A stretch of 64,000 nucleotides of DNA, taken from assembly GCA_017549805.1 (NCBI GenBank), contig JAFYNJ010000018.1, forward strand, positions 12,503 through 76,502, in the 5' to 3' direction. Position 1 is the stretch's first letter. Every line of letters begins with the position of its first letter. This DNA comes from Bacteroidales bacterium (GTDB lineage Bacteria > Bacteroidota > Bacteroidia > Bacteroidales > F082). Below, in pieces: positions 1 through 64,000 of this stretch. Under the pieces are notes generated by a model, which saw only the letters and a program-made list of their open reading frames with translations, did not search any database and had not been told where the DNA came from. The translations under genes and the position numbers were made by a program.

Positions 1-424
1 GTGATGATAACAATTCGTAACTTTGATTCAAATCCAGCAAGTAATTACGATGCTGTTCAACCCCTTTGCAGGATGCAGGGAGCGCATTTTGTTCATTCAA
101 ACGAATCTCAACAAGTCGATATCGATTGGGAATTGCTTTTAGAAAAGCCAGCACCTTTTCCTGAGGTATCGATTCCACCGAAAAAACACCCAACTGTTGC
201 ACGAAAAAAGGCTGGCAAAGATAGTTGATGCCATACTTTTTCTTTCTTGTTATTGGCATAACTATCAAATAGTTGTCATCTTCTACCTCAACTAGTGCTT
301 CCCATCTTGGATGCAACACGTCCAAGTACCATGACCACGCATATACATTGCCGTTGACCGCCCGTGAAATACATTCGTCCCAGCGTTGCTTATCTATTTG
401 ATCGTATGTCAAATACTGGATCAT
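1..424 (-). CDS. Conserved hypothetical protein, N-terminal part only (gene runs off the left edge); possibly GNAT/FemAB-like
   Basis: Hand translation of the minus strand from ATG at 424..422 gives MIQYLTYDQIDKQRWDECISRAVNGNVYAWSWYLDVLHPRWEALVEV..., open to position 1. It is absent from the ORF track because no stop lies in the window. The ATG overlaps the upstream TGA as ATGA (421..424). Confidence 0.6.
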   Translation of the reverse strand, partial: MIQYLTYDQIDKQRWDECISRAVNGNVYAWSWYLDVLHPRWEALVEVEDDNYLIVMPITRKKKYGINYLCQPFFVQQLGVFSVESIPQEKVLAFLKAIPNRYRLVEIRLNEQNALPASCKGVEQHRNYLLDLNQSYELLSS

Positions 425-1713
425 CGGGCACATTCTATGATTTTGCGGTACAACTCAGGCCAACCTTCCCATCTTTTCTCCCCTCCAAGGGTCTCATTAT
501 GGGTCAAATAGATGAAGGTTCCATTAACTTTCTTTACTTCATCTATTACTTTAGATATAGTATTATAAGAATCTGATATATTGAGATTCATATAGTCTTT
601 TAATGTTCCATCCATCACAGCAAAAGGATGCACATTGAGGGAGGTGGCGGCGTCGCTCTCCAAGTCATAGAAATGGAAGGTGTTGGCGGTACCGGCACGG
701 AAGCCCACTTGCGAGGCATAGCCCATCGTATAGTCGTCCTTGATATCCAACTCAATCAACCGTTGATAGGTCCGTGGCAAGGTCATCCGCAAAAAGTGCT
801 GACGACTCTTGGTAACTTCGCGATTGAGCACTGACGACAGGCGCTCCACCTCCATCTGCAGGCGTGCTGGGGATGTGTATGACATAAACGATGGATGGAT
901 GCCCACATCGGCATAGTCGCCGATACGCTTGATCAGCTCCCGGAAAGCGTCTTTGCGAATGGAAATGCTCTTGTCGTTGAGGCCATAATCGCCGCAATGG
1001 ATGAAGTAAATCGGTTTCAGGCGGTATTCCTCCTGCAACTGGAACTGGAAATCGAAGCTGTCGAACGGATCCCTTTCGTGCTTGAACAAAACCCTGTTGC
1101 GATGCCGTATCTCCTGCCATTCTCCATCAATAAGGTCTCTCGCGTATGCCCCAGCCGTGCGGAAAAAGCCTTTGTGCAGATAGGCCCAAGCGGCATCCAC
1201 ATCGTATGTCGGCTGGAACACATATTTCTTCGGTTTCACAACCCCCTCAAGATGAAGCACTTTCGCCAATTCTTGGATCCAGATGTCCACCACAGGCTTC
1301 GAAAGCATGCCCATCTGATAAAGGCAGGAGGATTCCGGCGTGAAACGTCCATATTGGTCGCGGATCTGCGGCAGGTATTCCTCGTATCTGGAAACCAGAT
1401 AAAACGATGCAGCAAACACGTCGAAAGGCACCAGGGAACGCTGGCTATACACCGGAAAGATAGCCTTAATGTCTTGAAAATCAAACGGCTTTAGATCCTG
1501 TTCATAGATATCGTGTTCAAACAGAAGATTCACCGATTTCTGGAAAGGCTCGTCCCACAAGGGATTCGGACCATAGCTCATCTTCAGGCCTTCAAAATCC
1601 CTGAACAAAGCCACGTCGGTGGTCAACTCGAAATCGACACCCAGCCTGGTACCGAAAACAAAGTTGAACGTATAGTGGAGCCGGTTGGTAATCTTTGGAA
1701 CGAGAATCAGCAT
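421..1713 (-). CDS. Polysaccharide deacetylase-like conserved protein
   Basis: 430-aa ORF with no competing ORF of similar length. The central region (QPTYDVDAAWAY...IHPSF) resembles the polysaccharide deacetylase/NodB-like fold. Assignment is by recollection only. Confidence 0.55.
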   Translation of the reverse strand: MLILVPKITNRLHYTFNFVFGTRLGVDFELTTDVALFRDFEGLKMSYGPNPLWDEPFQKSVNLLFEHDIYEQDLKPFDFQDIKAIFPVYSQRSLVPFDVFAASFYLVSRYEEYLPQIRDQYGRFTPESSCLYQMGMLSKPVVDIWIQELAKVLHLEGVVKPKKYVFQPTYDVDAAWAYLHKGFFRTAGAYARDLIDGEWQEIRHRNRVLFKHERDPFDSFDFQFQLQEEYRLKPIYFIHCGDYGLNDKSISIRKDAFRELIKRIGDYADVGIHPSFMSYTSPARLQMEVERLSSVLNREVTKSRQHFLRMTLPRTYQRLIELDIKDDYTMGYASQVGFRAGTANTFHFYDLESDAATSLNVHPFAVMDGTLKDYMNLNISDSYNTISKVIDEVKKVNGTFIYLTHNETLGGEKRWEGWPELYRKIIECAR

Positions 1714-1782
1714 GCCTTTCGAAAATAATGAGCAAACTTACGCAAAAAAAACGGACAAAGTCAAGGAAGCCGGAAAAAAGTG

Positions 1783-1790
1783 TATCTTTG
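1783..1790 (+). promoter_or_regulatory. Bacteroidota -7 promoter box TAtcTTTG upstream of dnaX
   Basis: Exact TAnnTTTG match 26 nt before the ATG at 1816. It argues against the GTG at 1780 used in the ORF track. Confidence 0.5.
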
Positions 1791-1815
1791 TAGGTTGAAT
1801 TTCACTGAAAAAAGC

Positions 1816-3567
1816 ATGGAAAATTTCATTGTATCAGCGAGAAAATACAGGCCCGCCACCTTCGACACCGTTGTCGGTCAGCAGTCGATCACGACCACGC
1901 TGAAGAATGCCATACGGAACAACACACTGGCGCAGGCCTTCCTCTTTTGCGGTCCCAGAGGCGTAGGCAAGACCACCTGTGCGCGTATCATGGCCAAGAC
2001 CATCAACTGTCTCCACCCCACTGAGAACATGGAGGCTTGCAACGAATGCGAGTCGTGCCGCGCCTTCAACAACAACGCCTCGTTTAACATCTATGAGTTG
2101 GACGCCGCTTCAAACAACTCGGTGGAGGACATCCGCAACCTTGTGGAACAGGTGCGCATCCCTCCCCAAATCGGCCAATACAAGGTCTATATCATCGACG
2201 AGGTCCACATGCTCAGCACCGCTGCTTTCAACGCCTTTTTGAAGACCTTGGAGGAACCCCCGGCGTACGCCAAGTTCATCTTGGCCACCACGGAGAAGCA
2301 CAAAATCATCCCGACCATCCTTTCAAGGTGTCAAATATTTGATTTCAAGCGTATTACAATCGACGACATTGAGAAACATTTGGCATACGTGGCCGCCAGC
2401 GAAGGAGTGCATGCCGAACCCGAGGCCTTGAACATCATCGCCCAAAAGGCTGATGGCGCCTTGCGTGACGCCCTGTCGATCTTCGACCAGATGGTGAGCT
2501 TCTCGGGCAAGGAAATCACTTACAAGGCCGTCATCGACAATCTCAACGTGCTCGACTACGACTATTATTTCAGGATTGTTGACGACATTCTACAAGGCAA
2601 TACCAGCGACATCCTGTTGCTGGTCAACGACATCATTAATAAAGGCTTTGAGCCCCAGCATTTCATCACCGGCATGGGCAACCACCTGAGGAGCCTGCTG
2701 GTGAGCAAGGATGCTGCTACGACACAGCTGTTGGAGGTCAGCGACCAGCTCCGCCAACGTTATATAGAGCAATCGTCACGATGCCCCCTGCCCTTCCTGA
2801 TCAAGGCATTGGACATCAACAACCAGTGCGACATCGACTACCGCAGTGCCGGCAACAAACGCCTGCATTTGGAGGTGAATCTGCTGAAGATGATAAATTC
2901 AGAAGCCAGAAGCCAGAAGCCAGAAGTCCTATCAAATACGCCAACGGCAAACCCTACGTTGGGCGGAGGTAATCCGCCACAACCAAAGGAAACAGCACCC
3001 CAACCAACGACTCCCCTGCCAACTACTCCAACGACTCCAACGACTTCTCAGCCACCAACTGCCAACTCCCAACTTCTAACTAAACAACTCCCAACTGAAC
3101 AACCCCCAACTCGGCAACGCCCACGCGGCGGCAGCAGCACCATCTCCATCACCAACAGCATGGAAGAAGCCGCCAAGAAAGAAGTTGAGGAACCCAATTG
3201 GGACTCTCCTTTCACCCAGGAACAACTGGAAGCTTCATGGAACGAATTCGTTGGCAAATACAAGAAAATCTCCCCCAACTTTGCCGCTGGTCTTGGCAAA
3301 TACAAGCCAGAGCTGAAAGGCGAAAAGGAAATCCATTTCCATGTTGACAACAAGCTGTTTGAAAACGACCCCGAAGGCATGACCGCTCTCAAAAGCCATC
3401 TGAAAAACACCTTGCACAACAACCAATACGACTTGATCCCAGAAGTCATGGAAAAGCCCGTCACCATTGAGGCTTACACCGACAAAGAGAAGTTCGAAAA
3501 ACTAGCTCAAGCCCATCCCGAGTTGCGGAAATTGCAGAAGGAGCTAAGGCTGGAAGGGGATCTTTGA
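1816..3567 (+). CDS. dnaX: DNA polymerase III subunit gamma/tau
   Basis: MENFIVSARKYRPATFDTVVGQ, Walker A GPRGVGKTT, zinc module CNECESC, DEVHMLS box. A P/T-rich linker precedes the C-terminal tau-like domain. Confidence 0.95.
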   Translation: MENFIVSARKYRPATFDTVVGQQSITTTLKNAIRNNTLAQAFLFCGPRGVGKTTCARIMAKTINCLHPTENMEACNECESCRAFNNNASFNIYELDAASNNSVEDIRNLVEQVRIPPQIGQYKVYIIDEVHMLSTAAFNAFLKTLEEPPAYAKFILATTEKHKIIPTILSRCQIFDFKRITIDDIEKHLAYVAASEGVHAEPEALNIIAQKADGALRDALSIFDQMVSFSGKEITYKAVIDNLNVLDYDYYFRIVDDILQGNTSDILLLVNDIINKGFEPQHFITGMGNHLRSLLVSKDAATTQLLEVSDQLRQRYIEQSSRCPLPFLIKALDINNQCDIDYRSAGNKRLHLEVNLLKMINSEARSQKPEVLSNTPTANPTLGGGNPPQPKETAPQPTTPLPTTPTTPTTSQPPTANSQLLTKQLPTEQPPTRQRPRGGSSTISITNSMEEAAKKEVEEPNWDSPFTQEQLEASWNEFVGKYKKISPNFAAGLGKYKPELKGEKEIHFHVDNKLFENDPEGMTALKSHLKNTLHNNQYDLIPEVMEKPVTIEAYTDKEKFEKLAQAHPELRKLQKELRLEGDL

Positions 3568-3568
3568 A

Positions 3569-3603
3569 GTTGAGAGTTTAGAGTTGAGAGTTGAGAGTTA
3601 AAT
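3569..3603. repeat. Five tandem heptamers (GTTGAGA GTTTAGA GTTGAGA GTTGAGA GTTAAAT) in the dnaX-peptidase spacer
   Basis: Read directly from the sequence, immediately after the dnaX stop at 3565..3567. Confidence 0.8.
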
Positions 3604-3613
3604 CAAATAAAAT

Positions 3614-5683
3614 ATGAAAAAGAAAAGCATTTTTGCCATGATGATTATTTGCGCTATGGCCACTGCATGCAGTGAGAAGGCAACAGAAAAGGCGCCTGAA
3701 AAAGCACCTGAAAACGAGATCGACAAAGTATTTCCCGCTATCGAGCTGGGCAATATGGACGAAAGCATCAATCCTGCCGATGACTTCTTCCGTTATTGCA
3801 ACAACAACTGGCTGAAAAACAACCCGATTCCCGAAGAATACACTACCTTCGGCGCCTTTACGGAGATCGACCAACGCAACGAAAAGCTGATCCAAAGCAT
3901 CATCGACGAGGTCTCGAATGACACCAACGCCATCCAAGGCAGCATGTCGCAGAAGATCCGCGATTTCTACAATGCGGGCATGGACACCGTCGCCATCAAC
4001 GAGCGCGGCTATAGCGAACTGCTGCCCTATTTCGAAAAAGTGGATTCGCTTAACAACAAGGCCGACCTTGGCGCCCTGTTGGGCGACCTGCACAGCAATG
4101 GCTTCGGCGGTTTCTTCTATGCAGGCGGCAGCCCCGACCCGAAGGACGCCGAGATGGTGATCATGCACCTCTATCAAGGCGGACTGAGCCTTCCCGACCG
4201 TGACGACTACCTGGAGGAATCCTCTCAGGAGATGCGCGACAAATATGTGGAGCATGTCTCCAACATGTTCCAGCTCGTCGGCGTCGATCCTGAGGCCGCC
4301 ACTGAAAAGGCAAAAGCCATCCTCGACTTCGAGACACAGCTTGCCCAGAATTCGATGAGCCGTGTGGAACGCCGCGATCCCGACCGCACCTACAACATGC
4401 GCAGCGTCGTTGAGTTACAGAAATCCACTCCCGACTTCAAATGGAGAGACTATTTCATCCATTCCGGTGCTCCCGCCTTCGGCTTTAGCAGTCTCAACGT
4501 GGGCATGCCCGACTTCATCGCCGCCATGAACGGCATCATCGTCAATGCCGATTTGCAGGTCATCAAGGACTACCTGAAGTGGAAGATCATCCATGGAAGC
4601 GCCTCCATGCTGAGCAGCGACTTCGACACGGAAAACTTCAACTTCTACAGCAAGTATCTCTACGGACAGGAAGTCCAGCAACCCCGTTGGCGCCGCGTGC
4701 TCAACGCCACTTCAGGCTGTCTCGGCGAAGCCATCGGACAGCTCTATGTGGAGAAATACTTCCCAGCCGAAGCCAAGGAAAGGATGGAACACCTTGTTGG
4801 CAACCTGAAACTTGCCTTGGGCGAACGCATCAAGCAATTGGATTGGATGAGCGAGGACACCAAGGTCAAGGCCTTGCACAAGCTCGACTGCATCAATGTG
4901 AAGGTTGGCTATCCCAACAAATGGAGGGACTACAGCAAACTGGAAATCACTCCCGATTCCTATTTCCAGAACTTCCACAACTTCATCAGCTTCGAAAACG
5001 AGTTTGAAATGGCCAAGATCGGCAATCCCGTTGACAAGGACGAGTGGTTTATGACGCCTCAGACCGTCAATGCCTACTACAGCCCTGAGATGAATGAAAT
5101 CGTGTTCCCTGCCGGCATCCTTCAGCCTCCGTTCTTCAACCAGAATGCCGACGATGCCGTCAACTACGGTGGCATTGGCGTGGTGATTGGCCATGAGATG
5201 ACCCACGGCTTCGACGACCAAGGCCGCAAGTATGACGAAAAAGGTAACCTCAACGATTGGTGGTGTGCAGAAGACACCGTCAAGTTCAAGGAACGCACCC
5301 AGCAGCTGGTCAAGCTGTTCAACGAATTCGAGCTTCGCGGTCACCATATCAACGGAGAACTCACCCTTGGCGAGAATATCGCCGACCTCGGCGGCCTGAA
5401 CATCGCTTGGGACGCCTACCAGATGACTGACGAGGCCAAGGCCAACCAGAGCATCGACGGCTTTACCCCTGCTCAGCGCTTCTTCATCAGCTACGGCACC
5501 ATCTGGCGCAACAACATCCGCGACAAGGCCCTCGAGCGCCGCATTAAGGAGGACGTGCACTCGCCGGCGGAAGCCCGTGTCAACCGCACCCTCGGCAGCA
5601 TGCCGCATTTCTATGAGGCCTTCGACATCCAACCGGAAAACAAGATGTATATCGCTCCAGAAGAAAGAGCTTCCATCTGGTAA
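3614..5683 (+). CDS. pepO: M13 family metallopeptidase (endothelin-converting enzyme / PepO-like), lipoprotein-type signal
   Basis: HEMTHGFD zinc motif, ENIADLGG motif, N-terminal MKKKSIFAMMIICAMATAC signal. Confidence 0.9.
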   Translation: MKKKSIFAMMIICAMATACSEKATEKAPEKAPENEIDKVFPAIELGNMDESINPADDFFRYCNNNWLKNNPIPEEYTTFGAFTEIDQRNEKLIQSIIDEVSNDTNAIQGSMSQKIRDFYNAGMDTVAINERGYSELLPYFEKVDSLNNKADLGALLGDLHSNGFGGFFYAGGSPDPKDAEMVIMHLYQGGLSLPDRDDYLEESSQEMRDKYVEHVSNMFQLVGVDPEAATEKAKAILDFETQLAQNSMSRVERRDPDRTYNMRSVVELQKSTPDFKWRDYFIHSGAPAFGFSSLNVGMPDFIAAMNGIIVNADLQVIKDYLKWKIIHGSASMLSSDFDTENFNFYSKYLYGQEVQQPRWRRVLNATSGCLGEAIGQLYVEKYFPAEAKERMEHLVGNLKLALGERIKQLDWMSEDTKVKALHKLDCINVKVGYPNKWRDYSKLEITPDSYFQNFHNFISFENEFEMAKIGNPVDKDEWFMTPQTVNAYYSPEMNEIVFPAGILQPPFFNQNADDAVNYGGIGVVIGHEMTHGFDDQGRKYDEKGNLNDWWCAEDTVKFKERTQQLVKLFNEFELRGHHINGELTLGENIADLGGLNIAWDAYQMTDEAKANQSIDGFTPAQRFFISYGTIWRNNIRDKALERRIKEDVHSPAEARVNRTLGSMPHFYEAFDIQPENKMYIAPEERASIW

Positions 5684-5686
5684 TCC

Positions 5687-6268
5687 ATGGGTTTGAAAAA
5701 ACAAATAGGGAAACTGGGACTTCGTCTTGGCGGCTGGAAAACCGTCAACGAAGTCCCTTCCGATTTGGGCAACGCCGTATGCATCGTAGCGCCCCACACC
5801 GCCATTGAGGACTTCTTTGTCGGCTTGGGTTTCTATTGGTATTATGGCTACGGATTCAAGGTGATGATGAAAAAGGAATTCTTCAAGCCCGTCGTCGGAT
5901 GGATCTTGAAGAAGATGGGCGGCATTCCCGTGAATCGCGGCCACCAGAACCACCTTGTGGAACAAATGATCGACATGTTCAGCCAAAACAAGGATACCCA
6001 TCTCATCATCTGCCCCGAAGGCACCCGAAAAGCCGTCAACCACTGGAAAAAAGGCTTCTATGTCATTGCCCAAGGCTCCCATGTTCCCATTCTCCTCGGT
6101 TTCATCGACTACAAGAAAAAATATTGCGGCGTTGAACGGGTTTTTTATCCCACTGGCGATTATGAGAAAGATCTCGCCGAAATCTGGGACTATTATAAGG
6201 ACGTCAAGGCAAAGCACCCCGAAGGTTTCAACCTCGACGAGCATTACAGGAAAGACCATCTTGCCTGA
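5687..6268 (+). CDS. 1-acyl-sn-glycerol-3-phosphate acyltransferase family protein
   Basis: HX4D motif (HTAIED) and PEGTR motif typical of PlsC-type acyltransferases. Confidence 0.75.
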   Translation: MGLKKQIGKLGLRLGGWKTVNEVPSDLGNAVCIVAPHTAIEDFFVGLGFYWYYGYGFKVMMKKEFFKPVVGWILKKMGGIPVNRGHQNHLVEQMIDMFSQNKDTHLIICPEGTRKAVNHWKKGFYVIAQGSHVPILLGFIDYKKKYCGVERVFYPTGDYEKDLAEIWDYYKDVKAKHPEGFNLDEHYRKDHLA

Positions 6269-6283
6269 TACGTGGTTTTTTTG

Positions 6284-6291
6284 TATTTTTG
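6284..6291 (+). promoter_or_regulatory. -7 promoter box TAttTTTG upstream of C25 peptidase paralog 1
   Basis: Exact TAnnTTTG match 21 nt before the ATG at 6312. Confidence 0.5.
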
Positions 6292-6311
6292 CAGCCCAAA
6301 ATTCATTTTCA

Positions 6312-9300
6312 ATGAAAAAACTGACAACCATTCTCGCTCTGCTATTGATGGCGGCATTTGCACAGGCCCAAGTCATTGAGCAAACATACCATTTCAACCA
6401 ACCTGCCATTTCAACCCAAGACGGTTACCAGCAGATCAACCTCGAAGGCTGTCTGCCCAAAGGTCAAGTAGGCGAGCCTACCCTGCCCTGGCAAAGCGTC
6501 AGTCTGATACTGCCCCAAGGCCAGGAAGCTACTTCCATGACCGTGGAGTTCTTCGATTTTGTGGAGCTGGACGGCACCTACAGGATCTATCCTTACCAAA
6601 AGCCCCGTCCCTACTCCAACGAGAAGACCATTCCGTTTGCCAAGGACGACAACCTTTACCGTTCAAGCGATCCTTATCCGGCACGTAATTACGGTGAAGT
6701 CAGCACCCAGTACCTGAACGGTGTCGCTTTTGCCTTTGGCGGATTCACCCCTGTGCAATACGTGCCTGCCACCGGCAAGATCAGCATTGCACGCACGGTG
6801 AAGGTCAGCATTGAAACCTCGGCAAGTCGCGACGACCACAGCCGCATGCTTTGGCTTACCCCCGAGAACCAGGCTTCCATGGAGCGTCTTGCCCAAAATG
6901 CAACGATGCTGAGCTCCTACAGCAAACGCGGTCGTGAGATTGGCGGTTATGACATGTTGGTAATCACTTCAGAAGAATGGATGCCGCATTTCGGCGAATA
7001 CCTGAACTTTTATAACGGGAAGGGTATCCGTACCCATATCGTGTCGTTGGAAGAGATCTACGCCACCATGGACGGACGCGACGAACAGGAACAAATCCGT
7101 AACTACATCATCCAAGAATACGAGAACAACGGCATCTCAATGGTGAGCCTTGGCGGCGATGTCAGCATCGTGCCTTTCCGTTCCCTTTGGTGCTTTGCCC
7201 AGGAAGGCTATGAAGACCAACTGCCTGCCGACATGTATTATGCCTGCCTCGACGGCACCTTGAACGATGACAACGACGAATTCTGGGGTGAAGTGGGCGA
7301 AGACGACTTGCTGCCAGAGCTCGGTATTGGACGTCTGCCATTCAACAACATGACCCAGTTCGAAACCATCATGCACAAGACGCTCAGCTATCTGCACGAG
7401 CCCGTCTTGGGCGAGTTCACCTCTCCCATCCTCGGCGCCGAGCACCTTGGCGACGGCTATTACGGCAGCGACGACCTGGAGCGACTCATCGGTACCAGCT
7501 CCGATTTCGGTTACACCACCTACGGCTATCCCACCGACTACAATTTCAAGAAGTTTTATGCCGCTCCTGGCAAGCCTTGGAGCGGTGGCGGGTTCAAGCA
7601 AGTCATCGGAACGGGAGGACAGTATGTCCATCATGTGGGCCATGCCAACACCGATGTAGTGGCTGGCTGGGAAGGTTCCATGATGAACGACAACTTCTTC
7701 TCCAGCAACGACGGCATCAACCACAACTTCATGCTATTCCACTCGCATGGCTGCATCTGCGGCAACTTCCCGCACGACTGCATCCTCGAGAAGATGGTCA
7801 CCATCCCCACCGGTTTTGTTGTCACCACAGGCAACTCGCGCTATGGCTGGTATGTGCCGTGGGGTGACGGCATGGCAGCCCACATCCACAGGGAGTTTGT
7901 CGATGCCTACTGCAACGACCTCATCCCCTCCGTGGGCATGGCGTTGAGAGAAGCCAAGATCGCCACGGCGCCATGGGTAACCGTATATGGTGAAGAAGGC
8001 TGTTTGCGTTGGAACATTTATTGCCTCAACGTGTTGGGCGATGCCGCCCTGTATCCTTGGTTCGAAGAGCCCTTCAACCCCAATGTGACCTACGAACAAG
8101 GCTTGATGGCAGGCACCACCTCGACCATTGTCAATGTCAAGCGATATGACGAACCTTTAGGCAACTTCCGTGTCTGTCTATTCGATGGTGAGACCCTTCT
8201 GGCCTCTGCCCTCACCAACAGCAACGGCGAAGCTGTCCTGAACTTTGACCCCGCCCTCGATGTGCTTGGAGAAATGCAACTCATCGTCACCGGACAAAGT
8301 GCCTGGCCACAGGTTTTGGAGGTGAACGGCTTTGAAAGCGGTGAGCCCTACGTCTATGGAGACCTTCTCGACCTTTCAGGAGAAAGCGTAAACGGCAACC
8401 AACTCTTTGTCAGCGGCAACCTATATAACAAAGGCGACGTTACTGCATACAATGTCATACCCAGAGTCACTTCAGATTGCGAATACATCACCGCCTTCGA
8501 AAGCGGCGGCGGTGGTCTAACCATTGAGCCCAATGGCACTAGCTATTTTGATCATATCGGAGCTTTCGAAATCGCCAACAACATCCCCGACCAAACGGTT
8601 TTCACCTTGGATCTTACTGCCTCCATCGGCGATGTCATGCACACCACCAACAAGTCGTTCGTAGCCATGGCTCCCCTGCTCCAGTTCACAGATGTGTTGG
8701 TTGACGACAGCGAAGGCAACGGCAACGGCTTTATCGACCCAGGTGAGCACATCACCCTTCATGTGAGTGGTGCCAATGTCGGTCACGCCATTGCGCCCGG
8801 CACCCAACTTACCGTCAACTGCGACGACGACCGCATCGTATTCGAAGAGAGCACTGTTCAAGTGGGTGACATCAACGCAAGAGGCAACTTTACCGCCAAT
8901 CTCGTCTTCACTTCCGACAACGACATCCAAAGCGGCACCCTCTTCCGTTTCGACATGGAGCTCCAAACCGGCGAATATGCCACTCCTTACCAATACTACT
9001 TCACTGACGGCCAGATTGCAGAAACTTTCGAAAGCAACGACTTCAGTTTCATGGATTGGGAACATGGTGGCGAGCTGCCTTGGTTTATCACCGATGACGA
9101 AGCCCATACAGGCCAATACAGTGCCCGTACGGGAGCCATCGACAACAACGAGTTCTCCCGACTGATCCTCTACGCCGATGTCCTCGCCGACGGTGAAATC
9201 GGCTTCTTCTTCAAGACCTCCACCGAATACCATCACGATTATTTCGCCTTTAATATCGACAACAAGAAGATGGATTGGTGGTCGGGCGAAAACGACTGGA

Positions 9301-9683
9301 CCTACGCCAGCTATCCTGTAACCGCAGGAAGCCACATCTTTGAATGGCTCTATGCCAAAAATCCGAAAAACGTTGCCGGTTCCGACTGTGCATGGATCGA
9401 CGACATTACACTTCCCCGTGCCTGCATTGTCACCCAAGTGGAAGAACTCGTGACACCCAAAACAGTCATGCTTTATCCCAATCCCAGCAACGGCAGCTTC
9501 ACCATCGACCTTGTCGAGGAGAGCAATGTTACCATTTTCAACATGTTGGGACAATGCGTCATGAGTTTGCAACAAGTATCGGGCAGTCAACAGATCCATC
9601 TGGACAATGTCCTGAAGGGCCTGTATCTGGTACAGATCCAAAGCAACTCGGGTGTTGAAACGCTGCGATTAATGCTGGAATAA
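6312..9683 (+). CDS. C25 (gingipain-like) cysteine peptidase family protein with T9SS C-terminal sorting domain, paralog 1
   Basis: Start reset to MKKLTTILALLLMAAFAQAQ (signal peptide). Candidate catalytic His (YVHHVGHANTD) and Cys (FHSHGCICGNF). C-terminal YPNPSNGSFTIDL...VQIQSNSGVETLRLMLE matches a T9SS type A CTD. Confidence 0.85.
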   Translation: MKKLTTILALLLMAAFAQAQVIEQTYHFNQPAISTQDGYQQINLEGCLPKGQVGEPTLPWQSVSLILPQGQEATSMTVEFFDFVELDGTYRIYPYQKPRPYSNEKTIPFAKDDNLYRSSDPYPARNYGEVSTQYLNGVAFAFGGFTPVQYVPATGKISIARTVKVSIETSASRDDHSRMLWLTPENQASMERLAQNATMLSSYSKRGREIGGYDMLVITSEEWMPHFGEYLNFYNGKGIRTHIVSLEEIYATMDGRDEQEQIRNYIIQEYENNGISMVSLGGDVSIVPFRSLWCFAQEGYEDQLPADMYYACLDGTLNDDNDEFWGEVGEDDLLPELGIGRLPFNNMTQFETIMHKTLSYLHEPVLGEFTSPILGAEHLGDGYYGSDDLERLIGTSSDFGYTTYGYPTDYNFKKFYAAPGKPWSGGGFKQVIGTGGQYVHHVGHANTDVVAGWEGSMMNDNFFSSNDGINHNFMLFHSHGCICGNFPHDCILEKMVTIPTGFVVTTGNSRYGWYVPWGDGMAAHIHREFVDAYCNDLIPSVGMALREAKIATAPWVTVYGEEGCLRWNIYCLNVLGDAALYPWFEEPFNPNVTYEQGLMAGTTSTIVNVKRYDEPLGNFRVCLFDGETLLASALTNSNGEAVLNFDPALDVLGEMQLIVTGQSAWPQVLEVNGFESGEPYVYGDLLDLSGESVNGNQLFVSGNLYNKGDVTAYNVIPRVTSDCEYITAFESGGGGLTIEPNGTSYFDHIGAFEIANNIPDQTVFTLDLTASIGDVMHTTNKSFVAMAPLLQFTDVLVDDSEGNGNGFIDPGEHITLHVSGANVGHAIAPGTQLTVNCDDDRIVFEESTVQVGDINARGNFTANLVFTSDNDIQSGTLFRFDMELQTGEYATPYQYYFTDGQIAETFESNDFSFMDWEHGGELPWFITDDEAHTGQYSARTGAIDNNEFSRLILYADVLADGEIGFFFKTSTEYHHDYFAFNIDNKKMDWWSGENDWTYASYPVTAGSHIFEWLYAKNPKNVAGSDCAWIDDITLPRACIVTQVEELVTPKTVMLYPNPSNGSFTIDLVEESNVTIFNMLGQCVMSLQQVSGSQQIHLDNVLKGLYLVQIQSNSGVETLRLMLE

Positions 9684-11912
9684 CCGACCGGTAATCCATT
9701 CGGAGCCACCACCCACCATCACGGTGAATGCCCCAGGCTCCACACGCCATCCATTTTGTGCATCGTAAACGGACAGGTCGCGCTCCGTCAGTTGGAATTT
9801 TATCTGTGTGGATTGCCCTTGATTGAGGTGAATCCTCTGGAATCCCTTGAGCAGCCTGGAGGCAGGTGCTATTGATGCCACCTCATCGCGAACATACAGT
9901 TGCACCACCTCATCGCCGTCAGATGGGCCGACGTTGGTCACCTTGCAGGAGACCTCCATGCCGTCGATTTGCAGGTCGGCATACTCGATTTTTGTATAGC
10001 TCAAGCCATAGCCAAACGGATAGAGCGGCTGGGCCGATTCTTCCACATAGTCGCCCATGGCAGGCTGTGAGTAATAAACCGGAAGTTGTCCCACCGAGCG
10101 CGGCACCGAGATGGGAAGCCGTCCAGCAGGGTTGTAGTCGCCCCAAAGGATGTCGGCCAAAGCAGAGCCACCTTCCATGCCCGGATACCACAGCGTGAGC
10201 AGGGCATCCGAATGTTCGGCAGCCAAGTTCATGTCGAGGGGACGTCCTTGTATATACACCGTCACCACGGGCTTCCCAAGGGCATAAATGCGTTGCATCA
10301 GCTCCTCTTGGCGACCCAACAGCTTCAAGGTGGAACGGTCGTAGCCCTCGCCACAGTCCATGTCGGAGACATGCTCATCCACAATGGCAGCACCTGTGTC
10401 TTCGTAGCTTGTCTTGAAATCGCGCGCCGAGGAGCCACCCACCACCAGAACTACTGCATCGGCTGAACGGGCCGCCTTCACTGCCGCTTCAAGGTCGGCA
10501 TCTTGCTCATCACGGATAGAACATCCTTGGGCATACAGAACCTCTGCCCTGCCCTTTTGCCGAATGCCTTCGAGCATGGTCACAACGCCGTCAGGGTCCT
10601 GAGGAGCGGTGTAGTCGCCAAGTTGGTTGTATTGGTTATCGGCATTGGGTCCGATGACGGCCACCTTTTTGATGGCATCGCCGAATGGCAGGATGCCGTT
10701 GTTTTTCAGCAGCACGACCGACTCCAAAGCCACTTGTTTGGCCAGTTGGGCGCTCTCGGAAGTGCCCACTTCGGTTTCGGCCAAAGTCTCGTCCACGTAT
10801 GGATTTTCAAACAATCCGAGATCGTATTTCAGTTGCAGCACACGGCGCACCGAACGGTCGATGTCCGCCTCGGTAACAAGTCCGCGGCGCAAGGCTTCCT
10901 TAAGGAATCCGCCATAGTTGTAGCCTCCAAGGTCGATGTCCACGCCCGCTTTCAGCGCCAAGGCAGCGGCTTCGGCAGGATCGGCAGCCACGTGTTGGGT
11001 GGCATAAAGGGCGTTGACGGCATTCAAGTCGGCAAACACCACACCTTTGAAGCCCCACGACTGGCGCAGCACTGTTTGGAGCAGCCATGTGTTGGCCGAA
11101 CAAGGCACTCCGTCGATGGTGTTGTAGGCTGTCATCACCGTTTGGGCACCACCTTCGCGGATGGCCCTTTCAAACGAGGGCAGGTAGTCCGTCATCAAAT
11201 GGTTTTGTCCCACCTCGGCGTTGGCGGCATTGTGGCCGCCTTGCGGGATGCCATAGGCTGCAAGATGCTTGAGGGTGGCATAAACATGCCGTTGCATGCC
11301 CTTTACGACAGCTGTGCCCAACACGCCCGAGAGGTACGGATCCTCGCCCATGGTCTCCTCCACCCTCGACCAACGCGGGTCGCGGGCGATGTCGAGCACG
11401 GGGCCATAACCGATATGGGCGCCTTGCAGGCGAATCTCACGGCCCATCACCTCGCCCATCTGCTCCAACAGCTCAGGATTCCAGGTGCTGGCTTGGCCGA
11501 TGCCTGTGGGGAACACGGTGGTACCCACGGCCATGTGGCCATGGGGTGTCTCTTCACAGAAGAACATGGGGATGCCAAAACGCGTGTGTTCAACAGCGTG
11601 CCGCTGCATCCTGTTGAGGAGCCGCGCCGACTCAGCTGGATGCAGACCCGTCTCGACGGTTTTCCGTGACCACGGATCGGCACGCAGCACCGCCCAGCAC
11701 GAGCCCAAGGGCATGGTGTCCATCAATTTGACGAAGTCGTCCGACAACCACAGCGAGTCACCGTCTTTTCCGTAATAGTTAAAGCCGATGGGACAAGTCA
11801 GCTGCCCGCATTTCTCCTCGAGGGTCATTTGCGAAATGAGTTCATCTATCTTGTCCGGCTTGGAACAAGCAACAAACGTCACTGCGAGAAGCAATACGGT
11901 CAAACGTCTCAT
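9669..11912 (-). CDS. bglX: Glycoside hydrolase family 3 beta-glucosidase, lipoprotein signal
   Basis: 747 aa. GH3 N- and C-terminal domain motifs (DPRWSRVEETMGEDPYL, GFKGVVFADLNAV). Signal LLLAVTFVAC. Confidence 0.9.
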   Translation of the reverse strand: MRRLTVLLLAVTFVACSKPDKIDELISQMTLEEKCGQLTCPIGFNYYGKDGDSLWLSDDFVKLMDTMPLGSCWAVLRADPWSRKTVETGLHPAESARLLNRMQRHAVEHTRFGIPMFFCEETPHGHMAVGTTVFPTGIGQASTWNPELLEQMGEVMGREIRLQGAHIGYGPVLDIARDPRWSRVEETMGEDPYLSGVLGTAVVKGMQRHVYATLKHLAAYGIPQGGHNAANAEVGQNHLMTDYLPSFERAIREGGAQTVMTAYNTIDGVPCSANTWLLQTVLRQSWGFKGVVFADLNAVNALYATQHVAADPAEAAALALKAGVDIDLGGYNYGGFLKEALRRGLVTEADIDRSVRRVLQLKYDLGLFENPYVDETLAETEVGTSESAQLAKQVALESVVLLKNNGILPFGDAIKKVAVIGPNADNQYNQLGDYTAPQDPDGVVTMLEGIRQKGRAEVLYAQGCSIRDEQDADLEAAVKAARSADAVVLVVGGSSARDFKTSYEDTGAAIVDEHVSDMDCGEGYDRSTLKLLGRQEELMQRIYALGKPVVTVYIQGRPLDMNLAAEHSDALLTLWYPGMEGGSALADILWGDYNPAGRLPISVPRSVGQLPVYYSQPAMGDYVEESAQPLYPFGYGLSYTKIEYADLQIDGMEVSCKVTNVGPSDGDEVVQLYVRDEVASIAPASRLLKGFQRIHLNQGQSTQIKFQLTERDLSVYDAQNGWRVEPGAFTVMVGGGSEWITGRLFQH

Positions 11913-12808
11913 ACCAGATGTCCTATCAAATCCTCACGATCCCCGGGCAACATGTCGATCACGGGAATCTCAACCATGGTGTAGCATCCCGGCTGCAGGC
12001 GCATAGCGGCACGCGCCACGTTCACCAGCACCTGACCCGTCAAGGCGGGGTTGTTGATGCTCATGTGGAACTCCATGCGCTGGTTCTGGGTCTTGCCCGA
12101 GACGCCCTTGCGCACCAGGTTCACACCATGGCCCATGTCGCGGACGGCATCCACGCTATCCACCGCGAACACATGGGTTTCGTCGTTGGCGAAATACGGA
12201 TCCGCCTTGATGTCCTTGGTCACCTGCTCAAGGGTGTAGCCATCCTCCAGCTCCACATACACCATGCGGCGATGGATACCCTCACCCAACGGGATGGTCA
12301 TCGACAGGGCGTTCTTCACGCCTTTCTTGGAGCGCACGCACACGCTGTGGCCCATCGACATGCCTGGACCGAAGTTGGTGTATGACAAGCCCTTGGGCGC
12401 CAAGCTCTGCATCAAGGTGCGCACGATGGAGTCCGAACCCGGATCCCAGCCGGCAGCAATCACGCTCACCGTGTTCGTGGCCTTGTTGATGGGCATCAGC
12501 TCGCGACGGTAGTCCACGATGGAGGTGTGGATGTCGAACGAATCAACGGTACGGATACCCAAAGGCAATATTTGCTTGGCGTAGTCGGGACAGGAACGCG
12601 TCGGACAGGCCAAGATTGCCACATCCACATCGGTCAGTTCCTTGATGTCCTTCACCACTTGATAGTTTGTCAATTCCAAAGGCAGATTGGCAGCGCCATT
12701 GCGACGCACGATGCCTGCCACTTCAAAGTCGGGAGCCGCTTCCAGGGCTTCCAAGGCAAAACGCCCAACATTGCCGTATCCTACTACGGCTGCTCTGATT
12801 TTTTTCAT
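11909..12808 (-). CDS. ddh: meso-diaminopimelate D-dehydrogenase
   Basis: 299 aa, MKKIRAAVVGYGNVGR Rossmann N-terminus. Length and overall sequence are typical of Bacteroidales Ddh. Confidence 0.85.
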   Translation of the reverse strand: MKKIRAAVVGYGNVGRFALEALEAAPDFEVAGIVRRNGAANLPLELTNYQVVKDIKELTDVDVAILACPTRSCPDYAKQILPLGIRTVDSFDIHTSIVDYRRELMPINKATNTVSVIAAGWDPGSDSIVRTLMQSLAPKGLSYTNFGPGMSMGHSVCVRSKKGVKNALSMTIPLGEGIHRRMVYVELEDGYTLEQVTKDIKADPYFANDETHVFAVDSVDAVRDMGHGVNLVRKGVSGKTQNQRMEFHMSINNPALTGQVLVNVARAAMRLQPGCYTMVEIPVIDMLPGDREDLIGHLV

Positions 12809-12811
12809 TTT

Positions 12812-13735
12812 TCAAGATTTTTTTGAGTTCACATTTAGCATGACAATGGAAAACAGCATGACGCACGCCGCAATCCACTGCACAGGAGAATATTTCGTAT
12901 GGTTGACAAAGTAGTCGAGCACCACCGCCGTAATGGGATACAACAGTTCCAAGAAGGTGGATATCGACGCTTTCACATTTCTCAAGCCGTAATAATAAAG
13001 GAAGATAGCACCCGAACCCGTGGTCAGGCCGATGAGCACCACGAAGAGCCAGTTGCGCTGCGTGACCAAGGCGAAATCGAAGAGATGCCCTCCCACCAGC
13101 ACGATCACCAGCATGATGAGCGTGGTGAGGCCATAGCGGAAGAAGGTGGAGGTCACGAAGGAATAGTTGCCCAAGATCTTCTTGGAGAACACCGTGGAAC
13201 TGCCGAACGAAAATGCCGCCAGCAGCGACAGCAAGGCCGCATACACCGTGGTAATGCCGTTGGTGCTGAAATCGGGCAGGCTCCAGCCAAAGGTCATGAA
13301 ATAGCCCGCAATGAGCGCGATGGAAGCCCACAGGGCGAAATCCTTCTTCATCCTTTCCTTCAGGATGATGCGCGCCAGCAGGATGGCAAACACCGGCTGC
13401 AGCTTCTGCAAGAGTACGATGACCGACAGGTTGTTGAAGTTCAGCAGGAAGAGCGACTTCACGATAGCCAGTGTTCCCAAGGCGCCGCCGAAGAGCGCCA
13501 CCAGCAGGAAGAACAGCAAGTCCGAACGGGTCATGGCCTTCAGATGCCTGTATTCCCTGAAGAAGAACAGGTTCATCAGCACAAAGGGAAACAGGTGCAA
13601 CAGAAACACGACGAAAGAGGTGTCGAGGTTGTAGAGCTGCGGGGTAAGCAGGATGCCGTCAACGCCCCATAGCATGGCTGAGAATGCCACTGCCAACGCT
13701 CCTTTGACACGAATTGAACTCTTGTCGTTTTTCAT
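12812..13735 (-). CDS. EamA/DMT family transporter
   Basis: Ten predicted hydrophobic helices in two halves. Start placed at the second Met (MKNDKSSIRV). Confidence 0.75.
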   Translation of the reverse strand: MKNDKSSIRVKGALAVAFSAMLWGVDGILLTPQLYNLDTSFVVFLLHLFPFVLMNLFFFREYRHLKAMTRSDLLFFLLVALFGGALGTLAIVKSLFLLNFNNLSVIVLLQKLQPVFAILLARIILKERMKKDFALWASIALIAGYFMTFGWSLPDFSTNGITTVYAALLSLLAAFSFGSSTVFSKKILGNYSFVTSTFFRYGLTTLIMLVIVLVGGHLFDFALVTQRNWLFVVLIGLTTGSGAIFLYYYGLRNVKASISTFLELLYPITAVVLDYFVNHTKYSPVQWIAACVMLFSIVMLNVNSKKS

Positions 13736-13787
13736 CGGTGAATCCGTAAAACAAAGGTGCAAAGATATAAAATTCCAAATTTTTTCG

Positions 13788-13795
13788 TATCTTTG
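13788..13795 (+). promoter_or_regulatory. -7 promoter box TAtcTTTG upstream of C25 peptidase paralog 2
   Basis: Exact TAnnTTTG match in the AT-rich spacer before the ATG at 13851. Confidence 0.45.
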
Positions 13796-13850
13796 CCCTT
13801 TTAATTTTAGACATAAATCGAATTACTAATTTATATTTTTCAGAATCAAC

Positions 13851-16800
13851 ATGAAAAAGACTGGATTTATCTTGATGTTAGCACTCGTTTGCGGCTTTGT
13901 CAACGCCCAAACCATCGAGAAAAGCTATTATTTTGAACAGCCCTCAATCACTGAACTGCAGGGCTATGAACAGGTTCAACTCCGCGGCTGCATGCAGTCG
14001 GCCCTTGCCGGACAGCCCAGTCTGCCCTGGCAAAGCGTCAGCCTGATGCTTCCCCAAGGTCAGGAGGCCGAATCCATCGAAGTCGTCCTTTCCGACTTCC
14101 AAGAAATCGAAGGCTCGCATATCCTCTACCCTTATCAGCCTTCACGCGCCTATTCCGACACCAACCCTCACCCATTCGTGAAAGACGAGGCCGTCTATAG
14201 CTCCAAGGCCGTTTATCCGAACAAGGCCGAGGGTCGTTTGAGCACCCAATACCTGAACGGCGTCGGCTTCGCCTTCTCTGCCTTCTCCCCTGTCCAATAC
14301 GAACCGGCCACCGGTAAGGTCAGCTATGCCACCAAGGCCACCGTCGTAGTCAGAACCAAGGCATCGCGTGCCGACCATAGCGACATGCTCTGGATGAGCC
14401 CGACCAACCGCGCCCGTGTCCAGCGCCTGGCCCAGAACCCCGAGATGATCGACAATTACGATACCAGAGGCAGGGAGCTCACCGCCTACGACCTGCTCAT
14501 CATCACGGGAGCCAATTTCATCGCAAACTATGACGAATACCGCAACTATTACAACAACATCGGATTGCGCAACCGGATCATTTCGGTTGAAGAAATCTAC
14601 GGCTCAATGGCTGGTTTCGACAACCAGGACAAGATCCGCAACTACATCATCCAGGAATACCAAAACAACGGCATTATGATGGTGGTGCTGGGCGGCGACG
14701 TCAACATCATCCCCTACCGTGGCTTCTTCTGCCAAGTCCAGTCAAGCAGTCTCTATGAGAGCAACGACATTCCTGCCGACCTTTACTATTGCAGTTTGGA
14801 CGGCACCTGGGACGACAACGGCAACAACACTTATGGTGAGATCGGCGAGGACGACCTCCTGCCTGAGATTGGCATGAGCCGCATGTCGTTCCAAAACGCC
14901 ACCGACCTGGCCAACATGGTCAACAAAACCCTGTCGTATCAACAGAATCCCGTTTTGAGCGAGTTCCACAAGGTGATCCTTGCCGGCGAGCATCTCTACG
15001 ACAACCCCAACTCCAACGGTTCTGATTACCTGGAGCTTTTAATCGGCGTCCACGAAGACAACGGTTATACCACCACCGGCTACCCCACCACCTACGATTT
15101 CACCAAACTCTATGAGGAACAGGGCAACTGGAGCGGATCACTGTTGAGGAACGCCATCAATGCCGGAACAAGCTACGTGCATCACAACGGTCACGCCAAC
15201 TCAGGCTATGTGGCCGGTTGGTATGGCATCGACAATAACGACTTCTCAGGAGCCGACGGCACCACGCACAACTATACCCTCTTCCACTCGCAGGGCTGCG
15301 ATTGCGGTGCTTTCGACGAGAACTGCATCCTTGAAAAAATGGTGAAAATCCAGAATTTCGCTGTCGCCGTCATCGGCAACTCACGCTATGGATGGTTCAA
15401 CGAAGGCCAAACCGAGGGTCCGGGCTGCCATCTTGAAAGAGAGATGACCGATTCCCAATGGTACGACCGCATCGGCCTGCTCGGCTGCGCCAACTCCGAT
15501 GGCAAGTGCATGACTGCTCCTTGGGTCACTGCTCCCGGACAATGGGAAGAAGGTGCGCTGCGCTGGAACTTCTACGACATGAACGTCCTCGGCGACGGTG
15601 CCGTCAACGTATGGCTCGACGAGCCGTTTACCGCCGTTGTCGAGTCACCAGAGCAAGTGGTCATCGGCACCCAATCCATCAATGTTACCGTGACCGATCC
15701 CGACGGCAACGGACTGAAGAACTACCGCTGTCTCATCTTCATGGATGACGATGCCATTGCCATGGGCGTGACCGATGAAGACGGCGTTGCCGAGATCGTC
15801 TTCGAAGGCGGTTTGCAAAACGTCGGAGAGATGATCATGAAAGTTACAGGTGTGAACTCCTACCCCATCCAAGTGGAAATGACCGCCGTGCCGAGCAACA
15901 CCCCGTATGTCGTTTACGACAGCTATGTCTTGGCCAATGGCGCCCAGCAGATCGAATTCGGCGGCGACTATGCCTTCGACATGGTGCTGAAGAACGTCGG
16001 CAGCGTCAATGCCAATAACGTCACAGCCACCCTGAGCTGCGAAAGCGAATACATCACCATCAACCAAGCCACCGTCAACGTCGGCAACCTTAACGGCAAC
16101 CAAAGCACCACCCTTGAAAACGCCTTCGCTTTCAGCGTGAGCGACAACGTGCCCAACAAGACCAACGTCCGGTTCAACATCGCCTGCAGCGACGGCACCG
16201 ACACTTGGGAAAGCCATTTCAATGCCAAGATCTTCGCTCCCGAGTTCGAGTTGGTGAGCGTGGTGCTGGAAACCGCCAACGGACAGGCCTTGAACATCGG
16301 CGACAGCGGCACATTGCACTTTACGCTGAAGAACAATGGCAACGCCGCTTTGCCCAATGCCGTTTTCGCCATCTACAACTCACATCCCGAGATCACGACG
16401 GGCACGACCACATGGTCTTACCAGAATGTGGCTCCCGGTCAGGAATTCACCGCCGACCTCGAGTTCACCTTGGGCCAAGACGCCCAATACGGGGTCATGT
16501 ATGAGCTCCCCTACGCTGCCTACTATGGCAACTATCAACTCAACAGCTCCTATTACCTCCCCGTGGGACAATCGGTCGAAGACTTCGAGACGGGCGATTT
16601 CAGCGCCTTCAACTGGCAAAGCGTCAACCCCATCTACGCCTGGGAGATCGTGACACAGAACCCCTACGAAGGCAACTATTGCGCCAGATCGTCGGCCATC
16701 AGCGATTATGAGACCACCTCTTTGTTCATCACCGTAGAGGTCGCCCAAGAGAGCGAAGTAAGCTTCTATTTGAAGGTTTCTTCGGAAAGTTCCTACGACA

Positions 16801-17243
16801 AGTTGTTCTTCTATATCGACAACACAAGCAAAGGCGAATGGTCGGGCGAGGTTGGTTGGACCAGGGCCGCCTATCCCTTGACCGCAGGCACCCACGTGCT
16901 CAAATGGGAGTATTCCAAGGATGTTTCCCTGTCAAGCGGTAGCGACTGCGCTTGGATCGACAACGTTACGTTCCCAGCCTCCACCGTCATCTCAGAGGTC
17001 AAGCAAGAAACAAGCCCGGCTGTTGCCGTCTATCCCAACCCGAACAACGGCAGCTTCAACATTAACTTGCCCGAAGAGGATTGCAACCTCGCGATTTACA
17101 ACAGCGTCGGCCAACTCGTGTATCGTCAGGAAAATGCCAGCGGCTTGACCACCCTCCATCTGGAAGGCTTGGACAACGGCATGTATTTCGTCACCGTACA
17201 GTCGGCAAGCGGCATCAGCACACAGAAGTTCGTAAAGCAATAA
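13851..17243 (+). CDS. C25 (gingipain-like) cysteine peptidase family protein with T9SS C-terminal sorting domain, paralog 2
   Basis: Collinear with 6312..9683 (QTIEKSYYFEQPSI vs QVIEQTYHFNQPAI). His motif YVHHNGHANSG, Cys motif FHSQGCDCGAF. CTD YPNPNNGSFNINL...VTVQSASGISTQKFVKQ. Confidence 0.85.
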   Translation: MKKTGFILMLALVCGFVNAQTIEKSYYFEQPSITELQGYEQVQLRGCMQSALAGQPSLPWQSVSLMLPQGQEAESIEVVLSDFQEIEGSHILYPYQPSRAYSDTNPHPFVKDEAVYSSKAVYPNKAEGRLSTQYLNGVGFAFSAFSPVQYEPATGKVSYATKATVVVRTKASRADHSDMLWMSPTNRARVQRLAQNPEMIDNYDTRGRELTAYDLLIITGANFIANYDEYRNYYNNIGLRNRIISVEEIYGSMAGFDNQDKIRNYIIQEYQNNGIMMVVLGGDVNIIPYRGFFCQVQSSSLYESNDIPADLYYCSLDGTWDDNGNNTYGEIGEDDLLPEIGMSRMSFQNATDLANMVNKTLSYQQNPVLSEFHKVILAGEHLYDNPNSNGSDYLELLIGVHEDNGYTTTGYPTTYDFTKLYEEQGNWSGSLLRNAINAGTSYVHHNGHANSGYVAGWYGIDNNDFSGADGTTHNYTLFHSQGCDCGAFDENCILEKMVKIQNFAVAVIGNSRYGWFNEGQTEGPGCHLEREMTDSQWYDRIGLLGCANSDGKCMTAPWVTAPGQWEEGALRWNFYDMNVLGDGAVNVWLDEPFTAVVESPEQVVIGTQSINVTVTDPDGNGLKNYRCLIFMDDDAIAMGVTDEDGVAEIVFEGGLQNVGEMIMKVTGVNSYPIQVEMTAVPSNTPYVVYDSYVLANGAQQIEFGGDYAFDMVLKNVGSVNANNVTATLSCESEYITINQATVNVGNLNGNQSTTLENAFAFSVSDNVPNKTNVRFNIACSDGTDTWESHFNAKIFAPEFELVSVVLETANGQALNIGDSGTLHFTLKNNGNAALPNAVFAIYNSHPEITTGTTTWSYQNVAPGQEFTADLEFTLGQDAQYGVMYELPYAAYYGNYQLNSSYYLPVGQSVEDFETGDFSAFNWQSVNPIYAWEIVTQNPYEGNYCARSSAISDYETTSLFITVEVAQESEVSFYLKVSSESSYDKLFFYIDNTSKGEWSGEVGWTRAAYPLTAGTHVLKWEYSKDVSLSSGSDCAWIDNVTFPASTVISEVKQETSPAVAVYPNPNNGSFNINLPEEDCNLAIYNSVGQLVYRQENASGLTTLHLEGLDNGMYFVTVQSASGISTQKFVKQ

Positions 17244-17244
17244 C

Positions 17245-18510
17245 ATGAACCAGAACCTGGCCATCGTCTTTATCGGTCTGCTCATCTTTGCAGCACATCT
17301 GTTTACCGAGATCTTCAGTCGTAAGCGGATACCCGATGTGTTGCTCCTGATGATCATCGGACTGGTCATCGGGCCCATCCTGCATTGGGTGAGCCCAGAG
17401 ATGATGGGGTCGTTGGGCAGCATCTTCACCACCATCACGCTGGTCATCCTGCTCTTCGAGAGCGGCACCCAGCTGAACTTCGAGACCTTGCTGAAATCCA
17501 TCAAGGGCACGATGAAGCTCACCACCATCAACTTCTTGCTGACGATGGTGGTGGTGGCTGGATTGGCCGTGCTCCTCGCCAAGCTGGACATCTGGACCAG
17601 CTTGATGTTAGGCGCCATCTTGGGTGGCACTTCTTCAGCCGTGATCATCCCCATGGTCAGCCAGCTGAAGATCTGCCCCAAGAGCCGCACCATCCTCATC
17701 CTCGAGTCGGCCTTCAGCGATGTACTTTGCATCGTCTTCGCCCTGGCCTTGCTCGAGGTGATTGTATCCGGCTCGATGAACATCGGCATCGTGTTGGGCA
17801 AGGTTCTCTATTCCTTCCTCTTAGCCGCCTTGATCGGCATCGTGTCGGCCATCCTGTGGTCCTACGTACTCAACAAGGTGCGCCATGTCAAGAACTCCAT
17901 CCTGACCACGCCCGCCTTCGTCTTCATCGTGTATGGCATCAGCGAGTGGCTGGGATGCAGCGGCGCCATCGCCTCGTTGGCCTTCGGCATCGCCATGGCC
18001 AACATCGACAAGATCTATATCCGTTTCCTCAAGAAGATGCTGAAAACCGAGCCCACCAAGCTGAACGATACCGAGCAACAACTTTTCAGCGAGGTCGTGT
18101 TCCTGCTCAAGACCTTTTTCTTCGTCTATATCGGCATCTCCATCCAGCTCAACCACCTTTGGCCCATCCTCATCGGCCTTATCATCACGGTGGTGCTCTT
18201 TATATTGCGCATTCCCATCGTACAGATCTCCATCTGGAAAAAGGACGACATAGCGCCTGAGGACAAGGCCTTCATGGCCGGCATGGTTCCCAAGGGACTG
18301 GCGGCGGCTGTGCTGGCCACCATCCCCTTGCAAGCCGGTGTCCCCGGTGGCGAGATCATCCAAAACATCGTCTTCGCCGTCATCCTGTTCAGCATCGTCT
18401 TCACTTCCATCATGGTGCCCATCATGGACGGAAACAATGCCGTCAGCCGTTTTTACAGGAATCGCTTTATCAAGAAAGAAGAAGACAGCCTACTCATCAA
18501 AAACGACTAA
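17245..18510 (+). CDS. Cation:proton antiporter (CPA1/Na+-H+ exchanger family), copy 1
   Basis: 421 aa polytopic membrane protein. N-terminus LLIFAAHLFTEIFSRKRIPDVLLLMIIGLVIGP is typical of the sodium/hydrogen exchanger family. Confidence 0.8.
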   Translation: MNQNLAIVFIGLLIFAAHLFTEIFSRKRIPDVLLLMIIGLVIGPILHWVSPEMMGSLGSIFTTITLVILLFESGTQLNFETLLKSIKGTMKLTTINFLLTMVVVAGLAVLLAKLDIWTSLMLGAILGGTSSAVIIPMVSQLKICPKSRTILILESAFSDVLCIVFALALLEVIVSGSMNIGIVLGKVLYSFLLAALIGIVSAILWSYVLNKVRHVKNSILTTPAFVFIVYGISEWLGCSGAIASLAFGIAMANIDKIYIRFLKKMLKTEPTKLNDTEQQLFSEVVFLLKTFFFVYIGISIQLNHLWPILIGLIITVVLFILRIPIVQISIWKKDDIAPEDKAFMAGMVPKGLAAAVLATIPLQAGVPGGEIIQNIVFAVILFSIVFTSIMVPIMDGNNAVSRFYRNRFIKKEEDSLLIKND

Positions 18511-18513
18511 GCC

Positions 18514-20001
18514 ATGGGCGAAACCAACCATATCGAATCCCTCAGCCAGTCCATCTCAACGGGCCTGTCGTCAAGCAAGATCGGCTTGATCATCGCCATC
18601 ATCGGCCTGTTGATCTTCGCGGCGCATCTGTTCAGCTCCATCTTCAGCAAGCGGAGGATCCCCGACGTGCTTTTCCTGATCATCATCGGATTGGTCATCG
18701 GGCCCCTCACCCAACTTGTCGATTCCGACAGGCTCACCCTCTTGGGCAGCATCCTGTCGGCCGTCACCTTGGTGCTGATTTTGTTTGAAAGCGGCATCCA
18801 GATGAGTTTTGCCAACCTGAAGGGTTCATTCCGTCCCTCCCTGAAGCTGACTGCCTCCAACTTCATCATCTCCGCCATCGCAGTATGGCTGATTGGCTGG
18901 CTGGTGCTGAAAATCGACCCCATTGTCAGCCTCATGCTCGGCTGCGTGTTGGGCGGCACTGCCTCAGCGGTGGTGATCCCCACAGTGCGCCAGCTCAGGA
19001 TGTCGCAAAAGAGCGCCACCATCATGATTTTGGAGGCCGCTATCGGCAACGTGTTCAGCATCGTGCTCGCCTTGGCTTTGCTGGAAGCCATCAAGTCGAA
19101 CCACGTGGAGTTCGGCATGATCTTCGGCCAGATCTTCTCCTCCTTCATCCTCGCCACGGTCATCGGCCTCATCGGGGCCATTTTCTGGGCCTTGATCCTC
19201 GACAAGGTACGTAACATCAAGTATTCCGTGTTGACCACCCCTGCCTTCGTGTTCATCATCTACGGTGTCAACGAGTGGATGGGCTACAGTGGTGCCATTG
19301 CCGCCTTGGCTTTCGGCATCGGCATGGCCAACATCGACGGCATTTACGACTCCATTTTGAAGAAGATTTTCAAGAAGCGTCCTGCCAACCTCAACGACAC
19401 TGAGCGCGCCCTTTTCAGCGAGCTAGTGCTGTTGTTGAAGACCTTCTTCTTCGTGTATGTGGGCATGTCGATCAAGCTTTACGCCTGGCAGCCCATCGTG
19501 ATCGGCTTGGGCATCACCGTGATGCTGTTCGTCTTGCGCATTCCCGTGGTGCGTTTCGCCATCTCGCGCAAGGACCTGATCCCCGACAAGGAGCTGATGT
19601 ACATGTCGGCCATCGACCCCAAGGGATTGACAGCGGCGGTATTGGCTACCCAGGCTGTGGCATACATCCCCGACATGGAGATCGGCATTTTCATCCGCAA
19701 TATCGTCTTCTCTGTCATCCTGTTCAGCATTGTGATCAATTCCATTCTGATTCCGCTGATCTCCCGTGAGAAGCTCTTATATCGCTTGTATAAGCATTTG
19801 TTGTTGCTCAACGGAAGAGTCAAGGATGCCGTTTCGCAGACCACGCAGGAGCAGGCCGAACGGATGCGTAGGAACTCCAGAACCCGCGAGATTGCCGACG
19901 AGATGTTCTATCCCGAGGTCATCGCCGATGTTTTCAAGGATCAAGACACTCCTGGGGCGTTGAACCACCCCGAATCCAGCAACTCCGATGTGGCGGATTG
20001 A
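18514..20001 (+). CDS. Cation:proton antiporter (CPA1 family), copy 2, with about 70-aa hydrophilic C-terminal tail
   Basis: Collinear paralog of 17245..18510 (LLIFAAHLFSSIFSKRRIPDVLFLIIIGLVIGP). It starts 3 nt after the copy 1 stop. Confidence 0.8.
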   Translation: MGETNHIESLSQSISTGLSSSKIGLIIAIIGLLIFAAHLFSSIFSKRRIPDVLFLIIIGLVIGPLTQLVDSDRLTLLGSILSAVTLVLILFESGIQMSFANLKGSFRPSLKLTASNFIISAIAVWLIGWLVLKIDPIVSLMLGCVLGGTASAVVIPTVRQLRMSQKSATIMILEAAIGNVFSIVLALALLEAIKSNHVEFGMIFGQIFSSFILATVIGLIGAIFWALILDKVRNIKYSVLTTPAFVFIIYGVNEWMGYSGAIAALAFGIGMANIDGIYDSILKKIFKKRPANLNDTERALFSELVLLLKTFFFVYVGMSIKLYAWQPIVIGLGITVMLFVLRIPVVRFAISRKDLIPDKELMYMSAIDPKGLTAAVLATQAVAYIPDMEIGIFIRNIVFSVILFSIVINSILIPLISREKLLYRLYKHLLLLNGRVKDAVSQTTQEQAERMRRNSRTREIADEMFYPEVIADVFKDQDTPGALNHPESSNSDVAD

Positions 20002-20015
20002 TCATAGCGAACGCG

Positions 20016-20510
20016 TCAATATTTCTCCAGCCACGCCCTCATCTTGTCCGGTTTAACACCTTCTTTCAGAGATTGCTGTGCGACCTTAGCCCCGAAGGCT
20101 GTCGCCATCTTATTGGGGTCTAGCTTTATTTGGACGCGGCCTAAATCCAAGCGGTCGGCATCATAGCATGTGTCGATGGTAATATCGCCCGAACGGTGTT
20201 CGATTGTATGGAACTTGCAGGCGTGATAGAGCTTTTCGAATTGTTCTTGGGTAATGTTGAAGCGCTGTTCTTCAAAGCAGGCTTTTGCAAACTCCGCTCC
20301 TCTTTCACCATGTTCCCTATCAATACCGTCGTCGGCTCTTTTGCTGTCGTGAAACAGCGCAAACAGCCGCACCACTTCCATATCGGCTCCCGTTTCTTTG
20401 GCCAGCAACATCCCATTGAACTCCACCTGCCGCCAATGGACGATACCATGAAGTTCCGAATCAAAGATTCGGCGGGAGAAAACATATTGTTGGAGGGCAG
20501 GGAAATACAT
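20016..20510 (-). CDS. Small HD-domain-like protein
   Basis: H...HD...D pattern (HWRQV, LFALFHDSKR, YDADRLDL) in a 164-aa ORF. Confidence 0.6.
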   Translation of the reverse strand: MYFPALQQYVFSRRIFDSELHGIVHWRQVEFNGMLLAKETGADMEVVRLFALFHDSKRADDGIDREHGERGAEFAKACFEEQRFNITQEQFEKLYHACKFHTIEHRSGDITIDTCYDADRLDLGRVQIKLDPNKMATAFGAKVAQQSLKEGVKPDKMRAWLEKY

Positions 20511-20584
20511 GATAATTGTTTTGAAGGGTACTTACTGCAAAGATAGCACTATTTTCCAATCAAAATAGCAGTTATTGAAAAAAA

Positions 20585-20599
20585 GTGTAATTTTTACAC
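20585..20599. promoter_or_regulatory. Perfect palindrome GTGTAA-TTT-TTACAC, candidate operator upstream of the NrtR-like gene
   Basis: Read from the sequence. A second inverted repeat, CTATTTT-N6-AAAATAG, lies at 20549..20568. Confidence 0.35.
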
Positions 20600-20629
20600 A
20601 TTTTTTCTTGCAGGTTTCAAAAATAGTTG

Positions 20630-20637
20630 TAATTTTG
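20630..20637 (+). promoter_or_regulatory. -7 promoter box TAatTTTG upstream of the NrtR-like gene
   Basis: Exact TAnnTTTG match 19 nt before the ATG at 20656. Confidence 0.5.
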
Positions 20638-20655
20638 CGTCAAATTTACACAATC

Positions 20656-21474
20656 ATGAAAGAAGGAAAGTATTGTTACCAGTATCCCCACCCCGCAGTC
20701 ACAACGGATTGCGTAGTGTTTGGCTTCGATGGCAAGCGACTCAACATCCTATTAATAGAAAGAGGTGCCGAGCCTTTCAAAGGCTGTTGGGCATTTCCAG
20801 GTGGCTTCATGAGAATCGACGAGACGGCAGAGCAAGGTGCCCTGCGCGAGTTGAGCGAAGAGACCGGCTTGAAGCTCGAGTATCTGAAGCAGTTCGGCAC
20901 TTTCACCGCCGTGAACCGTGATCCCCGCGAACGTGTCATCACCATCGCCTTCTATGCCATGGCCAAGAAGTCGTTCGTCCAAGGCGGTGACGACGCGGCC
21001 AAAGCCCAGTGGTTCCCGATCGAGGATGTGCCCCCCTTGGCTTTCGATCACGACTACATCCTCCGCAAAGCCACCGAACAACTGAAAAGGGATATCCACT
21101 TCGAGCCTATCGGCTTCGATCTGCTTGATGAGCAATTCACCATGCCCGAGCTGCAACGCCTTTACGAGTCGATCTTAGGCGTTCATTTCGACCGTCGCAA
21201 CTTCTACAAGAAGATGTTGCAAACCGGCATTTTGGAGGAGATCGATGATGACTTTGAAGAGAGCGAATCGCAATTCTTTGGAGCCCACCACGAGATGAAA
21301 TCCATGAGTATCGATGCCCTGTTCGGCGAGAGCCGGCAAGAGATGCCCCTGCCCCATCCCATAGCTGCACCCTCCATTGAAGAACCCCGCCGCCGAAAAG
21401 GCACCAAGTTCTCTTTCAACAAAGAAAGGTACGACCGATTGAAAGAAGATAAAAACTTCAGACTGGAATTTTAA
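20656..21474 (+). CDS. NUDIX hydrolase domain plus winged-helix domain (NrtR-like regulator)
   Basis: Nudix box GGFMRIDETAEQGALRELSEETGL. C-terminal FTMPELQRLYESILGVHFDRRNFYKKML resembles the NrtR wHTH. Start reset to MKEGKY, downstream of the promoter box. Confidence 0.75.
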   Translation: MKEGKYCYQYPHPAVTTDCVVFGFDGKRLNILLIERGAEPFKGCWAFPGGFMRIDETAEQGALRELSEETGLKLEYLKQFGTFTAVNRDPRERVITIAFYAMAKKSFVQGGDDAAKAQWFPIEDVPPLAFDHDYILRKATEQLKRDIHFEPIGFDLLDEQFTMPELQRLYESILGVHFDRRNFYKKMLQTGILEEIDDDFEESESQFFGAHHEMKSMSIDALFGESRQEMPLPHPIAAPSIEEPRRRKGTKFSFNKERYDRLKEDKNFRLEF

Positions 21475-21507
21475 CTATTTATAAACAATTAAAACAATCT
21501 AAAGATT

Positions 21508-22614
21508 ATGGAAACCAAAATTGAAACCAAAACCCAAACCAAAACCCAGATTTACAACCTGATTATCCTCGACAAGAGCGGATCCATGAGCAGCATCGCC
21601 AAGGCCGCCATCTCGGGCTTCAACGAGACTGTTGGCGGCATCCGCTCTGCCCAGGAACGCTTCAAAGACACACAAGAACATTTTGTTTCGCTGATGCTAT
21701 TCTGCGGATGCGAGAAGAAACTGGTCTATGACAAGGTGCCCGTCAAAAAGGTCAAAGAACTGACTTCTCGTGAGTACAGACCTTGCTGCAACACCCCGCT
21801 CTACGACGCCATGGGCCTCTCCATCAACGCCTTGTACAAGAACATCAAGGACAAGGAAGACGCCACTGCCATGGTCACCGTCATCACCGATGGTTTGGAG
21901 AACGCCTCGAGAGAGTACTCCGGCAGTGCCATCAAAGCTCTCGTGGAACGCATGAAGGACGAGGAGGGCTGGAACTTCGCTTACATCGGCACCAACCAAG
22001 ACGTGGAAGCCACCTCCGCCTCCCTCTCCATCGACAACAGCATGAGTTTCATCGATGATGAAGCCGGCATGCATGCCGCTTGGGAGAAGGAGCGTAAAGC
22101 CAAGATGATGATGTTTGGCCGCATGTCCTTGGAAGCCTCAGCCGTAGCACCCATGGGAGCCATTGAACGCAAACGGTTCCGTTCCCAATCGAACCGTAAG
22201 AACCGCAACTATCGCGAATTGAGCGAGTTCCAGCATCGCTTCACGCCCAACAACATCAGGAAACTTGACGACAACGAGATCTTTGTCTTCGGCAGCAACC
22301 TGGCCGGGATGCATGCCGGCGGCGCGGCAAGAACCGCTGTCGAAAAATACGGCGCCATTATGGGACAAGGCGTGGGGTTGCAGGGACAGAGCTATGCCAT
22401 CCCCACCATGCAAGGTGGCGTAAACACCATCATGCCTTACGTGTCAGAGTTCATCCGTTTTGCCGACTGCCATCCTGAACTGAAATTCCTGGTCACCCGC
22501 ATCGGTTGCGGCATCGCTGGCTTCACTCCCGCTGAGATCGCTCCCCTTTTTGCTGGCGCCATCAGTCTGCCTAACGTTTATCTGCCGGAAGATTTCTGGG
22601 AGGAACTTATTTGA
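21508..22614 (+). CDS. Fusion protein: N-terminal vWA domain plus C-terminal domain resembling the phage A1S_2505-type family
   Basis: MIDAS-like DKSGSMSS with later TDGLEN. The C-terminal 110 aa (FVFGSNLAGMHAGGAARTA...GLQGQSYAIPT...TRIGCGIAGF) matches a motif pattern I recall from small phage/bacterial proteins of unknown function. Confidence 0.6.
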   Translation: METKIETKTQTKTQIYNLIILDKSGSMSSIAKAAISGFNETVGGIRSAQERFKDTQEHFVSLMLFCGCEKKLVYDKVPVKKVKELTSREYRPCCNTPLYDAMGLSINALYKNIKDKEDATAMVTVITDGLENASREYSGSAIKALVERMKDEEGWNFAYIGTNQDVEATSASLSIDNSMSFIDDEAGMHAAWEKERKAKMMMFGRMSLEASAVAPMGAIERKRFRSQSNRKNRNYRELSEFQHRFTPNNIRKLDDNEIFVFGSNLAGMHAGGAARTAVEKYGAIMGQGVGLQGQSYAIPTMQGGVNTIMPYVSEFIRFADCHPELKFLVTRIGCGIAGFTPAEIAPLFAGAISLPNVYLPEDFWEELI

Positions 22615-22644
22615 TTAATCAAGAATTTAGAATTCAAAAATTCT

Positions 22645-22652
22645 TACCTTTG
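22645..22652 (+). promoter_or_regulatory. -7 promoter box TAccTTTG upstream of the thioesterase gene
   Basis: Exact TAnnTTTG match 9 nt before the ATG at 22661. Confidence 0.45.
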
Positions 22653-22660
22653 CCGCCACT

Positions 22661-23122
22661 ATGAAAGCAACCTACTCACAACGTTTGATCAAACTCGCCG
22701 ACCTGAACCACCACCAGACCTTCTTCGCTGGAAGGTGTTCCGAGTGGTTCCTGGAAAGTTCCTATTTTGCCGTTGCCCAGTATGTTGACACGAAGGACAC
22801 CGTCCTGCTCGTGCTCCATGGCATCGACTTCAAGTTCCCCATCTTCGCCGGCGACATCGTCACTTTCGAGAGCAAGGTAATCCATACGGGGCGCTCGACC
22901 CTTACCGTATATACAAAAATGTATCGAAGTAGGGAACCCGAGAAGACTGCCGCCGATGGCTTCGCCACCTTCTCCTACCTGGATGAGAACCACCAATCCA
23001 AACCGCACGGCATCGTCCTCACTCCCGAAACCGACGAGGAGAGATGGCTTCAACAACAGGCCAAAGAGGTGATGGAAGACTCGAAACGAAGGGCGATTGC
23101 GATGAATCAAAAAAATCTCTGA
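22661..23122 (+). CDS. Acyl-CoA thioesterase (hotdog fold)
   Basis: 153 aa. FFAGRCSEWFLESSYFA...HGIDFKFPIFAGDIVTFESKV is typical of the hotdog thioesterase core. Confidence 0.7.
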   Translation: MKATYSQRLIKLADLNHHQTFFAGRCSEWFLESSYFAVAQYVDTKDTVLLVLHGIDFKFPIFAGDIVTFESKVIHTGRSTLTVYTKMYRSREPEKTAADGFATFSYLDENHQSKPHGIVLTPETDEERWLQQQAKEVMEDSKRRAIAMNQKNL

Positions 23123-23150
23123 AAAACAACCAACATATCAAAAAAAGTTG

Positions 23151-23158
23151 TAATTTTG
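23151..23158 (+). promoter_or_regulatory. -7 promoter box TAatTTTG upstream of rpsO
   Basis: Exact TAnnTTTG match in the GTTGTAATTTTGCAG context, the same flanks as the boxes at 20630 and 62779. Confidence 0.5.
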
Positions 23159-23205
23159 CAGCCCGTTTTAGAAAGTTTAAAGTAAAAAGTTAAGAAGTAT
23201 TAATT

Positions 23206-23475
23206 ATGTATTTGACTGCAGAAAAGAAATCAGAGATTTTCAGCCAATACGGCAAGAGCGCTGCCGATACTGGTTCAGCAGAAGGCCAAATCGCTTTGTT
23301 CACCTACAGAATCAAGCATTTGACTGAACAAACAAAGGAACACAAAAAGGATGTGGCGGCCAAGCGCGCGTTGGTTCGTTTAGTAGGTAAGAGAAGAAAG
23401 CTTCTCGATTATTTGAAGAGAACTGACATCGAAAGATACCGTGCCATCATTAAGGAATTAGGCATCAGAAAGTGA
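23206..23475 (+). CDS. rpsO: 30S ribosomal protein S15
   Basis: 89 aa. GSAEGQIALFTYRIKHLTEQTKEHKKD...RYRAIIKELGIRK is a canonical S15 sequence. Confidence 0.97.
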   Translation: MYLTAEKKSEIFSQYGKSAADTGSAEGQIALFTYRIKHLTEQTKEHKKDVAAKRALVRLVGKRRKLLDYLKRTDIERYRAIIKELGIRK

Positions 23476-23502
23476 TCCTTTCACGCTGCCTAAGCGGAAT
23501 TC

Positions 23503-23536
23503 AAAAAAGGCAATAGACCCTATTGCCTTTTTTTTG
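23503..23536 (+). terminator. Rho-independent terminator after rpsO
   Basis: AAAAAAGGCAATAG-ACCC-TATTGCC followed by a T8 run. Confidence 0.75.
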
Positions 23537-23574
23537 CTTTTTAAGAAAGTCCACATCTAAACGAAAGAAAAACC

Positions 23575-25806
23575 ATGGGTCCAGAAGGAATTACTCAAAT
23601 CATAAAGATGCCTAACGGTCAGGAAATCAGCATTAACACCGGCCGTTATGCCAAACAAGCCGACGGTTCCGCCCTGCTTCGCTGCGGCGATACCGTCCTG
23701 CTCGCCACCGTCTGCTCAGCCACCGAAGTCGCCCCGGAAACGGACTTCTTCCCGCTGTCAGTGGATTACCGCGAAAAATACTACGCCGCCGGCAAGTTCC
23801 CCGGCGGATTCTTCAAACGTGAAGCCAAGCCCTCCGACTACGAGGTGCTCATCTCCCGTTTGATCGACCGTGCCCTTCGTCCTTTGTTCCCGGATGACTA
23901 TCATGCCGAGACCATCGTGCAAGTGAACCTCCTCTCGGCCGAGAAGAATGTGGCTCCCGATGCCCTCGCCGCCTTGGCTGCTTCCGCCGCCATCAGCGTG
24001 TCGGACATCCCGTTCCACGGCCCGATCTCCGAGGTCCGCGTCGCCCTCATCGGTGACGAATACGTCATCAACCCCACCTTCGAGCAGCAAGAAGAAGCGC
24101 GCCTCGAGCTGATGGTGGCCGCCTCCATGAAGGACATCTGCATGGTGGAAGGCGAATGCAAGGAAGTCTCCGAAGAAGAGATGCTCGGCGCCCTCAAGGC
24201 CGCCCACGAAGCCATCAAGATCCAGTGCCAAGCACAGATCGAACTGATGGAAAAGGTCGGCAAGGCCAAGAGAGAATACTGCCACGAAGTGAACGACGAG
24301 ACCATCCGCCAAGAGGTGCAGGACAACTGCTACCAGGCTTGCTACGACTTCGCCCTGTCAGGCTGCGCCGACAAACACCTCCGCGAAGATACGTTCAACG
24401 GCATCCTCGACAAATATCTCGAAAAATATACCGAAGAAGAGCTTGAGACCGTGAAGCCGCTGGCCGCCCGTTATTTCCATGACGTGCAGCGTTCAGCCGT
24501 GCGCAACGCCGTCCTCGACAAGCGCATCCGCCTCGACGGCCGTCAACTCAACCAAGTGCGTCCCATCTGGACGGAAGTGGATCTCCTCCCCTCGGCTCAC
24601 GGCTCCGCCGTGTTTACCCGTGGTGAGACCCAAGCTCTGGTCACCGTCACCCTCGGCACCAAACTTGATGAACAGACCATCGACGGCGCTGTGGTGGAAG
24701 GCACCAAGAACTTCACGCTGCACTACAACTTCCCAGGCTTTGCCACCGGCGAAGCCAAGGCAGCCCGCAGCACCAGCCGTCGTGAGATCGGTCACGGCAA
24801 CCTGGCTGAGCGCGCCCTGAAATCGATGGTTCCCCACGATGAAAGCATGCCTTACACCGTACGTATCGTGAGCGACATCCTTGAGTCGAACGGTTCCTCA
24901 TCCATGGCCTCCGTTTGCGGTGGCTGCATGGCCCTGATGGATGCCGGCGTGCCGATGCGCAAGCCCGTCGCTGGCGTCGCCATGGGTATGATCTCCGACA
25001 GTGAGACCGGTAAGTACGCCATCCTGACCGACATCCTCGGCGACGAGGACCACCTCGGCGACATGGACTTCAAGGTCACCGGTACCCGCGACGGCATCAC
25101 CGCCTGCCAGATGGACATCAAGGTGGACGGCCTCAGCTACGAGGTCCTCACCGAAGCCCTCGAACAGGCCCGTCAAGGCCGTCTGCACATCCTCGACGAG
25201 ATGGCCAAGACCATCAGCGAGCCTCGTGCCGACTACAAGGAGATCGTCCCGAGAATCGAGAAGATGTACATCCCGAAGGACTTCATCGGTGCCGTCATCG
25301 GCCCCGGCGGCAAGGTCATCCAAGAGATGCAGAAGGTTACCAACACCATCATCACCATCACCGAAGACGAAGAGAAGGGCATCGTGGAAATCGCTTCCCA
25401 GAACAAGGCCGACATCGAAGCCTGCAAAGCCAAGATCCGTGCTATCGTTGCTGTGCCTGAGGTTGGCGAGGTGTATCACGGTAAGGTCGTTTCCATTATG
25501 GCTTTCGGCGCCTTCGTTGAGATCCTGCCCAACAAAGACGGTTTGTTGCACATCTCCGAGATCGGCTGGGAACGTTACAACACCATGGAAGAAACCGGCC
25601 TGAAGGAAGGCGATGAGATTGATGTCAAGTTGATCGAAATCGACAGCAAGACCGGCAAGCTCCGTCTGTCGCGCAGAGAGCTTCTGCCCAAGCCGGAAGG
25701 CTATGTGGAGAAGAAAGGCGGCAACGGTCCTCGTCCCAGTGGTAACGGTCCCCGTCCCAACGGCGGTAACCGCAACAAAAACCACCACAACAACCACAAG
25801 AACTAA
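23575..25806 (+). CDS. pnp: Polyribonucleotide nucleotidyltransferase (PNPase)
   Basis: Two RNase PH domains, KH ([13 protein letters not shown]) and S1 ([20 protein letters not shown]). It has an Asn/Gly/Pro/His-rich basic tail. The alternative start MPNGQEI is at 23608. Confidence 0.97.
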
Positions 25807-25833
25807 TTCAATTGGTTAACCAACACGTTATAA

Positions 25834-26697
25834 ATGAGGCAGCTAAAGATTACGAAGCAGGTTACTAACCGTGAGACTGCGTCTCTCGACAAGTACCTGC
25901 AAGAGATTGGTAAGGTTGAACTGATTTCCGCCGAAGAAGAGGTGGAGTTGGCACAACGTATCAAGCAAGGCGACAAAGCCGCATTGGAAAAGCTTACCAA
26001 AGCCAACCTGCGTTTCGTCGTCTCCGTATCAAAACAGTATCAGAACCAAGGCCTTAGTCTTCCCGACTTAATCAACGAAGGTAACTTGGGGCTGATAAAA
26101 GCCGCACAACGTTTCGACGAAACCAGAGGTTTCAAATTCATTTCCTACGCCGTGTGGTGGATTCGTCAATCCATCCTCCAGGCACTGGCCGAACAATCGC
26201 GTATTGTCCGTCTCCCCCTGAACAAAATCGGTTCCATCAACAAAATCAACAAAGCTTACGCCAAGCTGGAGCAAGAGTATGAACGTGAACCCAATGCAGA
26301 GGAGATTGCCGAGGTCCTGGAAATCACGGAAGCCGAAGTGAAAGAATCGATGAAGAATGCTGGACGTCACATCTCGATGGACGCCCCGCTCATCCAAGAC
26401 GAAGACAACACCATGTACGATGTCTTGAAGAGCGAAGAGGCACCTACACCGGAAACGGAACTCCTGTACGAGTCGTTACGCAAAGAAATTGACCGAGCCA
26501 TCTCCACCTTGACACCGCGTGAGGCCGACGTCGTCCGACTTTATTTCGGACTCAACGGAAGCCACCCGATGACCTTGGAAGAGATTGGTGAGAAGTTCGA
26601 CTTGACGCGTGAACGTGTGCGTCAGATTAAGGAAAAGGCTATTCGTAGGTTGAAGCATACGAGCAGGAGCAAGAACCTTAAGAGTTACCTCGGTTAA
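25834..26697 (+). CDS. rpoD: Primary RNA polymerase sigma factor (short Bacteroidota type)
   Basis: 287 aa. Region 2 ([26 protein letters not shown]) and region 4 ([28 protein letters not shown]). Confidence 0.95.
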
Positions 26698-26704
26698 ATT
26701 TTCT

Positions 26705-26738
26705 AAAAAAAGTGCCTCTCACGAGGCACTTTTTTTTA
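26705..26738 (+). terminator. Rho-independent terminator after rpoD
   Basis: AGTGCCTC-TCAC-GAGGCACT followed by T7. It is A-rich upstream, so it may work in both directions. Confidence 0.8.
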
Positions 26739-26744
26739 TCTTTG
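26737..26744 (+). promoter_or_regulatory. -7 promoter box TAtcTTTG upstream of rpe
   Basis: Exact TAnnTTTG match 26 nt before the ATG at 26770. Confidence 0.45.
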
Positions 26745-26769
26745 CCTCAACAACTTTCAACTCTCCACT

Positions 26770-27417
26770 ATGAAATTGATCGCCCCTTCCCTGCTTTCGG
26801 CAGATTTCCTCAACTTAGGAAGAGATATTGAGATGGTCAACCGCAGCGAGGCCGACTGGTTCCATTGCGACATCATGGACGGCCGTTTCGTGCCCAACAT
26901 CTCCTTCGGCATTCCAGTAGTGCAAGCCATCAGTCAACTGGCCGAAAAACCCCTGGACGTCCACCTGATGATTGTGGAACCCGAGAAGTATTTCGAAGCC
27001 TTCGCCAAAGCTGGAGCCGACATCATCACTTTCCACTACGAGGCCAGTAAGCACATCCATCGTGCCGTTCAGCAGCTAAAAGCACTCGGTGTAAAGGCCG
27101 GCGTGGTGCTGAATCCCCACACGCCCGTTGCTGTGCTGGAAGACATCCTCTGCGACCTCGATCTGGTGTTGCTGATGAGCGTCAACCCTGGATTCGGCGG
27201 ACAGAAGTTCATTGAGCGCACCTACGAGAAGATCCGCAAGCTCCGCACCATGATCGATGAACAAGGTCTCGACACCTTGATCGAAGTAGATGGTGGCGTC
27301 AACACAGAGAACGCCTCCTTGTTGTTCGGCGCCGGTGCCGATGTACTCGTGGCAGGCAATGCAGTGTTCAAATCCGACAATCCAGAGGAGACAATCCATT
27401 TACTGAAAAACAACTGA
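26770..27417 (+). CDS. rpe: Ribulose-phosphate 3-epimerase
   Basis: IAPSLLSADF, HCDIMDGRFVPN, LDVHLM, MSVNPGFGGQKF, EVDGG motifs. Confidence 0.95.
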   Translation: MKLIAPSLLSADFLNLGRDIEMVNRSEADWFHCDIMDGRFVPNISFGIPVVQAISQLAEKPLDVHLMIVEPEKYFEAFAKAGADIITFHYEASKHIHRAVQQLKALGVKAGVVLNPHTPVAVLEDILCDLDLVLLMSVNPGFGGQKFIERTYEKIRKLRTMIDEQGLDTLIEVDGGVNTENASLLFGAGADVLVAGNAVFKSDNPEETIHLLKNN

Positions 27418-27439
27418 ACAACTTAATAACTGAACAACC

Positions 27440-28900
27440 ATGAACGATTTCATCTTAAAACTCGCGCCAGCAGGCGTTTGGAAAGAATTCCAAGGCATCC
27501 TCAGTGTGCCGCGTCCTTCGAAGAAAGAAGCTAAAATGGTCCAATACCTTGAGAAATGGGCCAAAGACCACAAGGTAAAGTATGTGAAAGAAAAATGTGG
27601 CAACATCATCATGACCATCCCAGCCACCAAAGGCATGGAAGACCGCAAAATGATTGCCCTCCAAGCCCACATGGACATGGTGTGCGAGAAGAACGGCGAC
27701 AAGGTCCACGACTTTGAGAAAGACCCCATCGAGGCCGTCATCAAAGGCGAATGGCTGCATGCCAACGGCACCACTCTTGGCGCTGACGACGGCATCGGTG
27801 TTGCTGCTGCCTTAGCCATCATCACCGATCCGAAGGTCAAGCACGGCCCATTGGAGTGCATCTTCACCGTAGATGAAGAGACCGGCCTCACCGGTGCCAT
27901 GGCCCTCGACCCGAAACACATGAAATCACGCATCCTTCTCAACCTCGACTCGGAAGACGAAGGCGAGATCTTCATTGGCTGCGCCGGCGGCATGGACACC
28001 ATCGTGAAGATGTGGTACGACCTGGAGCCCGCTCCGGAAGAAGCCACCGCCTATCGCGTCACCGTGAAAGGCCTCAAAGGCGGTCACAGCGGCGACGACA
28101 TCAACAAGAACCTGGCCAACGCCAACAAGCTGTTGACTCGCATCCTCTGGGAAGCCACCGGCCGTTACGACCTGGCCCTTTATGACTTCCAAGGCGGCAA
28201 CCTCCGCAACGCCATCGCCCGTGAAGCCACTGCCGTGGCCTATCTGCCGAACGATTGCCGCGAGGACTTCGTGAAATACTGCAAGGAAATGGAAGCCAAC
28301 TTCAAGAAGGAATATCAAGTGGCCGAACCAGGCATCACCGTCGTTGCCGAAAAGGCTGAGATCCAACCCGACGTGGTCATCGACGAGGTGTCGCAGTTCG
28401 AACTGCTCAACGCCCTCTACGCTTGTCCTCACGGCGTCATCGAGTGGTCGCAAACCATCCCGAACTTCGTGGAGACCTCAACCAACCTGGCTTCCTGCAA
28501 GAAGAAGGAAGGCTACTTCTTCATCCAGACCTCACAACGCAGCTCCATCGACTCGGCCAAGGAGAACATCGCCAACATGGTGGAGACCATCTTCAATTTG
28601 GCCGGTGCCGACGTGGAACACACCGACGGCTATCCAGGCTGGACTCCCAACCCCAAGTCGAAGATCTGCGACATCGCCGTGAAAGTCTATAAGAAACGCT
28701 TTGGCAAAGACCCGAAGGTGCGCGCCATCCACGCCGGACTGGAATGCGGCCTCATTGGCGACAAGATCAAAGGCATGGACATGATCAGCTTCGGCCCCAC
28801 CCTTCGCGGCGTCCACAGCCCCGACGAACGCCTGGAGATCAAGACCGTCCAGATGTTCTGGGACTTCCTGTGCGATATTCTGAAGAACGCACCGAAGTAA
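27440..28900 (+). CDS. pepD: Aminoacyl-histidine dipeptidase (M20 family, PepD)
   Basis: 486 aa. VPRPSKKE, LQAHMDMV, GTTLGADDGIG, FTVDEETGLTGA, HAGLECG motifs. Confidence 0.9.
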   Translation: MNDFILKLAPAGVWKEFQGILSVPRPSKKEAKMVQYLEKWAKDHKVKYVKEKCGNIIMTIPATKGMEDRKMIALQAHMDMVCEKNGDKVHDFEKDPIEAVIKGEWLHANGTTLGADDGIGVAAALAIITDPKVKHGPLECIFTVDEETGLTGAMALDPKHMKSRILLNLDSEDEGEIFIGCAGGMDTIVKMWYDLEPAPEEATAYRVTVKGLKGGHSGDDINKNLANANKLLTRILWEATGRYDLALYDFQGGNLRNAIAREATAVAYLPNDCREDFVKYCKEMEANFKKEYQVAEPGITVVAEKAEIQPDVVIDEVSQFELLNALYACPHGVIEWSQTIPNFVETSTNLASCKKKEGYFFIQTSQRSSIDSAKENIANMVETIFNLAGADVEHTDGYPGWTPNPKSKICDIAVKVYKKRFGKDPKVRAIHAGLECGLIGDKIKGMDMISFGPTLRGVHSPDERLEIKTVQMFWDFLCDILKNAPK

Positions 28901-28912
28901 TGGAGCGATAGT

Positions 28913-28993
28913 GTCATTGCGAGCGTAGCGAAGCAATCTAGCATGACCAAAACGGTCAGGTTGGATTGCTTCGTCGTTCCTCCTCGCAATGAC
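28913..28993. repeat. Nested palindromic REP-like element after pepD
   Basis: Outer arms are GTCATTGCGAGCGTAGCGAAGCAATC (28913..28938) and GATTGCTTCGTCGTTCCTCCTCGCAATGAC (28964..28993). The inner hairpin is TGACC-AAAAC-GGTCA. The reverse strand reads ...LDCFATLAMT..., a signature of a common Bacteroidota intergenic palindrome. Confidence 0.7.
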
Positions 28994-29045
28994 GTTTACG
29001 GTATGGTTTTTGATAAACCGTTTATTAACTCCCAATTATCGTATT

Positions 29046-29396
29046 ATGAAAAAAACTCTCCTCCTGCTCCTCTTGCTCGCTATCGGCATCGGAGCCTTTG
29101 CCCAGGACAAAGACAAAAAGCCTGGCATCGACAAGCAGAACTGCACTTATACCAATAAGGACGGCAAGACATTCAACCTTTACGGCAAGGTGAAGATCGT
29201 AGAGAGCTTCCCTGACATCAAGGTCCAGATTGTGGAGTCGTTCCCCGACATTGAAGTGAAGCTTGTGGAGAGTTTTCCCGACCAATGTTGCAAGTTCAAG
29301 CTCGTGGAATCGTTTCCTGATGTCAAGGTTCAGATTGTAGAATCATTCCCCGACATCAAAGTCAAAATTGTCGAGAGTTTCCCGGGGATCAAGTAG
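29046..29396 (+). CDS. Secreted small protein made of six tandem about 11-residue (V/L)VESFPD-x-KV repeats
   Basis: Signal peptide MKKTLLLLLLLAIGIGAFAQ, then KVKIVESFPD IKVQIVESFPD IEVKLVESFPD QCCKFKLVESFPD VKVQIVESFPD IKVKIVESFPG IK. Confidence 0.7.
   Translation: MKKTLLLLLLLAIGIGAFAQDKDKKPGIDKQNCTYTNKDGKTFNLYGKVKIVESFPDIKVQIVESFPDIEVKLVESFPDQCCKFKLVESFPDVKVQIVESFPDIKVKIVESFPGIK
29187..29393 (+). repeat. Tandem 33-bp coding repeats (one 39-bp unit) inside the VESFPD gene
   Basis: Periodicity seen directly in the DNA (GTNGAGAGYTTYCCYGAC recurring every 33 nt). Confidence 0.8.
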
Positions 29397-29564
29397 TTAA
29401 CGTCTGAAGGGACAATCAACATTACAGGAGGCACAGCCATTGTCGCCTCCTGTTTTTTTGTCTTTCCCGTCACAACAGGAACGACGGCCTCTGCGCATTG
29501 CAACGATGGCAAACACCACGAGGGCCAAAACAACCACAAGCACTATGACAGTAGCCCAGTTCAT
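29397..29564 (-). CDS. FeoB-associated Cys-rich small membrane protein (55 aa, below the ORF-track cut-off)
   Basis: Hand translation gives MNWATVIVLVVVLALVVFAIVAMRRGRRSCCDGKDKKTGGDNGCASCNVDCPFRR. That is one TM helix plus a Cys-rich tail. The ATG (29564..29562) overlaps the feoB TGA (29563..29561) as ATGA. Confidence 0.75.
   Translation of the reverse strand: MNWATVIVLVVVLALVVFAIVAMRRGRRSCCDGKDKKTGGDNGCASCNVDCPFRR
29424..29459 (+). terminator. Hairpin plus T7 run, possible terminator of the VESFPD gene, embedded in the convergent small CDS
   Basis: ACAGGAGGC-N12-GCCTCCTGT followed by TTTTTTT on the plus strand. It lies inside 29397..29564 on the other strand. Confidence 0.45.
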
Positions 29565-31948
29565 CCGATGACAGCATTAGCAACGAGATAGGCGATCCAT
29601 GCCATGACCCATGCCACGGCACATTGGAAAAGGATCACGAAAAAGACCCACTTGCTTCCCAATTCGCGACGGATGGCGGCGACAGCTGCCACACAAGGCG
29701 TATAGAGCAAGCAGAAAACCAGCATGGAAATGGATGTCACCGTGGTAAAGAGCGGCATGGCATCCAACACCTCCAAAGTGGCCACCACGCTTTCCTTGGC
29801 CATGAAGCCACTGATCAAGGCCGTGACCACCTGCCATGAGCCGAGACCCAAGGGACGGAAGATGGGGGCAATCCAGCCAGCCACGCTCGCCAAAATGCTT
29901 CCTTCGCCATTCTCCACCATCTGGAAATGGAAATCGAAGGTCTGCAGGAACCAAATCACCAACGAGGCGATGAAGATCACCGTGAAGGCGCGTTGCAGGA
30001 AGTCCTTAGTCTTGTCCCACAGCAAATGCGCCACATTCTTGATGCCCGGCAAACGGTAGTTGGGCAATTCCAACACAAAAGGCGCCACATCGCGCTTCTT
30101 GCCGAACCATTTGGTCACCAAGGCAGTGATGATGCCAACGACAATACCTAACAGATACAGGCCAATCAGCACCACTCCTCCATGATGCGGGAAAAACATG
30201 CTGGTGAAGAAGGCATAGATCGGGATCTTGGCGGAACAACTCATGAATGGCGTCAACAGAATAGTGCGCCAACGGTCATGGGTGGAATGCAAGGTGCGTG
30301 TAGCCATCACCGCAGGCACGGTGCAGCCGAAGCCGATGAGCATAGGGACGATACTATGGCCAGTAAGACCCAGTTTACGCAGGAAGCTGTCGCTCACAAA
30401 TGCCACGCGAGCCATATAGCCGCTGTCCTCCAGCAAACTCAGGAAGAAAAACAGCAAAATGATGATGGGCACAAAGCTCAACACACTGCCCACTCCGCCA
30501 AAGATGCCGTCCACAACCAACGACTGTACAGCTGGATTGACATTCCAATTGGCCAAGGCTGTGCCGCACTGTCCGGCAAGCCACGAGATACCCTGGTCGA
30601 GCCAATCCTGCAAGGGAGCGCCCAACACATCGATGGAAAGCCATATCACAGCGACCATCACAAGGATGAAAATCGGGATGGCTGTCCATTTGCCGGTCAA
30701 CACCTTGTCAATCCGACGACTGCGCTGGTACTCCTTGCTTTCCCTGGGCTTCACCACGGTTTTGTCACACAGTCGCTTGATAAAGGCAAAACGCATCTCT
30801 GCCATGGCAGCGGCGCGATCCAACCCGCGCTCCTCCTCCATCTGGACAACAAGGTGTTCAAGGGTCTCCTTCTCGTTCTGCGAAAGCTTCAAGGCTTCCA
30901 TCACAATCTCATCGCCTTCGATGAGCTTGGAGGCAGCGAAACGCACGGGGATGTCGGCACGTTGGGCATGATCCTCGATAAGGTGCATGATGCTGTGTAG
31001 GCAACGGTGCACAGCGCCGCCATGGTCGTCTTTGTCGCAAAAGTCCTGACGGACAGGCTCTTCTTGATACTTCGCTACGTGAATGGCATGCTCCACCAAC
31101 TCGGCCACACCCTCGTTCTTCGAAGCGGAGATGGGAACCACAGGCAAGCCGAGAATCTTCTCCATCTCGTTCATCAAGATGCTGCCGCCGTTGTTTCGGA
31201 CTTCGTCCATCATATTCAAAGCCAGCACCATGGGAACGCCAAGTTCCATCAGCTGCATGGTCAAATAGAGATTGCGTTCAATGTTGTTGGCATCCACAAT
31301 GTTGATGATGGCCTTGGGCTTCTCTTCCATAATAAACTGACGCGAGACCAGTTCTTCAGAAGTATAAGGTGAAAGCGAATAGATGCCTGGCAGGTCGGTG
31401 ACCAAAGTGTCGGGGTGCCCTTTAATGACACCATCTTTGCGATCGACGGTGACACCCGGGAAATTGCCCACATGCTGGTTGGCACCCGTCAGTTGGTTGA
31501 ACAGCGTGGTCTTGCCACAATTCTGCTGACCAGCCAAGGCAAAAGTAAGCTTGGTGCCTTTCGGCAAGGGATTCTCATGGGTCTTGTCGTGATAGATACC
31601 CTCTTCACCCAAACCAGGGTGGGCGTTATGGTCATGCAGGGCGCTGATATACAGTTTTTCGTCGCTTTGGGAGTCATGCGATTCAACCGTATCGGGTTCA
31701 CAAGGTTTTACCTCGATCAAAGCGGCATCGGCTTTGCGCAGGGTCAGCGAATAGCCATGTACGGTCACCTCCATCGGGTCGCCCAAAGGAGCGTATTTCA
31801 CTAGTTTAATCACGGCATCGGGGATGAGTCCCATGTCGAGAAAATGCTGTCGTCGCGATCCTTCGCCATTCACAGCCTGGATGAGGGCGGATTGTCCGAT
31901 TTCAAGATGGTCAAGCGTTATCATAGTCAAATCCATTTTATGCTGCAA
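29561..31948 (-). CDS. feoB: Ferrous iron transporter, fused FeoA-FeoB
   Basis: N-terminal FeoA-like SH3 (LEIGQSALIQAVNGEG...). G-domain GQQNCGKTTLFNQLTG with DLPGIYSL, plus a polytopic permease domain. The start could be 31948, 31936 or 31924. Confidence 0.93.
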   Translation of the reverse strand: MQHKMDLTMITLDHLEIGQSALIQAVNGEGSRRQHFLDMGLIPDAVIKLVKYAPLGDPMEVTVHGYSLTLRKADAALIEVKPCEPDTVESHDSQSDEKLYISALHDHNAHPGLGEEGIYHDKTHENPLPKGTKLTFALAGQQNCGKTTLFNQLTGANQHVGNFPGVTVDRKDGVIKGHPDTLVTDLPGIYSLSPYTSEELVSRQFIMEEKPKAIINIVDANNIERNLYLTMQLMELGVPMVLALNMMDEVRNNGGSILMNEMEKILGLPVVPISASKNEGVAELVEHAIHVAKYQEEPVRQDFCDKDDHGGAVHRCLHSIMHLIEDHAQRADIPVRFAASKLIEGDEIVMEALKLSQNEKETLEHLVVQMEEERGLDRAAAMAEMRFAFIKRLCDKTVVKPRESKEYQRSRRIDKVLTGKWTAIPIFILVMVAVIWLSIDVLGAPLQDWLDQGISWLAGQCGTALANWNVNPAVQSLVVDGIFGGVGSVLSFVPIIILLFFFLSLLEDSGYMARVAFVSDSFLRKLGLTGHSIVPMLIGFGCTVPAVMATRTLHSTHDRWRTILLTPFMSCSAKIPIYAFFTSMFFPHHGGVVLIGLYLLGIVVGIITALVTKWFGKKRDVAPFVLELPNYRLPGIKNVAHLLWDKTKDFLQRAFTVIFIASLVIWFLQTFDFHFQMVENGEGSILASVAGWIAPIFRPLGLGSWQVVTALISGFMAKESVVATLEVLDAMPLFTTVTSISMLVFCLLYTPCVAAVAAIRRELGSKWVFFVILFQCAVAWVMAWIAYLVANAVIG

Positions 31949-31995
31949 AATTACACGACGTTTCTCTATCGGCCAATCCCCATTAATAGGGATAT

Positions 31996-33495
31996 TTAAC
32001 GTTGTTTTATCCTTATTGGTTGTTCTCGAACAAGATAGCGTACACTCACTTCCGGAAGCTTTTTGTCGCCTTTTACCTCACACTTGAAAATCACAGTCGA
32101 TTCGCCTTCGGGAAGGATGAGCGCTGTATCCATGGCAAATTCTTTGAGGGTTCGGTAATCGGCATCGGTAACCCTCGCTATTCCATCGAAGTCACAAAGC
32201 AAGTATTGACCAGCTTTCACGACACAAGGGAATCGAAGGGTATCCATCGCCGTGATCAGCATTGGCTGACGGATTTCTCCTTGGCCTTTAATCTCGACAC
32301 GCAAAGCGGCTTCATTCGTCTCTTCCGACTTCCAAAGCCAGGTATCCTCAATAGGACCCGCCTTGGCAATGATGCAACGGTAGCCGCGCGATAGACGAAC
32401 GGGAAACAGCAAATAACTCTCATCACTCTCCGGCTCAAGATGCCAGTCCGTATAAGGATCACCGAGTTCCTCCTTCTGAGTCGGGGTCAACAGGTTTTCA
32501 TCGCACACCCTATTCCATGCCTTGACCAATGCCATCATTTTATCGAGTTGTCCATGGCGTTTCAAGGCAATACGGTCGATCACCAGACCGTATCCCGCGT
32601 CAAAAGCCACTGCCTTGGAAAGCAACCATTCCAGATCTTCCAAAGTAGTACTCGACTGACGCTTGTCGGAAACAAGGATGGGAAACCAACCCAACATCAT
32701 CGGCTCTCCATCATCGAGCAAGGCTTGCTCTTTGGTCCATCGATCCACCAGCTGCACCCGTTGCGATGTATTCAGCATCGCCTGGCCATAGCCGCCAGAA
32801 GGCATCGAGAACGGACTCCCTGAGGCCACAATTCTTTCTGCAAGGCATTTGCGCACCGAATCCAACAACACACCATCAGGAGCACAATACCGTTCAGGAG
32901 CATCCCAAAGCTTATAGGCTTCCTCCCTCTTTTCGTGGGCTTCTGCCTTGGTACCGTAAAGGCCGCGGGAACAGCCATGCAAAAACAACATATCGCCAGC
33001 AGGCTCCATGGTGCCGTAGGATACCATTTCCTTGCCAATCAGTAACAGATTCAAGGTGGAGGGTTGGTCCAGCTCTTCGGAATGATAGATCACCAAATCG
33101 CGCTGCTCCGCCGTGATGTCGGAAAAAAGCTGCACAGGACCCGTTTTGCGCAACTGCTTGTAAAAACGGGGGGCGAAAAAAGCATCATTGAGACTAACGG
33201 CATCTTCGTTAACCAATATGCCAAGCCTCACTCCCGCCTCAGCAGCCTTCTGAACCATGCGAGCCACCGAACGGTTGCCCTTTTTGGCAAAAGATGGGTT
33301 CCATTCATAATGGCCATAGGAAGAGAAGGGACAGCGATGCAACAACTCCTTGAATCCGCCTTGGCGACAAAGGTCCAGCACCGTCTCCAGCTCATCCTCA
33401 TTGAAGTCAGAAACCAAATAAGGCTGGGGCGACTGGGCCATGACCGTCAGTCCAAGCAACAAGCAAGCTATTATGACGACGATTTGTCTCATCAA
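31996..33495 (-). CDS. Secreted hypothetical protein (499 aa)
   Basis: Signal peptide MMRQIVVIIACLLLGLTVMAQ. I cannot assign any family motif. It overlaps the dgt stop by 4 nt (ATGA). Confidence 0.6.
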   Translation of the reverse strand: MMRQIVVIIACLLLGLTVMAQSPQPYLVSDFNEDELETVLDLCRQGGFKELLHRCPFSSYGHYEWNPSFAKKGNRSVARMVQKAAEAGVRLGILVNEDAVSLNDAFFAPRFYKQLRKTGPVQLFSDITAEQRDLVIYHSEELDQPSTLNLLLIGKEMVSYGTMEPAGDMLFLHGCSRGLYGTKAEAHEKREEAYKLWDAPERYCAPDGVLLDSVRKCLAERIVASGSPFSMPSGGYGQAMLNTSQRVQLVDRWTKEQALLDDGEPMMLGWFPILVSDKRQSSTTLEDLEWLLSKAVAFDAGYGLVIDRIALKRHGQLDKMMALVKAWNRVCDENLLTPTQKEELGDPYTDWHLEPESDESYLLFPVRLSRGYRCIIAKAGPIEDTWLWKSEETNEAALRVEIKGQGEIRQPMLITAMDTLRFPCVVKAGQYLLCDFDGIARVTDADYRTLKEFAMDTALILPEGESTVIFKCEVKGDKKLPEVSVRYLVREQPIRIKQR

Positions 33496-34805
33496 TCAAT
33501 CCCCCTTAGGTCCTTATAAAGTTGTACGGCATACAGGTCCGTCATGTTGGAGATGAAGTCCAGCACCGACTGAGTCTTCGAATAGGCATCCTCATTCGTA
33601 CTCTTGAACTGTTCAGGCATCAGGCTGAGGAGCTTCTTGTTGTAGGCTCCTTCGGGATGCATCACCGCATCGGTAAACTCTTCCAGCAAGGTGCCGATCA
33701 CATTGAAACCCGTCAGCTCTATTTTCACCACCGAGGGATGGCGATAGATGTGCTTCACCGATTCCACCCGACATTCATCCAACGCATTCTTCTCAAATTC
33801 GGGAAGATACGAAATCAAACTTTTTGAAAAGACGCCTTCCATGATGGCATCGTAATGATCAAGGAAGACTTGGCTCACGCAATTGACCAACTTGTTGATG
33901 AGCATGGCGCGAAGGAAAGCCATGCGTTCATTCACATCGCTCACTTCATGGTAAGCCTTCTCCTTATGCATATAGAAGTCCTTCTCCTTGTCAGGATCGA
34001 AGAACGAGAGGAAGCATCGCTCGATGGTCTCGGTACCGACGATGCCCCGCTTGTGGGCATCCTCCATATCGAGCACAAGATAGCAGATGTCGTCGGCCGC
34101 CTCCATCATATAGGAAAGGGGATGGCGTGCATAGACAAGGTGTTCGGCATCCATCCGAGGCAGGCCACATTCTTTGGCCACTTCTTCAAAGTCGTGGATT
34201 TCCGAATAGAACACGTTGTATTTCTTCCGATCGCCTTTGCTGAACGAAGGGTACGGATATTTGATCAAAGTGGCCAAGGTGGCGGATGTCAGGGAGAAGC
34301 CACCGGGGCGGCGACCCGAGAACTGGTGGGTCAGCAGCCTGAAGGCATTGGCATTGCCTTCGAAAGCCACGAGGTCGGTCCACTGTTCCGGCTTGACCTG
34401 TTCTTTCAGTTCCTTGCCCCTTCCCTCTTTGAAGAAGCTGCCTATGGTATCTTCACCCGAATGCCCAAACGGCGGGTTGCCCAGGTCATGGGCCAAACAA
34501 GCTGATGCCACGATGGTCTCGATGTCGGACTGTCGTTCTTTCAGTTCAGGATATTTTTCAGCGAGTTTCTGAACAGTAAGACAAGCTATGGAACGTCCCA
34601 CACTGGCCACTTCGAGGCTATGCGTCAGACGGTTGTGTACCATCTGGGCGCCTGGCAGCGGAAACACCTGAGTCTTGTTCTGCAACCTGCGGAAAGGGCT
34701 TGAGAAGATGATGCGGTCGTAGTCGCGTTGGAAGCTGCTGCGGACGTCGGCACTCTTCTGAGGCGATGCGATGCGTTTGTTGGATAGAAGGTCGGACCAG
34801 TTCAT
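33492..34805 (-). CDS. dgt: dNTP (dGTP) triphosphohydrolase, HD superfamily
   Basis: RDYDRIIFSSPFRRL, HNRLTHSLEVASVGR, HDLGNPPFGHSGE motifs. Confidence 0.9.
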   Translation of the reverse strand: MNWSDLLSNKRIASPQKSADVRSSFQRDYDRIIFSSPFRRLQNKTQVFPLPGAQMVHNRLTHSLEVASVGRSIACLTVQKLAEKYPELKERQSDIETIVASACLAHDLGNPPFGHSGEDTIGSFFKEGRGKELKEQVKPEQWTDLVAFEGNANAFRLLTHQFSGRRPGGFSLTSATLATLIKYPYPSFSKGDRKKYNVFYSEIHDFEEVAKECGLPRMDAEHLVYARHPLSYMMEAADDICYLVLDMEDAHKRGIVGTETIERCFLSFFDPDKEKDFYMHKEKAYHEVSDVNERMAFLRAMLINKLVNCVSQVFLDHYDAIMEGVFSKSLISYLPEFEKNALDECRVESVKHIYRHPSVVKIELTGFNVIGTLLEEFTDAVMHPEGAYNKKLLSLMPEQFKSTNEDAYSKTQSVLDFISNMTDLYAVQLYKDLRGID

Positions 34806-34830
34806 GGAGTGAGGAGTTAGGTGTGAGGAG

Positions 34831-35853
34831 TTAGGAGTTCAATGATTGTCTGGCGTATGGCGTTAAATCTTGGGACGCAAACTCTCCCTTGAGATACTTG
34901 AAATAGCCAGCCACGGCCACCATGGCAGCATTGTCGGTGCTATAGCTGAGACGTGGGATGAACACTTTCCAATGATACTTTTCACCCATGGCGAGCATGG
35001 CGTCGTGAAGACCGCTGTTGGCACTCACGCCACCAGCAATGGCGACCGTCTTGATGCCTGTTTGCTTGCTGGCCTTTACCAACTTGTTCATCAAGATGTC
35101 AATGATGGTTTTCTGCACCGAAGCACACAGGTTTTCCTTGTTTTCCTCAATGAAGTTGGGATTGAGCTTGAGGTTGTCGCGCACCGTATAGAGGATGCTG
35201 GTCTTCAATCCGCTGAAGCTATAATCCAAACCAGGGATGTTGGGCTTGGCAAAGCTGAAAGCGTTGGGGTTGCCAATCTTGGCCAGTTTATCGATGACGG
35301 GACCGCCCGGATAGGGCAAACCCAGTATCTTGGCCGTCTTGTCGAAGGCCTCCCCCGCCGCGTCGTCGATGGTCTTGCCGATGACTTCCATGTCGAAATA
35401 ATCCTTCACCACCACAATCTGGGTATGGCCGCCCGACACGGTAAGGCACAAAAACGGGAAGTCGGGCACCTCGGTATGGGTGGCATCAGTGGCAAAATGC
35501 ACCAGGATATGGGCGTTCATGTGGTCGATCTCCACCATCGGGATGTTCAGGGTCTGCGCAAAAGCCTTTGCAAATGAGGTTCCTACAAGCAAGGATCCCA
35601 AAAGACCCGGCCCACGCGTAAAAGCGATTGCAGCTAATTGATTTTTGTTTATATTTGCATCCTTTAAGGCCGTGTCGATAACGGGGATGATATTTTGCTG
35701 ATGGGCACGCGAGGCCAATTCGGGGACAACGCCTCCGTATTTCTCGTGGACCTTCTGTCCGGCAATGACATTGGAAAGCACGCATGTGCCTTGAAGGACC
35801 GCGGCAGAAGTGTCGTCACACGATGACTCGATGCCTAAAATGTATTCGTTCAT
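34831..35853 (-). CDS. tsaD: tRNA N6-adenosine threonylcarbamoyltransferase
   Basis: ILGIESSCDDTSAAV, GGVVPELASRAH, SGGHTQ, GGVSAN motifs. Confidence 0.95.
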   Translation of the reverse strand: MNEYILGIESSCDDTSAAVLQGTCVLSNVIAGQKVHEKYGGVVPELASRAHQQNIIPVIDTALKDANINKNQLAAIAFTRGPGLLGSLLVGTSFAKAFAQTLNIPMVEIDHMNAHILVHFATDATHTEVPDFPFLCLTVSGGHTQIVVVKDYFDMEVIGKTIDDAAGEAFDKTAKILGLPYPGGPVIDKLAKIGNPNAFSFAKPNIPGLDYSFSGLKTSILYTVRDNLKLNPNFIEENKENLCASVQKTIIDILMNKLVKASKQTGIKTVAIAGGVSANSGLHDAMLAMGEKYHWKVFIPRLSYSTDNAAMVAVAGYFKYLKGEFASQDLTPYARQSLNS

Positions 35854-35909
35854 GAACTGAGATTTGGAGGCTCAAAATTATTAAAAAAAAGATTATCCAT
35901 AGTATCCTC

Positions 35910-38900
35910 GTGCTGATTGTGGTGCTCGTCTCGATCATCATGAGTATCTTTGTTGCCATCCAAGACCCTATCATTCAGAAGTTTACCATCAGGATTGCAG
36001 GTGGTTACATCTCGCAAAAAACAGGAGCCGATGTCAAGATTGGACGATTGTACATCTCCCCCAACTTTACCATTCACATCGACCAATTTTCGGTCAAAGA
36101 CTTGGAAAACAACCAATTGTTATACATCGAAAAGTTGAGGGTGAGGCCTTTGATGGAGGAAATCATCCAAGGCGATATCCATCTGAGCGAAGTGGAATTG
36201 ACGAACGCCGAGGCCAACCTAATCACCTACGAGGGTGAGGACAAGATGAATTTCCAATTTTTGATCGACGCCTTCTCCACAGGAAAGAAAGAAAAAAGCA
36301 AGACGCCCACCAAGATTCGCGTTGATCACATCGCCTTGAACGACCTCGACTTCCAGTTCTGGAACCAAAACAAAGACAAGCCCGAAAAGACCGCCAACCA
36401 TGAGATGGATTATGCCCATATCGACCTCGACAGCATCCGACTCGACTTGGACGACCTCGTGATCATAGGCGATTCCATCCATGCCATCATCCATCATCTT
36501 TCTGCATCCGAAGCCAGCGGTTTTGCACTCAACCACCTGGAGTCGCAAACCACCGTATCGCAGCACGGCATCTTGCTCGACGGACTGAAATTGGAGACCG
36601 ACAACTCCAGATTGAACGCGGATCTCCACATGCTCTATAACGGCTTCGACGAATTCAAAGACTTCGTGAACAAGGTCAACTTCGACACCCAAATCCATCC
36701 TTCCAATATGAGAATCAGCGATTTGGGGCCATTTTCAAAAGTGTTGTATGAGATGAGCGACCCCGTTCGCCTGGAAGGTTGGATGAAAGGTCCCGTCAAC
36801 AATTTCAAGATCGACGATTTGAAGCTCGCCTTAGGAAAGGAAACAAGCTTTGTGGGTAGTATCGCCCTGCAGCCTTTGAACCTGCAAAACGGGAAGCAAT
36901 TGCTGAACATCAAGAAGATGGATTATTCTATCAACGATTTGGCCAATTTCCACATACCCACCCCCACCAAGACCATCCCTATCCCCTCGATGCTGGATGC
37001 CTTAGGGCACGGCACCGTAAAAGGATACTTCTCTGGATCCATCAACAACTTCACGGCCGATCTTTCCGCCACATCGGAGATAGGAAACGTAAACGCGGTG
37101 CTGGAAAGGCGCTTGGACGAACTGCATTACAGCGTATTCGAGGGAAATGTGGAAGCCGAGAGACTCAATGTGGGACTGTTGGCAAATGCCTCCAATATCG
37201 TTGGGGACCTCGACTTGAAAGCGAACGTCAATGCTCGACAGACTCAAGAGGGAATTGACCTTGTCATCGACGGCAGCATCGTTGACATGGCGCTATTGGG
37301 CAGCCAAATCGACCAAATCACCTTGAACGGCAATTTGTTCAAGAACTGCTTCAACGGCAACATCCTGGTTGACGATGACGATCTCAACATGGATTTCAAA
37401 GGTAGTTTCGACTTCAGCAATCCGAACGCTCTCGGTGGCAAGTTCAACGCCGACGTCTCCGCTGATCTTCATAAGCTCAATCTCGTCAAGAACGGAAAAA
37501 CCGCGATGGTAAAAGCCTCCATCAACGCCAACGGCAACAACTTCAATAACTTCAACAACGCCGAGGGCACCTTATCCGTCAAGAATTTCTCGTTCAAGAA
37601 CGACAATGGCAATCTCGCCATGAAAAGCCTCGATGCCTCCATCGTCAACGACAAGCTACTGCAAAAACGCATCGACCTTGACTGCGACTTCCTCCATTTC
37701 GAAATGGCCGGCAAGATGAACTTTGCCACCCTCACCACTGCCTTCAAGCAATATGTCCAATCCTATGTGGAGATTCCACAATGGACCGAAGAACTGGAGC
37801 AATTCGAAAAGAGCGGCAAGTCGTCCGAACAAGACTTTGCCGTCAAGTTGACCGTGTACGACTCCAAGCCGCTTACCGAAATGTTCGCTCCCAGCATCAC
37901 CATCGCCAACAACACTTCGCTGAACGGCACCTTCACCACCAAAGCCAATTCGTTGAGCTTTACCTTGCGTTCCAAGTTTATGAAAATCAACAACATCAAG
38001 GTAAACAACATTGAATGCAAGAGTCTCAGCTCGCCTCGATGGTCCATCACCCGACTCAACTTGGAAAAAATCATCTTGCGCGACAGCACCGAGGTCGATC
38101 CAACGGTGTTGGGATTGGACAACCTGGGAATTCTCGCGACACTGCACAACGACAGCATCAACACCCATCTCTTCTGGGACGATGTGGATCCCGACAACCA
38201 TAACAAAGCCGACATCCATGCGACCTTCCTTCCCAGGATTGGTGGCGGGCACTTCAGCATCAACAAGGCCAATATCGTGATCAACGATTCCTTGTGGACC
38301 GTGAATCCCAACAACTACATTGACATTGAAAACGACAAGATCCAACTCTCGAATGTGCAGTTGCTCAGCCATCACCAAAGCCTGAAAATCGACGGAACGG
38401 TACCCATGACACACAATGACACTCTTTCGGTCGATTTCGATGCCTTCGACCTATCCTCCTTCGACCTCTTGTACAAGGGACTGGGCTTCGATATCGATGG
38501 CTATGTGTATGGCAATGCCACCCTCAACGACCTGAAAAACGACATGAACATCTTCGCCAATCTCAACATCAAGGACTTGGGATTGGACGGCCAAACCTAC
38601 GGCGACATGGTGGTGGCCAGCCAGTGGAACAACGAAAAGGAATCCATCGAGTTGGATCTGGGACTCATCAACCAAATGAAGAAAGCGCTGAATCTCACAG
38701 GCTCCTTCTACCCCCGGAAGAAATCCGACAACCTCGACTTCAAGCTGGGCATCGACAGCCTGGATCTTGGCGTGGCCTCGCCCTTCCTCGGCAAAATAGC
38801 GAAACGCCTGCAAGGTTCGTGTTTCGGCGACATCGACATCAAGGGATCGTTCAAGGACATCGACTTGCAAGGTCAGGTTAAGATCAAAGATGGCGGCTGC

Positions 38901-40397
38901 AAGATCAACTTCCTGAACACCTTCTACACCTTTAGCCCCACCATCACGCTGACGAACAGCCTAATCACTCTGAAAGACCTCGCCCTTACCGACACTCTTG
39001 GCAATACCGCCATGGTTGCAGGAAACATCATCCATGACCATTTCAAGAACATGTACCTTGACATCAAGATGTTTCCGAACAATTTCCTGGCCATGGCCAC
39101 CACTGCCAACTTGAGTCCTTCGTTCTATGGTACCGCCGTGGCAAACGGCGTCGTGACCGTCGAAGGTCCCACCAACAACCTGACCTTGGAAATCAAGGCC
39201 AGAACCCGAAAAGGCACGGTTATGACCATCCCAATCGGTGGCAACACCAGTGTGAAGAAGCATGAGTTCATTACCTTCGTGGACAAAAAGGCCCTCGCCA
39301 TGGAACAGGACAGCATCGTCGAAGAGCCCGTCAAAAAGAAAGAAGCCAGCAACCTCAACCTCGCCATGAACCTTGACGTGAACGACGACGCACAGATCAA
39401 GATTGCCCTCCCCAACGGCATAGGATCCATGGAAGCCCGAGGCAATGGCGACATCAAACTCAACCTTGCCACTTCCACCAACGACATGTCGCTCATCGGC
39501 GACTATGTCATCAGCTCGGGAAGTCTCTCGCTCAACATCAAGGATATCATCCGCAGAAACTTCACTTTGGATCCTGGCAGCAAGATCTCATGGACCGGCG
39601 ATCCCGTCAACGGCACCATCAACGCCACTGGCGTCTATCAAACCAAGGTGGCACTCAGTTCCTTAGGACTCATCGACTCAACCAGCATGAGCGCCAGCAA
39701 TGTCAAAGTGGAATGTTTGGTGCGGCTGAAAAACAAGTTGATGAACCCTGACATTTCTTTCGGCCTGCGACTTCCCAACGCCTCCGAAGACTTGCAACTT
39801 GCCGTGTTCAACGTCATCGACACCAACAACCAGGCCAACATGCTTACCCAAGCCGTCTCGTTGCTGGTGCTGAACTCATTCACATACGGAAGCTCCGTGA
39901 ACAGCTATGACTTATTGACGGGACAACTGAACGACTTCATCTCACAATTCACAGAAAATATCGACATCAACATCAATTACAAACCTGGCGACGACTTGAG
40001 CAATGAGGAAATGACCGTTGACTTGAAGAAACAACTGTTCAACGACCGACTGACCATCGAGACCAACTTTGGCGTGATCATCCCGACCTCCACTTATAGC
40101 ACCAGTTCAACCAACATCATTGGCGATGTCAACCTGGATTACAAGATCACCAAGGACGGACGCTTGAGTGCGCAAGTGTTCAACCGCTCCAACTACAACA
40201 CCGTCTATTATCAATACACATACTACAAGATGGCGCCTTATACGCAGGGCATAGGTCTTTCCTACAAGAGGAGCTTCGATCGATTCAGGGACCTATTCAG
40301 AAAGCGCAGCAACCCCATCCTTCCCAACCGACCGGTCATCGAACGCCCAAGACCGGGAAACGACCAGAATCAAAACAACAATGAGCCAAGCAACTAA
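35910..40397 (+). CDS. tamB: Translocation and assembly module TamB-like protein
   Basis: 1495 aa with one N-terminal TM anchor, a long beta-rich body and a C-terminal DUF490-like end (DRLTIETNFGV...GDVNLDYKITKDGRLSAQVFNR). The start is uncertain: GTG at 35910, or possibly upstream ATT (see findings). Confidence 0.8.
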   Translation: MLIVVLVSIIMSIFVAIQDPIIQKFTIRIAGGYISQKTGADVKIGRLYISPNFTIHIDQFSVKDLENNQLLYIEKLRVRPLMEEIIQGDIHLSEVELTNAEANLITYEGEDKMNFQFLIDAFSTGKKEKSKTPTKIRVDHIALNDLDFQFWNQNKDKPEKTANHEMDYAHIDLDSIRLDLDDLVIIGDSIHAIIHHLSASEASGFALNHLESQTTVSQHGILLDGLKLETDNSRLNADLHMLYNGFDEFKDFVNKVNFDTQIHPSNMRISDLGPFSKVLYEMSDPVRLEGWMKGPVNNFKIDDLKLALGKETSFVGSIALQPLNLQNGKQLLNIKKMDYSINDLANFHIPTPTKTIPIPSMLDALGHGTVKGYFSGSINNFTADLSATSEIGNVNAVLERRLDELHYSVFEGNVEAERLNVGLLANASNIVGDLDLKANVNARQTQEGIDLVIDGSIVDMALLGSQIDQITLNGNLFKNCFNGNILVDDDDLNMDFKGSFDFSNPNALGGKFNADVSADLHKLNLVKNGKTAMVKASINANGNNFNNFNNAEGTLSVKNFSFKNDNGNLAMKSLDASIVNDKLLQKRIDLDCDFLHFEMAGKMNFATLTTAFKQYVQSYVEIPQWTEELEQFEKSGKSSEQDFAVKLTVYDSKPLTEMFAPSITIANNTSLNGTFTTKANSLSFTLRSKFMKINNIKVNNIECKSLSSPRWSITRLNLEKIILRDSTEVDPTVLGLDNLGILATLHNDSINTHLFWDDVDPDNHNKADIHATFLPRIGGGHFSINKANIVINDSLWTVNPNNYIDIENDKIQLSNVQLLSHHQSLKIDGTVPMTHNDTLSVDFDAFDLSSFDLLYKGLGFDIDGYVYGNATLNDLKNDMNIFANLNIKDLGLDGQTYGDMVVASQWNNEKESIELDLGLINQMKKALNLTGSFYPRKKSDNLDFKLGIDSLDLGVASPFLGKIAKRLQGSCFGDIDIKGSFKDIDLQGQVKIKDGGCKINFLNTFYTFSPTITLTNSLITLKDLALTDTLGNTAMVAGNIIHDHFKNMYLDIKMFPNNFLAMATTANLSPSFYGTAVANGVVTVEGPTNNLTLEIKARTRKGTVMTIPIGGNTSVKKHEFITFVDKKALAMEQDSIVEEPVKKKEASNLNLAMNLDVNDDAQIKIALPNGIGSMEARGNGDIKLNLATSTNDMSLIGDYVISSGSLSLNIKDIIRRNFTLDPGSKISWTGDPVNGTINATGVYQTKVALSSLGLIDSTSMSASNVKVECLVRLKNKLMNPDISFGLRLPNASEDLQLAVFNVIDTNNQANMLTQAVSLLVLNSFTYGSSVNSYDLLTGQLNDFISQFTENIDININYKPGDDLSNEEMTVDLKKQLFNDRLTIETNFGVIIPTSTYSTSSTNIIGDVNLDYKITKDGRLSAQVFNRSNYNTVYYQYTYYKMAPYTQGIGLSYKRSFDRFRDLFRKRSNPILPNRPVIERPRPGNDQNQNNNEPSN

Positions 40398-43300
40398 AAA
40401 CTTCAAGGTCTATCAAGCCTCCGCAGGATCCGGTAAGACCTATACCATAGTCAAGGAATATCTCAAACTGTGCCTGAAAGACAGCAACTCCACAACCAAT
40501 TTCAGCCAAATCCTTGCCATCACCTTTACCAACAAGGCGGCCAACGAGATGAAGGAAAAGATTGTGCAGCAGCTCAACGACATCATCAACAGCGATCCGA
40601 GCCAAGCGCCCCAAGGCATGGAAGCCGACTTGATTGAAGAGCTCAACATCGGCAGGGAGTCCCTGAAAGTCAATGCTCAATTGCTATTCCAACACATCAT
40701 CCACGATTATAGCAGTTTCTGCGTCAGCACCATCGACTCGTTTGTTCAAAAGCTGGCTCGATCCTTTGCAAAGGACCTCCATCTGCCTACCCAATATAAT
40801 GTCAACATCGACAAGGAAGAAACAGCCGATGCCATCACCGATCGCCTTGGAGAACAAATAGGAAGCTCCGATACCTACCTGACCGAAATTGTTGAGGACT
40901 TCAGCAAGACAAAGTTTGACAATGAGAAGAGCTTCAAAATCACCAAAGACATCTATGAGTTCGTCATAAAGCTCTTTTCGGAAGAGGCTTACCAGAAAAA
41001 CGAGACAAATCATTTTGAGACCAAGGAACAATACGAAGAAACGCTCGACTTTCTCCGAAAGAAGACCCAACCTTTTGAAGCCCAATGCCGGAAGTTTGTC
41101 AAGGAATTCGATGCCTTCATTAAGAGGAACGGCCTTACCGCCAATGACTTCTACAAACAAAGCACCAGTCCCTGCATCAGCATCTTCAAAAAACTGAAGA
41201 AAAACGAATACGGCCTTGTCAACGACAACCTCGCCAAAATAATCAAGGGCGATGCCCACTGGTATCACAATACCCTGCCCAATCGCATCGGAGCCACCGC
41301 TCTTGAGGCACTCGACAAGGATTTCCAGCAGACAATCCTCCCCTTTCTCAAATCCTATCAAGCCCAAATCGGCAACTTCTTATTCTACAAGGAACAGCTA
41401 AATAATCTCAGCCTCTATGTGTTGCGATTCAAGCTCAAATCCGAGATAGAGAGCTATATCGGTGAAGAACAGATTGTCCCCATCTCAGAGTTCAACAAAC
41501 GCATCAACCAAATCCTGGGCGATTTTTCCGTACCTTTCATCTACGAACGGCTTGGGGAGCATTTCAGGCATCTCTTTATCGACGAGTTCCAGGACACCTC
41601 CGTGCTGCAGTGGCAGAACCTCATGCCGCTTGTTGACAACAGCTTGGCCAACAACAACATGAGCATGATCGTGGGCGACGGCAAGCAATCGATCTACCGT
41701 TTCCGCAATGGCGAGGTGGGACAAATCATCAACCTCCCGTTCATTTACGGCAAACCCACCGACGCGCCTGCCTTTGACGATTATGAGAGAAATTTCCACA
41801 ACAACTTCAATTTCAATGCATTAAACCGAAATTTCAGGTCGTTTAAGAACATCGTTGATTTCAACAACAGCTTCTTCGAGTTCAGTTCCGCCTATCTTCC
41901 CGAGAGTTGCCGGAAAGTCTATGTCGATCAAAACGAATACAAGCAGGTATCCATCGAACAGCAGCATTTTTTCGAAGAAGAAGGATTTGTCCAAGTTGAG
42001 TTGATTGACGCCAATCCCAGCAATGCCGATCCCATGCTTTCGCGCATCAAGGAGCTGATTGAGGACCTGACCAGCAAAGGGTTCCGCAAAAGCGACATCA
42101 CCATTTTGATCCGTACCAACAAGATTGGGGTGTTGATTGCCGATTACCTCAACAAAAACGGCATTGACATCTTCTCTGCAGAGTCCATCCTGCTGTGTGC
42201 CTCCGACAAGGTCCAGCTGATTGTCAACTCACTGGATTACCTGATCCACAATGACAATCCAGCCAAGATTGCAACGGTGCTGTATTATTGGAATGCCACG
42301 CATCAAGCTAATTTCAATGGGGTTGTGGACGGGTTCTTCGACAAGGTCGCGATGATCGGCCAAGGCCAAACCACCATGGAGAAAGCCATGAAATTGGAAC
42401 CGGACGTCTTCAAGTCATTGCTGTCCAAATCATACAGCCTATATGACCTTTGTTCAGCATTGATGCGGCTTTACGGCTTCAACACGGTTGGCGATGCCTC
42501 CCTCAACTTCCTGCTCGACGTCGTTTTCAAATGGCAGCATTCTAACGAAAACGGCATCGATGGTTTTTTGGAATTTTGGGAAACGAAGAAGGACGACCTT
42601 TCTGTGCTATGCAACAATGTGGATGCCGTCAATATTATGACCGTCCACAAGTCGAAAGGCCTGGCCTTCCCGGTGGTCATCTATCCCTTTGTAAAGGACG
42701 ACCTTAACGACCGAAAGACCAACTCCATCTGGATTACGCCTGAGGAATTGGGATTCGAGACCATCCCTAACATCGAAAAGGTGCAGTTCGATCTCACCGA
42801 AAACAACTCCAAGTTGAACCCCAAAACCCAAAAGATTGTCGAACAGGAGCTGGAAAAAGTCCGTCTCGACAATCTGAATGTCCACTATGTGGCTTTCACC
42901 AGGCCCAGACAACGGCTCCATATCCTTGCCTATCAAAACAACGACACCACGGGGAAAAGCCCAATAAATGCCTTCCTCAAATCCCATCCCGACAGTTACG
43001 GGGATCCCGAAAGCCGCAAGGTGGAAAGCAATAAAGAGCCCGACCTTCCTGAAGAAATCCACAACGATTCGAGATCCAGCGAGTGGTTCGACAAGATCAG
43101 CATCGACCCCATGCCGAGCATGTTCTGGATATCGAAGGAAAACAAGATGAAACCCGTGGAATGGGGCACCTTTGTCCATCAGGCACTGTCGGAAGTCCAG
43201 CATGCCGAGGACATCCATCATGTGTTGGATCCCTACATCAATTCCGGAATCCTCGACACACAAACCGCTTTGATGCTGCAAGGCATTTTCGTGCAGATGG

Positions 43301-43593
43301 TCATCCATCCTTCCATTTACGAGGCTTTCACCGACCAAGCCAAGGTAAAGAACGAATGCGAGATCCTGTCGCACCAATACGGCATCATCCGTCCCGACCG
43401 TTATGCGGAGCTGCCCGACAAGATCATCCTTTTGGATTACAAGACCGGCCAGAAGGAACGCAAGCATCACGACCAGCTCATGGAATACGCCACCGTCCTG
43501 AAAGAGATGGTCAACAAGAAGATCGACGCCTATCTGGTGTATTTGGGCGATACGGTAGAGGTGGTGCCAGTCCTCAACAATGTCAAAAAATAA
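40381..43593 (+). CDS. UvrD/AddA-type helicase with C-terminal PD-(D/E)xK nuclease domain
   Basis: Walker A SAGSGKTY, FIDEFQDTS, VGDGKQSIYRFRNG, TVHKSKGLAFP, YVAFTRPRQRL. Nuclease-like IIRPDRY...ILLDYKTG. It overlaps the tamB end by 17 nt. Confidence 0.85.
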   Translation: MSQATKNFKVYQASAGSGKTYTIVKEYLKLCLKDSNSTTNFSQILAITFTNKAANEMKEKIVQQLNDIINSDPSQAPQGMEADLIEELNIGRESLKVNAQLLFQHIIHDYSSFCVSTIDSFVQKLARSFAKDLHLPTQYNVNIDKEETADAITDRLGEQIGSSDTYLTEIVEDFSKTKFDNEKSFKITKDIYEFVIKLFSEEAYQKNETNHFETKEQYEETLDFLRKKTQPFEAQCRKFVKEFDAFIKRNGLTANDFYKQSTSPCISIFKKLKKNEYGLVNDNLAKIIKGDAHWYHNTLPNRIGATALEALDKDFQQTILPFLKSYQAQIGNFLFYKEQLNNLSLYVLRFKLKSEIESYIGEEQIVPISEFNKRINQILGDFSVPFIYERLGEHFRHLFIDEFQDTSVLQWQNLMPLVDNSLANNNMSMIVGDGKQSIYRFRNGEVGQIINLPFIYGKPTDAPAFDDYERNFHNNFNFNALNRNFRSFKNIVDFNNSFFEFSSAYLPESCRKVYVDQNEYKQVSIEQQHFFEEEGFVQVELIDANPSNADPMLSRIKELIEDLTSKGFRKSDITILIRTNKIGVLIADYLNKNGIDIFSAESILLCASDKVQLIVNSLDYLIHNDNPAKIATVLYYWNATHQANFNGVVDGFFDKVAMIGQGQTTMEKAMKLEPDVFKSLLSKSYSLYDLCSALMRLYGFNTVGDASLNFLLDVVFKWQHSNENGIDGFLEFWETKKDDLSVLCNNVDAVNIMTVHKSKGLAFPVVIYPFVKDDLNDRKTNSIWITPEELGFETIPNIEKVQFDLTENNSKLNPKTQKIVEQELEKVRLDNLNVHYVAFTRPRQRLHILAYQNNDTTGKSPINAFLKSHPDSYGDPESRKVESNKEPDLPEEIHNDSRSSEWFDKISIDPMPSMFWISKENKMKPVEWGTFVHQALSEVQHAEDIHHVLDPYINSGILDTQTALMLQGIFVQMVIHPSIYEAFTDQAKVKNECEILSHQYGIIRPDRYAELPDKIILLDYKTGQKERKHHDQLMEYATVLKEMVNKKIDAYLVYLGDTVEVVPVLNNVKK

Positions 43594-43596
43594 AGA

Positions 43597-43654
43597 TTGC
43601 ACTTCAAAAAGTGTAGTTTGATATAATTTTTGCACTTTAAAAAGTGCAGTTTGA
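43597..43654. repeat. Two 25-bp direct repeats, each containing a GCACTT-N4-AAGTGC-type palindrome, 33 bp apart
   Basis: TTGCACTTCAAAAAGTGTAGTTTGA (43597..43621) and TTGCACTTTAAAAAGTGCAGTTTGA (43630..43654). They sit between the addA-like stop and the ATPase promoter. Confidence 0.8.
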
Positions 43655-43665
43655 AGAATTTTTAC

Positions 43666-43673
43666 TATTTTTG
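43666..43673 (+). promoter_or_regulatory. -7 promoter box TAttTTTG upstream of the AAA ATPase gene
   Basis: Exact TAnnTTTG match 15 nt before the ATG at 43688. Confidence 0.45.
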
Positions 43674-43687
43674 CAAAAAAATATGGT

Positions 43688-44863
43688 ATGGAAACACTAA
43701 TTGAGTCTTTTAAGATATTGCTGGATTTGACCCCAATGGATTATGTCAGAAGCTTTCATGACAAAATCAATTGGAAAAACAGGCTTATTGGGCTGATGGG
43801 TCAGAAGGGCGTGGGGAAATCGACGCTTTTGCTCCAGCACATCAAGAATTATGACAACCTTGAGGAAACGCTGTATGTTCAGGCCGATGACATGTATTTC
43901 GCCGGGCACGGACTATTTGAAACTGCATACGATTTCTTCAAAAGAGGCGGAAAACGCTTGTATATAGACGAAATTCACAAATACAAAGGTTGGTCCACAG
44001 AGATTAAAATGATTTATGACAGGTTGCCTTCGCTGTCAGTCGTTTATTCTGGAAGTTCACTCTTGGCATTGAAAAAAGGTGGTTCCGCAGACTTAAGCAG
44101 GCGTACCATCGAATACACCATGCCTGGCCTATCGTTCAGGGAATACCTCAATATCGCCAATGGGTGGAATCTAAAAACCTCGTCGTTGGCAGACATCCTA
44201 AAAGGGAAAGTCGATTTCCCGTATGGGGAGCACCGCCCGCTGAAATATTTTGAGGAATACCGCAAAAAAGGTTATTATCCCTATTTCAAGGAAGAAGATT
44301 TCCTTACAAAACTGAAACAGGCCATCAACGAGACCGTTGAACACGACATCCCCGCATACGCCGAGATGCCTATAGCTTCGGCCGTAAAGTTGAAAAAGTT
44401 GATGTATGTGCTGGCCAACAGCGTGCCATTCAAACCGAACTACAGCAAACTGTCGCGTGAATTGGAAATCGGGCGAAACCAGCTCCCAGAGTACATCAAT
44501 TATCTTGAAAAGGCCCGTCTTTTCAATGGTTTAAAAGAAAAGGGCGCAAGCGATTCGATCATCCAGAAGGTAGAAAAACTATACTTGAGCAACAGCAACA
44601 TAGCTTACGCCATCTCCGACACCAAACCCGACGAGGGGACTGTTAGGGAAATGCTGTTCCTCACATGGATGCGCGAGTTGTACATTGTAACAACCTCTAA
44701 GATATCCGATTTCGAAATTGATGGGATCACTTTTGAGGTTGGCGGCAAGAGCAAGAAGGGGCAGCAGGTTAAAGACGCCTCCATCGCCTATCTCGTGAAG
44801 GACGGAATAGAATACGCCGGGGGCAATTCCATTCCTATCTGGATGTTTGGGTTTGTTTATTAA
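43688..44863 (+). CDS. AAA family ATPase (AAA_14 plus DUF4143-type architecture)
   Basis: Walker A GQKGVGKST, Walker B LYIDEIH. Length and C-terminal half are typical of COG1373-type ATPases. Confidence 0.75.
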   Translation: METLIESFKILLDLTPMDYVRSFHDKINWKNRLIGLMGQKGVGKSTLLLQHIKNYDNLEETLYVQADDMYFAGHGLFETAYDFFKRGGKRLYIDEIHKYKGWSTEIKMIYDRLPSLSVVYSGSSLLALKKGGSADLSRRTIEYTMPGLSFREYLNIANGWNLKTSSLADILKGKVDFPYGEHRPLKYFEEYRKKGYYPYFKEEDFLTKLKQAINETVEHDIPAYAEMPIASAVKLKKLMYVLANSVPFKPNYSKLSRELEIGRNQLPEYINYLEKARLFNGLKEKGASDSIIQKVEKLYLSNSNIAYAISDTKPDEGTVREMLFLTWMRELYIVTTSKISDFEIDGITFEVGGKSKKGQQVKDASIAYLVKDGIEYAGGNSIPIWMFGFVY

Positions 44864-44890
44864 AGATACTATTGCCCAACGCAACCTGAT

Positions 44891-45130
44891 TCACTCATCC
44901 CCTACCACGCAATACACAAACTCCCTTTCGACCGACTTCTCATAAGACCTTCGATATTGGATTTCTTTTCTCAGCCGCCCGAACTCCTCATGCAATGCGC
45001 TGATTTGCTTGTTGACAGCTTTGATTTTGGCGGCATCGGTTAGCGTGGGGTTCTTTTGATTTAAGGACTTGATTTGGAGCTTTAGAGCATGTGGTTTTTC
45101 TGAATTAGCTATTGGTCTATGTCTTTTGAA
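44891..45130 (-). pseudogene. Startless copy of the 73-aa coiled-coil gene at 45838..46059
   Basis: Hand translation gives an open 79-codon frame ...EKPHALKLQIKSLNQKNPTLTDAAKIKAVNKQISALHEEFGRLRKEIQYRRSYEKSVEREFVYCVVGDE*. It is collinear with MEDLEKLQFLKFQIKDLEQKRTSLTDADQIKAINKQINAFQEELGKLREILKHERAFLKDVEREFIHCEIGGD. No ATG/GTG/TTG lies upstream of the conserved part. Confidence 0.55.
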
Positions 45131-45247
45131 TTATGATAATGGCTTTATAAAAACAGTTCTTTGTTGCAAAAGCAAAAAAACTTAACTCTTGACGATTATT
45201 ATCTATTTTTGAACCATAAATGCCTAATCGATATGCAATTCCCTTAA

Positions 45248-45796
45248 CTATGCAAGGTCTCTTTCTTTTATTTCTAATATTGTCAAAACTGCAGATTCAG
45301 AACAATAACCGCTACAAGCCTCTTCTTTCAGAAAATGCCGCATCAGATGTTCAAAACACCAAGAGAGTGAAAAAGAAATATCGTCGCGTTTCTTTTTTAA
45401 TAGTGTCAATGTTTTTTGATAATCTTTATTAGTGATTATGCCATCTCTCAACGACTTTTTCAAATCCTTAATCTTTTGCTCTACGATTTCAAACTCACGT
45501 TTTGCTTGGGCTTTTTGGTCAAAGTAATCCGGCAAGGCTTTCATTATTTCATCCCTGTGTTCGACAACTAAATTGTAAAAGTCCCAAAGGCCCATGAGTG
45601 TTTGTTTTGCACGCTCCTCTGCCTTTTCTCCTGTCCATCCGAAAGGCGCAAAATATGGTATATGGCTTCCGCCGTGCAAATAACCGCTAGGTATTTCCAA
45701 AGAGCACACCAAATCTTTATGAGAATATGAGAACTTCCCTCTTATGATAGTTCCTTCGTATTCAAATTGGATTTCTTTTTCAGGACTATTTTCCAT
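45248..45796 (-). CDS. Hypothetical protein (182 aa)
   Basis: Longest ORF in an AT-rich stretch, co-oriented with its neighbours. No recognisable motif. Confidence 0.5.
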   Translation of the reverse strand: MENSPEKEIQFEYEGTIIRGKFSYSHKDLVCSLEIPSGYLHGGSHIPYFAPFGWTGEKAEERAKQTLMGLWDFYNLVVEHRDEIMKALPDYFDQKAQAKREFEIVEQKIKDLKKSLRDGIITNKDYQKTLTLLKKKRDDISFSLSWCFEHLMRHFLKEEACSGYCSESAVLTILEIKERDLA

Positions 45797-45837
45797 TATT
45801 TAAATTATTCTTGGCTCCCGAAGCATCAATACTGTTA

Positions 45838-46059
45838 TTAATCACCCCCAATCTCACAGTGGATAAACTCTCTTTCAACGTCTTTCAGAAAGGCCCTCTC
45901 GTGTTTCAGTATTTCCCTCAACTTCCCAAGCTCTTCCTGGAAGGCGTTGATTTGCTTGTTAATGGCTTTGATTTGGTCAGCATCAGTCAGCGAGGTCCTC
46001 TTTTGCTCCAAGTCTTTGATTTGAAACTTTAGGAATTGTAGTTTTTCTAAATCTTCCAT
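45838..46059 (-). CDS. Hypothetical coiled-coil protein (73 aa)
   Basis: Heptad-like charged sequence. It shares the L-Q-I-x-x-L-x-Q-K...LTD...I-x-A-[IV]-[ND]-[KQ]-Q-I module with 44891..45130 and with the N-terminus of 46962..47579. Confidence 0.5.
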   Translation of the reverse strand: MEDLEKLQFLKFQIKDLEQKRTSLTDADQIKAINKQINAFQEELGKLREILKHERAFLKDVEREFIHCEIGGD

Positions 46060-46088
46060 TATTTTATGGTTTTACAATTTGATAGGCT

Positions 46089-46115
46089 CAAAATAAGAGG
46101 CGGCCAAGCCGCCTC
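46089..46115 (-). terminator. Rho-independent terminator after the 46137..46358 gene
   Basis: Minus strand reads GAGGCGGC-TTG-GCCGCCTC followed by TTATTTT. Confidence 0.65.
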
Positions 46116-46136
46116 CTTCAATAATGCTTTCAAACG

Positions 46137-46358
46137 TTAAAGTTTTGTGACTTCGAACATCGAATCCGAAATACTTCCTTCAATTCGATTCCCCGTTTGT
46201 TCTGCCCACATATGGACAGCATTTGTGGCATGTCCACGGGACAAATCGTTGTTGCTCTCAACTATAAAAGATTCTCCTTTTTTGTAGCGTTTGCCTCCAG
46301 CAAAGAAAGCACCGTCACGAGTGACTGTAACAAGAAATTGCGCCATAGTTTTATGCAA
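46137..46358 (-). CDS. Hypothetical small protein (73 aa; may start at the MAQFLV Met)
   Basis: ORF followed by a clear terminator. Family not recognised with confidence. Confidence 0.5.
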   Translation of the reverse strand: MHKTMAQFLVTVTRDGAFFAGGKRYKKGESFIVESNNDLSRGHATNAVHMWAEQTGNRIEGSISDSMFEVTKL

Positions 46359-46441
46359 TTGCCTTTACATTGCGAGGTTGTTATTGTTTTTTGTTTATTT
46401 AAATTTCTTTTTCAGCAAGCAACTCTTGTAATTGCCAGACC

Positions 46442-46738
46442 TCAATCCAACCTCCAGCCGTCTGCGACAAGGTCTTCCATGGAGTCGTAATGGGCAATGA
46501 TTGGCCCGTTCTCTTTTTTCTCAAAAGCATCGTCCTCTGTCGAGAAGAAGTCCTCGTCCGAAATGACACGGATATTATATTTACAGTTATGCAAATCAGA
46601 AGTGCTGATGTAGGGCACCGCGTCTTCGGGAACACCCTCGTGATAAGGTTTAAACACAGGGGTGGGCGGCATGCATTTCTCATAAATCTCTCGTAGCATT
46701 TCAAGTTGCCTCATTCTTTGTTCTTGTTCTCTATCCAT
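46442..46738 (-). CDS. Hypothetical protein (98 aa), acidic
   Basis: ORF tightly packed (3 nt) behind 46741..46935. No motif recognised. Confidence 0.5.
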   Translation of the reverse strand: MDREQEQRMRQLEMLREIYEKCMPPTPVFKPYHEGVPEDAVPYISTSDLHNCKYNIRVISDEDFFSTEDDAFEKKENGPIIAHYDSMEDLVADGWRLD

Positions 46739-46740
46739 TT

Positions 46741-46935
46741 TCAGTTTGTCTCCTTCTTTTTATAATGGATCAAGACGATGGTTTTGTTTTGACACTCTGA
46801 GAGTTTGATGTCAACAACGTCAACATATTTATCATTGACTTGCAACCATTGGTTTACTTTGTCTTGTATCTCTTCGATGTTGTCGTGAAACACCTTCACT
46901 GAGTTAGTATTGTTCATTCCATGTACTACTGCCAT
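46741..46935 (-). CDS. Hypothetical small protein (64 aa), Cse60-like layout
   Basis: VKVFHDNIEEIQDKVNQWLQVNDKYVDVVDIKLSE...IVLIHYK resembles the small Cse60/DUF2758-type pattern. Weak, from recollection only. Confidence 0.4.
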   Translation of the reverse strand: MAVVHGMNNTNSVKVFHDNIEEIQDKVNQWLQVNDKYVDVVDIKLSECQNKTIVLIHYKKKETN

Positions 46936-46961
46936 AGTTCTTGATATTTATTGGTTTGTGT

Positions 46962-47579
46962 TTATAGATTTCCCAGCCAAATGCCTCGGCACAAAGCCTT
47001 GGCGGTTTCATGGTCAACAATGCGCATCAACTGATAGGTGTATTTGTCTGTTGCCTCATCATCAATCGCCTCCAAATCAAAAGCATCCCAATACTCCTTA
47101 CCGTATTCAGGGCACAAGAACCTTATCACATCGACAAATGTGATTTTCTCGAATCGTTTCAAGTGGTCATTTTTAACATATTCCCGAAGCCAATAACTAC
47201 CTGCCCAAAACGCAACCGTTCTTTGTCCTATAGTCGCTTTATCCTTATCCAATGTCAGAATCCCCAAAAGCCTCATGGCTTGATAAGGAGGAATATTGGC
47301 ACCTTGCTCCGCCAATTCATAGAACATTTTTTCGTCTTCATTTAATTCTTCCACCATCTTAGGATTTGAGTCATCCTCTGAACCATTGAAGACAACATCA
47401 ATGAGAGCCTTCACATTATTTCTTTCTTCCAACCAATCTTCCGCCTCCAAAGCATCAATTTGCTGATCGATGGCATTTATTTCTGCGACATCGGTCAGAG
47501 CGGCCTTCTTTTGCTCTAATTCCATGATTTGAAGCCGTCGTTCACGTAATCCTTTTGATTTTTCTATAGAATCATTCAT
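46962..47579 (-). CDS. Hypothetical protein (205 aa) with N-terminal coiled-coil module
   Basis: The N-terminus RRLQIMELEQKKAALTDVAEINAIDQQIDALEAE is the third copy of the island module. The C-terminal 140 aa is unassigned. Confidence 0.5.
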   Translation of the reverse strand: MNDSIEKSKGLRERRLQIMELEQKKAALTDVAEINAIDQQIDALEAEDWLEERNNVKALIDVVFNGSEDDSNPKMVEELNEDEKMFYELAEQGANIPPYQAMRLLGILTLDKDKATIGQRTVAFWAGSYWLREYVKNDHLKRFEKITFVDVIRFLCPEYGKEYWDAFDLEAIDDEATDKYTYQLMRIVDHETAKALCRGIWLGNL

Positions 47580-47605
47580 CTGCTTATAGTTATTCTGTTT
47601 TCATT

Positions 47606-47977
47606 TCAGTCCCAGTGACGCCAAGTGTTTTCTTTAGTGCTAACACGATACCCATCATTCACCAACAAATCAACAAGGGACGAAAACGGCTTTGACATGG
47701 TGATACAAGCCACTCCTTTAGGATCCCAACATTCTATGGTCTCAACCGAATCTGGGAAAGCGATTTTGGTCAATGCTGTACATCCCAAAAAAGCATTAGG
47801 ATTTATCGTTTCAACCGTTTTTGGCAAAACCACTTCTTTCAAATCTGTATAATTCAAAAAAGCTCCACTATCAATTATCTTTGTTCCATCAGGAATGACA
47901 CACACACCATCTTTGATATCATCGGGATGACCAAAATAATGATCATACTTTCCTATTCTTTTATCTGCTTTTGCCAT
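47606..47977 (-). CDS. Small BspA-type leucine-rich-repeat (LRR_5-like) protein
   Basis: IPDGTKIIDSGAFLNYTDLKEVVLPKTVETINPNAFLGCTALTKIAFPDSVETIE matches the IPxxVxxIGxxAFxxCxxL repeat. Confidence 0.55.
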   Translation of the reverse strand: MAKADKRIGKYDHYFGHPDDIKDGVCVIPDGTKIIDSGAFLNYTDLKEVVLPKTVETINPNAFLGCTALTKIAFPDSVETIECWDPKGVACITMSKPFSSLVDLLVNDGYRVSTKENTWRHWD

Positions 47978-48100
47978 ATTATTTGTTTTTATTTTTTTCT
48001 ATCCTTTTTTTCATCGCAAAGAAACACCCATTTCCTCAATCCCATCTGGATCTTATTGGTTCATATCACCCCGCCGTTTGACAACACAAAAAAAGCGTGA

Positions 48101-48108
48101 TACTTTTG
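48101..48108 (+). promoter_or_regulatory. -7 promoter box TActTTTG pointing into the long hairpin
   Basis: Exact TAnnTTTG match 7 nt before the hairpin base at 48115. Confidence 0.35.
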
Positions 48109-48114
48109 CATCCG

Positions 48115-48231
48115 CTTATCGAGGTGTTTGGCATACCTAAAGAAACCGAATGTTAAAAGTTCACGCTATACGGCGTGACTTTTAGCATTATCTCCGTTTC
48201 TTTATCCAAAAATCGCCAAACTTCCGATAAG
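48115..48231. ncRNA. 117-nt imperfect hairpin: candidate sRNA, or structured 5' leader/antisense pair
   Basis: Manual pairing: 48115-48121 with 48225-48231; 48126-48132 with 48215-48221; 48139-48146 with 48196-48203; 48152-48159 with 48179-48186; 48161-48166 with 48173-48178. Loop TATACG. Strand undetermined. Confidence 0.45.
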
Positions 48232-48316
48232 AAAGATTACTGCTAATTGTCTGTATTGCTTATCTCATACGCCTTGCGGCAAGATCACTTCATAGGCATT
48301 TTTTTGTTTTACGCTT

Positions 48317-48324
48317 CAAAGATA
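48317..48324 (-). promoter_or_regulatory. -7 promoter box (minus strand TAtcTTTG), candidate promoter of the small-gene island
   Basis: The plus strand reads CAAAGATA. It lies just downstream (minus sense) of the lipoprotein gene terminator, about 340 nt before the ATG at 47977. Confidence 0.4.
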
Positions 48325-48363
48325 AGTATTTTTTGAAATCAATCAAAGCGATTGTTGGTTTTT

Positions 48364-48404
48364 ATAAAAAAAAGCGGCAACGCCTTTTTCCTGACGATGC
48401 CGCT
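48364..48404 (-). terminator. Rho-independent terminator after the 48437..49261 lipoprotein gene
   Basis: Minus strand reads AGCGGCA-N18-TGCCGCT followed by T8. Confidence 0.6.
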
Positions 48405-48436
48405 CAAAGAACCTGACGTTCCAACTTCAGTCATCT

Positions 48437-49261
48437 CTATTCATCATATTCAAAGACCGCGTCAGTAAAACTCTCTTCAATCTTTTCATAACGCTTCTTC
48501 TGGGTCGAGGTCATCTTGCCCGACTTGTATGCCTTATCCAGTTCATCCTCTAAATCGTCAGCCGCCCAAAAGTATTTATCAACTTGAGATTCAACACTCT
48601 TGTCTCCCTTGCTAAGCTTCTTTACATACTTGATATATTCGTTCACGTTCTTTTCATAATCATCAAGCATTTTGTTCCAGTCTTGGCTGGATGATGACGA
48701 TGAAACGGTGGTGTTGTTAGCCGTGCTACTTGAACTGCTTGACTTGTGAGCCCAACTCAATTCCACAGTCAGACCAATCCCGTCAATAAGGTCAAAATAG
48801 GCTTTTTGTTTTTTGTATGATTTATCACCAAAACCATATTCAATGATCGGGACATTCCCCGTGATAAGCTCATTCGATTTCAACAGCTTTTCTCCACTTT
48901 GATAATCCGTCTGAACATCGAGATCCACCTTCATATTATACTGGTCGATGTACTTGGCATATATTCTTACCCCATAAATACTATGATCAAGTTTGGGATC
49001 ACTTCCTGGTATTTCGTTCCAAAGAGTTGTGTTTTTTAGCGGAAGATCGGCACGAATCTCCCATTTGTCACCCTCCACCCCAACTGGAACAAGCATCAAC
49101 GTGACGGGATCCTCAATCTCAAAAAGATCGGCATTTTTCCCGTCAATGCTCACCCTATCGGATGAAATCGTCTTGCTTAACACTTTCTTTTTCTGGCATG
49201 AGGTGACGGTAACCGCTAACAACATCAGGACAACAAGTCCAAACAGTCCTGTCTTTTTCAT
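48437..49261 (-). CDS. Lipoprotein with poly-Ser linker, unknown function
   Basis: Lipobox LLAVTVTSC. Internal SSSSSSTANNTTVSSSSSS linker, then a charged helical C-terminal domain. Confidence 0.65.
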   Translation of the reverse strand: MKKTGLFGLVVLMLLAVTVTSCQKKKVLSKTISSDRVSIDGKNADLFEIEDPVTLMLVPVGVEGDKWEIRADLPLKNTTLWNEIPGSDPKLDHSIYGVRIYAKYIDQYNMKVDLDVQTDYQSGEKLLKSNELITGNVPIIEYGFGDKSYKKQKAYFDLIDGIGLTVELSWAHKSSSSSSTANNTTVSSSSSSQDWNKMLDDYEKNVNEYIKYVKKLSKGDKSVESQVDKYFWAADDLEDELDKAYKSGKMTSTQKKRYEKIEESFTDAVFEYDE

Positions 49262-49355
49262 CTGAAAATCCCTAATTCCGTGTCGGGCGCAACTTCTAAA
49301 GGTAAATTGAAATACCTTGCAAAGAAACGCCCTTTCAACGGAATATCCGCGGATC

Positions 49356-50486
49356 TTATTGGCTCATGTTTTGGGCGTTTTCCTCATTGATCCTATCCGA
49401 CAACCTGAAACAAACCGCGTTGTACTTCTCGTTGTGGAGATGCTCCCAGGCCGTGACGAACTCATCACGGGTTTTCGGATCGTCGAGCAAGGGTGACTGG
49501 ATGTCCTGCAGCAACGACCTGCAAACCTTCACCCGATCCACAAAGTCAAGAGAAACCTCTTGACTGGATTTGCCACTGTCAAGGTCGGCCAACACGGGGT
49601 TGTACATGCTGTCGATGATATGCTCCGCCCTATCGAGAAGTTCCGTGAACTCAAGGGAATAACCATCGAGGCGAGACAGCTCTTTCGACCTCATGAAAAA
49701 CAACGCCGCCAATAGGCCCAATACGGCAACTACCAAAGCCAACTTAGGCCAGACGGCCCTGTTTCGGAAAGCCTTCTGTACGGCTTCAATATTGCCGTAA
49801 CGGCGCTCCCTGTCTTGACGAGAACACTTGGCGGCAATGTGTCGGAAACGATTCGGAAAGACCTCTCGCAACAACATGCCGAAAGTGTAAATGTCGGCGC
49901 GACCGTCAATCTTCACCTCGGGCTGTATCTGCTCCGGCGCCATGTATTGCTGCGTGCCTGCGGGTTGCTTCAACAAGGCATAATCGTCCGCATCGGAAAG
50001 ACCGAAGTCAATCAGCTTTACATTGTGACCATTACGGGTAATCAGGATGTTACTCGGCTTCAAGTCGCGATGGACGATTTGCTTACCATGGACATACTTC
50101 AAGGCATCCAAGATCTGTTCCAGCACCTTCTTTTTCTCCGAAACTGATGGATTGGCCCTCAAAAACTCATCCAACGTCACTCCATCCACATACTCCATCA
50201 CAATGCACGGGCCCACCTCGGGATTCACCTCCTTGTATAACGCCTTCACGATGTTGAGATGATCCATCTGAATGGAAAGCTCATATTCCTTTTTCAGCAG
50301 ATCCAGGTACATGGGCTGCTGCATGAACTCCGGCTTCAAACCTTTCAGCAGGAACCATCTACCCTGACGCATGACCTTCACCAAGCGGTTGAATCCATGC
50401 GTCGTCAGCTCCTCGTAAGTCAGCTGCTCGTCTAAATCGGTGATAAAGCCGCCATCAATGATCTCGGAGGTGAAGTCTTCGTCCAT
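49356..50486 (-). CDS. Membrane-anchored serine/threonine protein kinase
   Basis: HRDLKPSNILI catalytic loop, DFGLS, APEQ. One TM helix (WPKLALVVAVLGLLAALFF) followed by a helical C-terminal domain of about 110 aa. Confidence 0.85.
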   Translation of the reverse strand: MDEDFTSEIIDGGFITDLDEQLTYEELTTHGFNRLVKVMRQGRWFLLKGLKPEFMQQPMYLDLLKKEYELSIQMDHLNIVKALYKEVNPEVGPCIVMEYVDGVTLDEFLRANPSVSEKKKVLEQILDALKYVHGKQIVHRDLKPSNILITRNGHNVKLIDFGLSDADDYALLKQPAGTQQYMAPEQIQPEVKIDGRADIYTFGMLLREVFPNRFRHIAAKCSRQDRERRYGNIEAVQKAFRNRAVWPKLALVVAVLGLLAALFFMRSKELSRLDGYSLEFTELLDRAEHIIDSMYNPVLADLDSGKSSQEVSLDFVDRVKVCRSLLQDIQSPLLDDPKTRDEFVTAWEHLHNEKYNAVCFRLSDRINEENAQNMSQ

Positions 50487-50502
50487 TTGCTTTCATTTCC
50501 AG

Positions 50503-50510
50503 CAAAAATA
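50503..50510 (-). promoter_or_regulatory. -7 promoter box (minus strand TAttTTTG) upstream of the kinase gene
   Basis: The plus strand reads CAAAAATA, 17 nt from the kinase ATG at 50486. Confidence 0.4.
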
Positions 50511-50570
50511 GACAAAAAACTTTCTTTTTTGCCCAAATCGTCGCATTTTTGCATTATAAAACCGAACCAC

Positions 50571-51134
50571 ATGAACAACGACAGCCCTGAAATACAGGAA
50601 CTCCTGAAACAAATTGAGGACCTTACCCACATCAAACCCAAATCCCCGTCCGATTTCGACCAACTCAGCGACATCATTTGGAAAAGCACCCACGAAACCC
50701 TTAGCGCCTCGACATTGAAACGTCTTTGGGGTTACTTCAAAGGCGTGGGGACCATCCGCAACAGCACTTTGGTCATCCTCTCCAAGTTTCTCGGCTTCAA
50801 AGGCTGGGACGACTTCCTCGCACATCTTAGTCAAGACAACGGGTCCGATCCCGTATTATCACCTATCGTAAAAACGGACGACCTGGCTGTCGGCGACCGT
50901 ATCACCGTGTCGTGGAAACCCAACCGCCGCTGCACCTTCCGCTATCTCGGCAACCAACAATTCATTGTGGAAAAAGCCGTCAATTCCAAATTGAAAGAGG
51001 GCAACACATTCCACTGCAATGTCTTCATCCTGGGCGCACCGCTCTACCTCACCGACCTAATTCAAAACCAAAAAGCTCCCGTGGCCTTCGTGGCAGGGAA
51101 AAAAGACGGATTGTGTGAAATCATCCGCTCCTAA
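50571..51134 (+). CDS. Hypothetical protein (187 aa), possible N-terminal HTH-like segment
   Basis: Start reset to MNNDSPEIQ. LSASTLKRLWGYFKG recalls the DNA-binding N-termini of some Bacteroidota proteins. Weak. Confidence 0.5.
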   Translation: MNNDSPEIQELLKQIEDLTHIKPKSPSDFDQLSDIIWKSTHETLSASTLKRLWGYFKGVGTIRNSTLVILSKFLGFKGWDDFLAHLSQDNGSDPVLSPIVKTDDLAVGDRITVSWKPNRRCTFRYLGNQQFIVEKAVNSKLKEGNTFHCNVFILGAPLYLTDLIQNQKAPVAFVAGKKDGLCEIIRS

Positions 51135-51140
51135 AAGCGC

Positions 51141-52313
51141 TCACTCCATCAACCGATAATACTTCGTCTGGTAATCAAGCTGGTGTTCAGCCATAACCCC
51201 AGGATGGAAAAGATAGATGAAATCGCCGAGCAGGCGCTCAGGTTCGATCTGCGAAGTCTCGAAATAACCCGTCTCTTGGATATCACAAACGATAATCTTA
51301 TGGTTCTTATATGCGTCAAACAAGGCATATGCCGAGTTTTCGCGCTTCAAGGTCTCGTAGGTCATCGGCAAGGAAGATGAGTTGGCCACGCGCCAAAAAT
51401 CGGCGTGCTGGGCCTTGGCTAGGATGGTTTCAGAATCCAAAGGGAAGCTGGCCGTAGAAGGATCGTCCTTCCAGATGTAATCGGCACCAGCATCCTCGAA
51501 AAGCTGGGCGATGTAGCTCTTGCCACCCGCTACATACCATTGGCCGTTGAAGGCCAAGTCGGAGAACACGGTGGGGCGCTCCCGAACGTCAGCACACCAA
51601 TCCTTCAACTCATTGTAGCGTTGTTCGATGTCATCGAACCAAGCATCGGCACGATCGCTGCTACCGGTCAACAAACCTACTACACGGATCCATTCAGCCC
51701 TACCCAAGGGGGTCGATTCCAAATAATCGGCAAAAGGAAACAACACTGCACCCGTCACCTTCAACGGATCTTGGTTGCCATCAAAATAAGGGGAATACAG
51801 AATGATGTCGGGATGCATCTGGATCATCAGTTCCATGTTCTTTGCCGATTCAGTGCCAACATCCTGCACCACCCCGTCGGCAAGCAGCTCCTTCATCTTG
51901 GGGCTATGGATGTTTCGACCTTCCAAGATGCCCTTTACACGGTCGATTTCATTCAATTCAATGAACACCGACCATTGCGTGGAAGAAAAGGAGATTACCG
52001 ACTGGACGGGAATCTTGACCACTGTCAAGCCATCGGCAGCAATCGACTGATCATGGAAAGGCTCTTCCACCAAGGCAAAGGCGCCCAAACGCTGGGTAGA
52101 ATCCCAAGGATTGAGCACCTCCATACAATAGCCGTAATCTGTAGAATAGGCAGTCACGTTCCGGGCATAGCGAAAAAGATTCCCGCCAACGCTATCTTGC
52201 TGCAAAACAGCCTCTGGAACCACCCGCTGCTGCGTATTGTTCCTGCATGACATCATCAAGAGCATCATGCAGAGCCACAACAGCGTGCTTATTTTGACAA
52301 GATTTCGAGACAT
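51141..52313 (-). CDS. Periplasmic binding protein (class Peripla_BP_2; iron-siderophore/cobalamin type), lipoprotein signal
   Basis: Signal MSRNLVKISTLLWLCMMLLMMSC. Overall resemblance to BtuF/FhuD-type binding proteins. It is the last gene of the riboswitch-led operon. Confidence 0.7.
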   Translation of the reverse strand: MSRNLVKISTLLWLCMMLLMMSCRNNTQQRVVPEAVLQQDSVGGNLFRYARNVTAYSTDYGYCMEVLNPWDSTQRLGAFALVEEPFHDQSIAADGLTVVKIPVQSVISFSSTQWSVFIELNEIDRVKGILEGRNIHSPKMKELLADGVVQDVGTESAKNMELMIQMHPDIILYSPYFDGNQDPLKVTGAVLFPFADYLESTPLGRAEWIRVVGLLTGSSDRADAWFDDIEQRYNELKDWCADVRERPTVFSDLAFNGQWYVAGGKSYIAQLFEDAGADYIWKDDPSTASFPLDSETILAKAQHADFWRVANSSSLPMTYETLKRENSAYALFDAYKNHKIIVCDIQETGYFETSQIEPERLLGDFIYLFHPGVMAEHQLDYQTKYYRLME

Positions 52314-52447
52314 TCCTTGCATAGGCAGTCGTTATACTGTTGCAACTTGGCCCGTGTTTGCTCGGTCAGCTCGACTTTGGCGCACCAGCAGTCTTTCGAA
52401 TGGACACACTCGAATTCCTTACCGCATCTCGGACATTTCTTCTTCAT
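52289..52447 (-). CDS. Cysteine-rich CWC family mini-protein (52 aa, below the ORF-track cut-off)
   Basis: Hand translation gives MKKKCPRCGKEFECVHSKDCWCAKVELTEQTRAKLQQYNDCLCKECLEILSK, with the pattern CPRCG...CWC...CLCxxC. Confidence 0.7.
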   Translation of the reverse strand: MKKKCPRCGKEFECVHSKDCWCAKVELTEQTRAKLQQYNDCLCKECLEILSK

Positions 52448-52456
52448 TCTGTCTTC

Positions 52457-53542
52457 TCAATTAAACAACATAAATCCCGGGCAGATGCCTGCAGTGAACG
52501 AACTCAACAGCACACCGTCCGACGAATAGCGATACACCTCGCCGTCAACCGTATAGTTTTTGGCATCCGTCACATACACATCGCCGCTATTGGGATCCAC
52601 GGCAATCTTGTAGAACATCTTGCCCTCCCCGGAAATCACAAAAGCATCCTCGACGGTTGGATTATTGATGCTGACACGATGCACATCGCCGCCATTGACA
52701 TAATCTCCTCCACGGAAATAATAGAGATAACTCCCCGAAGGATCGACGGCCAGGTTCATGGCAGTCTCCTCGAATTCGACCATACGCGATGCGTTTTTCG
52801 TTGCCGGATCGATCATCCAAAGCGAAGGGGACTCGGGATTGGCATCCCACACAGCACCTTCGCAAAGCACCCAAACCTTACCGTTCTTGTCTGCCACCAT
52901 GCCGTTGGGCTCCTTGCCCACCGTGATTTCAGCCACTTTCACATCGTTTTCGATGTCAACCACCTGAACGGTATTGTTCTCCATCCCTGGAACATAATAA
53001 CTCGACCAGTTGGTCACATACAATTCCCGGCCGACCTGCACCATGGTTTCGGTGGATTTTCCCATGTCGATGCTGCCGGTATGCGTCATGTCTTGCGGAT
53101 TGACGATCCATAGCACCGTGCTCATCAAATCGGAGACGTATGCTTTGTTGGGAGCCACTGCCAGCATGTAACGAGGCGAGTCAAAATCCGTGATCATGTA
53201 AGGCTTCGTCAAGTCGCACTTGATGGTATTGGCATCGACCTTATAGATGATGTTGCTATTGTTGACCACGATATAGAGCATGCCGTCGATGAGTGCCAAG
53301 CTCTGTCCGGTATCGCCGAGGACCGCACCGTCGTTGGCACGGTAAAAGAGCCTGTTGGCAACAGTGTCCATCTCGGGATCGTAGAATGTCAGCGTGGAGC
53401 CACCATTGGTGAAACTTCCCTCGTTGATAACAAAAACGCCCTTGCCTATAGTCACGGTTTCCGGATCATTCGGCTCGTCGGGCGTACAGGAAGCCAACAG
53501 CATTGCCATCAGGCATAAAAGCAAAACATGAATCTTTTTCAT
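52457..53542 (-). CDS. Surface lipoprotein, YncE/DUF5074-like beta-propeller
   Basis: Lipobox LLASC. Repeated blade-like segments (GVFVINEGSF..., LYIVVNNSN..., LYVTNWSS..., YVTDAKNY...). Confidence 0.65.
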   Translation of the reverse strand: MKKIHVLLLCLMAMLLASCTPDEPNDPETVTIGKGVFVINEGSFTNGGSTLTFYDPEMDTVANRLFYRANDGAVLGDTGQSLALIDGMLYIVVNNSNIIYKVDANTIKCDLTKPYMITDFDSPRYMLAVAPNKAYVSDLMSTVLWIVNPQDMTHTGSIDMGKSTETMVQVGRELYVTNWSSYYVPGMENNTVQVVDIENDVKVAEITVGKEPNGMVADKNGKVWVLCEGAVWDANPESPSLWMIDPATKNASRMVEFEETAMNLAVDPSGSYLYYFRGGDYVNGGDVHRVSINNPTVEDAFVISGEGKMFYKIAVDPNSGDVYVTDAKNYTVDGEVYRYSSDGVLLSSFTAGICPGFMLFN

Positions 53543-53545
53543 GGG

Positions 53546-54526
53546 TTATTTCTTTATAAACTTATTAACAATGGTTTTTCCTTCAATTTGGATGGATATG
53601 AAATACACGCCAGAAGGAAGGCATGATACATCAACTTGATTGCCATCGGAGGCCATCACCCGTTGTCCCACCATGGAATAGACAGTGATGGATTCCACAT
53701 TGTCGGCTTGGACGGTAAGTATGTCACGCACGGGATTGGGAAACACCAACGCACTTACGGTGGAATGGTCGTTCACATTAAGATGCGCCACATCGTGAAT
53801 CACGCCAACGGCATCGAGGTCGAAGCCACTCGAGGCAAACGGGGTAGGCCACGGGTCGTTGATGACATGCCCTTGGCAATCGTATGTGGCGTATTGTGGA
53901 TCAATGCTGCCCACCACATCAATGACACGGACATGGGTCACGCTGTTTTTGTTGAGAAGCGGGTTGTCCTCCAACTCATCCAAGTCGAACGGAGTGCCAT
54001 ACATGGCGGCGTATTTGCTGGCCAGATTGTGAATCAGACTTGGATCGATGCATGCCATACCACCTAATTGCGGCTCTTGGGGCGCATTGAAATAAGCGGG
54101 AAAACGAAAGTAGTTACGTCCATCGGAACTTACCTCAACAAAGGCCAACTCAAGGAAAAACATATTGGGGTACTGGGCATTGGCGAATCCATTCTCAAAC
54201 ACGGCAAAATCGGGTCCCGGTCCATTACAAATGGGTGAGCGGAAGGTCAAAGTAGCCCTACCGCCATCGCCCAGACAGGTTACACCATAGGTTCCTTCAG
54301 GAGCACCCAGGGCATTTTCAGCAGGCCAACCGGCGCCCGCCACACCCGCGCTGGGGTTGGTGATGTTCATCGGGCCCGGTTCCACCACACACCCTGTCGC
54401 CCAGCCCACGAAAGCCGACGAGTCAGCATGCATGGCGGTGGTTCCCTCCTGCCCCGCCGGTGGCGCGAATTGCGCCACCGACAGTAACGGGAGGACAACT
54501 AAAAATATGGATAAGATTTTTCTCAT
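53546..54526 (-). CDS. Secreted protein with T9SS type A C-terminal sorting domain
   Basis: Signal MRKILSIFLVVLPLLSVAQ. CTD LVFPNPVRDILTVQ...GVYFISIQIEGKTIVNKFIKK. Confidence 0.7.
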   Translation of the reverse strand: MRKILSIFLVVLPLLSVAQFAPPAGQEGTTAMHADSSAFVGWATGCVVEPGPMNITNPSAGVAGAGWPAENALGAPEGTYGVTCLGDGGRATLTFRSPICNGPGPDFAVFENGFANAQYPNMFFLELAFVEVSSDGRNYFRFPAYFNAPQEPQLGGMACIDPSLIHNLASKYAAMYGTPFDLDELEDNPLLNKNSVTHVRVIDVVGSIDPQYATYDCQGHVINDPWPTPFASSGFDLDAVGVIHDVAHLNVNDHSTVSALVFPNPVRDILTVQADNVESITVYSMVGQRVMASDGNQVDVSCLPSGVYFISIQIEGKTIVNKFIKK

Positions 54527-55740
54527 TGCACAAAGAGCTTCACCGTCTGACGGCCAGTTGCATTGCTAACTGTCACAAAATAAACACCGGCTTGATAGCC
54601 CGCAGTCTCAATACGGATGGGCTCATTGGCCTGCTGCACGGCGAAAGTGCTGAGCACCCTGCCTTGAAGATCGACCACAGTCACCACAGCATCCTCGTTC
54701 ATGCCTTCAAGGTTCAGCATGGTGTAGGATGTAGCAGGATTTGGATAGAGAGAGAGCGTCATTTGATTCTCGTTGATATTGGTATTATTAACAACGGGCT
54801 GCACTGGAGTTTCCCAGACATAGGTCCATGGAGCAATCTCGGTAGCAATGGTATAGTCACCCCACTTCACGAAATCTCCATTAATAACAGTTTGCTCGTC
54901 GAAAGTAAGCCATGACACAGCACCGTTCAGGTTGTACATGGCGTTATAGCCTTGAAGGACATATTGGTTCCCACCATAGTTGAAGGAGAGGTCGGTAAGC
55001 ATATAGCCACCCCAGGCTGACGGTTCGTCATTAAAAGCAAAGCGTTGGTCAACCTCAGCGATAGCTTCCATCATATCTTTGATTGTGACACTTTCAGCAG
55101 AGAAGCGGTAACCCCAGGCATAGCACACATCCTCAGGATCGGCAAAGTTGACGGAAAAGACCACTTCATTCTCGCCTTCGCCAATCCAATAAAGGATTTC
55201 CGAGGGATCGATCGTGGCTTCTTCACCAAGAGCGTAAACAGGGGCGACTTCCTTTTCATAGACATAGATCCAGTTGTCAGGATCCACCATGGTGCCGCAA
55301 TGGGTATCGCCTATTTTAACATATTCACCATTGCCAACTAAAGCTTCATCAAATAAATCCCATGTGGAATTGCCATTAATCAAATAGGTAAGCCATCCTT
55401 GTTGCACCAAGCTCAAGTTGAGAACTCCGTTATCGAAATGCAAATCGTTGAGCATACTGCCGCTTGATTCATAGCTGAAACGGTAATCCGCTGCTGCGAT
55501 GTCGTCCATGATGGTTTTCAAAACGACATTTTCACCATCGAAACGGTAGCCCCATGCCAATGCCGTGTCAGGTTCCGCCCAGTTTACGATGAACACCAAT
55601 TGGCTTTGACCTTCGCCAATCCAATACTTGATTTCGGAAGGATCGATAGTGGCATCTTGTTGGGCAAAGAGGTTGGTCGTGAACAGACCGAAGATTCCCA
55701 TAAGGAATAAAAGGGTAAAGTTTTTAATACGCATACGCAT
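54523..55740 (-). CDS. Secreted protein with two internal repeats of about 150 aa and a T9SS type A C-terminal sorting domain
   Basis: Repeats begin DATIDPSEIKYWIGEGQSQLVFIVNWAEPDTALAWGYRF and EATIDPSEILYWIGEGENEVVFSVNFADPEDVCYAWGYRF. CTD LYPNPATSYTML...GVYFVTVSNATGRQTVKLFVQ. Confidence 0.7.
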   Translation of the reverse strand: MRMRIKNFTLLFLMGIFGLFTTNLFAQQDATIDPSEIKYWIGEGQSQLVFIVNWAEPDTALAWGYRFDGENVVLKTIMDDIAAADYRFSYESSGSMLNDLHFDNGVLNLSLVQQGWLTYLINGNSTWDLFDEALVGNGEYVKIGDTHCGTMVDPDNWIYVYEKEVAPVYALGEEATIDPSEILYWIGEGENEVVFSVNFADPEDVCYAWGYRFSAESVTIKDMMEAIAEVDQRFAFNDEPSAWGGYMLTDLSFNYGGNQYVLQGYNAMYNLNGAVSWLTFDEQTVINGDFVKWGDYTIATEIAPWTYVWETPVQPVVNNTNINENQMTLSLYPNPATSYTMLNLEGMNEDAVVTVVDLQGRVLSTFAVQQANEPIRIETAGYQAGVYFVTVSNATGRQTVKLFVQ

Positions 55741-55847
55741 AAGTTTTAAAGGTTAATAATTCCAATTCCTTCAAAACTCTCAAGGACAGGGGTTGGGTAC
55801 CTATAATAAATGAAGCCAGCTCTTATCCCGAAAGCCTTGTTTTCAAC

Positions 55848-55998
55848 GATACGAGGCAGGTCTTCTGACTTGGGTCTTTTCTTGCCGCCTTCCCATCGGA
55901 CGGAGGGTCCGACAGTGGCTTAGTGGCAAGCGTCCAACCGACACAGCAGCGGGAACTGTCCGGGATTCACACCCGATTCCCTATTGAGTCCTTACGGA
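55848..55998 (-). promoter_or_regulatory. Cobalamin (B12) riboswitch
   Basis: Minus strand reads AATAGGGAATCGGGTGTGAATCCCGGACAGTTCCCGCTGCTGT...GCCACTG...GGGAAGGCGGC...AGTCAGAAGACCTGCC (B12 box at 55870..55855). Confidence 0.9.
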
Positions 55999-56014
55999 CA
56001 CCACATATCGCTCG

Positions 56015-56022
56015 CAAAGGTA
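56015..56022 (-). promoter_or_regulatory. -7 promoter box (minus strand TAccTTTG) upstream of the riboswitch
   Basis: The plus strand reads CAAAGGTA, directly after the aldo/keto reductase stop and about 15 nt before the riboswitch 5' end. Confidence 0.5.
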
Positions 56023-56028
56023 AGAAAA

Positions 56029-57048
56029 TTATTTCTTATTGTTCCAAAATGTTTGGAAATCTTCATAATTTCTTCGCAGAAGATTCGGGATATCGAGGTT
56101 GTATGGGCATTTGCTCTTGCAAAGGTCGCAATGCACGCAATCCTCGATCAGCTTCATCTTCTCGGCCCATTCCTCGGTGAGGTACACGCTCAGCGGGGCA
56201 CGGCGCAAAAAGAGGCTCATGCGGTTGCAGTCGTTGATCTGTATGCCCACCGAGCAAGGCATGCAGTAGCCACAGCCACGGCAAAAATCGCCTGAGAGGC
56301 TTTTGCGCTCCTCCTCTACCTTACGCCACTTTGAAGGCGACATAACGGGCGTTACCGTCTGGTAGGAGATGAACTCGTCGAGTTCCGACTCGCGTTGGAT
56401 GCCCCAAATGGGTAGCGCATGGTCGTATTGGTCCAAAAAGGCGTAGGCCAAGGCTGAATCCGTGATCAAGCCACCCGCCAAGGCCTTCATGCAGATGAAT
56501 CCCATTCCCTTTTTGCGGGCAGCCTCCACAATGGCAGCATCGTCATCCGACGAGAGGTAGGAAAAAGGATACTGCAAGGTGTCGTAAAAGCCTTTCTCAA
56601 TGGCTTCCATTGCCACAGACTGTCGATGGTTACTGATGCCGATAAAACGCACCTTGCCTTGTCGCTGTGCCACCTTGATGGCATCGTACAAGCCCACCTT
56701 GTCGCCTGGTTTCGGGCAATAGGGCGGATTGTGGAATTGATAAATGTCGAGATAGTCCGTTTTAAGATTGGTCAGTGTAGTATGAAGGTCTTTCCAGAAA
56801 TCCTCCACCGTCGAAGCGCCCGTTTTGGAAGCAATCACGATCTTGTCACGGCATGAAGACAAGGCTTCTCCGATTTTTTCCTCACTGTCGGTATAAAAGC
56901 GCGCCGTGTCATAGAAGTCAATGCCGTTGTCGTAGGCCTTTTGAAGCAGATAAACTGCTTCTTTCATACTGACACGCTGGATAGGCAAGGCACCAAATCC
57001 ATTCTTGTTCACCTTCAATCCAGTATTCCCAATGGCTATTCTTTTCAT
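56029..57048 (-). CDS. Aldo/keto reductase with C-terminal 4Fe-4S cluster-binding domain
   Basis: N-terminal AKR barrel (GFGALPIQRV, DFYDTARFY). C-terminal CRGCGYCMPC and CVHCDLCKSKCP motifs. Confidence 0.8.
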   Translation of the reverse strand: MKRIAIGNTGLKVNKNGFGALPIQRVSMKEAVYLLQKAYDNGIDFYDTARFYTDSEEKIGEALSSCRDKIVIASKTGASTVEDFWKDLHTTLTNLKTDYLDIYQFHNPPYCPKPGDKVGLYDAIKVAQRQGKVRFIGISNHRQSVAMEAIEKGFYDTLQYPFSYLSSDDDAAIVEAARKKGMGFICMKALAGGLITDSALAYAFLDQYDHALPIWGIQRESELDEFISYQTVTPVMSPSKWRKVEEERKSLSGDFCRGCGYCMPCSVGIQINDCNRMSLFLRRAPLSVYLTEEWAEKMKLIEDCVHCDLCKSKCPYNLDIPNLLRRNYEDFQTFWNNKK

Positions 57049-57088
57049 AACTTTATATATTTGCTACAAATATAAGAAATTAAATCGT

Positions 57089-57096
57089 TACTTTTG
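57089..57096 (+). promoter_or_regulatory. -7 promoter box TActTTTG 5 nt before the aroQ ATG
   Basis: Exact TAnnTTTG match. The spacing implies a leaderless or near-leaderless mRNA. Confidence 0.45.
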
Positions 57097-57100
57097 CAAC

Positions 57101-57523
57101 ATGAAAAAAATCTTGATCATAAACGGCCCGAATCTGAACCTGCTCGGCCAACGCGAGCCCGAAATCTATGGCAACATCTCTTTTGAGTCCTTCTTCAAGG
57201 ACTTGACTGCTGAATTCCCAGAAATTCAACTGGATTATTACCAGTCGAACCACGAAGGCTACCTGATTGACAAGCTCCAAGAGGCTGACAGCCAATACGA
57301 CGGCGTAGTCATGAATCCGGGAGCCTACGCACACACCTCCATCGCCATCGCCGACTGCATTCGTGCCATCGACATTCCCGTTGTGGAGGTCCACATCTCC
57401 GACATCAACCAACGGGAACCCTACCGGCGCCATTCTTATACCGCAGAAGCCTGCGTGAAGTGCATTACCGGTAAAGGTCTGGAAGGCTATGCCTTAGGCG
57501 TGCGTGAATTGCTCGGGATCTAA
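57101..57523 (+). CDS. aroQ: Type II 3-dehydroquinate dehydratase
   Basis: ILIINGPNLNLLGQREPEIYG, SNHEG, NPGAYAHTS, EVHISDI motifs. Confidence 0.93.
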   Translation: MKKILIINGPNLNLLGQREPEIYGNISFESFFKDLTAEFPEIQLDYYQSNHEGYLIDKLQEADSQYDGVVMNPGAYAHTSIAIADCIRAIDIPVVEVHISDINQREPYRRHSYTAEACVKCITGKGLEGYALGVRELLGI

Positions 57524-58522
57524 CTCGACAAAGGTTTTCTTTCCTCTCAGGAAGTTTTCGAATACGATGTTGCGCTGGTACATCTGTCCCACCTGACGGA
57601 TCAAGATTTCTCCGCGTTTCTTGCGCAGCGAAGGGATGCGCCTGTAGAAGGCAAAATGCGCCCTGATGACCGCCCAGAAATCCTTGAGACCGCCACTGCA
57701 AAGGAACTTGAACGCCGCTACCCAATCAAGGAAAATGCGGTAGGCAATGGTCCAGAAGACTCGGTTGGATGGCAGGTTCTTGTAAAGCAGCGAAAGATTG
57801 TTCCTGAAATTCAGGTAGGTCTTGCGCGACGAACTTTTGGGCAAGGTGCCACCGCCGATATGATAGATCCTCGACTGCGGGCAGCAATATATCTTATAGC
57901 CTAAGTTCTTCATCCTCCAGCAGAAGTCGATTTCCTCCATGTGGGCAAAGAACGAGTCGTCGAGACCGTCCTTCTGCAGGTACAGGTCGGCACGGACAAA
58001 CATGCACGCGCCCGTGGCCCAGAACACCTCCATCGCCTCGTCATATTGGCCATGGTCCTCCTCCAAGTGCTGGAAAAGACGGCCGCGACAGAAAGGATAG
58101 CCGTATTTGTCAATAAACCCACCTGCAGCACCGGCATATTCGAATTTGTCTTTCTCAAAATAAGACAAGATTTTGGGCTGACAGGCGGCAATCTTCGGAT
58201 CGGAATCCATCAGCTCGATCACCGGCTCAATCCAATGCGGCGTCACCTCGATATCGGAATTCAATAGGACGAAATACTCGGCTTCAATTTGTCTCAATGC
58301 GAGGTTATAGCCAGTGGCAAAACCACCGTTGAAATCATTGACAATCAAGCGGATGTCAGGAAAACGCTCCCGCATGAAATCCACGGATCCGTCGGTGGAG
58401 GCATTGTCGGCAACCACAATATCGGCAAGCTCGCCATCGGTGTTCTCAATGACGTTGGGCAGGAATTGTTCAAGGAACTTCCTTCCGTTATAATTCAATA
58501 TGACTACCGCTACCTTTTTCAT
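57494..58522 (-). CDS. Family 2 glycosyltransferase
   Basis: VAVVILNYNGRKFL, VADNASTDGS and LNSDIEV are GT2 signatures. The start at MKKVAVV gives an ATGA overlap with the upstream stop. Confidence 0.8.
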   Translation of the reverse strand: MKKVAVVILNYNGRKFLEQFLPNVIENTDGELADIVVADNASTDGSVDFMRERFPDIRLIVNDFNGGFATGYNLALRQIEAEYFVLLNSDIEVTPHWIEPVIELMDSDPKIAACQPKILSYFEKDKFEYAGAAGGFIDKYGYPFCRGRLFQHLEEDHGQYDEAMEVFWATGACMFVRADLYLQKDGLDDSFFAHMEEIDFCWRMKNLGYKIYCCPQSRIYHIGGGTLPKSSSRKTYLNFRNNLSLLYKNLPSNRVFWTIAYRIFLDWVAAFKFLCSGGLKDFWAVIRAHFAFYRRIPSLRKKRGEILIRQVGQMYQRNIVFENFLRGKKTFVELDPEQFTHA

Positions 58523-59406
58523 GCTTGTACTTGCCTTGTATGTTTCCATCTACGATGCGACCACAGCCAATTGTCGGGATTATCCTGGATAAAACGCTCC
58601 ACATGGCGCACATATTGTTCCATGATGGCACCTTCCTCCATGGTTTGCGGATCCTCGCATATCAGGTCGAAAGTGACGCTGTAACGCCCTCTCCCCTCCC
58701 GTTTCATCTCCACAAACACCACGGCGTAGTCCAACAGTTTGGCCATCTTCTCCAAGCCATAGAACCAACAGGTGTCGCGATGCAGGAAGTCCGTCCAATA
58801 GTCGCTGGCAACACCGCGAGGCGACTGGTCGGAGACAATCAAGACGGCATTGAGCAAGTCCTTCCGCCGCACCAAACTCTTCAGCGCCGTTGAAGCCTCA
58901 ATCATCTCTTCCCGATCCAGATCAAAATTCTTTCGAAGCTTTTTCATAAAGACATCGAAATAAGGATTTTTCAACTTTTTGTAAATAGCAGATACTTTAT
59001 GATTGGAGGCCTTATGCATGAGTTTTCCATACCATTCCCAGTTTCCCGAATGCGGTATGGCTGTAAACACGCTCCTGCCCTTTTGGTAAAGCGATTGAAG
59101 CAACTCTGGATTGGCGAAGGTGACATGTTGGGACATTTCTTCGGGCTTGAGTCGCATCATCTTACATGTCTCCATAAACAAATCACAGAAGTTGCGATAA
59201 AACTGCTTCTCTATCTTCTTGATTTCCTGGGTGGTTTTCTCGGGGAACGACTTCACCAAATTGTCGCGGACCACCTTGCGGCGGTAACGGACGACATGGT
59301 ACAGTAGGAAGGCATAGATATCGGATTTCAGATACAGCAAGCTGAAGGGCGTAAGAGCAATCAAATACGCCACACACTTGACCAACCAAAATCCTATCCT
59401 TTTCAT
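58519..59406 (-). CDS. Lipid A biosynthesis (LpxL/HtrB-type) lysophospholipid acyltransferase
   Basis: HSGNWEW (HX4E) motif, N-terminal membrane anchor. Start reset to MKRIGFWL. Confidence 0.75.
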   Translation of the reverse strand: MKRIGFWLVKCVAYLIALTPFSLLYLKSDIYAFLLYHVVRYRRKVVRDNLVKSFPEKTTQEIKKIEKQFYRNFCDLFMETCKMMRLKPEEMSQHVTFANPELLQSLYQKGRSVFTAIPHSGNWEWYGKLMHKASNHKVSAIYKKLKNPYFDVFMKKLRKNFDLDREEMIEASTALKSLVRRKDLLNAVLIVSDQSPRGVASDYWTDFLHRDTCWFYGLEKMAKLLDYAVVFVEMKREGRGRYSVTFDLICEDPQTMEEGAIMEQYVRHVERFIQDNPDNWLWSHRRWKHTRQVQA

Positions 59407-59420
59407 TGAACAATCCTGTA

Positions 59421-60905
59421 TTATCTTGGGTTCCGATAGAGGTCGCCGGCACGGGTACCCCATGCACCTGGAGCTTCAGTTTGGTCGATGACATCACCCG
59501 TGTAGTCAGGTCCATAGAAGCGGGAATAGATCATCATCTGCCAACGCGGGTTGTTGACTTCACCGATGAGGTCAGAGTGAATCAAGTCATAATCGTTGGT
59601 AACCATGTCCTTCGACATGAACACACAATGCTTGTTGCGCTGGCCGGCCACTTCGTAATAATGCCAGATCTCATACGGATAGGCACCTGGCTCAAAAGGC
59701 TCTTCGCAGATTTTGTCGGGTGTGCCATATTTCAGATACACATAGCCACGATCGCTCATGTAGCCCTTCTTGGTCCTGGTTGAATAGGAAGCGTTGACCC
59801 GTTTCACCTGGTTGTAATATTCCTGCCAGGCATCCTTCGGATTGAGGGGAGCGCGCGTTGACCAGAAGGTATAGAGGAACTGCTGCATGGTCTTCAGATC
59901 ATCCGTTTTCACCAAGTTGTTGGCATAATCGCGTTCCGCTTCGGAGCAGCGCGGGTTCAAGCAACGGATGTACTCGCGGAGGGTGTCGAGGTTGTTGATG
60001 TCGGCAGCAAAAGTGTTGATAACACCAGTAGATGTCACATCCATCATGTCAACCTCGCATCCAGGATTGTAGCGTTGGAAGAACACGCTGTTGGAAGCCA
60101 TGAGGTTGTTGCTTCTGTCGCGCATTTCCACCACCAAATAATAGTTGCCGGTAGGCAGGTTCTTGATATTGATGGTATTCAACAAGATGTTCACGGAACC
60201 GACATCCATCCTCTTGATGAAATTGAAGTCCTTCATTTTCAAGGTGGACTCGTAGGATTGGATGTAGTAGTTGAGCATGTACTGTCCGCCATCCTTGTAA
60301 AACTTGTCGCTGTTATACAGTTCAGTATAGAAAGTCAGGTTGTTGACATTGGCCGCATAGAAGGCGTAAACGCGAGGCACCAGGTCGTAGCCGCTCTTCG
60401 TCAAAGCCGAAGGCTTGCTGGCCTTTTGATAGCTTTCCACCAGCAGGATGTCGGACACCGCAGGCTGGTTGGCAGGGAACTCCATCACAACCGTCTGTTC
60501 CGCCTTGAAGGGAATTTGCTTGGGGTTGTTCAGGTCCTTGATAGAGATTTCCATCGTGTATTCTCCATTGTCGAGCGCAAAGCGTTGTTCATCGATGAAA
60601 GCACCGCCGATTTTCGTTGTATCTGTTACGATGGGGCTGTCGAGGGCGATCTTGGAGTAGTTGCAAATCTTCTCACCTTGTTTAAAGATGGTCTGGATTT
60701 CCACCGTGGCCTTGAACTTTCCAGGCTCAAACTGTTTATAGACTACACTGGAGCAGTCAAAGGCAAGGGCGTTCTCGATAAACGGTTTGTCACCCGGCAC
60801 ACAGTAGGTCGTGTACGAAAGGAAAGACTGGATGGACTTTTTTTGTGCGGCAAGCGTGAATGGGAGCACCAAACACAGCACCAATAGCATAAAGGTCTTT
60901 TTCAT
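59421..60905 (-). CDS. GWxTD domain-containing protein
   Basis: Signal MKKTFMLLVLCLVLPFTLAAQ. C-terminal KKGYMSDRGYVYLKYGTPD...YPYEIWHY is typical of the GWxTD family. Confidence 0.7.
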   Translation of the reverse strand: MKKTFMLLVLCLVLPFTLAAQKKSIQSFLSYTTYCVPGDKPFIENALAFDCSSVVYKQFEPGKFKATVEIQTIFKQGEKICNYSKIALDSPIVTDTTKIGGAFIDEQRFALDNGEYTMEISIKDLNNPKQIPFKAEQTVVMEFPANQPAVSDILLVESYQKASKPSALTKSGYDLVPRVYAFYAANVNNLTFYTELYNSDKFYKDGGQYMLNYYIQSYESTLKMKDFNFIKRMDVGSVNILLNTINIKNLPTGNYYLVVEMRDRSNNLMASNSVFFQRYNPGCEVDMMDVTSTGVINTFAADINNLDTLREYIRCLNPRCSEAERDYANNLVKTDDLKTMQQFLYTFWSTRAPLNPKDAWQEYYNQVKRVNASYSTRTKKGYMSDRGYVYLKYGTPDKICEEPFEPGAYPYEIWHYYEVAGQRNKHCVFMSKDMVTNDYDLIHSDLIGEVNNPRWQMMIYSRFYGPDYTGDVIDQTEAPGAWGTRAGDLYRNPR

Positions 60906-61036
60906 GGCTAAACGTTTTTCATGGTTAATTGTGATTGTGCTGCGAAAATATTCATAGTTTGACTCCTTTGTATCAAAAAACGATTGTACTTTCTTCATTA
61001 AACTCAACAAATCTTTTATATTATATTGAATATCAA

Positions 61037-62695
61037 TTATTTATATAAATTTTTCAGATAGAGCAGCACTGTTTCCTCCAGGCCGGAACCATTGTCCATG
61101 ATCGAGAGGATGCGCTTGGTGCGCCGGTTGGCGCCACTGTAGGTGATGCCCTCCAGGACCGCAATCTCGGCATCGTTCAGCCCCATCAGTCCAAGGCAGC
61201 AATGGCGCACATCCCCCGTGGAAAGTTCGCCGAAATCTTTCAGCAGGTGAGACGAGAAATCGGGGAAGCTGCTGTTGGCGGCACGGACCACCTCAATGAA
61301 ATCCATCTCCGACAGTTTCAGTTTCGGGTAGAGGCCGACACTCTTGGTCATGATGTCCTTCCCTTTCACCGACTTGAGGATCTTGAGGGTTACAGGTGCA
61401 TTCAGGTAACGGTCCAGCGCCGAATCAAAATCGATGGAAGGTGCCTGTTGGCGCCGCTCCAGCTGTTGTTTGGTAGCATCCAGTTCCTGAGCGATGGACT
61501 GGAGCTGCTGGTCCTTGCCCTCCGTCTCCTTTCGATGGCTTTGCTCAATGTCGGAGAGTTGCTGCTCAATATGGAAGATGCGATGGCGATTACGAATGAT
61601 GATAAAAGCCATTAGGGCTATCACGGCAAGCACCAGGGCAGCGATGACGAGGACGTGTGGGGTCAAGGTGGAATGGGGCGCTGGGGGAACGGCGGCATTC
61701 TTGATGCCGTCGTAGATGAATTCGATCTCCATCTTGTCGAAGGAACGATTTGCCTCGCGGATGGAGTTCTGGACATAGAAAAGGGTATAGTAGTTCTCTT
61801 TCTCAGCGTCACCCCGTTCCCGCCAGATCTCGGCCAGTTTGGCGGCCGCGTCGATACGGGTATAGGGGCCGCCTGTCTCAAAGGAGCGACCAAGATAAAT
61901 GGCTGCTGAATCCATCTGTTGGCGTTCGAAGAAGAGGCCTCCTATGGCGTGGTCGTACCAAGCATCGCCAAAGTTCCAAAGACGATTGGCCTCTTTGAAC
62001 CTGCCCAGGGCGCACTCATAACCCTTGTTGGCAAGATAAACTTCGCCGGCGCTGCGGATGCAGGCGGCGATGCCCATGGTGTCGTTCACCTGGGTAAAAT
62101 AATACCGAGCCGAGTCGAAGGCCTGGAGTGCCGAGGTTTGGATGTTGTAGTTATAGAGGATCTCACCCAAGCGGTAATGGCAAAGGCCCTTGAAACGCGT
62201 CTGTTCAGCATCCTTGGCGTTCGGGCCGGTCCAAGCTGTTTCCAGAGCGGCCACAAAATAGTCAGCCGCATCAACATCCTGACGGTCAGCGGTGTATTGC
62301 GTCCCTCGATAATAATAGGATTTCGCAAGGAGGTAACGCAGCGTGCCATCCTTGGGGAAGCATTGGACGAGGCTGTCGAAGAATACCACCGTCGCGTTGA
62401 GCGGTTCGCTGGAAACGCCAATCCTTCCTGTCTTATACTGCGCTTCTGCCTTCAGCACACGATACTCATGGCGTTCAACCTCGTTCCAGCCAACAGGATC
62501 CGATGTCGCGGCACATTCCTCCAGCAGTTGCAAGGCCTGTTCGGGATGCGTTTCCATCAAGGTTGAGGCCTGTCGCAACTCTTGGAAATGATGCGGCGTA
62601 GCCTGCTCGTTGAAGACGGACGACTTTTGCAGGCAGGAACAAAGGAGGGTGACTATCAGCGCCATACCCAAAGTAATACGACCCAAAGACCTCAT
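61037..62695 (-). CDS. TPR-repeat protein with TM segment, coiled coil and C-terminal HTH-like domain
   Basis: TPR-like helices in the N-terminal half, TM LVIAALVLAVIALMAFIII, C-terminal LuxR-like segment (GLNDAEIAVLEGITYSGANRRTKRIL). The start is uncertain (62728 or 62695). Confidence 0.6.
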   Translation of the reverse strand: MRSLGRITLGMALIVTLLCSCLQKSSVFNEQATPHHFQELRQASTLMETHPEQALQLLEECAATSDPVGWNEVERHEYRVLKAEAQYKTGRIGVSSEPLNATVVFFDSLVQCFPKDGTLRYLLAKSYYYRGTQYTADRQDVDAADYFVAALETAWTGPNAKDAEQTRFKGLCHYRLGEILYNYNIQTSALQAFDSARYYFTQVNDTMGIAACIRSAGEVYLANKGYECALGRFKEANRLWNFGDAWYDHAIGGLFFERQQMDSAAIYLGRSFETGGPYTRIDAAAKLAEIWRERGDAEKENYYTLFYVQNSIREANRSFDKMEIEFIYDGIKNAAVPPAPHSTLTPHVLVIAALVLAVIALMAFIIIRNRHRIFHIEQQLSDIEQSHRKETEGKDQQLQSIAQELDATKQQLERRQQAPSIDFDSALDRYLNAPVTLKILKSVKGKDIMTKSVGLYPKLKLSEMDFIEVVRAANSSFPDFSSHLLKDFGELSTGDVRHCCLGLMGLNDAEIAVLEGITYSGANRRTKRILSIMDNGSGLEETVLLYLKNLYK

Positions 62696-62778
62696 AACGA
62701 ACGCACTTGGAAGGCATTGAAGATGCAAAGATAAAGAATTTTTTTTCGTCGAATCAGTTGCATGAAAGCAAAAAGTTG

Positions 62779-62786
62779 TATTTTTG
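62779..62786 (+). promoter_or_regulatory. -7 promoter box TAttTTTG upstream of the tRNA-Ser pair
   Basis: Exact TAnnTTTG match 5 nt before the tRNA 5' end. Confidence 0.55.
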
Positions 62787-62790
62787 CAGC

Positions 62791-62878
62791 GGAGATATGG
62801 CTGAGTGGTCGATAGCGGCGGTCTTGAAAACCGTTAAACCGAAAGGTTTCGGGGGTTCGAATCCCTCTGTCTCCGCCA
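62791..62878 (+). tRNA. tRNA-Ser (anticodon TGA), CCA encoded
   Basis: Acceptor GGAGATA/TGTCTCC, anticodon stem-loop GCGGT-CTTGAAA-ACCGT, long variable arm, T-arm GGGGGTTCGAATCCCTC. Confidence 0.92.
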
Positions 62879-62881
62879 CTT

Positions 62882-62908
62882 AAAGCGACCGATGTCGCTT
62901 TTATTTTT
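62882..62908 (+). terminator. Hairpin plus T-rich tract between the two tRNAs
   Basis: AAGCGAC-CGAT-GTCGCTT followed by TTATTTTT. Confidence 0.5.
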
Positions 62909-62915
62909 GACCAAA

Positions 62916-63001
62916 GGAAAGATGCCGGAGTGGTCGATCGGGGCGGTCTCGAAAACCGTTGAACGCTTTGCGTTCCAAGGGTTCGAATCCCTTTCTTTCC
63001 G
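62916..63001 (+). tRNA. tRNA-Ser (anticodon CGA)
   Basis: Acceptor GGAAAGA/TCTTTCC, anticodon stem-loop GCGGT-CTCGAAA-ACCGT, long variable arm, T-arm AAGGGTTCGAATCCCTT. Confidence 0.92.
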
Positions 63002-63010
63002 CAGACAGGA

Positions 63011-63040
63011 AAGCCGGGCTGCATGCAGCCTGGCTTTTTT
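63011..63040 (+). terminator. Rho-independent terminator after the tRNA pair
   Basis: AGCCGGGCTGC-AT-GCAGCCTGGCT followed by T6. Confidence 0.7.
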
Positions 63041-63183
63041 CATGGCGTGCCGCCAGCAAGCTTGCTTGCATGGCGGTGCGACATGGAAAAAGCTTGGGCC
63101 GAGCATGGCTCGGACGGCTCTCCTGTCTGCAAGGGCCCCCGCGGCGAGCGGAAAGGGATCATGAAATAATCCCAATTTTTTTG

Positions 63184-63191
63184 TATCTTTG
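63184..63191 (+). promoter_or_regulatory. -7 promoter box TAtcTTTG 5 nt before the radical SAM ATG
   Basis: Exact TAnnTTTG match. Confidence 0.45.
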
Positions 63192-63195
63192 CCCC

Positions 63196-64000
63196 ATGAC
63201 CCGCTACAATTCCTATAGCCAATACTTCAAGTCGTTGTTCGGCTCCCGCGTCCAAAAAATCAGCATCGATGCCGGCTTCAGCTGTCCCAACCGTGACGGC
63301 AAGATCAGCACGGGAGGCTGCACCTTCTGCAGCAACGAGGCCTTCAATCCCTCCTATTGCCGTCCAGAAAAAAGCATCCGCCAACAGATCGAGGAAGGCA
63401 TCGAATTCCACAAGCGCCGTTACCGCAGGGCCAATCAATATCTCGCCTACTTCCAGCCTTTTTCCAACACCTACAAACCGCATGAAGAGCTGAAATCAAT
63501 CTATCAACAGGCTTTTGGCGTGCCTGGAATTGCAGGCATCGTCATCGGCACACGACCCGACTTGGTTGATGAGCCCCTGCTCCACTATCTCAACGAACTC
63601 CAAAAGACACATTACATAATGCTGGAATACGGGGTGGAGAGCGTCTATGACGAGACTTTGAAGCGAGTCAACCGAGGCCATGACTTCGCCACCGCCAAAA
63701 AAACCATCGAATTGACTGCTCGATACGGCATCCCCTGTGGAGGACATTTCATCTTCGGATTGCCTGGCGAGACCAAAGCCATGATGCTCGATGCCGCCGA
63801 TGTCATCTCACAATTACCTTTAACCACCGTCAAGTTCCATCAATCACAAATTTTCAAAGGAACCAAGATGGCCGAGGAATACCACCAGCATCCCGAAGCC
63901 TTTCATCTCTTCAACTTGGAAGAATACATCGATTTTGTCATCGACTTTGCCGAGCGCCTCAACCCCGACATCGTCATCGAACGTTTCGCCGGCGAGGTGC
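63196..64000 (+). CDS. TIGR01212-type radical SAM protein (C-terminus beyond window)
   Basis: Hand translation gives MTRYNSYSQYFKSLFGSRVQKISIDAGFSCPNRDGKISTGGCTFCSNEAF...LEYGVESVYDETLKRVNRGH. It is absent from the track because no stop lies in the window. Confidence 0.85.
   Translation, partial: MTRYNSYSQYFKSLFGSRVQKISIDAGFSCPNRDGKISTGGCTFCSNEAFNPSYCRPEKSIRQQIEEGIEFHKRRYRRANQYLAYFQPFSNTYKPHEELKSIYQQAFGVPGIAGIVIGTRPDLVDEPLLHYLNELQKTHYIMLEYGVESVYDETLKRVNRGHDFATAKKTIELTARYGIPCGGHFIFGLPGETKAMMLDAADVISQLPLTTVKFHQSQIFKGTKMAEEYHQHPEAFHLFNLEEYIDFVIDFAERLNPDIVIERFAGEV

Follow-up and report, generated by a model that had tools for sequence, protein, structure and literature searches.

The three copies of a small coiled-coil module in the analysed window (a stretch of 64,000 nucleotides from a Bacteroidales contig, numbered from its first letter) belong to a paralogous family prone to recombination, set in a hypervariable island of low GC content that adjoins a mobile defence-candidate cassette, and very probably do not constitute a programmed switching locus. 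In the explanation that we favour, and hold to be fairly probable, the conserved core of these small paralogous genes is used as a homology patch for ordinary, unprogrammed recombination, including exchange of the neighbouring ATPase. The features discussed are listed in Table 1.

Table 1. Features of the island and the adjacent cassette (window coordinates).
Feature	Position	Strand	Remarks
Two palindromes	43597..43649		TTGCACTT-N4-AAGTGCA; 40-90 nt upstream of ATPase start
AAA_14-DUF4143 ATPase gene, 391 aa	43688..44863	+	PADLOC PDC-S01 match; convergent with A
Small-gene array	44891..47977	-	Eight co-directional genes/copies: LRR 123 aa, C, 64 aa, 98 aa, 73 aa 'MHKTMAQ', B, 182 aa, A
Copy A	44891..45112	-	Full-length 73-codon paralogue of B; ATA (45112-45110) where B has ATG
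Gene-conversion-like patch, 3' half of A	44903..45000	-	28 of 53 mismatches between window and L003 over 3.4 kb
Conserved core of copy A	44989..45078	-	Repeat family D1 (90-nt copies); other cores 45936-46025 and 47444-47533
182-aa gene	45248..45796	-	Between B and A; N-terminal ~95 residues homologous to domain Y
Copy B	45838..46059	-	Intact 73-aa gene, ATG start; helical-hairpin or coiled-coil protein, acidic C-terminal tail
~30-nt element, 27-nt copy	46352..46378	-	Repeat family D6; upstream of the 73-aa 'MHKTMAQ' gene; AACCTCGCAATGTAAAGGCAATTGCATA...ATGGC on minus strand
Copy C	46962..47579	-	205-aa gene; module = residues 1-64 (47579..47388)

All three homologous copies (A, B and C) lie on the minus strand as direct repeats, and a profile search finds exactly three in the window. 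Their location, proposed in the initial annotation, is borne out by this search, by tblastn (E within the window 8e-21 for A-B, 2e-6 for A-C and 7e-7 for B-C) and by a repeat search, in which the outer two copies match the middle copy at 74% and 71% identity. Measured against composition-preserving shuffles, the local alignments of the three pairs reach z-scores of 34, 11 and 13 for DNA and 32, 12 and 11 for protein, so that generic coiled-coil composition (the alternative named in that annotation) is excluded as the source of the similarity. Conservation is strongest at about codons 20-43, (L)TDAxEIKAINKQINALQE, with invariant columns. Synonymous sites in the core show only a slight excess of codon identity (codons 31-37), a signal that is not decisive for constraint at the DNA level. 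Single-stranded folding of the cores scores no better than shuffled DNA (z -1.0 to +1.4), giving no sign of an attC-like fold.

Copy A is indeed, as first described, a startless 79-codon frame: between its bounding stops it offers neither ATG nor GTG nor TTG ahead of the homologous part, is open down to the TGA at 44893-44891 and has no alternative start upstream. A and B are collinear over all 73 codons (36/73 amino acids and 146/219 nucleotides identical), have the C-terminal VEREF..C..GD tail in common and align ATA with ATG at the start. This makes A a complete paralogue whose start codon carries a point mutation, rather than the 5' module joined to another 3' part, and the claim that the sequences behind the module differ holds for the 205-aa gene only. 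Every independent assembly examined has this ATA (related loci L001-L008). A also departs from the family at four conserved columns (L7P, K21N, N38S and Q41H), the most among close copies. Its dN/dS against intact copies (0.12-0.28) is no different from that among the intact copies themselves, which means that either the loss of function is recent or the ATA is still used at a low level. A is probably untranslated and starting to decay, silenced by the ATG-to-ATA change.

B is identical in eight related loci and has nine close homologues of 72-80 aa. C resembles A and B only over its first 45-64 residues; behind the module follow a disordered acidic linker (residues 66-77) and an all-alpha domain, X (residues 81-205). 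AlphaFold2 models of C and of the 182-aa protein have a mean pLDDT of 80 and 73, respectively, the latter combining a four-stranded sheet with long helices. Neither the C model (PDB and BFVD) nor the 182-aa model (PDB) has a significant Foldseek match: nothing falls below E 0.02 for the two in PDB/BFVD, and the matches are coiled-coil lookalikes. Domain Y, to which the N-terminal part of the 182-aa protein is homologous, is elsewhere fused directly behind the module (P0040, P0020 and P0066).

The array is flanked by a lipoprotein/kinase pair on one side and by the ATPase on the other; its GC content is 37-42% against 48-52% in the flanks, and its gene content differs among strains at one chromosomal site. 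A ~30-nt element has a degenerate second copy (45232-45258) that spans the end of the 182-aa gene and lies 120 nt upstream of A; in other strains the element stands ahead of inserted genes and at the boundaries of insertions. It lies upstream of three different genes in L004, and the insertion in L003, L004 and L006 is bordered by 46338-46395, a stretch that includes this element. A search for the Bacteroidota -7 motif gave candidates only upstream of the LRR gene, and the sigma-70 promoter scan is uninformative for Bacteroidota. Rfam yields zero matches over 43000-49500. There is no recombinase or integrase in the precomputed Pfam annotation of genes within about 8 kb on either side, and no inverted repeats were found.

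At 50% identity the module family comprises 41 clusters among 1.84 billion protein representatives, and each of them derives from MAGs of rumen or gut Bacteroidales or from metagenomes of these habitats; the IMG/VR viral contigs, PLSDB plasmids and GenBank phages contain zero relatives. Values of dN/dS among intact members are 0.09-0.33, and the family is a real gene under purifying selection. Searches of Pfam, NCBIfam, PHROGs and PADLOC with the module, X and Y return weak generic coiled-coil matches only. In relatives the module is fused to X, to Y, to Y+X or to an NT5C nucleotidase, the largest module-bearing protein having 205 aa here and 320 aa among relatives. Locus L005 carries a free-standing NT5C gene directly behind the C-type gene, whereas L009 has a module-NT5C fusion (P0036) at that position, which points to a fusion formed by deletion. 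Startless or partial copies make up about 27 of the 57 family copies, and three proteins (P0002, P0020 and P0039) are mosaics recombined within the module.

Comparison of strains shows where recombination has acted. The strains of the window and of L003 are near-identical apart from a patch of ~100 nt in A, with zero mismatches in the adjacent 1.2-kb ATPase gene; three assemblies made independently (L003, L004 and L006) carry the alternative A allele. The donor is neither B nor any sampled copy (best match 85-87%); B was rejected as donor since the patch is at most 79% like any window copy. Against L005, identity is at least 98% from about 46345 to about 45035, while the flanks are only 75-90% identical. 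It then decays inside the core of A, and past 44985 the sequences are unrelated, followed in L005 by a 38%-identical ATPase; the alignment thus places the end of an apparent inter-lineage exchange inside the conserved core of A. In partial copies at other loci, breakpoints repeatedly fall on either side of the core: those on the left are spread over codons 6-27, with no single precise site, and several unrelated junctions on the right fall within about 15 nt at codons 39-45.

These recombination events are deduced by comparing assemblies. Repeats can lead metagenome assemblers to form chimeras, but independent assemblies do contain the key junctions and the alternative A allele again, and likewise the junction types in general. 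Since the module itself led to the related loci, and a fragment can be detected only when it keeps the core, the apparent retention of the core is partly a matter of ascertainment (a C-terminal-only module fragment was found by blastn only). Logan contigs, which drop rare variants, of four DNA runs with this sequence contain no junctions between A, B and C. They do have unitig breaks at the repeats, and in one case a B-like copy continues after codon 39 into an alternative 3' partner.

The initial annotation had seen in the three copies the layout of a cassette-switching or gene-conversion system, as known for polymorphic toxin/immunity tips and antigenic-variation loci; in a programmed system of this kind, silent copies would donate variable 3' parts to an expressed locus. 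Part of this stands: the conserved 5' segment does carry different 3' parts in the family, silent copies are common, one of them (A) contains a converted patch, and recombination does take place in the module. CDI/Rhs systems contain orphan modules, with a layout comparable to that of the startless module copies. Programming is a different matter, and we regard it as very improbable. A and B are alike over their whole length, so A has no other 3' cassette to offer; it is the silent A that contains the patch, whereas the expressed B shows no variation across the eight loci; the copies are repeated in direct orientation with no recombinase within about 8 kb; and the contigs of the four runs are free of inter-copy junctions. 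The suggested kinship with polymorphic toxin/immunity or antigenic-variation loci does not extend beyond a likeness of layout: the products are small cytoplasmic helical proteins with no signal peptide, in which Pfam, NCBIfam, PADLOC and PHROGs reveal no toxin, immunity or surface-protein domain, and the C-terminal partners X, Y and NT5C match no toxin/immunity family in Pfam or NCBIfam.

The ATPase gene, whose stop codon lies 27 nt from that of A, matches AAA_14 (E 2e-26) and DUF4143 (E 1.5e-6) in Pfam and the PADLOC PDC-S01 profile at E 7.7e-30. By this profile match it is a PDC-S01 member, and hence a candidate anti-phage ATPase. PDC-S01 is a single-gene candidate without experimental validation, its defence activity pending, with tens of thousands of occurrences in prokaryotes (PMC12988326); in rumen genomes no other single defence-candidate locus is reported to be as frequent (PMC13356809). 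The literature searched mentions neither an associated small coiled-coil gene nor a module fragment at the ends of PDC-S01 cassettes. The upstream palindrome motif has four matches against 0.13 expected and is also found upstream of the ATPase homologues in L044-L048; it travels with the gene. An ATPase frame is found no more than 300 nt away from 29 of the 57 non-redundant module copies, where 7.9% would be expected (P about 2e-17); these 29 represent about 8-10 independent junction events, one per ATPase subtype.

Such adjacency might reflect a functional partnership, with the 73-aa protein as accessory subunit, regulator or neutraliser of the ATPase-nuclease, the fusions bringing X, Y and NT5C to one complex, and the copies being partner genes and their decayed relatives. 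The association is strong across ATPase subtypes that are mutually only 36-40% identical; at several loci a module gene precedes the ATPase on its own strand by 50-140 nt, or is divergent from it at about 200 nt; and fusion of the module to domains of neighbouring genes suggests joint action in the 'Rosetta stone' sense. Orientation and spacing are not fixed, however, all four relative arrangements being seen, and intact copies are scarcer beside an ATPase (about 9/29) than away from it (about 17/28; hand count). The copy next to the ATPase in the window is the startless A. Homologues of this ATPase at 82-91% identity function, or at least persist, with no module nearby, so the link is not obligate, and PDC-S01 with its tens of thousands of occurrences (PMC12988326) far exceeds the 41 module clusters. 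Taken together we find a partnership unlikely. The related idea of an effector-associated domain, in which the module would be common to the ATPase and effectors, was rejected, since the 41 clusters include no module-ATPase fusion; this also speaks against partnership.

Alternatively, insertion may be targeted: self-mobilising (homing-like) cassettes, or an unlinked recombinase, would cut or integrate preferentially at the core of the 73-aa gene, and the repeats would be attachment-site duplications. The ATPase cassettes are sharp-ended, with their own upstream palindromes and with homology that ends at the stop codon, and close homologues (82-91% identity) are found in unrelated contexts. Direct module copies often lie on both sides of the ATPase (L005, L013, L020, L022, L025 and L029), and the arrangements in L005, L025 and L040 are those expected if a circle with the ATPase and module codons 1-43 on it had integrated in Campbell fashion. 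The close clustering of the right-hand junctions agrees with a preferred site, and DUF4143 has been placed in the PD-(D/E)XK nuclease superfamily (PMC3424549). Against this, the left junctions are scattered, no association with a transposase or integrase was found, and ATPase homologues are also inserted at module-free sites. In the window itself the cassette occupies the 3'-3' gap that separates the helicase gene from A, leaving the core untouched. We know of no cutting or integrating activity of this kind for the ATPase family, and consider targeted insertion quite unlikely. A further reading makes the core a dedicated docking sequence for PDC-S01 cassettes, used either through a carried gene fragment as homology arm or through a PD-(D/E)XK cut of their own, with integrase-free exchange of defence-candidate variants at module-marked sites. 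To this we give tentative credence, well short of even.

Under the favoured explanation, recombination through a homology patch, the family's protein is a 73-aa alpha-helical hairpin with an acidic tail, specific to rumen/gut Bacteroidales. B is the intact gene, C the module fused N-terminally to another domain, and A the silenced whole paralogue. The core (about 65-90 nt) would be the sole stretch similar enough in diverged copies for homologous recombination, and thus a portable homology patch, with crossovers and conversion tracts beginning or finishing inside it. The outcomes would be mosaic alleles, fusions of the module to different domains, truncated copies and swaps of the ATPase cassette next door. 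Several subtypes of this cassette have a piece of the module at one end, which could then allow recombination into any module-bearing genome. We infer that the mechanism is ordinary homologous recombination and that cassettes are exchanged by way of module fragments acting as homology arms.

PDC-S01 appears here as compact single-gene cassettes with sharp ends, recurrently abutting full or broken copies of a lineage-specific small gene in whose core recombination endpoints fall. Should the core act as homology handle, it offers a testable integrase-free route for the turnover of defence genes and explains domain shuffling driven by a short coding repeat in a variable island. Should the docking reading be true, this would be a new cassette-exchange system embedded in a protein gene of rumen Bacteroidales, without an integrase. 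If the core is no homology handle, the locus is still a clean case of paralogue-driven mosaicism and of gene fusion/fission in small uncharacterised proteins.

Among known systems, CDI/Rhs orphan modules share with the locus partial or startless copies that keep short homology to an expressed gene, a possible swap of downstream parts, and one orientation within a variable island. The startless orphan copies that such systems require are found here in A (with its ATA) and in the silent or partial relatives counted above. The module locus differs in that it has no large secreted delivery protein, delivery domain in Pfam or NCBIfam, demarcation motif, toxin/immunity domains or secretion signal; the silent A is a whole paralogue instead of a new C-terminal tip, and the products are cytoplasmic helical proteins of 73-205 aa. 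With pilE/pilS-type conversion the locus has in common a non-expressed homologue near the expressed one and patchy conversion tracts between homologues. It deviates in having one silent copy of the same length, a product that is not a surface protein, a B that does not vary in the strains compared and no dedicated initiation element that could be found. Invertible shufflons and phase-variable loci are set apart by the direct repeats on one strand and the lack of a nearby recombinase.

The rAID-1 arrays of Bacteroidales (bioRxiv 10.1101/471110) are likewise co-directional low-GC arrays of small genes with strain-variable content and short repeats between genes; against the defining two or more co-directional downstream genes with a GC content of at most 41%, we count eight genes/copies at 37-42%. 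In contrast to rAID-1, there is no XerD-like tyrosine recombinase at the 5' end (Pfam, within 8 kb on both sides), no immunity-family match in Pfam/NCBIfam (which are not the rAID paper's own profiles), and the repeated unit is coding sequence. Integron cassettes are similar as single-gene units gained and lost at one locus with a repeated sequence as border, but here IntI, attI and Pc are absent, the repeat lies inside a coding gene and has no attC-like hairpin, and the orientation of the ATPase relative to the repeat varies. The neighbour of A does correspond to PDC-S01, as a single protein with AAA_14 and DUF4143 that matches the PDC-S01 profiles. The junctions also resemble homology-facilitated illegitimate recombination and Campbell-type single-crossover integration, which are general mechanisms rather than a described system and whose use here is read from junction anatomy only: the join is homologous and clean on one side, in the core, and unrelated on the other, and in some loci (L005 and L025) the homologous segment is duplicated around the inserted gene.

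The window holds one 90-nt repeat family with three members (44989-45078, 45936-46025 and 47444-47533; 74% and 71% identity), and tblastn and a profile HMM recover exactly three module copies within the 64 kb. They lie in A, B and C, three copies of a small coiled-coil gene with a conserved middle stretch (the core). Local alignments score 11-34 SD above the mean of composition-preserving shuffles, for DNA and protein alike, and an alignment of 16-17 family members shows invariant columns (I14, L17, K20, D26, A32, Q36 and I37). Coiled-coil composition as the cause of the similarity is ruled out by these scores and columns, so that the three similar copies of the initial annotation are homologous.

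The accompanying statement that the downstream sequences differ holds for C, which diverges after codon 43-64, but not for A and B: these are collinear over 73 of 73 codons, and the C-terminal 'VEREF..C..GD' tail is common to both. The ATG of B aligns with ATA in A and, as had been noticed, the frame of A is startless, with no ATG, GTG or TTG ahead of the homologous part. Eight loci, taken from independent assemblies, all have this ATA, which rules out a sequencing error. Judging from the sequence, a mutated start codon has silenced A, a paralogue that is probably untranslated. It has the most deviations from conserved columns among the close copies (L7P, K21N, N38S and Q41H), and its dN/dS is as yet not distinguishable from that of intact genes. 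The sequence of B is identical in all eight loci (L001-L008).

Genes of the island array in order of transcription, with the convergent ATPase gene
Feature	Coordinates	Strand	Remarks
LRR_5 protein gene, 123 aa	47977..47606	minus	first in transcription order
C, 205-aa gene	47579..46962	minus	
64-aa and 98-aa genes		minus	between C and 'MHKTMAQ' gene
'MHKTMAQ' gene, 73 aa	46358..46137	minus	followed by GC-rich hairpin
B, 73-aa gene	46059..45838	minus	
182-aa gene	45796..45248	minus	follows B
A, startless frame	45112..44891	minus	last in transcription order
AAA_14-DUF4143 ATPase gene	43688..44863	plus	convergent with A

The array has a GC content of 37-42% (against 48-52% in the flanks), and 27 nt separate the stop codons of A and the ATPase gene. 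The hairpin between the 'MHKTMAQ' gene and B (46097-46117) runs into a T-rich stretch on the minus strand and is likely a terminator; the array would then be read as two transcripts. In minus-strand orientation, Bacteroidota-type -7 promoter motifs occur in the island solely upstream of the LRR gene (48324 and 48574). Also upstream of this gene, 47922-48322 shows a Logan contig depth 2-4 times that of its surroundings in all four runs and is therefore multi-copy in these samples; it has no match in Rfam, and part of it (48016-48064) recurs at 49319-49367, upstream of a 274-aa lipoprotein gene. At 48138-48210, upstream of the array, contigs from three of the four runs contain a form that skips 71 nt (an indel polymorphism).

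Only nine close relatives of B occur in 5.8 billion proteins, and 41 clusters match the module profile among 1.84 billion cluster representatives. All sources are rumen or gut metagenomes or Bacteroidales MAGs (cattle, yak, goat); no family members were found in IMG/VR, PLSDB or GenBank phages. Among intact copies dN/dS is 0.09-0.33, and the family is therefore a real protein gene, for which Pfam, NCBIfam, PHROGs and PADLOC hold no fitting family. AlphaFold2 models C (mean pLDDT 80) as a hairpin of two helices (2-27 and 31-64) joined by a disordered, acidic linker to an all-alpha domain, and the 182-aa protein as a small sheet with long helices; neither has a significant structural neighbour. 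The 57 non-redundant copies, from related loci that were all found via the module, comprise about 22 intact genes, about 6 fusions of the module to a domain X and about 27 startless or partial copies, fragments being detectable only with the core kept (a C-terminal-only fragment in L013 was detected by blastn alone).

Comparing strains, as the initial annotation had proposed, reveals variable gene content, a conversion-like patch and an exchange endpoint in the core. L001-L008 represent one chromosomal site (from a kinase/lipoprotein pair to an ATPase/helicase pair) with varying gene content: L003, L004 and L006 carry additional 209-aa and 92-aa genes inserted at 46338-46395, bordered by a repeated stretch that holds an element of about 30 nt, and L005 and L007 contain NT5C nucleotidase, 200-aa and 472-aa LRR genes. 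Over 3.4 kb the window and L003 differ at 53 positions, 28 of which fall within 44903-45000, the 3' half of A beginning at the 3' edge of the core; the adjacent 1.2-kb ATPase gene has no mismatches. Going by this distribution, 44903-45000 is a conversion-like patch, and its alternative allele is present in three assemblies. B is excluded as the donor, and no sampled copy fits (best match 85-87%). Compared with L005, the flanking blocks are 75-90% identical, identity reaches at least 98% from about 46345 (start of the 'MHKTMAQ' gene) to about 45035 (mid-core of A), then falls off within the core and is gone after 44985, beyond which the L005 ATPase is only 38% identical to that of the window. 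This pattern therefore indicates a recent exchange between diverged lineages with an endpoint inside the core.

The 30-nt element (AACCTCGCAATGTAAAGGCAATTGCATA.AACTATGGC) lies at 46352-46378 and 45232-45258 and upstream of several unrelated island genes; further copies are found in L004 (about 6650-6704, 7330-7384 and 7660-7713) and L005 (about 6180-6229), and copies border the genes inserted in other strains. Other island genes are alike in their first codons alone (MAVVHG.., MAEK..). This placement, together with the common first codons, suggests that conserved gene starts may be further recombination sites in the island.

Relatives show extensive reshuffling of domains. The module is fused to domain X (as in C), to an NT5C deoxynucleotidase (P0036-P0039), to a domain Y (P0040 and P0066) or to Y and X together (P0020), the whole 73-aa type is joined to X (P0024 and P0029), and Y and X also occur together without the module (P0033-P0035). 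The N-terminal half of the 182-aa protein is homologous to domain Y. In L005 a free NT5C gene stands directly behind a C-type gene, a position that in L009 is held by a module-NT5C fusion (P0036), as expected if neighbours were fused by deletion. Mosaics within the module are found as well: P0002 has its first 27 residues from B and is A-like in the rest, and P0020 and P0039 join the N-terminus of the 73-aa type to a C-type middle. The N-terminus of P0021 is a fragment of the upstream LRR gene. The N-terminal 110 residues or so of the 209-aa protein (L004 6705-7334) recur at the N-terminus of the 472-aa LRR protein (L005 6230-7648) and, as C-terminal domain, in a 317-aa protein (L019 6457-7410) that is KAP-type NTPase-like by eye; the 92-aa gene (L004 7385-7663) duplicates the 3' half of the 209-aa gene and shares its upstream element.

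By profile, the neighbouring ATPase is a member of PADLOC PDC-S01 (E 8e-30), a fusion of an ATPase with a domain of the PD-(D/E)XK superfamily (PMC3424549, PMC12988326). PDC-S01 is the most frequent single candidate locus reported for rumen genomes (PMC13356809), and a defence candidate with experimental validation still to come (PMC12988326). We ran module and ATPase profiles on six-frame translations of all related loci: 29 of the 57 module copies have an ATPase frame within 300 nt (7.9% expected if positions within these loci were random; binomial P about 2e-17), with an ATPase profile built from five sequences that may miss distant members. Directly oriented module copies frequently lie on both sides of an ATPase (L005, L013, L020, L022, L025 and L029). 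The ATPase and the 73-aa protein may be functional partners, but their arrangement varies (all four orientations are seen), copies beside ATPases are mostly broken, and close homologues of the window ATPase (82-91% identity; L044-L048) occur in unrelated contexts without a module copy. The homology of the latter begins at paired upstream palindromes, TTGCACTT-N4-AAGTGCA (43597-43649), and ends exactly at the stop codon, delimiting about 1.27 kb (43594-44863) of which both ends abut stop codons of neighbours. Given these sharp limits and module-less contexts, the ATPase is a compact single-gene cassette and the association with the module is one-way.

Junctions are sharp, with module sequence 0-30 nt from the ATPase stop codon, and identical types are seen in different MAGs; repeats can give rise to chimeras in metagenome assembly, yet the key features are seen again in assemblies made independently. 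ATPase subtypes with a mutual identity of only 36-40% each have their own junction, which therefore amounts to roughly 8-10 independent events. The core may be a specific target of the ATPase cassettes, and right-hand breakpoints do cluster (codons 39-45); left-hand ones, however, are scattered (codons 6-27), no activity of such kind is known, and insertion sites without a module exist. In a contig of run X3, a B-like copy continues beyond codon 39 into a further 3' partner. The module copies of another Bacteroidales MAG lineage (L013 and L014) lie within a defence-type island with three AAA_14-family ATPases (two matching DUF4143), a KAP NTPase, an EcoRI-type methylase, a GmrSD-like nuclease, a Fic protein and a 375-nt tandem duplication (9366-10126) of an ATPase 3' remnant, module core and C-terminus.

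The simplest account is a paralogous small-gene family in a hypervariable island, with the conserved core as the substrate of recombination. Both crossovers and conversion tracts would start or finish there, giving rise to mosaics, fusions, broken copies and swaps of the adjacent ATPase cassette. That the core is a gene-embedded docking site for exchange of defence cassettes without an integrase seems rather unlikely. The cassette switching initially read from the layout finds no support as a programmed process: A, B and C repeat in direct orientation, the genes up to about 8 kb away include no recombinase, the cores form no attC-like hairpin, assembled contigs of the four runs contain no inter-copy junctions, and the products lack surface or toxin features.

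Orphan toxin cassettes, rAID-1 arrays and integron cassettes have a similar layout, but a defining feature of each was tested and is absent here. Silent-copy conversion systems are likewise similar in layout; here B is invariant among the eight loci, and contigs of the four runs, from which rare variants are dropped, do not join the copies. In the literature searched we came across no PDC-S01 cassettes described as having their ends marked by a small coiled-coil gene or pieces of it. Overall, we rate the locus as belonging with recombination-driven cassette and domain shuffling in variable islands.

Follow-up and report, generated by a model that had tools for sequence, protein, structure and literature searches.

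A probable terminated minus-strand leader RNA at the head of a variable gene island in Bacteroidales, and an uncatalogued family of related leaders with four-segment alternative pairing

Transcription attenuators of the trp, his and pyrBI type are built from four segments with mutually exclusive pairings: either 1:2 together with 3:4, the latter forming a terminator at the U-run, or 2:3, which acts as the antiterminator. The unit lies between the promoter and the regulated genes, and the order of synthesis predicts the terminator fold. In riboswitches and T-boxes, as in the protein-gated leaders (LicT/SacY RAT, PyrR, TRAP and ANTAR), the terminator likewise hinges on an alternative upstream helix. 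The RNA described here resembles both groups in these respects and, like the second, offers possible binding sites for a factor in its conserved internal loops.

The Bacteroidales are dominant in gut and rumen communities and, to our knowledge, little is understood of how their large, fast-changing sets of surface, defence and immunity genes are controlled, apart from promoter inversion and UpxY. The UpxY/ops leaders resemble the present RNA in being a Bacteroidales leader region for elongation control of variable surface-structure operons; they consist of a short pause site, a small pause hairpin and a non-template DNA hairpin, the last being recognised by a NusG paralogue that the first gene encodes (PMC11685472). 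FopS and GibS of Bacteroides thetaiotaomicron are comparable as multicopy paralogous RNAs with TAnnTTTG promoters and Rho-independent terminators. FopS, which according to the same report has been deposited in Rfam, is 65–70 nt long, has a single-stranded 5′ seed (R1) and only a terminator hairpin, and acts in trans on susC mRNAs, whilst GibS is longer than FopS (PMC11697453). Lastly, the rAID-1 arrays are, by their description, similar in consisting of short co-oriented, GC-skewed, horizontally acquired Bacteroidales genes behind a conserved non-coding stretch; conserved non-coding motifs are reported at the array head and no RNA interpretation is given for them (Ross et al., bioRxiv 10.1101/471110).

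The window analysed here is a 64,000-nt stretch of a Bacteroidales genome (assembly GCA_017549805.1, contig JAFYNJ010000018.1), in which a 117-nt hairpin precedes an island of small genes on the minus strand. The features to which the text refers are the following, in minus-strand order.

48343–48346, minus strand: TTTG resembling a −33 element, read from the sequence; it belongs to the leader promoter P2 and lies 19 nt ahead of the −7 box
48316–48323, minus strand: −7 box TAnnTTTG of P2, with the consensus kept and the free positions variable
48271–48280, minus strand: 3-bp hairpin with a GNRA tetraloop in the 5′ segment (loop GCAA here, GUAA in relatives)
48232–48252, minus strand: segment 1 (X0), just 5′ of the hairpin, a potential partner of segment 2 in the apical helix
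48115–48231, minus strand: 117-nt rod with helices H1–H5 and conserved internal loops, from folding and covariation
48172–48185, minus strand: segment 2 (X′a), the 5′ strand of the apical helix, predicted to pair with segment 3 in the rod or with segment 1 in the nascent RNA
48155–48167, minus strand: segment 3 (X), the 3′ strand of the apical helix with an invariant GCGUG, complementary to 48094–48107
48094–48116, minus strand: local intrinsic-terminator hairpin Y:T3, 9 bp with one bulge (−11.2 kcal/mol, z −4.79)
48101–48108, plus strand: TAnnTTTG box of the first-pass annotation, a putative promoter lying in the terminator loop and stem
48094–48107, minus strand: segment 4 (T3), beside the U-run, the partner of segment 3, here with a local partner at 48108–48116
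48088–48094, minus strand: terminator U-run of seven U (an A-run on the plus strand), invariant in close homologues
48047–48063, minus strand: conserved direct-repeat motif of two 7-mers about 11 bp apart, the second degenerate here
48016–48023, minus strand: weak −7-like box TTnnTTTG (P3), without the consensus A at position 2, its position conserved in the kinase-linked subfamily
47606–47977, minus strand: first island gene, encoding a 123-aa BspA-type LRR protein (Pfam LRR_5, E 3.9e-11)

The first-pass annotation, made from the sequence alone, had described a long imperfect hairpin at 48115–48231 in a region without an ORF of note, and both descriptions hold. The stretch 48101–48324 folds at −58.1 kcal/mol on the plus strand (z −3.99, equalled by none of 200 shuffles) and at −55.3 kcal/mol on the minus strand (z −2.40), thereby beating shuffled sequence, and the hairpin by itself reaches −45.3 (plus) and −42.5 (minus) kcal/mol. 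No conserved ORF was found in the region; the ORFs within the element are unconserved and broken by indels between homologues in the close-homologue alignment. A T-run reported near 48298–48306 is likewise present in the sequence.

Bacteroides promoters follow the layout TTTG-N19-21-TAnnTTTG, and the spacing of P2 agrees with it. The minus-strand TAnnTTTG box had been placed one base off, at 48317–48324; it exists, at 48316–48323, and is retained in 23 of 23 close homologues, its two free positions being variable. By sequence P2 is a canonical sigma-ABfr-type promoter that is presumably in use, and transcription of the leader would start near 48310. Across the wider family a same-strand TAnnTTTG box lies 41–151 nt upstream in 46 of 55 members, the other nine having no recognizable box. 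The 5′ segment before the hairpin is about 85 nt long and, in the family layout, A-rich; its tetraloop fits GNRA on the minus strand only and so serves as a strand indicator. Near the 5′ end of the leader there is a four-codon mini-ORF, AUG CCU AUG AAG UGA (48286–48300, minus strand); an ORF of two to four codons occupies the matching place in some close homologues and is absent from the wider family.

At the other end of the unit a G+C-containing stem, overlooked in the first-pass annotation, runs straight into the U-run on the minus strand, as in an intrinsic terminator. The stem covaries in relatives through compensatory changes, and the U-run is found in nearly all family members. A simple terminator scanner gave nothing because the stem has a bulge, and direct folding was used instead. 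The 3′ end of the leader is thus predicted at the U-run, about 115 nt ahead of the first start codon, and the minus strand would yield a non-coding RNA of about 225 nt that starts at P2 and ends at the intrinsic terminator at 48088–48116. Of the options raised in the first-pass annotation, that of a structured regulatory leader controlling the island is favoured; its form as a plain 5′ UTR of 340 nt is wrong, since the terminator intervenes.

BLAST of the 2.73-Mb source genome found the element as a single copy, and within the genus recovered it from 22 of 150 species. An exact-pattern scan of 185,579 species genomes matched only uncultured Bacteroidales MAGs from rumen, goat, buffalo and horse. 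With a covariance model built for the minus-strand unit (R1), the RNA was detected in 20 of the 28 high-quality genomes of the genus, with up to six copies each in the form of diverged full-length paralogues, and in one genome of a neighbouring genus. When the model was rebuilt from 36 members (R2) and applied across the order, matches of 50–87 bits were obtained in 48 of 151 genomes, representing 46 of 148 genera, with up to 17 copies per genome. Common to these matches are two basal helices that covary, an invariant internal loop that is asymmetric, CACGC and GCGUG in the apical helix, and the U-run. Scored with R1 and with R2, the latter a model partly built from it, the window element reaches 168 and 154.7 bits, respectively, and it combines a full-length model match with a −7 box, a U-run terminator and a co-oriented ORF. 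Paralogues that can be detected by covariance model alone score 32–53 bits, against 155–168 for self. The source genome contains two such paralogues, far more divergent than the element itself; one of them (G000:C21:17269–17449, minus strand, equivalent to locus L113:3501–3681) scores 53 bits with R2, has a GC content of 0.50, and carries a large apical insertion and a strong local terminator.

Covariation in relatives had been proposed as a test of the hairpin, and it is observed. In an alignment of 55 members from many genera (A7), 87.9% of cells are paired, compared with 58.7% after shuffling and about 38% in slid controls, and 43 of 43 modelled pairs have changed on both sides in a compensatory manner; the covariation score is 0.695 against 0.196 and is reached by none of 500 shuffles, figures to be read in the light of the fact that alignments fitted to a covariance model lean towards the modelled structure. 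Helices H1 and H2, which invariant flanks anchor, show 99% pairing and four types of pair each. The element had been said to match no known RNA class, and Rfam 15 agrees: window positions 47000–49500 gave noise only (at most 19 bits at E up to 10), fifteen paralogue loci, scanned at E up to 0.1, showed no match on the element, and five order-level loci gave no match at the gathering score. A literature search found no paper describing the rod-leader RNA, and BLAST of the element against plasmid and phage collections gave no match. Judged by these comparisons, the element is a member of a large uncatalogued family of Bacteroidales leader RNAs that is absent from Rfam.

The position of family members relative to genes suggests how they act. 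A same-strand ORF of at least 50 aa starts 9–408 nt (median 83.5) past the U-run in 54 of 55 members, the sole exception being cut by a contig end. A canonical promoter box occurs in two of the 54 gaps between U-run and ORF, and the 19 gaps no longer than 60 nt all lack one. Close co-oriented ORFs combined with a near-absence of gap promoters argue that the unit acts as a cis leader whose terminator must be passed. No common function was found among the downstream genes: the first genes encode LRR_5/T9SS cargo, lipoproteins, C10 and S8 peptidases, LytTR, RmuC, a ResIII helicase, a MotA/ExbB-like protein and an FGE-sulfatase protein. Because they share no metabolic theme, a small-molecule ligand is unlikely.

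Several individual loci deserve mention. One 2.0-Mb genome (G359, loci L095–L105) carries sixteen copies, with the same promoter variant in all 11 examined except L102; several of these copies head BspA-type LRR proteins that have T9SS sorting tails and near-identical signal peptides. One copy in the same genome (L100:3708–6500, plus strand) heads a set of three genes, the first of which encodes a MotA/ExbB-like protein of 486 aa that has a long coiled tail; the set may be a Zorya-like defence system. In a complete 3.9-Mb genome (G345), four copies (L106–L109) have no recognizable upstream −7 box and are followed by at least about 400 nt without a clear ORF and then by a repeated downstream unit, with the same spurious small ORFs recurring in all four. 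These recurring ORFs had suggested rRNA operons downstream of the G345 copies, an idea that was abandoned as Rfam found no rRNA. Finally, at L083 a sub-threshold match to the DUF805b RNA motif (1313–1344, minus strand; 34.5 bits against a gathering score of 35.6) lies between the member's terminator and the next gene, which would place two leader elements in series.

The distinctive property of the family is a set of alternative pairings among four segments. In the window, segments 3 and 4 are complementary over 13 bp with one bulge, and the 3:4 duplex has a family mean of −15.6 kcal/mol for a member's own segments, −11.5 kcal/mol between members and −6.7 ± 2.9 kcal/mol for shuffled sequence; a control with another stretch of the 3′ arm reaches −4.9 kcal/mol. 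The corresponding values for 1:2 are −11.05 (own), −8.4 (between members) and −6.3 ± 2.5 kcal/mol (shuffled). Compensatory changes in 3:4 are seen in several lineages; in L092, segment 3 has changed from GCGUG to ACGCG and segment 4 from CACGC to CGCGU. Complementarity between segments 1 and 4 does not rise above shuffles across the family (−6.1 own versus −5.5), and a pairing of segment 1 with segment 4 that would lengthen the rod was ruled out on these duplex energies. When the nascent RNA is cut just before segment 3, pairing of 1 with 2 is predicted in 44 of 46 members. In stability the rod exceeds the two-hairpin fold by a median of 13 kcal/mol, and forcing 3:4 costs 4–21 kcal/mol relative to the MFE, so that the terminator fold would have to be a kinetic product. 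The local partner of segment 4 reaches −7 kcal/mol or lower in 17 of the 55 members and is weak or absent in 32. An arrangement in which the local Y:T3 hairpin is the family terminator and 3:4 the antiterminator was dropped on account of those 32 members, which have no usable local hairpin; for most members, 3:4 would then be the sole terminator and the rod the antiterminator.

These data are consistent with a model in which the RNA has two folds. In the first, 1:2 and 3:4 would form two hairpins, of which the second abuts the U-run as a terminator; in the second, segments 2 and 3 would pair and the arms zip into a single rod, the predicted thermodynamic ground state. In most members the rod would leave segment 4 without a partner, allowing RNA polymerase to read through. 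The order of synthesis should favour 1:2 and then 3:4, and hence termination, whereas for read-through something would have to hold off or displace segment 1. We infer this direction of the switch from the modelled folds. The leader RNAs of the family most likely gate transcription into downstream accessory genes by conditional termination.

The pairings match those of a four-segment attenuator, with 1:2 and 3:4 set against 2:3 and with 3:4 abutting the U-run. What the family does not have is a leader peptide: the 5′ segments share no conserved ORF, divergent members have no AUG there, and sensing through a leader peptide was ruled out, ORFs that start in the 5′ arm being unconserved. Ribosome stalling therefore cannot be the sensor, as it is in trp-type systems. 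The family further differs from these in that segments 2 and 3 form the tip of a rod of 117 nt, with arms that zip up as well over about 22 further bp, in that the downstream genes are mutually unrelated, and in that a third of the members, the window's included, add a local partner for segment 4. From riboswitches and T-boxes it is set apart by having no match in Rfam 15 and no shared downstream pathway; inspection of the alignments by eye revealed no ANTAR dual hexaloops, RAT, T-box sequence or specifier loop. Identity with the UpxY/ops leaders was rejected because the architecture is different: the rod leader has no upxY-like first gene, and has a 117-nt rod and a U-run terminator (PMC11685472). 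Membership of the FopS/GibS group was rejected on length and paired architecture, the present RNA being about 225 nt long, almost fully base-paired and located just upstream of a co-oriented gene in 54 of 55 cases, and the Rfam scans gave no match. Unlike rAID-1 arrays, which have a XerD-like recombinase just upstream, the window's locus has a lipoprotein and a Ser/Thr kinase there and no recombinase.

The window's subfamily has a constant genetic setting. In eight of eight loci a divergent 187-aa protein without a Pfam match and a Ser/Thr kinase, sometimes accompanied by a lipoprotein, precede the element, which is followed by a hypervariable array; between them the arrays encode LRR_5 proteins, KAP NTPase, PD-(D/E)XK nucleases, DUF4143 ATPases and a GIY-YIG-like protein. 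The array lies on the same strand as the minus-strand leader in all eight, opposite to the plus-strand RNA of the first-pass annotation. The complete unit, from the 187-aa protein through the leader to the array, is syntenic in eight species (window positions 48437–51134 and loci L037–L043) and its kinase is a membrane Ser/Thr kinase; the whole module is inverted relative to tamB/addA between the source genome and G094. Two genomes, G142 and G084, have two element copies in one array.

In this subfamily segment 4 has a strong local partner (48108–48116), so that both folds put a stem beside the U-run and a simple switch fails to explain regulation. Termination may here be largely constitutive, and the island would be fed by residual read-through, by a promoter past the terminator that probably depends on an activator, or by both. 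A conserved region of 75 nt, situated between the U-run and the first start codon (47977), holds the direct repeat and the P3 box. The half-sites of the repeat change together between subtypes, and the repeat (48047–48063) is a candidate activator site; the stretch 48016–48063 on the minus strand looks like an activator-dependent promoter. The adjacent Ser/Thr kinase and 187-aa protein are candidate regulators of the island. Taken as a whole, the locus is, in our judgement, probably best explained as the terminated minus-strand leader of a four-segment switch family, one that in the window's subfamily is perhaps constitutively terminated.

The main rival to this explanation is a family of stand-alone, trans-acting sRNAs, for instance protein sponges or base-pairing regulators, whose linkage to genes would be incidental or due to co-mobilization. 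The unit owns a promoter and a terminator, as such an sRNA would, and multicopy paralogous sRNA families such as FopS are known in Bacteroides (PMC11697453); in the window's subfamily the local terminator is strong and a promoter-like region lies downstream, and elsewhere some members, such as that at L071, are followed by another promoter. This rival consequently fits the window's subfamily best and the family-wide linkage to genes poorly, given the close co-oriented ORF in 54 of 55 members and the promoters in only two of 54 gaps, none of them a gap of 60 nt or less. The family has no conserved single-stranded seed region, and the conserved 3:4 and 1:2 alternative pairings are a hallmark of an expression platform. 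We regard it as unlikely. A DNA-level element, whether an inverted repeat of the MITE type, an attC-like recombination site in a cassette array or a cruciform binding site, is very improbable. A long palindrome does head a hypervariable, AT-richer array of small co-oriented genes, the conserved intergenic motifs of rAID-1 arrays have been called 'reminiscent of integrons' (bioRxiv 10.1101/471110), and G142 and G084 show that one array may have two copies. However, the two ends of the unit are unlike, a promoter at one and a stem and U-run at the other; the unit is present once per array head and not once per cassette; no recombinase or transposase is consistently adjacent, and at the eight subfamily loci, where no recombinase was seen, the neighbours are the kinase, the lipoprotein and DUF4143 ATPases. 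The 3:4 complementarity also extends outside the palindrome, the GNRA loop and the G.U/A-U alternation indicate RNA, and the plasmid and phage collections hold no match. The first-pass annotation had reasoned that multiple genomic copies would reveal a mere MITE; copies do exist, but they are highly diverged within a genome, asymmetric and kept by covariation, and do not reflect recent transposition. Nor was a conserved small hydrophobic toxin ORF, of the kind expected in a type I toxin–antitoxin system, found in the element.

The remaining rival is the plus-strand sRNA raised in the first-pass annotation, which would start at 48113–48115 from the box at 48101–48108 and, as a cis-antisense partner of the leader, control the island through duplex formation or transcriptional collision. 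The box exists as stated: it is a perfect TAnnTTTG immediately ahead of the base of the hairpin, a TTTG lies 19 nt upstream of it, and box and flanks are invariant in all close homologues. The plus strand also has the better z score over 48101–48324 (−3.99 versus −2.40), and two invariant tandem A.C mismatches on the minus strand become G.U pairs when read on the plus strand. A promoter role for the box finds no support outside the window's invariant subfamily: the box is missing from 44 of 55 family members, whose terminator loops differ, and is confined to 11 members that are exactly that subfamily. Its −33 position is unconserved even in close homologues, and its invariance is explained by overlapping constraints from the terminator and segment 4. 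In the close-homologue alignment the invariant block comprises the A-run, the plus-strand box and the outer 5′ arm, and the inner hairpin differs by whole-helix compensation. The chance of a TAnnTTTG in an AT-rich stretch of 150 nt is, by a rough estimate, a few per cent. The predicted end of that RNA at the T-run, after about 190 nt, fares no better, for a conserved plus-strand terminator is absent; past the hairpin in the plus direction, the region is of three unrelated types among close homologues. Once the terminator is included, the minus strand folds better than the plus strand in 22 of 23 homologues. Within the hairpin the G.U strand test is ambiguous, giving 90 versus 121 cells in a strand-neutral count and 54 (minus) versus 28 (plus) on fixed columns, with A-U/G.U alternation commoner for the minus strand; the strand was therefore assigned from the promoter, the terminator, the GNRA loop and gene orientation. 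With the box limited to one subfamily and no conserved plus-strand terminator, neither a plus-strand sRNA nor an antisense pair is needed to account for the conservation, and we consider this rival improbable, rather more so than the stand-alone sRNA; any such plus-strand RNA would be local to the window's subfamily.

The preferred reading, a terminated minus-strand leader belonging to a four-segment switch family, can be extended more tentatively. With less than even confidence, we suggest that the rod leader is a general factor-gated switch for acquired accessory genes, in which an RNA-binding protein or an RNA frees segment 2, and which is kinase-coupled at this locus. If so, a factor that releases segment 2 from segment 1 would turn on whole sets of accessory loci together, including surface LRR/T9SS proteins, peptidases, and defence and immunity arrays, and the membrane Ser/Thr kinase module might control the island via the direct repeat and the weak promoter past the terminator. 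A leader present in about a third of sampled genera, and attenuator-like without a leader peptide, would represent a new and testable regulatory layer. For annotators, the family is a sizeable one missing from Rfam and a marker of the heads of variable arrays, and the covariance model permits cultured carriers to be identified.

Within the island itself, a 90-nt segment occurs three times at 71–74% identity (44989–45078, 45936–46025 and 47444–47533). One copy lies in no ORF examined and the other two lie within the genes at 45838–46059 and 46962–47579, which, by virtue of the shared repeat, have a paralogous N-terminal module in common.

Follow-up and report, generated by a model that had tools for sequence, protein, structure and literature searches.

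A cobalamin riboswitch operon encoding T9SS-sorted proteins and a BtuG homologue, probably a corrinoid capture module, in a rumen Bacteroidales genome

We find five tightly packed genes, all on the minus strand, 3′ of a cobalamin riboswitch in the genome of a rumen member of the Bacteroidales. The operon is probably repressed by cobalamin and given over to the outer steps of corrinoid uptake, those of capture; we consider it likely to be a corrinoid capture module supplying a transporter whose genes lie elsewhere. As such, it points to an undescribed form of B12 scavenging that depends on a secretion system. The first-pass annotation of this DNA knew of no described system with this arrangement, and our literature search likewise found no description of such a T9SS/B12 system.

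Results

Layout of the operon

The window, as the word is used here, is the whole 64-kb stretch of DNA that was analysed. The features of the operon within it are as follows, with the basis for each in brackets.

56015..56022, minus strand: -7 promoter box TACCTTTG, of the form TAnnTTTG (read from the sequence and alignment)
55838..56020, minus strand: cobalamin riboswitch aptamer (RF00174 match)
55742..55778, minus strand: leader hairpin with an 11- to 12-bp stem (minimum-free-energy and centroid folds)
54523..55740, minus strand: gene 1, 405 aa, with signal peptide, two repeats of ~140 aa and T9SS type-A CTD (ORF)
55237..55653, minus strand: gene 1 repeat 1, residues 30-168, related to DUF4430 (repeat HMM envelopes)
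54793..55218, minus strand: gene 1 repeat 2, residues 175-316 (repeat HMM envelopes and self-alignment)
54526..54750, minus strand: gene 1 T9SS CTD, residues 331-405 (PF18962, TIGR04183, Foldseek)
53546..54526, minus strand: gene 2, 326 aa, with signal peptide, ~230-aa passenger domain and T9SS type-A CTD (ORF)
53777..54469, minus strand: gene 2 passenger "g2dom," residues 20-250 (unnamed ~230-aa domain family)
53549..53746, minus strand: gene 2 T9SS CTD, residues 261-326 (PF18962, TIGR04183, Foldseek)
52457..53542, minus strand: gene 3, 361 aa, BtuG homologue, a lipoprotein with a seven-bladed beta-propeller (ORF)
52289..52447, minus strand: gene 4, 52 aa, CWC protein (ORF; PF14375)
51141..52322, minus strand: gene 5, 393 aa, BtuF-like lipoprotein (ORF; Peripla_BP_2)

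The five genes are co-oriented and close set, as had been noted: genes 1 and 2 overlap by 4 nt, gaps of 3 nt and 9 nt separate the next two pairs, and genes 4 and 5 overlap by 34 nt. None of the five ORFs is disrupted, and signal peptides and sorting domains are present.

Riboswitch and leader

The cobalamin riboswitch claimed at the outset is matched by RF00174 at 109.6 bits (E 1.5e-26; gathering score, 31.5) without truncation over all 189 model positions (1-189), on the minus strand from 56020 to 55838, and the core and B12-box strings originally quoted lie inside the alignment. The TAccTTTG box reported in front of it is TACCTTTG at 56022-56015 and is conserved in relatives; in an alignment of the window with four diverged cassette relatives, the T-A-n-n-T-T-T-G positions are invariant. 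We take TAnnTTTG to be the Bacteroidota promoter consensus. A riboswitch also stands 5′ of the gene-1 homologue, the first gene of the operon, in loci L005 and L007-L012, and this placement is conserved across differing genomic contexts, at all 22 rumen-clade loci.

Gene 1 starts 98 nt downstream of the RF00174 element, and the 3′ arm of the leader hairpin ends 1 nt 5′ of its start codon. The arms, AGUUUUGARG and CCUUUAAAACU, are found again in most cassette leaders. The hairpin is probably the expression platform and may act by blocking the translation start; from the presence of the aptamer, we presume that regulation of the operon depends on the ligand.

Genes 1 and 2 belong to unstudied families linked to B12 loci

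Both of the first two products carry type-A CTDs of the Por_Secre_tail/TIGR04183 kind, in agreement with the earlier view that they are routed through the type IX secretion system. In gene 1, the predicted cleavage site of the signal peptide lies between LFA and a Q at +1, and the CTD matches PF18962 (Por_Secre_tail; E 1.6e-11), TIGR04183 (E 9.7e-12) and, by Foldseek, the solved CTDs 8qb1 and 8glk. The gene 2 signal peptide shows SVA and then Q, and its CTD matches PF18962 (E 1.3e-12), TIGR04183 (E 9.5e-14) and 8glk_D (Foldseek TM 0.79). The 64-kb window holds no T9SS machinery genes; two C25 peptidases with CTDs encoded there are not PorU.

The two repeats of gene 1 align to each other with a score of 301, and the protein (AF2 model mean pLDDT, 80.2) belongs to a family of 1197 members with 2, 3 or 4 repeats. 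These repeats are related to DUF4430, the C-terminal domain of transcobalamins, which is tied to B12 in animals (PMC4350170). The DUF4430 gathering score is passed by homologous repeats in P0003 and P0060 (repeats of 49-55% identity) and by the single-repeat protein of L033; gene-1 homologues score 74.3, 54.5 and 32 bits against the Pfam threshold of 23.8. The window's own gene 1 repeats reach no Pfam-level DUF4430 score, and the top 50 Foldseek matches of the gene 1 model are CTD and Ig-like only, with no transcobalamin among them. The kinship points to direct corrinoid binding by gene 1; our literature search found no bacterial DUF4430 protein with demonstrated B12 binding.

The g2dom family comprises 2688 clusters (50% identity, E <= 1e-3). 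It corresponds to no Pfam family, profile search found no PDB relative, and profile-profile comparison did not connect it with BtuH, BtuJ or other proteins known to bind B12; the structure model is poor (pLDDT 59). Eight acidic or polar residues are invariant (D87, D106, E111, N112, E126, D203, D216 and D236). The families of genes 1 and 2 are previously unstudied, and in genomes both are tightly linked to B12 loci. A same-strand cobalamin riboswitch lies upstream of g2dom at 70 of 80 loci from the genomes sampled. Outside the rumen clade, the usual operon partners of g2dom are a BtuB-like receptor (under the same riboswitch at 38/58 non-rumen loci), BtuG (40/58) and T9SS-sorted, BtuJ-type DUF4465 proteins; by Pfam, the receptors consist of Plug and barrel and the nearby genes of DUF4465 and Por_Secre_tail. 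Fusions join g2dom to DUF4465 (P0250, P0341 and P0356) and to DUF4430 (P0246). The corrinoid role first suggested for the two CTD proteins thus gains comparative support from the riboswitch counts, the BtuB/BtuG/DUF4465 operons, the fusions and the DUF4430 homologues, all of which are consistent with such a role.

One can also imagine that genes 1 and 2 serve B12 acquisition but do not bind corrinoids, a reading that we judge unlikely. The products might in that case act at the surface as enzymes or receptors, releasing corrinoids from carrier proteins, docking the B12-loaded proteins or vesicles of other organisms, or scaffolding BtuG. The invariant residues of g2dom are as compatible with a catalytic or calcium site as with a ligand pocket, its lack of detectable kinship to known B12-binding folds would fit, and in the g2dom-DUF4465 fusions the DUF4465 part alone could be the binder. 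Speaking for binding, on the other hand, are the DUF4430 kinship of gene 1 and five loci at which a solitary g2dom gene lies directly 3′ of the riboswitch. Moreover, seven rumen-clade loci have the CTD proteins only, with or without CWC and without BtuG and the binding protein; there, the CTD proteins must by themselves be of some use in handling B12.

BtuG, CWC and BtuF-like genes

Judged by its sequence, gene 3 is a true, full-length BtuG homologue. A phmmer search of PDB matched it over its full length to 8bmx_D (E 6.6e-55) and to the BtuG2 structures 8bmy/8bmz (E 6.6e-53); the Pfam match is DUF5074 (98.7 bits), and the lipoprotein cysteine is Cys19. Nine of the 11 cobalamin-contact residues of Bacteroides thetaiotaomicron BtuG2, as listed in PMC13616437, are identical in the alignment. 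The description "beta-propeller-like lipoprotein" was thus right about the lipoprotein and the propeller, but with a full-length match at E 6.6e-55 the protein is not merely propeller-like.

Gene 4, recognized from the start as a 52-aa CWC mini-protein, matches Cys_rich_CWC (PF14375) at E 1e-10 and has eight Cys and no signal peptide; the gene occurs at 16/22 cassette loci, compared to 0/58 other g2dom loci. Gene 5 is a BtuF-like class-III substrate-binding lipoprotein (Peripla_BP_2, 86.4 bits, E 2.6e-24; lipoprotein Cys26), and weak matches to the FhuD and IsdE families accord with its initial placement in the BtuF/FhuD class. A homologue lies 3′ of BtuB-BtuG in a Chitinophagales operon (L054). 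Because such a binding protein serves no purpose unless an ABC importer is present, the operon cannot work by itself.

No transporter gene near the cassette

The reported lack of a receptor, permease or ATPase in the operon extends across the whole window: among the larger ORFs of the 64 kb, Pfam assigned none to the TonB-dependent receptors, FecCD permeases or ABC ATPases, and a BtuB-type HMM had no match among all window ORFs of at least 150 aa. The synteny survey for btuB in relatives that had been proposed gave the same picture, with none of the three within 10 kb at any of 22 cassette loci from species-level (species-representative) rumen or gut Bacteroidales genomes. The riboswitch and a first gene of gene-1 type occur in all 22, BtuG in 15, CWC in 16 and the binding protein in 15; the flanks vary, and the receptor-less order is retained at 52-74% protein identity. 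One intermediate locus (L042) has a riboswitch, a single-repeat gene 1, gene 2, a receptor and BtuG. Elsewhere, B12 accessory proteins sorted by T9SS are in themselves common beside BtuB; what sets one rumen or gut clade apart, as a derived state, is that its operon has lost the receptor gene. In the literature, btuG always adjoins btuB (PMC10404256), and the unlinked pairing is therefore without precedent.

The missing receptor at 22/22 loci, together with the seven loci without even BtuG and the binding protein, might instead suggest a stand-alone extracellular corrinoid reservoir or sequestration device, chiefly keeping B12 on the cell surface or vesicles out of competitors' reach instead of feeding a dedicated channel, as the BtuJ proteins of B. 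thetaiotaomicron form an extracellular reservoir on vesicles (PMC13616437; bioRxiv 10.1101/2025.07.01.662609). This seems quite improbable, given that the operon's BtuG and periplasmic binding protein make sense only within an import route, that the presumed repression by B12 fits acquisition under need, and that the same families lie inside BtuB operons in most other Bacteroidota. A non-functional, decaying remnant of a btuB-btuG-btuFCD operon after loss of the transporter genes, as the complete receptor-bearing arrangement in other Bacteroidota and an EcoRI restriction-modification system inserted inside the cassette in two species might suggest, is already unlikely and in our estimation very improbable, against the five intact ORFs with their signal peptides and sorting domains, the order shared by 22 diverged species-level genomes, the conserved riboswitch and promoter box and the retained BtuG ligand contacts.

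Discussion

We imagine that the corrinoid capture module would work as follows. Low intracellular corrinoid would allow the riboswitch to permit expression of the five genes. The products of genes 1 and 2 would be exported by Sec and then recognized through their type-A CTDs by the type IX secretion system, to end at the cell surface, released or on vesicles. There, we infer, the DUF4430-type repeats and g2dom would bind corrinoids or corrinoid carriers and hand the corrinoid to the surface lipoprotein BtuG, from which a BtuB-type TonB-dependent channel would receive it; once in the periplasm, the corrinoid would be picked up by the BtuF-like lipoprotein and presented to a BtuCD-type importer. 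The direction of this transfer is the one that the model presumes, and the BtuB and BtuCD genes would lie elsewhere in the genome.

Comparison with known systems

The closest known relatives are the Btu loci of B. thetaiotaomicron, with a BtuB-BtuG core and BtuH, BtuJ, BtuK and BtuFCD. In both, a cobalamin riboswitch is in control, the BtuG propeller lipoprotein has the same ligand contacts, the binding lipoprotein is of BtuF type and extra extracellular accessory proteins come ahead of BtuG. Here, however, btuG has no adjacent btuB and btuCD is missing; instead of being lipoproteins, the accessory proteins are type-A cargo of T9SS, their domains (DUF4430-type repeats and g2dom) are not those of BtuH, BtuJ or BtuK, and the CWC mini-protein is additional. 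DUF4465 is the domain of BtuJ, for which B12 binding has been proven experimentally (PMC13616437, PMC13398666). In other Bacteroidota, this beta-jellyroll occupies the same position in riboswitch operons, often directly before g2dom; it too can carry a T9SS CTD and is in some proteins fused to g2dom. Published work on DUF4465 and BtuJ makes no mention of T9SS sorting. The products of genes 1 and 2 are not themselves DUF4465 proteins (no Pfam match; hhalign probability, <1%).

The C-terminal domain of transcobalamin and intrinsic factor (DUF4430, PF14478) is matched above gathering by gene-1 homologues, once per repeat, whereas the window repeats fall below detection and, at ~140 aa, are roughly double the Pfam domain in length. 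Gene 1 also lacks an alpha-domain partner, and structural similarity was not recovered by Foldseek. In Porphyromonas gingivalis, T9SS-anchored proteins capture haem, a tetrapyrrole, and hand it to the HmuY/HmuR pair of lipoprotein and TonB-dependent receptor; the likeness is one of analogy only, with another ligand, other protein families and no riboswitch there.

Escherichia coli differs from the operon described here in having no BtuG and no extracellular accessory binders and in carrying the riboswitch on btuB itself. Nevertheless, by one published account (PMC8941943), its btuB, btuF and btuCD lie at separate loci yet cooperate, so that components of uptake are unlinked but work together, as proposed here.

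A cobalamin riboswitch heads a packed five-gene operon

Searched against Rfam, the whole window contains one cobalamin riboswitch, on the minus strand. It matches RF00174 over model positions 1-189 of 189, with 109.6 bits against a gathering score of 31.5 (E 1.5e-26), so the aptamer that the first-pass annotation had recognized from the sequence is complete. Five ORFs follow on the same strand:

56022-56015, minus strand: promoter box TACCTTTG, directly 5' of the riboswitch
56020-55838, minus strand: cobalamin riboswitch
54523-55740, minus strand: gene 1, 405-aa ORF
53546-54526, minus strand: gene 2, 326-aa ORF
52457-53542, minus strand: gene 3, 361-aa ORF
52289-52447, minus strand: gene 4, 52-aa ORF
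51141-52322, minus strand: gene 5, 393-aa ORF

They are as tightly packed and co-oriented as that annotation had proposed, with, in order, a 4-nt overlap, a 3-nt gap, a 9-nt gap, and a 34-nt overlap at the four junctions. Its gene assignments also agree with Pfam and NCBIfam, which give type A C-terminal sorting domains (CTDs) of the type IX secretion system (T9SS) in genes 1 and 2, a DUF5074/NHL propeller in gene 3, Cys_rich_CWC in gene 4, and Peripla_BP_2 in gene 5. The operon ends at 51141, because the next gene downstream is on the opposite strand. Upstream, an aldo-keto reductase/4Fe-4S gene ends 6 nt ahead of the promoter box; we rejected it as a member of the regulated unit, since it precedes both promoter and riboswitch and is missing from the more distant relatives of the cassette.

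The T, A, and TTTG positions of the promoter box are invariant when the window is aligned to four diverged relatives, and we take the box to be a fit to the -7 promoter motif of Bacteroidota. An RF00174 riboswitch also lies 5' of the gene 1 homologues in seven related loci (L005 and L007-L012). An intrinsic terminator was rejected as the expression platform, none being predicted on the minus strand from the aptamer to the start codon. A conserved leader hairpin abuts the start codon of gene 1, its 3' arm ending one base before it, and this hairpin is probably the expression platform.

The first two products are predicted T9SS cargo distinct in sequence from BtuH and BtuJ

Genes 1 and 2 each carry a CTD (PF18962/TIGR04183) at the extreme C terminus, at residues 331-405 and 261-326, respectively, as had been read from the sequence, and both CTDs have structural matches to solved ones. 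Sec signal peptides can be read directly from the sequence as hydrophobic N termini, ending LFA before QQ in gene 1 and SVA before QF in gene 2.

The halves of gene 1 clearly repeat one another. We detected 1,197 proteins in its family, which differ mainly in the number of repeats; among the members listed, 97 have two, 16 have three, and 8 have four. Gene 1-type repeats are homologous to one another at 145 to 279 bits. Neither gene 1 nor its separate repeats matched DUF4430 (PF14478) in Pfam; homologues that pass the cutoff of 23.8 bits include the proteins P0003 (74.3 bits) and P0060 (54.5 bits) and the single repeat of locus L033 (32 bits), and homologues with three or four repeats have one DUF4430-matched stretch per repeat. 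DUF4430 is the domain at the C terminus of transcobalamin (PMC4350170). An AF2 model of the whole gene 1 protein (pLDDT 80.2) gave only CTD and Ig-like matches in Foldseek, and no transcobalamin appeared in a top 50 dominated by the CTD.

The passenger domain of gene 2 (residues 20 to 250, here g2dom) belongs to a large family. Grouped at 50% identity, the hits of its profile form 2,688 clusters, of which 970 have E values under 1e-30; the proteins range in length from 200 to above 2,200 residues. In 81 diverse members scanned singly, the domain was covered by no Pfam family, and profile searches found no PDB relative; among named families, it has just a partial match to the LIC_13355 lipoproteins of Leptospira, which are themselves uncharacterised. 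In some proteins g2dom is fused to DUF4465 and a CTD, and in one to DUF4430 and a CTD. DUF4465 is the domain of BtuJ, and both structural and biochemical work has demonstrated that it binds B12 (PMC13616437, PMC13398666). One DUF4465-g2dom-CTD fusion (L014:737-3010) lies on a short contig, immediately behind a gene for a DUF6580 protein of 188 aa.

We considered whether gene 2 might be a diverged form of a known B12 binder. A relationship to BtuJ was rejected at the sequence level: neither gene 1 nor gene 2 matches PF14717 (DUF4465) in Pfam, and in profile-profile comparison g2dom resembles neither DUF4465 (hhalign probability 0.1%) nor the gene 1 repeat, which is itself unlike DUF4465 (0.6%). 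Homology to BtuH, whose B12-binding C-terminal domain is represented by BtuH2 (7BIZ and 8BLW chain B), was likewise rejected, as searches of all PDB sequences at E <= 10 with profiles from three alignments (A2, A3-derived, and A4) returned CTDs only. A Foldseek match of gene 2 to 8blw_B (rank 48, E 0.068) is no evidence for such a relationship, coming as it does from a low-confidence model. That AF2 model, built from a shallow alignment, is poor (pLDDT 59.4), and we therefore discarded its entire Foldseek list, including a weak match to a BtuG1 chain.

Gene 3 is BtuG, and genes 4 and 5 encode a CWC protein and a BtuF-like lipoprotein

What had been described as a beta-propeller-like lipoprotein proved to be a BtuG homologue over its whole length. 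By phmmer, residues 4 to 358 of 361 align with solved BtuG of B. thetaiotaomicron (8bmx_D, E 6.6e-55; BtuG2 8bmy/8bmz, E 6.6e-53), and DUF5074 scores 98.7 bits. Cobalamin contacts of BtuG2 have been listed as E55, F58, Q93, N107, S131, S195, Y196, Q219, Y239, Y316, and Y335 in a 2026 review (PMC13616437). In the phmmer alignment to 8bmx_D, whose numbering is that of the literature, 9 of these 11 are identical in gene 3, the changes being Q219 to E and Y239 to V. The N terminus, MKKIHVLLLCLMAMLLASC, places the lipoprotein Cys19 ahead of acidic residues (TPDEPND), and this BtuG is predicted to be surface exposed.

Gene 5 is a class III binding lipoprotein (Peripla_BP_2, 86.4 bits, E 2.6e-24) with no acidic stretch behind its lipoprotein Cys26. 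Its nearest curated families, FhuD and IsdE, are weak matches (E about 1e-6), and it has no close relative among solved structures. The start of gene 5 is overlapped for 34 nt by gene 4, which encodes a CWC protein with eight cysteines and no signal peptide, predicted to be cytoplasmic.

The operon lacks a receptor and an importer

As the first-pass annotation had stated, the operon contains no TonB-dependent receptor, permease, or ATPase, and this extends to the 64-kb window, in which we found no TonB-dependent receptor, FecCD permease, or ABC ATPase (ABC_tran), the last two being the BtuCD partners of a BtuF-like protein. The synteny check that it had suggested gave the same answer in relatives: no TonB-dependent receptor lies within 10 kb in any of the 22 cassette loci, species-level rumen or gut Bacteroidales loci of the receptor-less operon. 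btuG has been described as "always" adjacent to btuB (PMC10404256), a rule from which the btuG of the window departs.

In two of these loci, from "Ca. Limimorpha"/rumen metagenome-assembled genomes (MAGs), additional genes lie between btuG and the CWC gene (L024:12200-16263 and L026:12210-14061). They were rejected as btuCD: they are an EcoRI restriction-modification system, comprising endonuclease and methylase, with an AAA ATPase as well in L024.

Relatives of the cassette and a wider survey of g2dom loci

Contigs from rumen or gut metagenomes carry exact and near copies of gene 1 within this five-gene set. Cassette-bearing species are also represented by the assemblies GCA_017530365.1 and RUG11952 (CACYHP01, a 1.38-Mb contig). 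A relative at 72% identity, an NCBI Bacteroidales MAG, keeps the gene order with other genes downstream. At about 50% identity, gene 1 has three or four repeats and the neighborhoods are quite different; the order is still gene 1, gene 2, BtuG, CWC, and binding protein, and Rfam places a riboswitch in front wherever there is sufficient upstream sequence.

Taking one genome per species, we surveyed 80 g2dom loci, with layouts determined from ORFs and local HMMs and checked with Pfam. They comprise the 22 rumen or gut Bacteroidales MAGs (52 to 74% identity) and 58 loci from Flavobacteriales, Chitinophagales, Cytophagales, and other Bacteroidota (41 to 54% identity), among them cultured Flavobacterium, Aequorivita, Mesonia, Mariniflexile, Winogradskyella, and Algibacter. 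A covariance model made from five cassette riboswitches found one upstream on the same strand in 68 loci, the weakest of which were confirmed by Rfam at 85 to 102 bits; Rfam added two more, for 70 of 80, and several of the remainder are contigs that end just upstream of the gene. At five loci, a solitary g2dom gene stands immediately behind the riboswitch.

Among the 58 non-rumen loci, a TonB-dependent receptor of 610 to 670 aa lies within the riboswitch operon in 38 and within the locus in 46. BtuG accompanies g2dom-CTD in 40 of the 58, often together with a DUF4465-CTD protein. Typical layouts are as follows:

riboswitch, receptor, BtuG, g2dom
riboswitch, receptor, DUF4465-CTD, g2dom, BtuG
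riboswitch, DUF4465-CTD, g2dom, receptor, BtuG

In the rumen clade, the riboswitch precedes the cassette in 22/22 loci, and a gene 1-type protein is always first, at the position held elsewhere by DUF4465-CTD. BtuG and the binding protein are present in 15 of the 22; in the other seven, both are absent from either strand. The CWC gene occurs in 16/22 of these receptor-less cassettes versus 0/58 of the other loci. A non-rumen Bacteroidales MAG (L042) is intermediate, with riboswitch, single-repeat gene 1, gene 2, receptor, and BtuG. Of the homologues of its receptor, none could be matched to a cassette-bearing genome; two belong to stand-alone btuB-btuG pairs on metagenome contigs of other Bacteroidales (L097:8001-11079 and L098:6194-9183), in whose vicinity there is no btuF, btuCD, or accessory gene. 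A locus of this type could complement a receptor-less cassette.

In some Flavobacteriia B12 operons, a DUF5074 propeller with a T9SS sorting domain occurs beside the normal lipoprotein BtuG (L039:8948-10240), and similar genes of 428 to 431 aa are found in L041, L064, and L069. This is a T9SS-sorted BtuG/BtuK-like paralogue. A Flavo-1 sRNA (RF01705) lies within a few kilobases of Flavobacterium B12 operons at L040:12746-12830, L055:2871-2951, L066:14611-14688, and L087:2817-2903, a proximity that may be coincidental.

The remainder of the window

Larger ORFs elsewhere in the window include CTD-bearing C25 peptidases, a GH3 enzyme, PNPase, FeoAB, an M13 peptidase, Na/H exchangers, and an AddAB-like pair. 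The window encodes four CTD proteins and no T9SS machinery gene. Two large C25 (gingipain-like) peptidases at 6060-9683 and 13851-17243 have propeptides and T9SS sorting domains; as candidates for the T9SS sortase PorU, they were rejected at 30.9 bits against a cutoff of 420.

Directly downstream of the cassette, positions 44000-50500 form a block of low GC content (0.40 to 0.45 versus about 0.50) that encodes an AAA_14/DUF4143 ATPase, an LRR_5 protein, small ORFs, and a Ser/Thr protein kinase (49356-50486). In the 72%-identity relative, a tricorn-type protease takes its place, and this part of the window is probably variable or mobile. On the plus strand, 35910-43593 holds two very large ORFs of 1,495 and 1,070 aa that we read as a putative AddAB-like helicase-nuclease pair; the counterpart of the 1,070-aa ORF in L005 has UvrD-helicase domains, and the other only DUF748. 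Two tRNA-Ser genes in tandem, with anticodons TGA and CGA (62791-62878 and 62916-63002), are also found as a pair in L005, about as far from the cassette.

Discussion

The first-pass annotation read this operon as a corrinoid-capture module that feeds a transporter encoded elsewhere, and independent comparative evidence now supports that reading. Both CTD-protein families are linked near-universally to B12 loci. Most likely, the products of genes 1 and 2, exported by Sec and then T9SS, would be anchored at the surface or released, both being possible fates of type A CTD cargo, and they would capture corrinoids outside the cell and hand them on to BtuG. BtuG would in turn serve a BtuB channel, and the gene 5 protein a BtuCD importer, each encoded elsewhere. 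This scheme draws on the B12-sensing leader, the two Sec- and T9SS-targeted proteins, the conserved ligand site of BtuG, and the periplasmic-type binding lipoprotein; the capture and hand-over steps themselves are what the sequences lead us to expect.

A binding protein is powerless without an importer, and therefore the operon depends on unlinked genes; given that dependence, an unlinked BtuB is the simplest reading. E. coli, too, has its btu genes at separate sites (PMC8941943).

More broadly, we put at an even chance the proposal that, in T9SS-bearing Bacteroidota, the extracellular arm of B12 uptake consists of T9SS cargo rather than lipoproteins. It would include two uncharacterised corrinoid-binding families: g2dom, with about 2,700 clusters and a cobalamin riboswitch ahead of it in nearly all cases, and the DUF4430-type repeats in tandem. 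Rumen Bacteroidales would have made this arm a separate riboswitch operon, sometimes of T9SS cargo only, that acts in trans with an unlinked receptor, against the rule that btuG neighbors btuB.

B12 is a keystone shared nutrient of gut and rumen communities, and models of how Bacteroidota compete for it come almost entirely from Bacteroides and its lipoproteins BtuG, BtuH, BtuJ, and BtuK. Bacteroides is not known to have a T9SS. The locus and its relatives raise the prospect that much of the phylum may send its B12-capture proteins through the T9SS; capture and transport genes may be separable on the chromosome, and g2dom, a very large unnamed family, is a prime candidate for a new B12 binder. 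Cultured Flavobacterium species carry a related operon of riboswitch, BtuB, BtuG, and g2dom-CTD, in that order at loci L040, L055, L066, L083, and L087, and T9SS mutants are available in that genus.

In the Bacteroides model, a lipoprotein relay of BtuJ, BtuH, BtuK, and BtuG is arranged around BtuB (PMC13616437). Transfer from BtuJ1 to BtuG2 has been assayed. The locus described here is like that relay in its logic and in BtuG but differs in the export route of its accessory proteins, in their domain families, in the missing receptor, and in the CWC gene. The first-pass annotation knew of no described system with this arrangement, and the literature we searched contained no T9SS-routed, riboswitch-controlled B12 locus of this kind; the DUF4465 and BtuJ1 papers make no mention of T9SS or secretion. 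The system belongs with the known B12 uptake loci of Bacteroidota and is not a new category. What sets it apart is the predicted routing through the T9SS, the separation of btuG from btuB, and a pair of candidate B12-binding families that are uncharacterised, of which one is very large.
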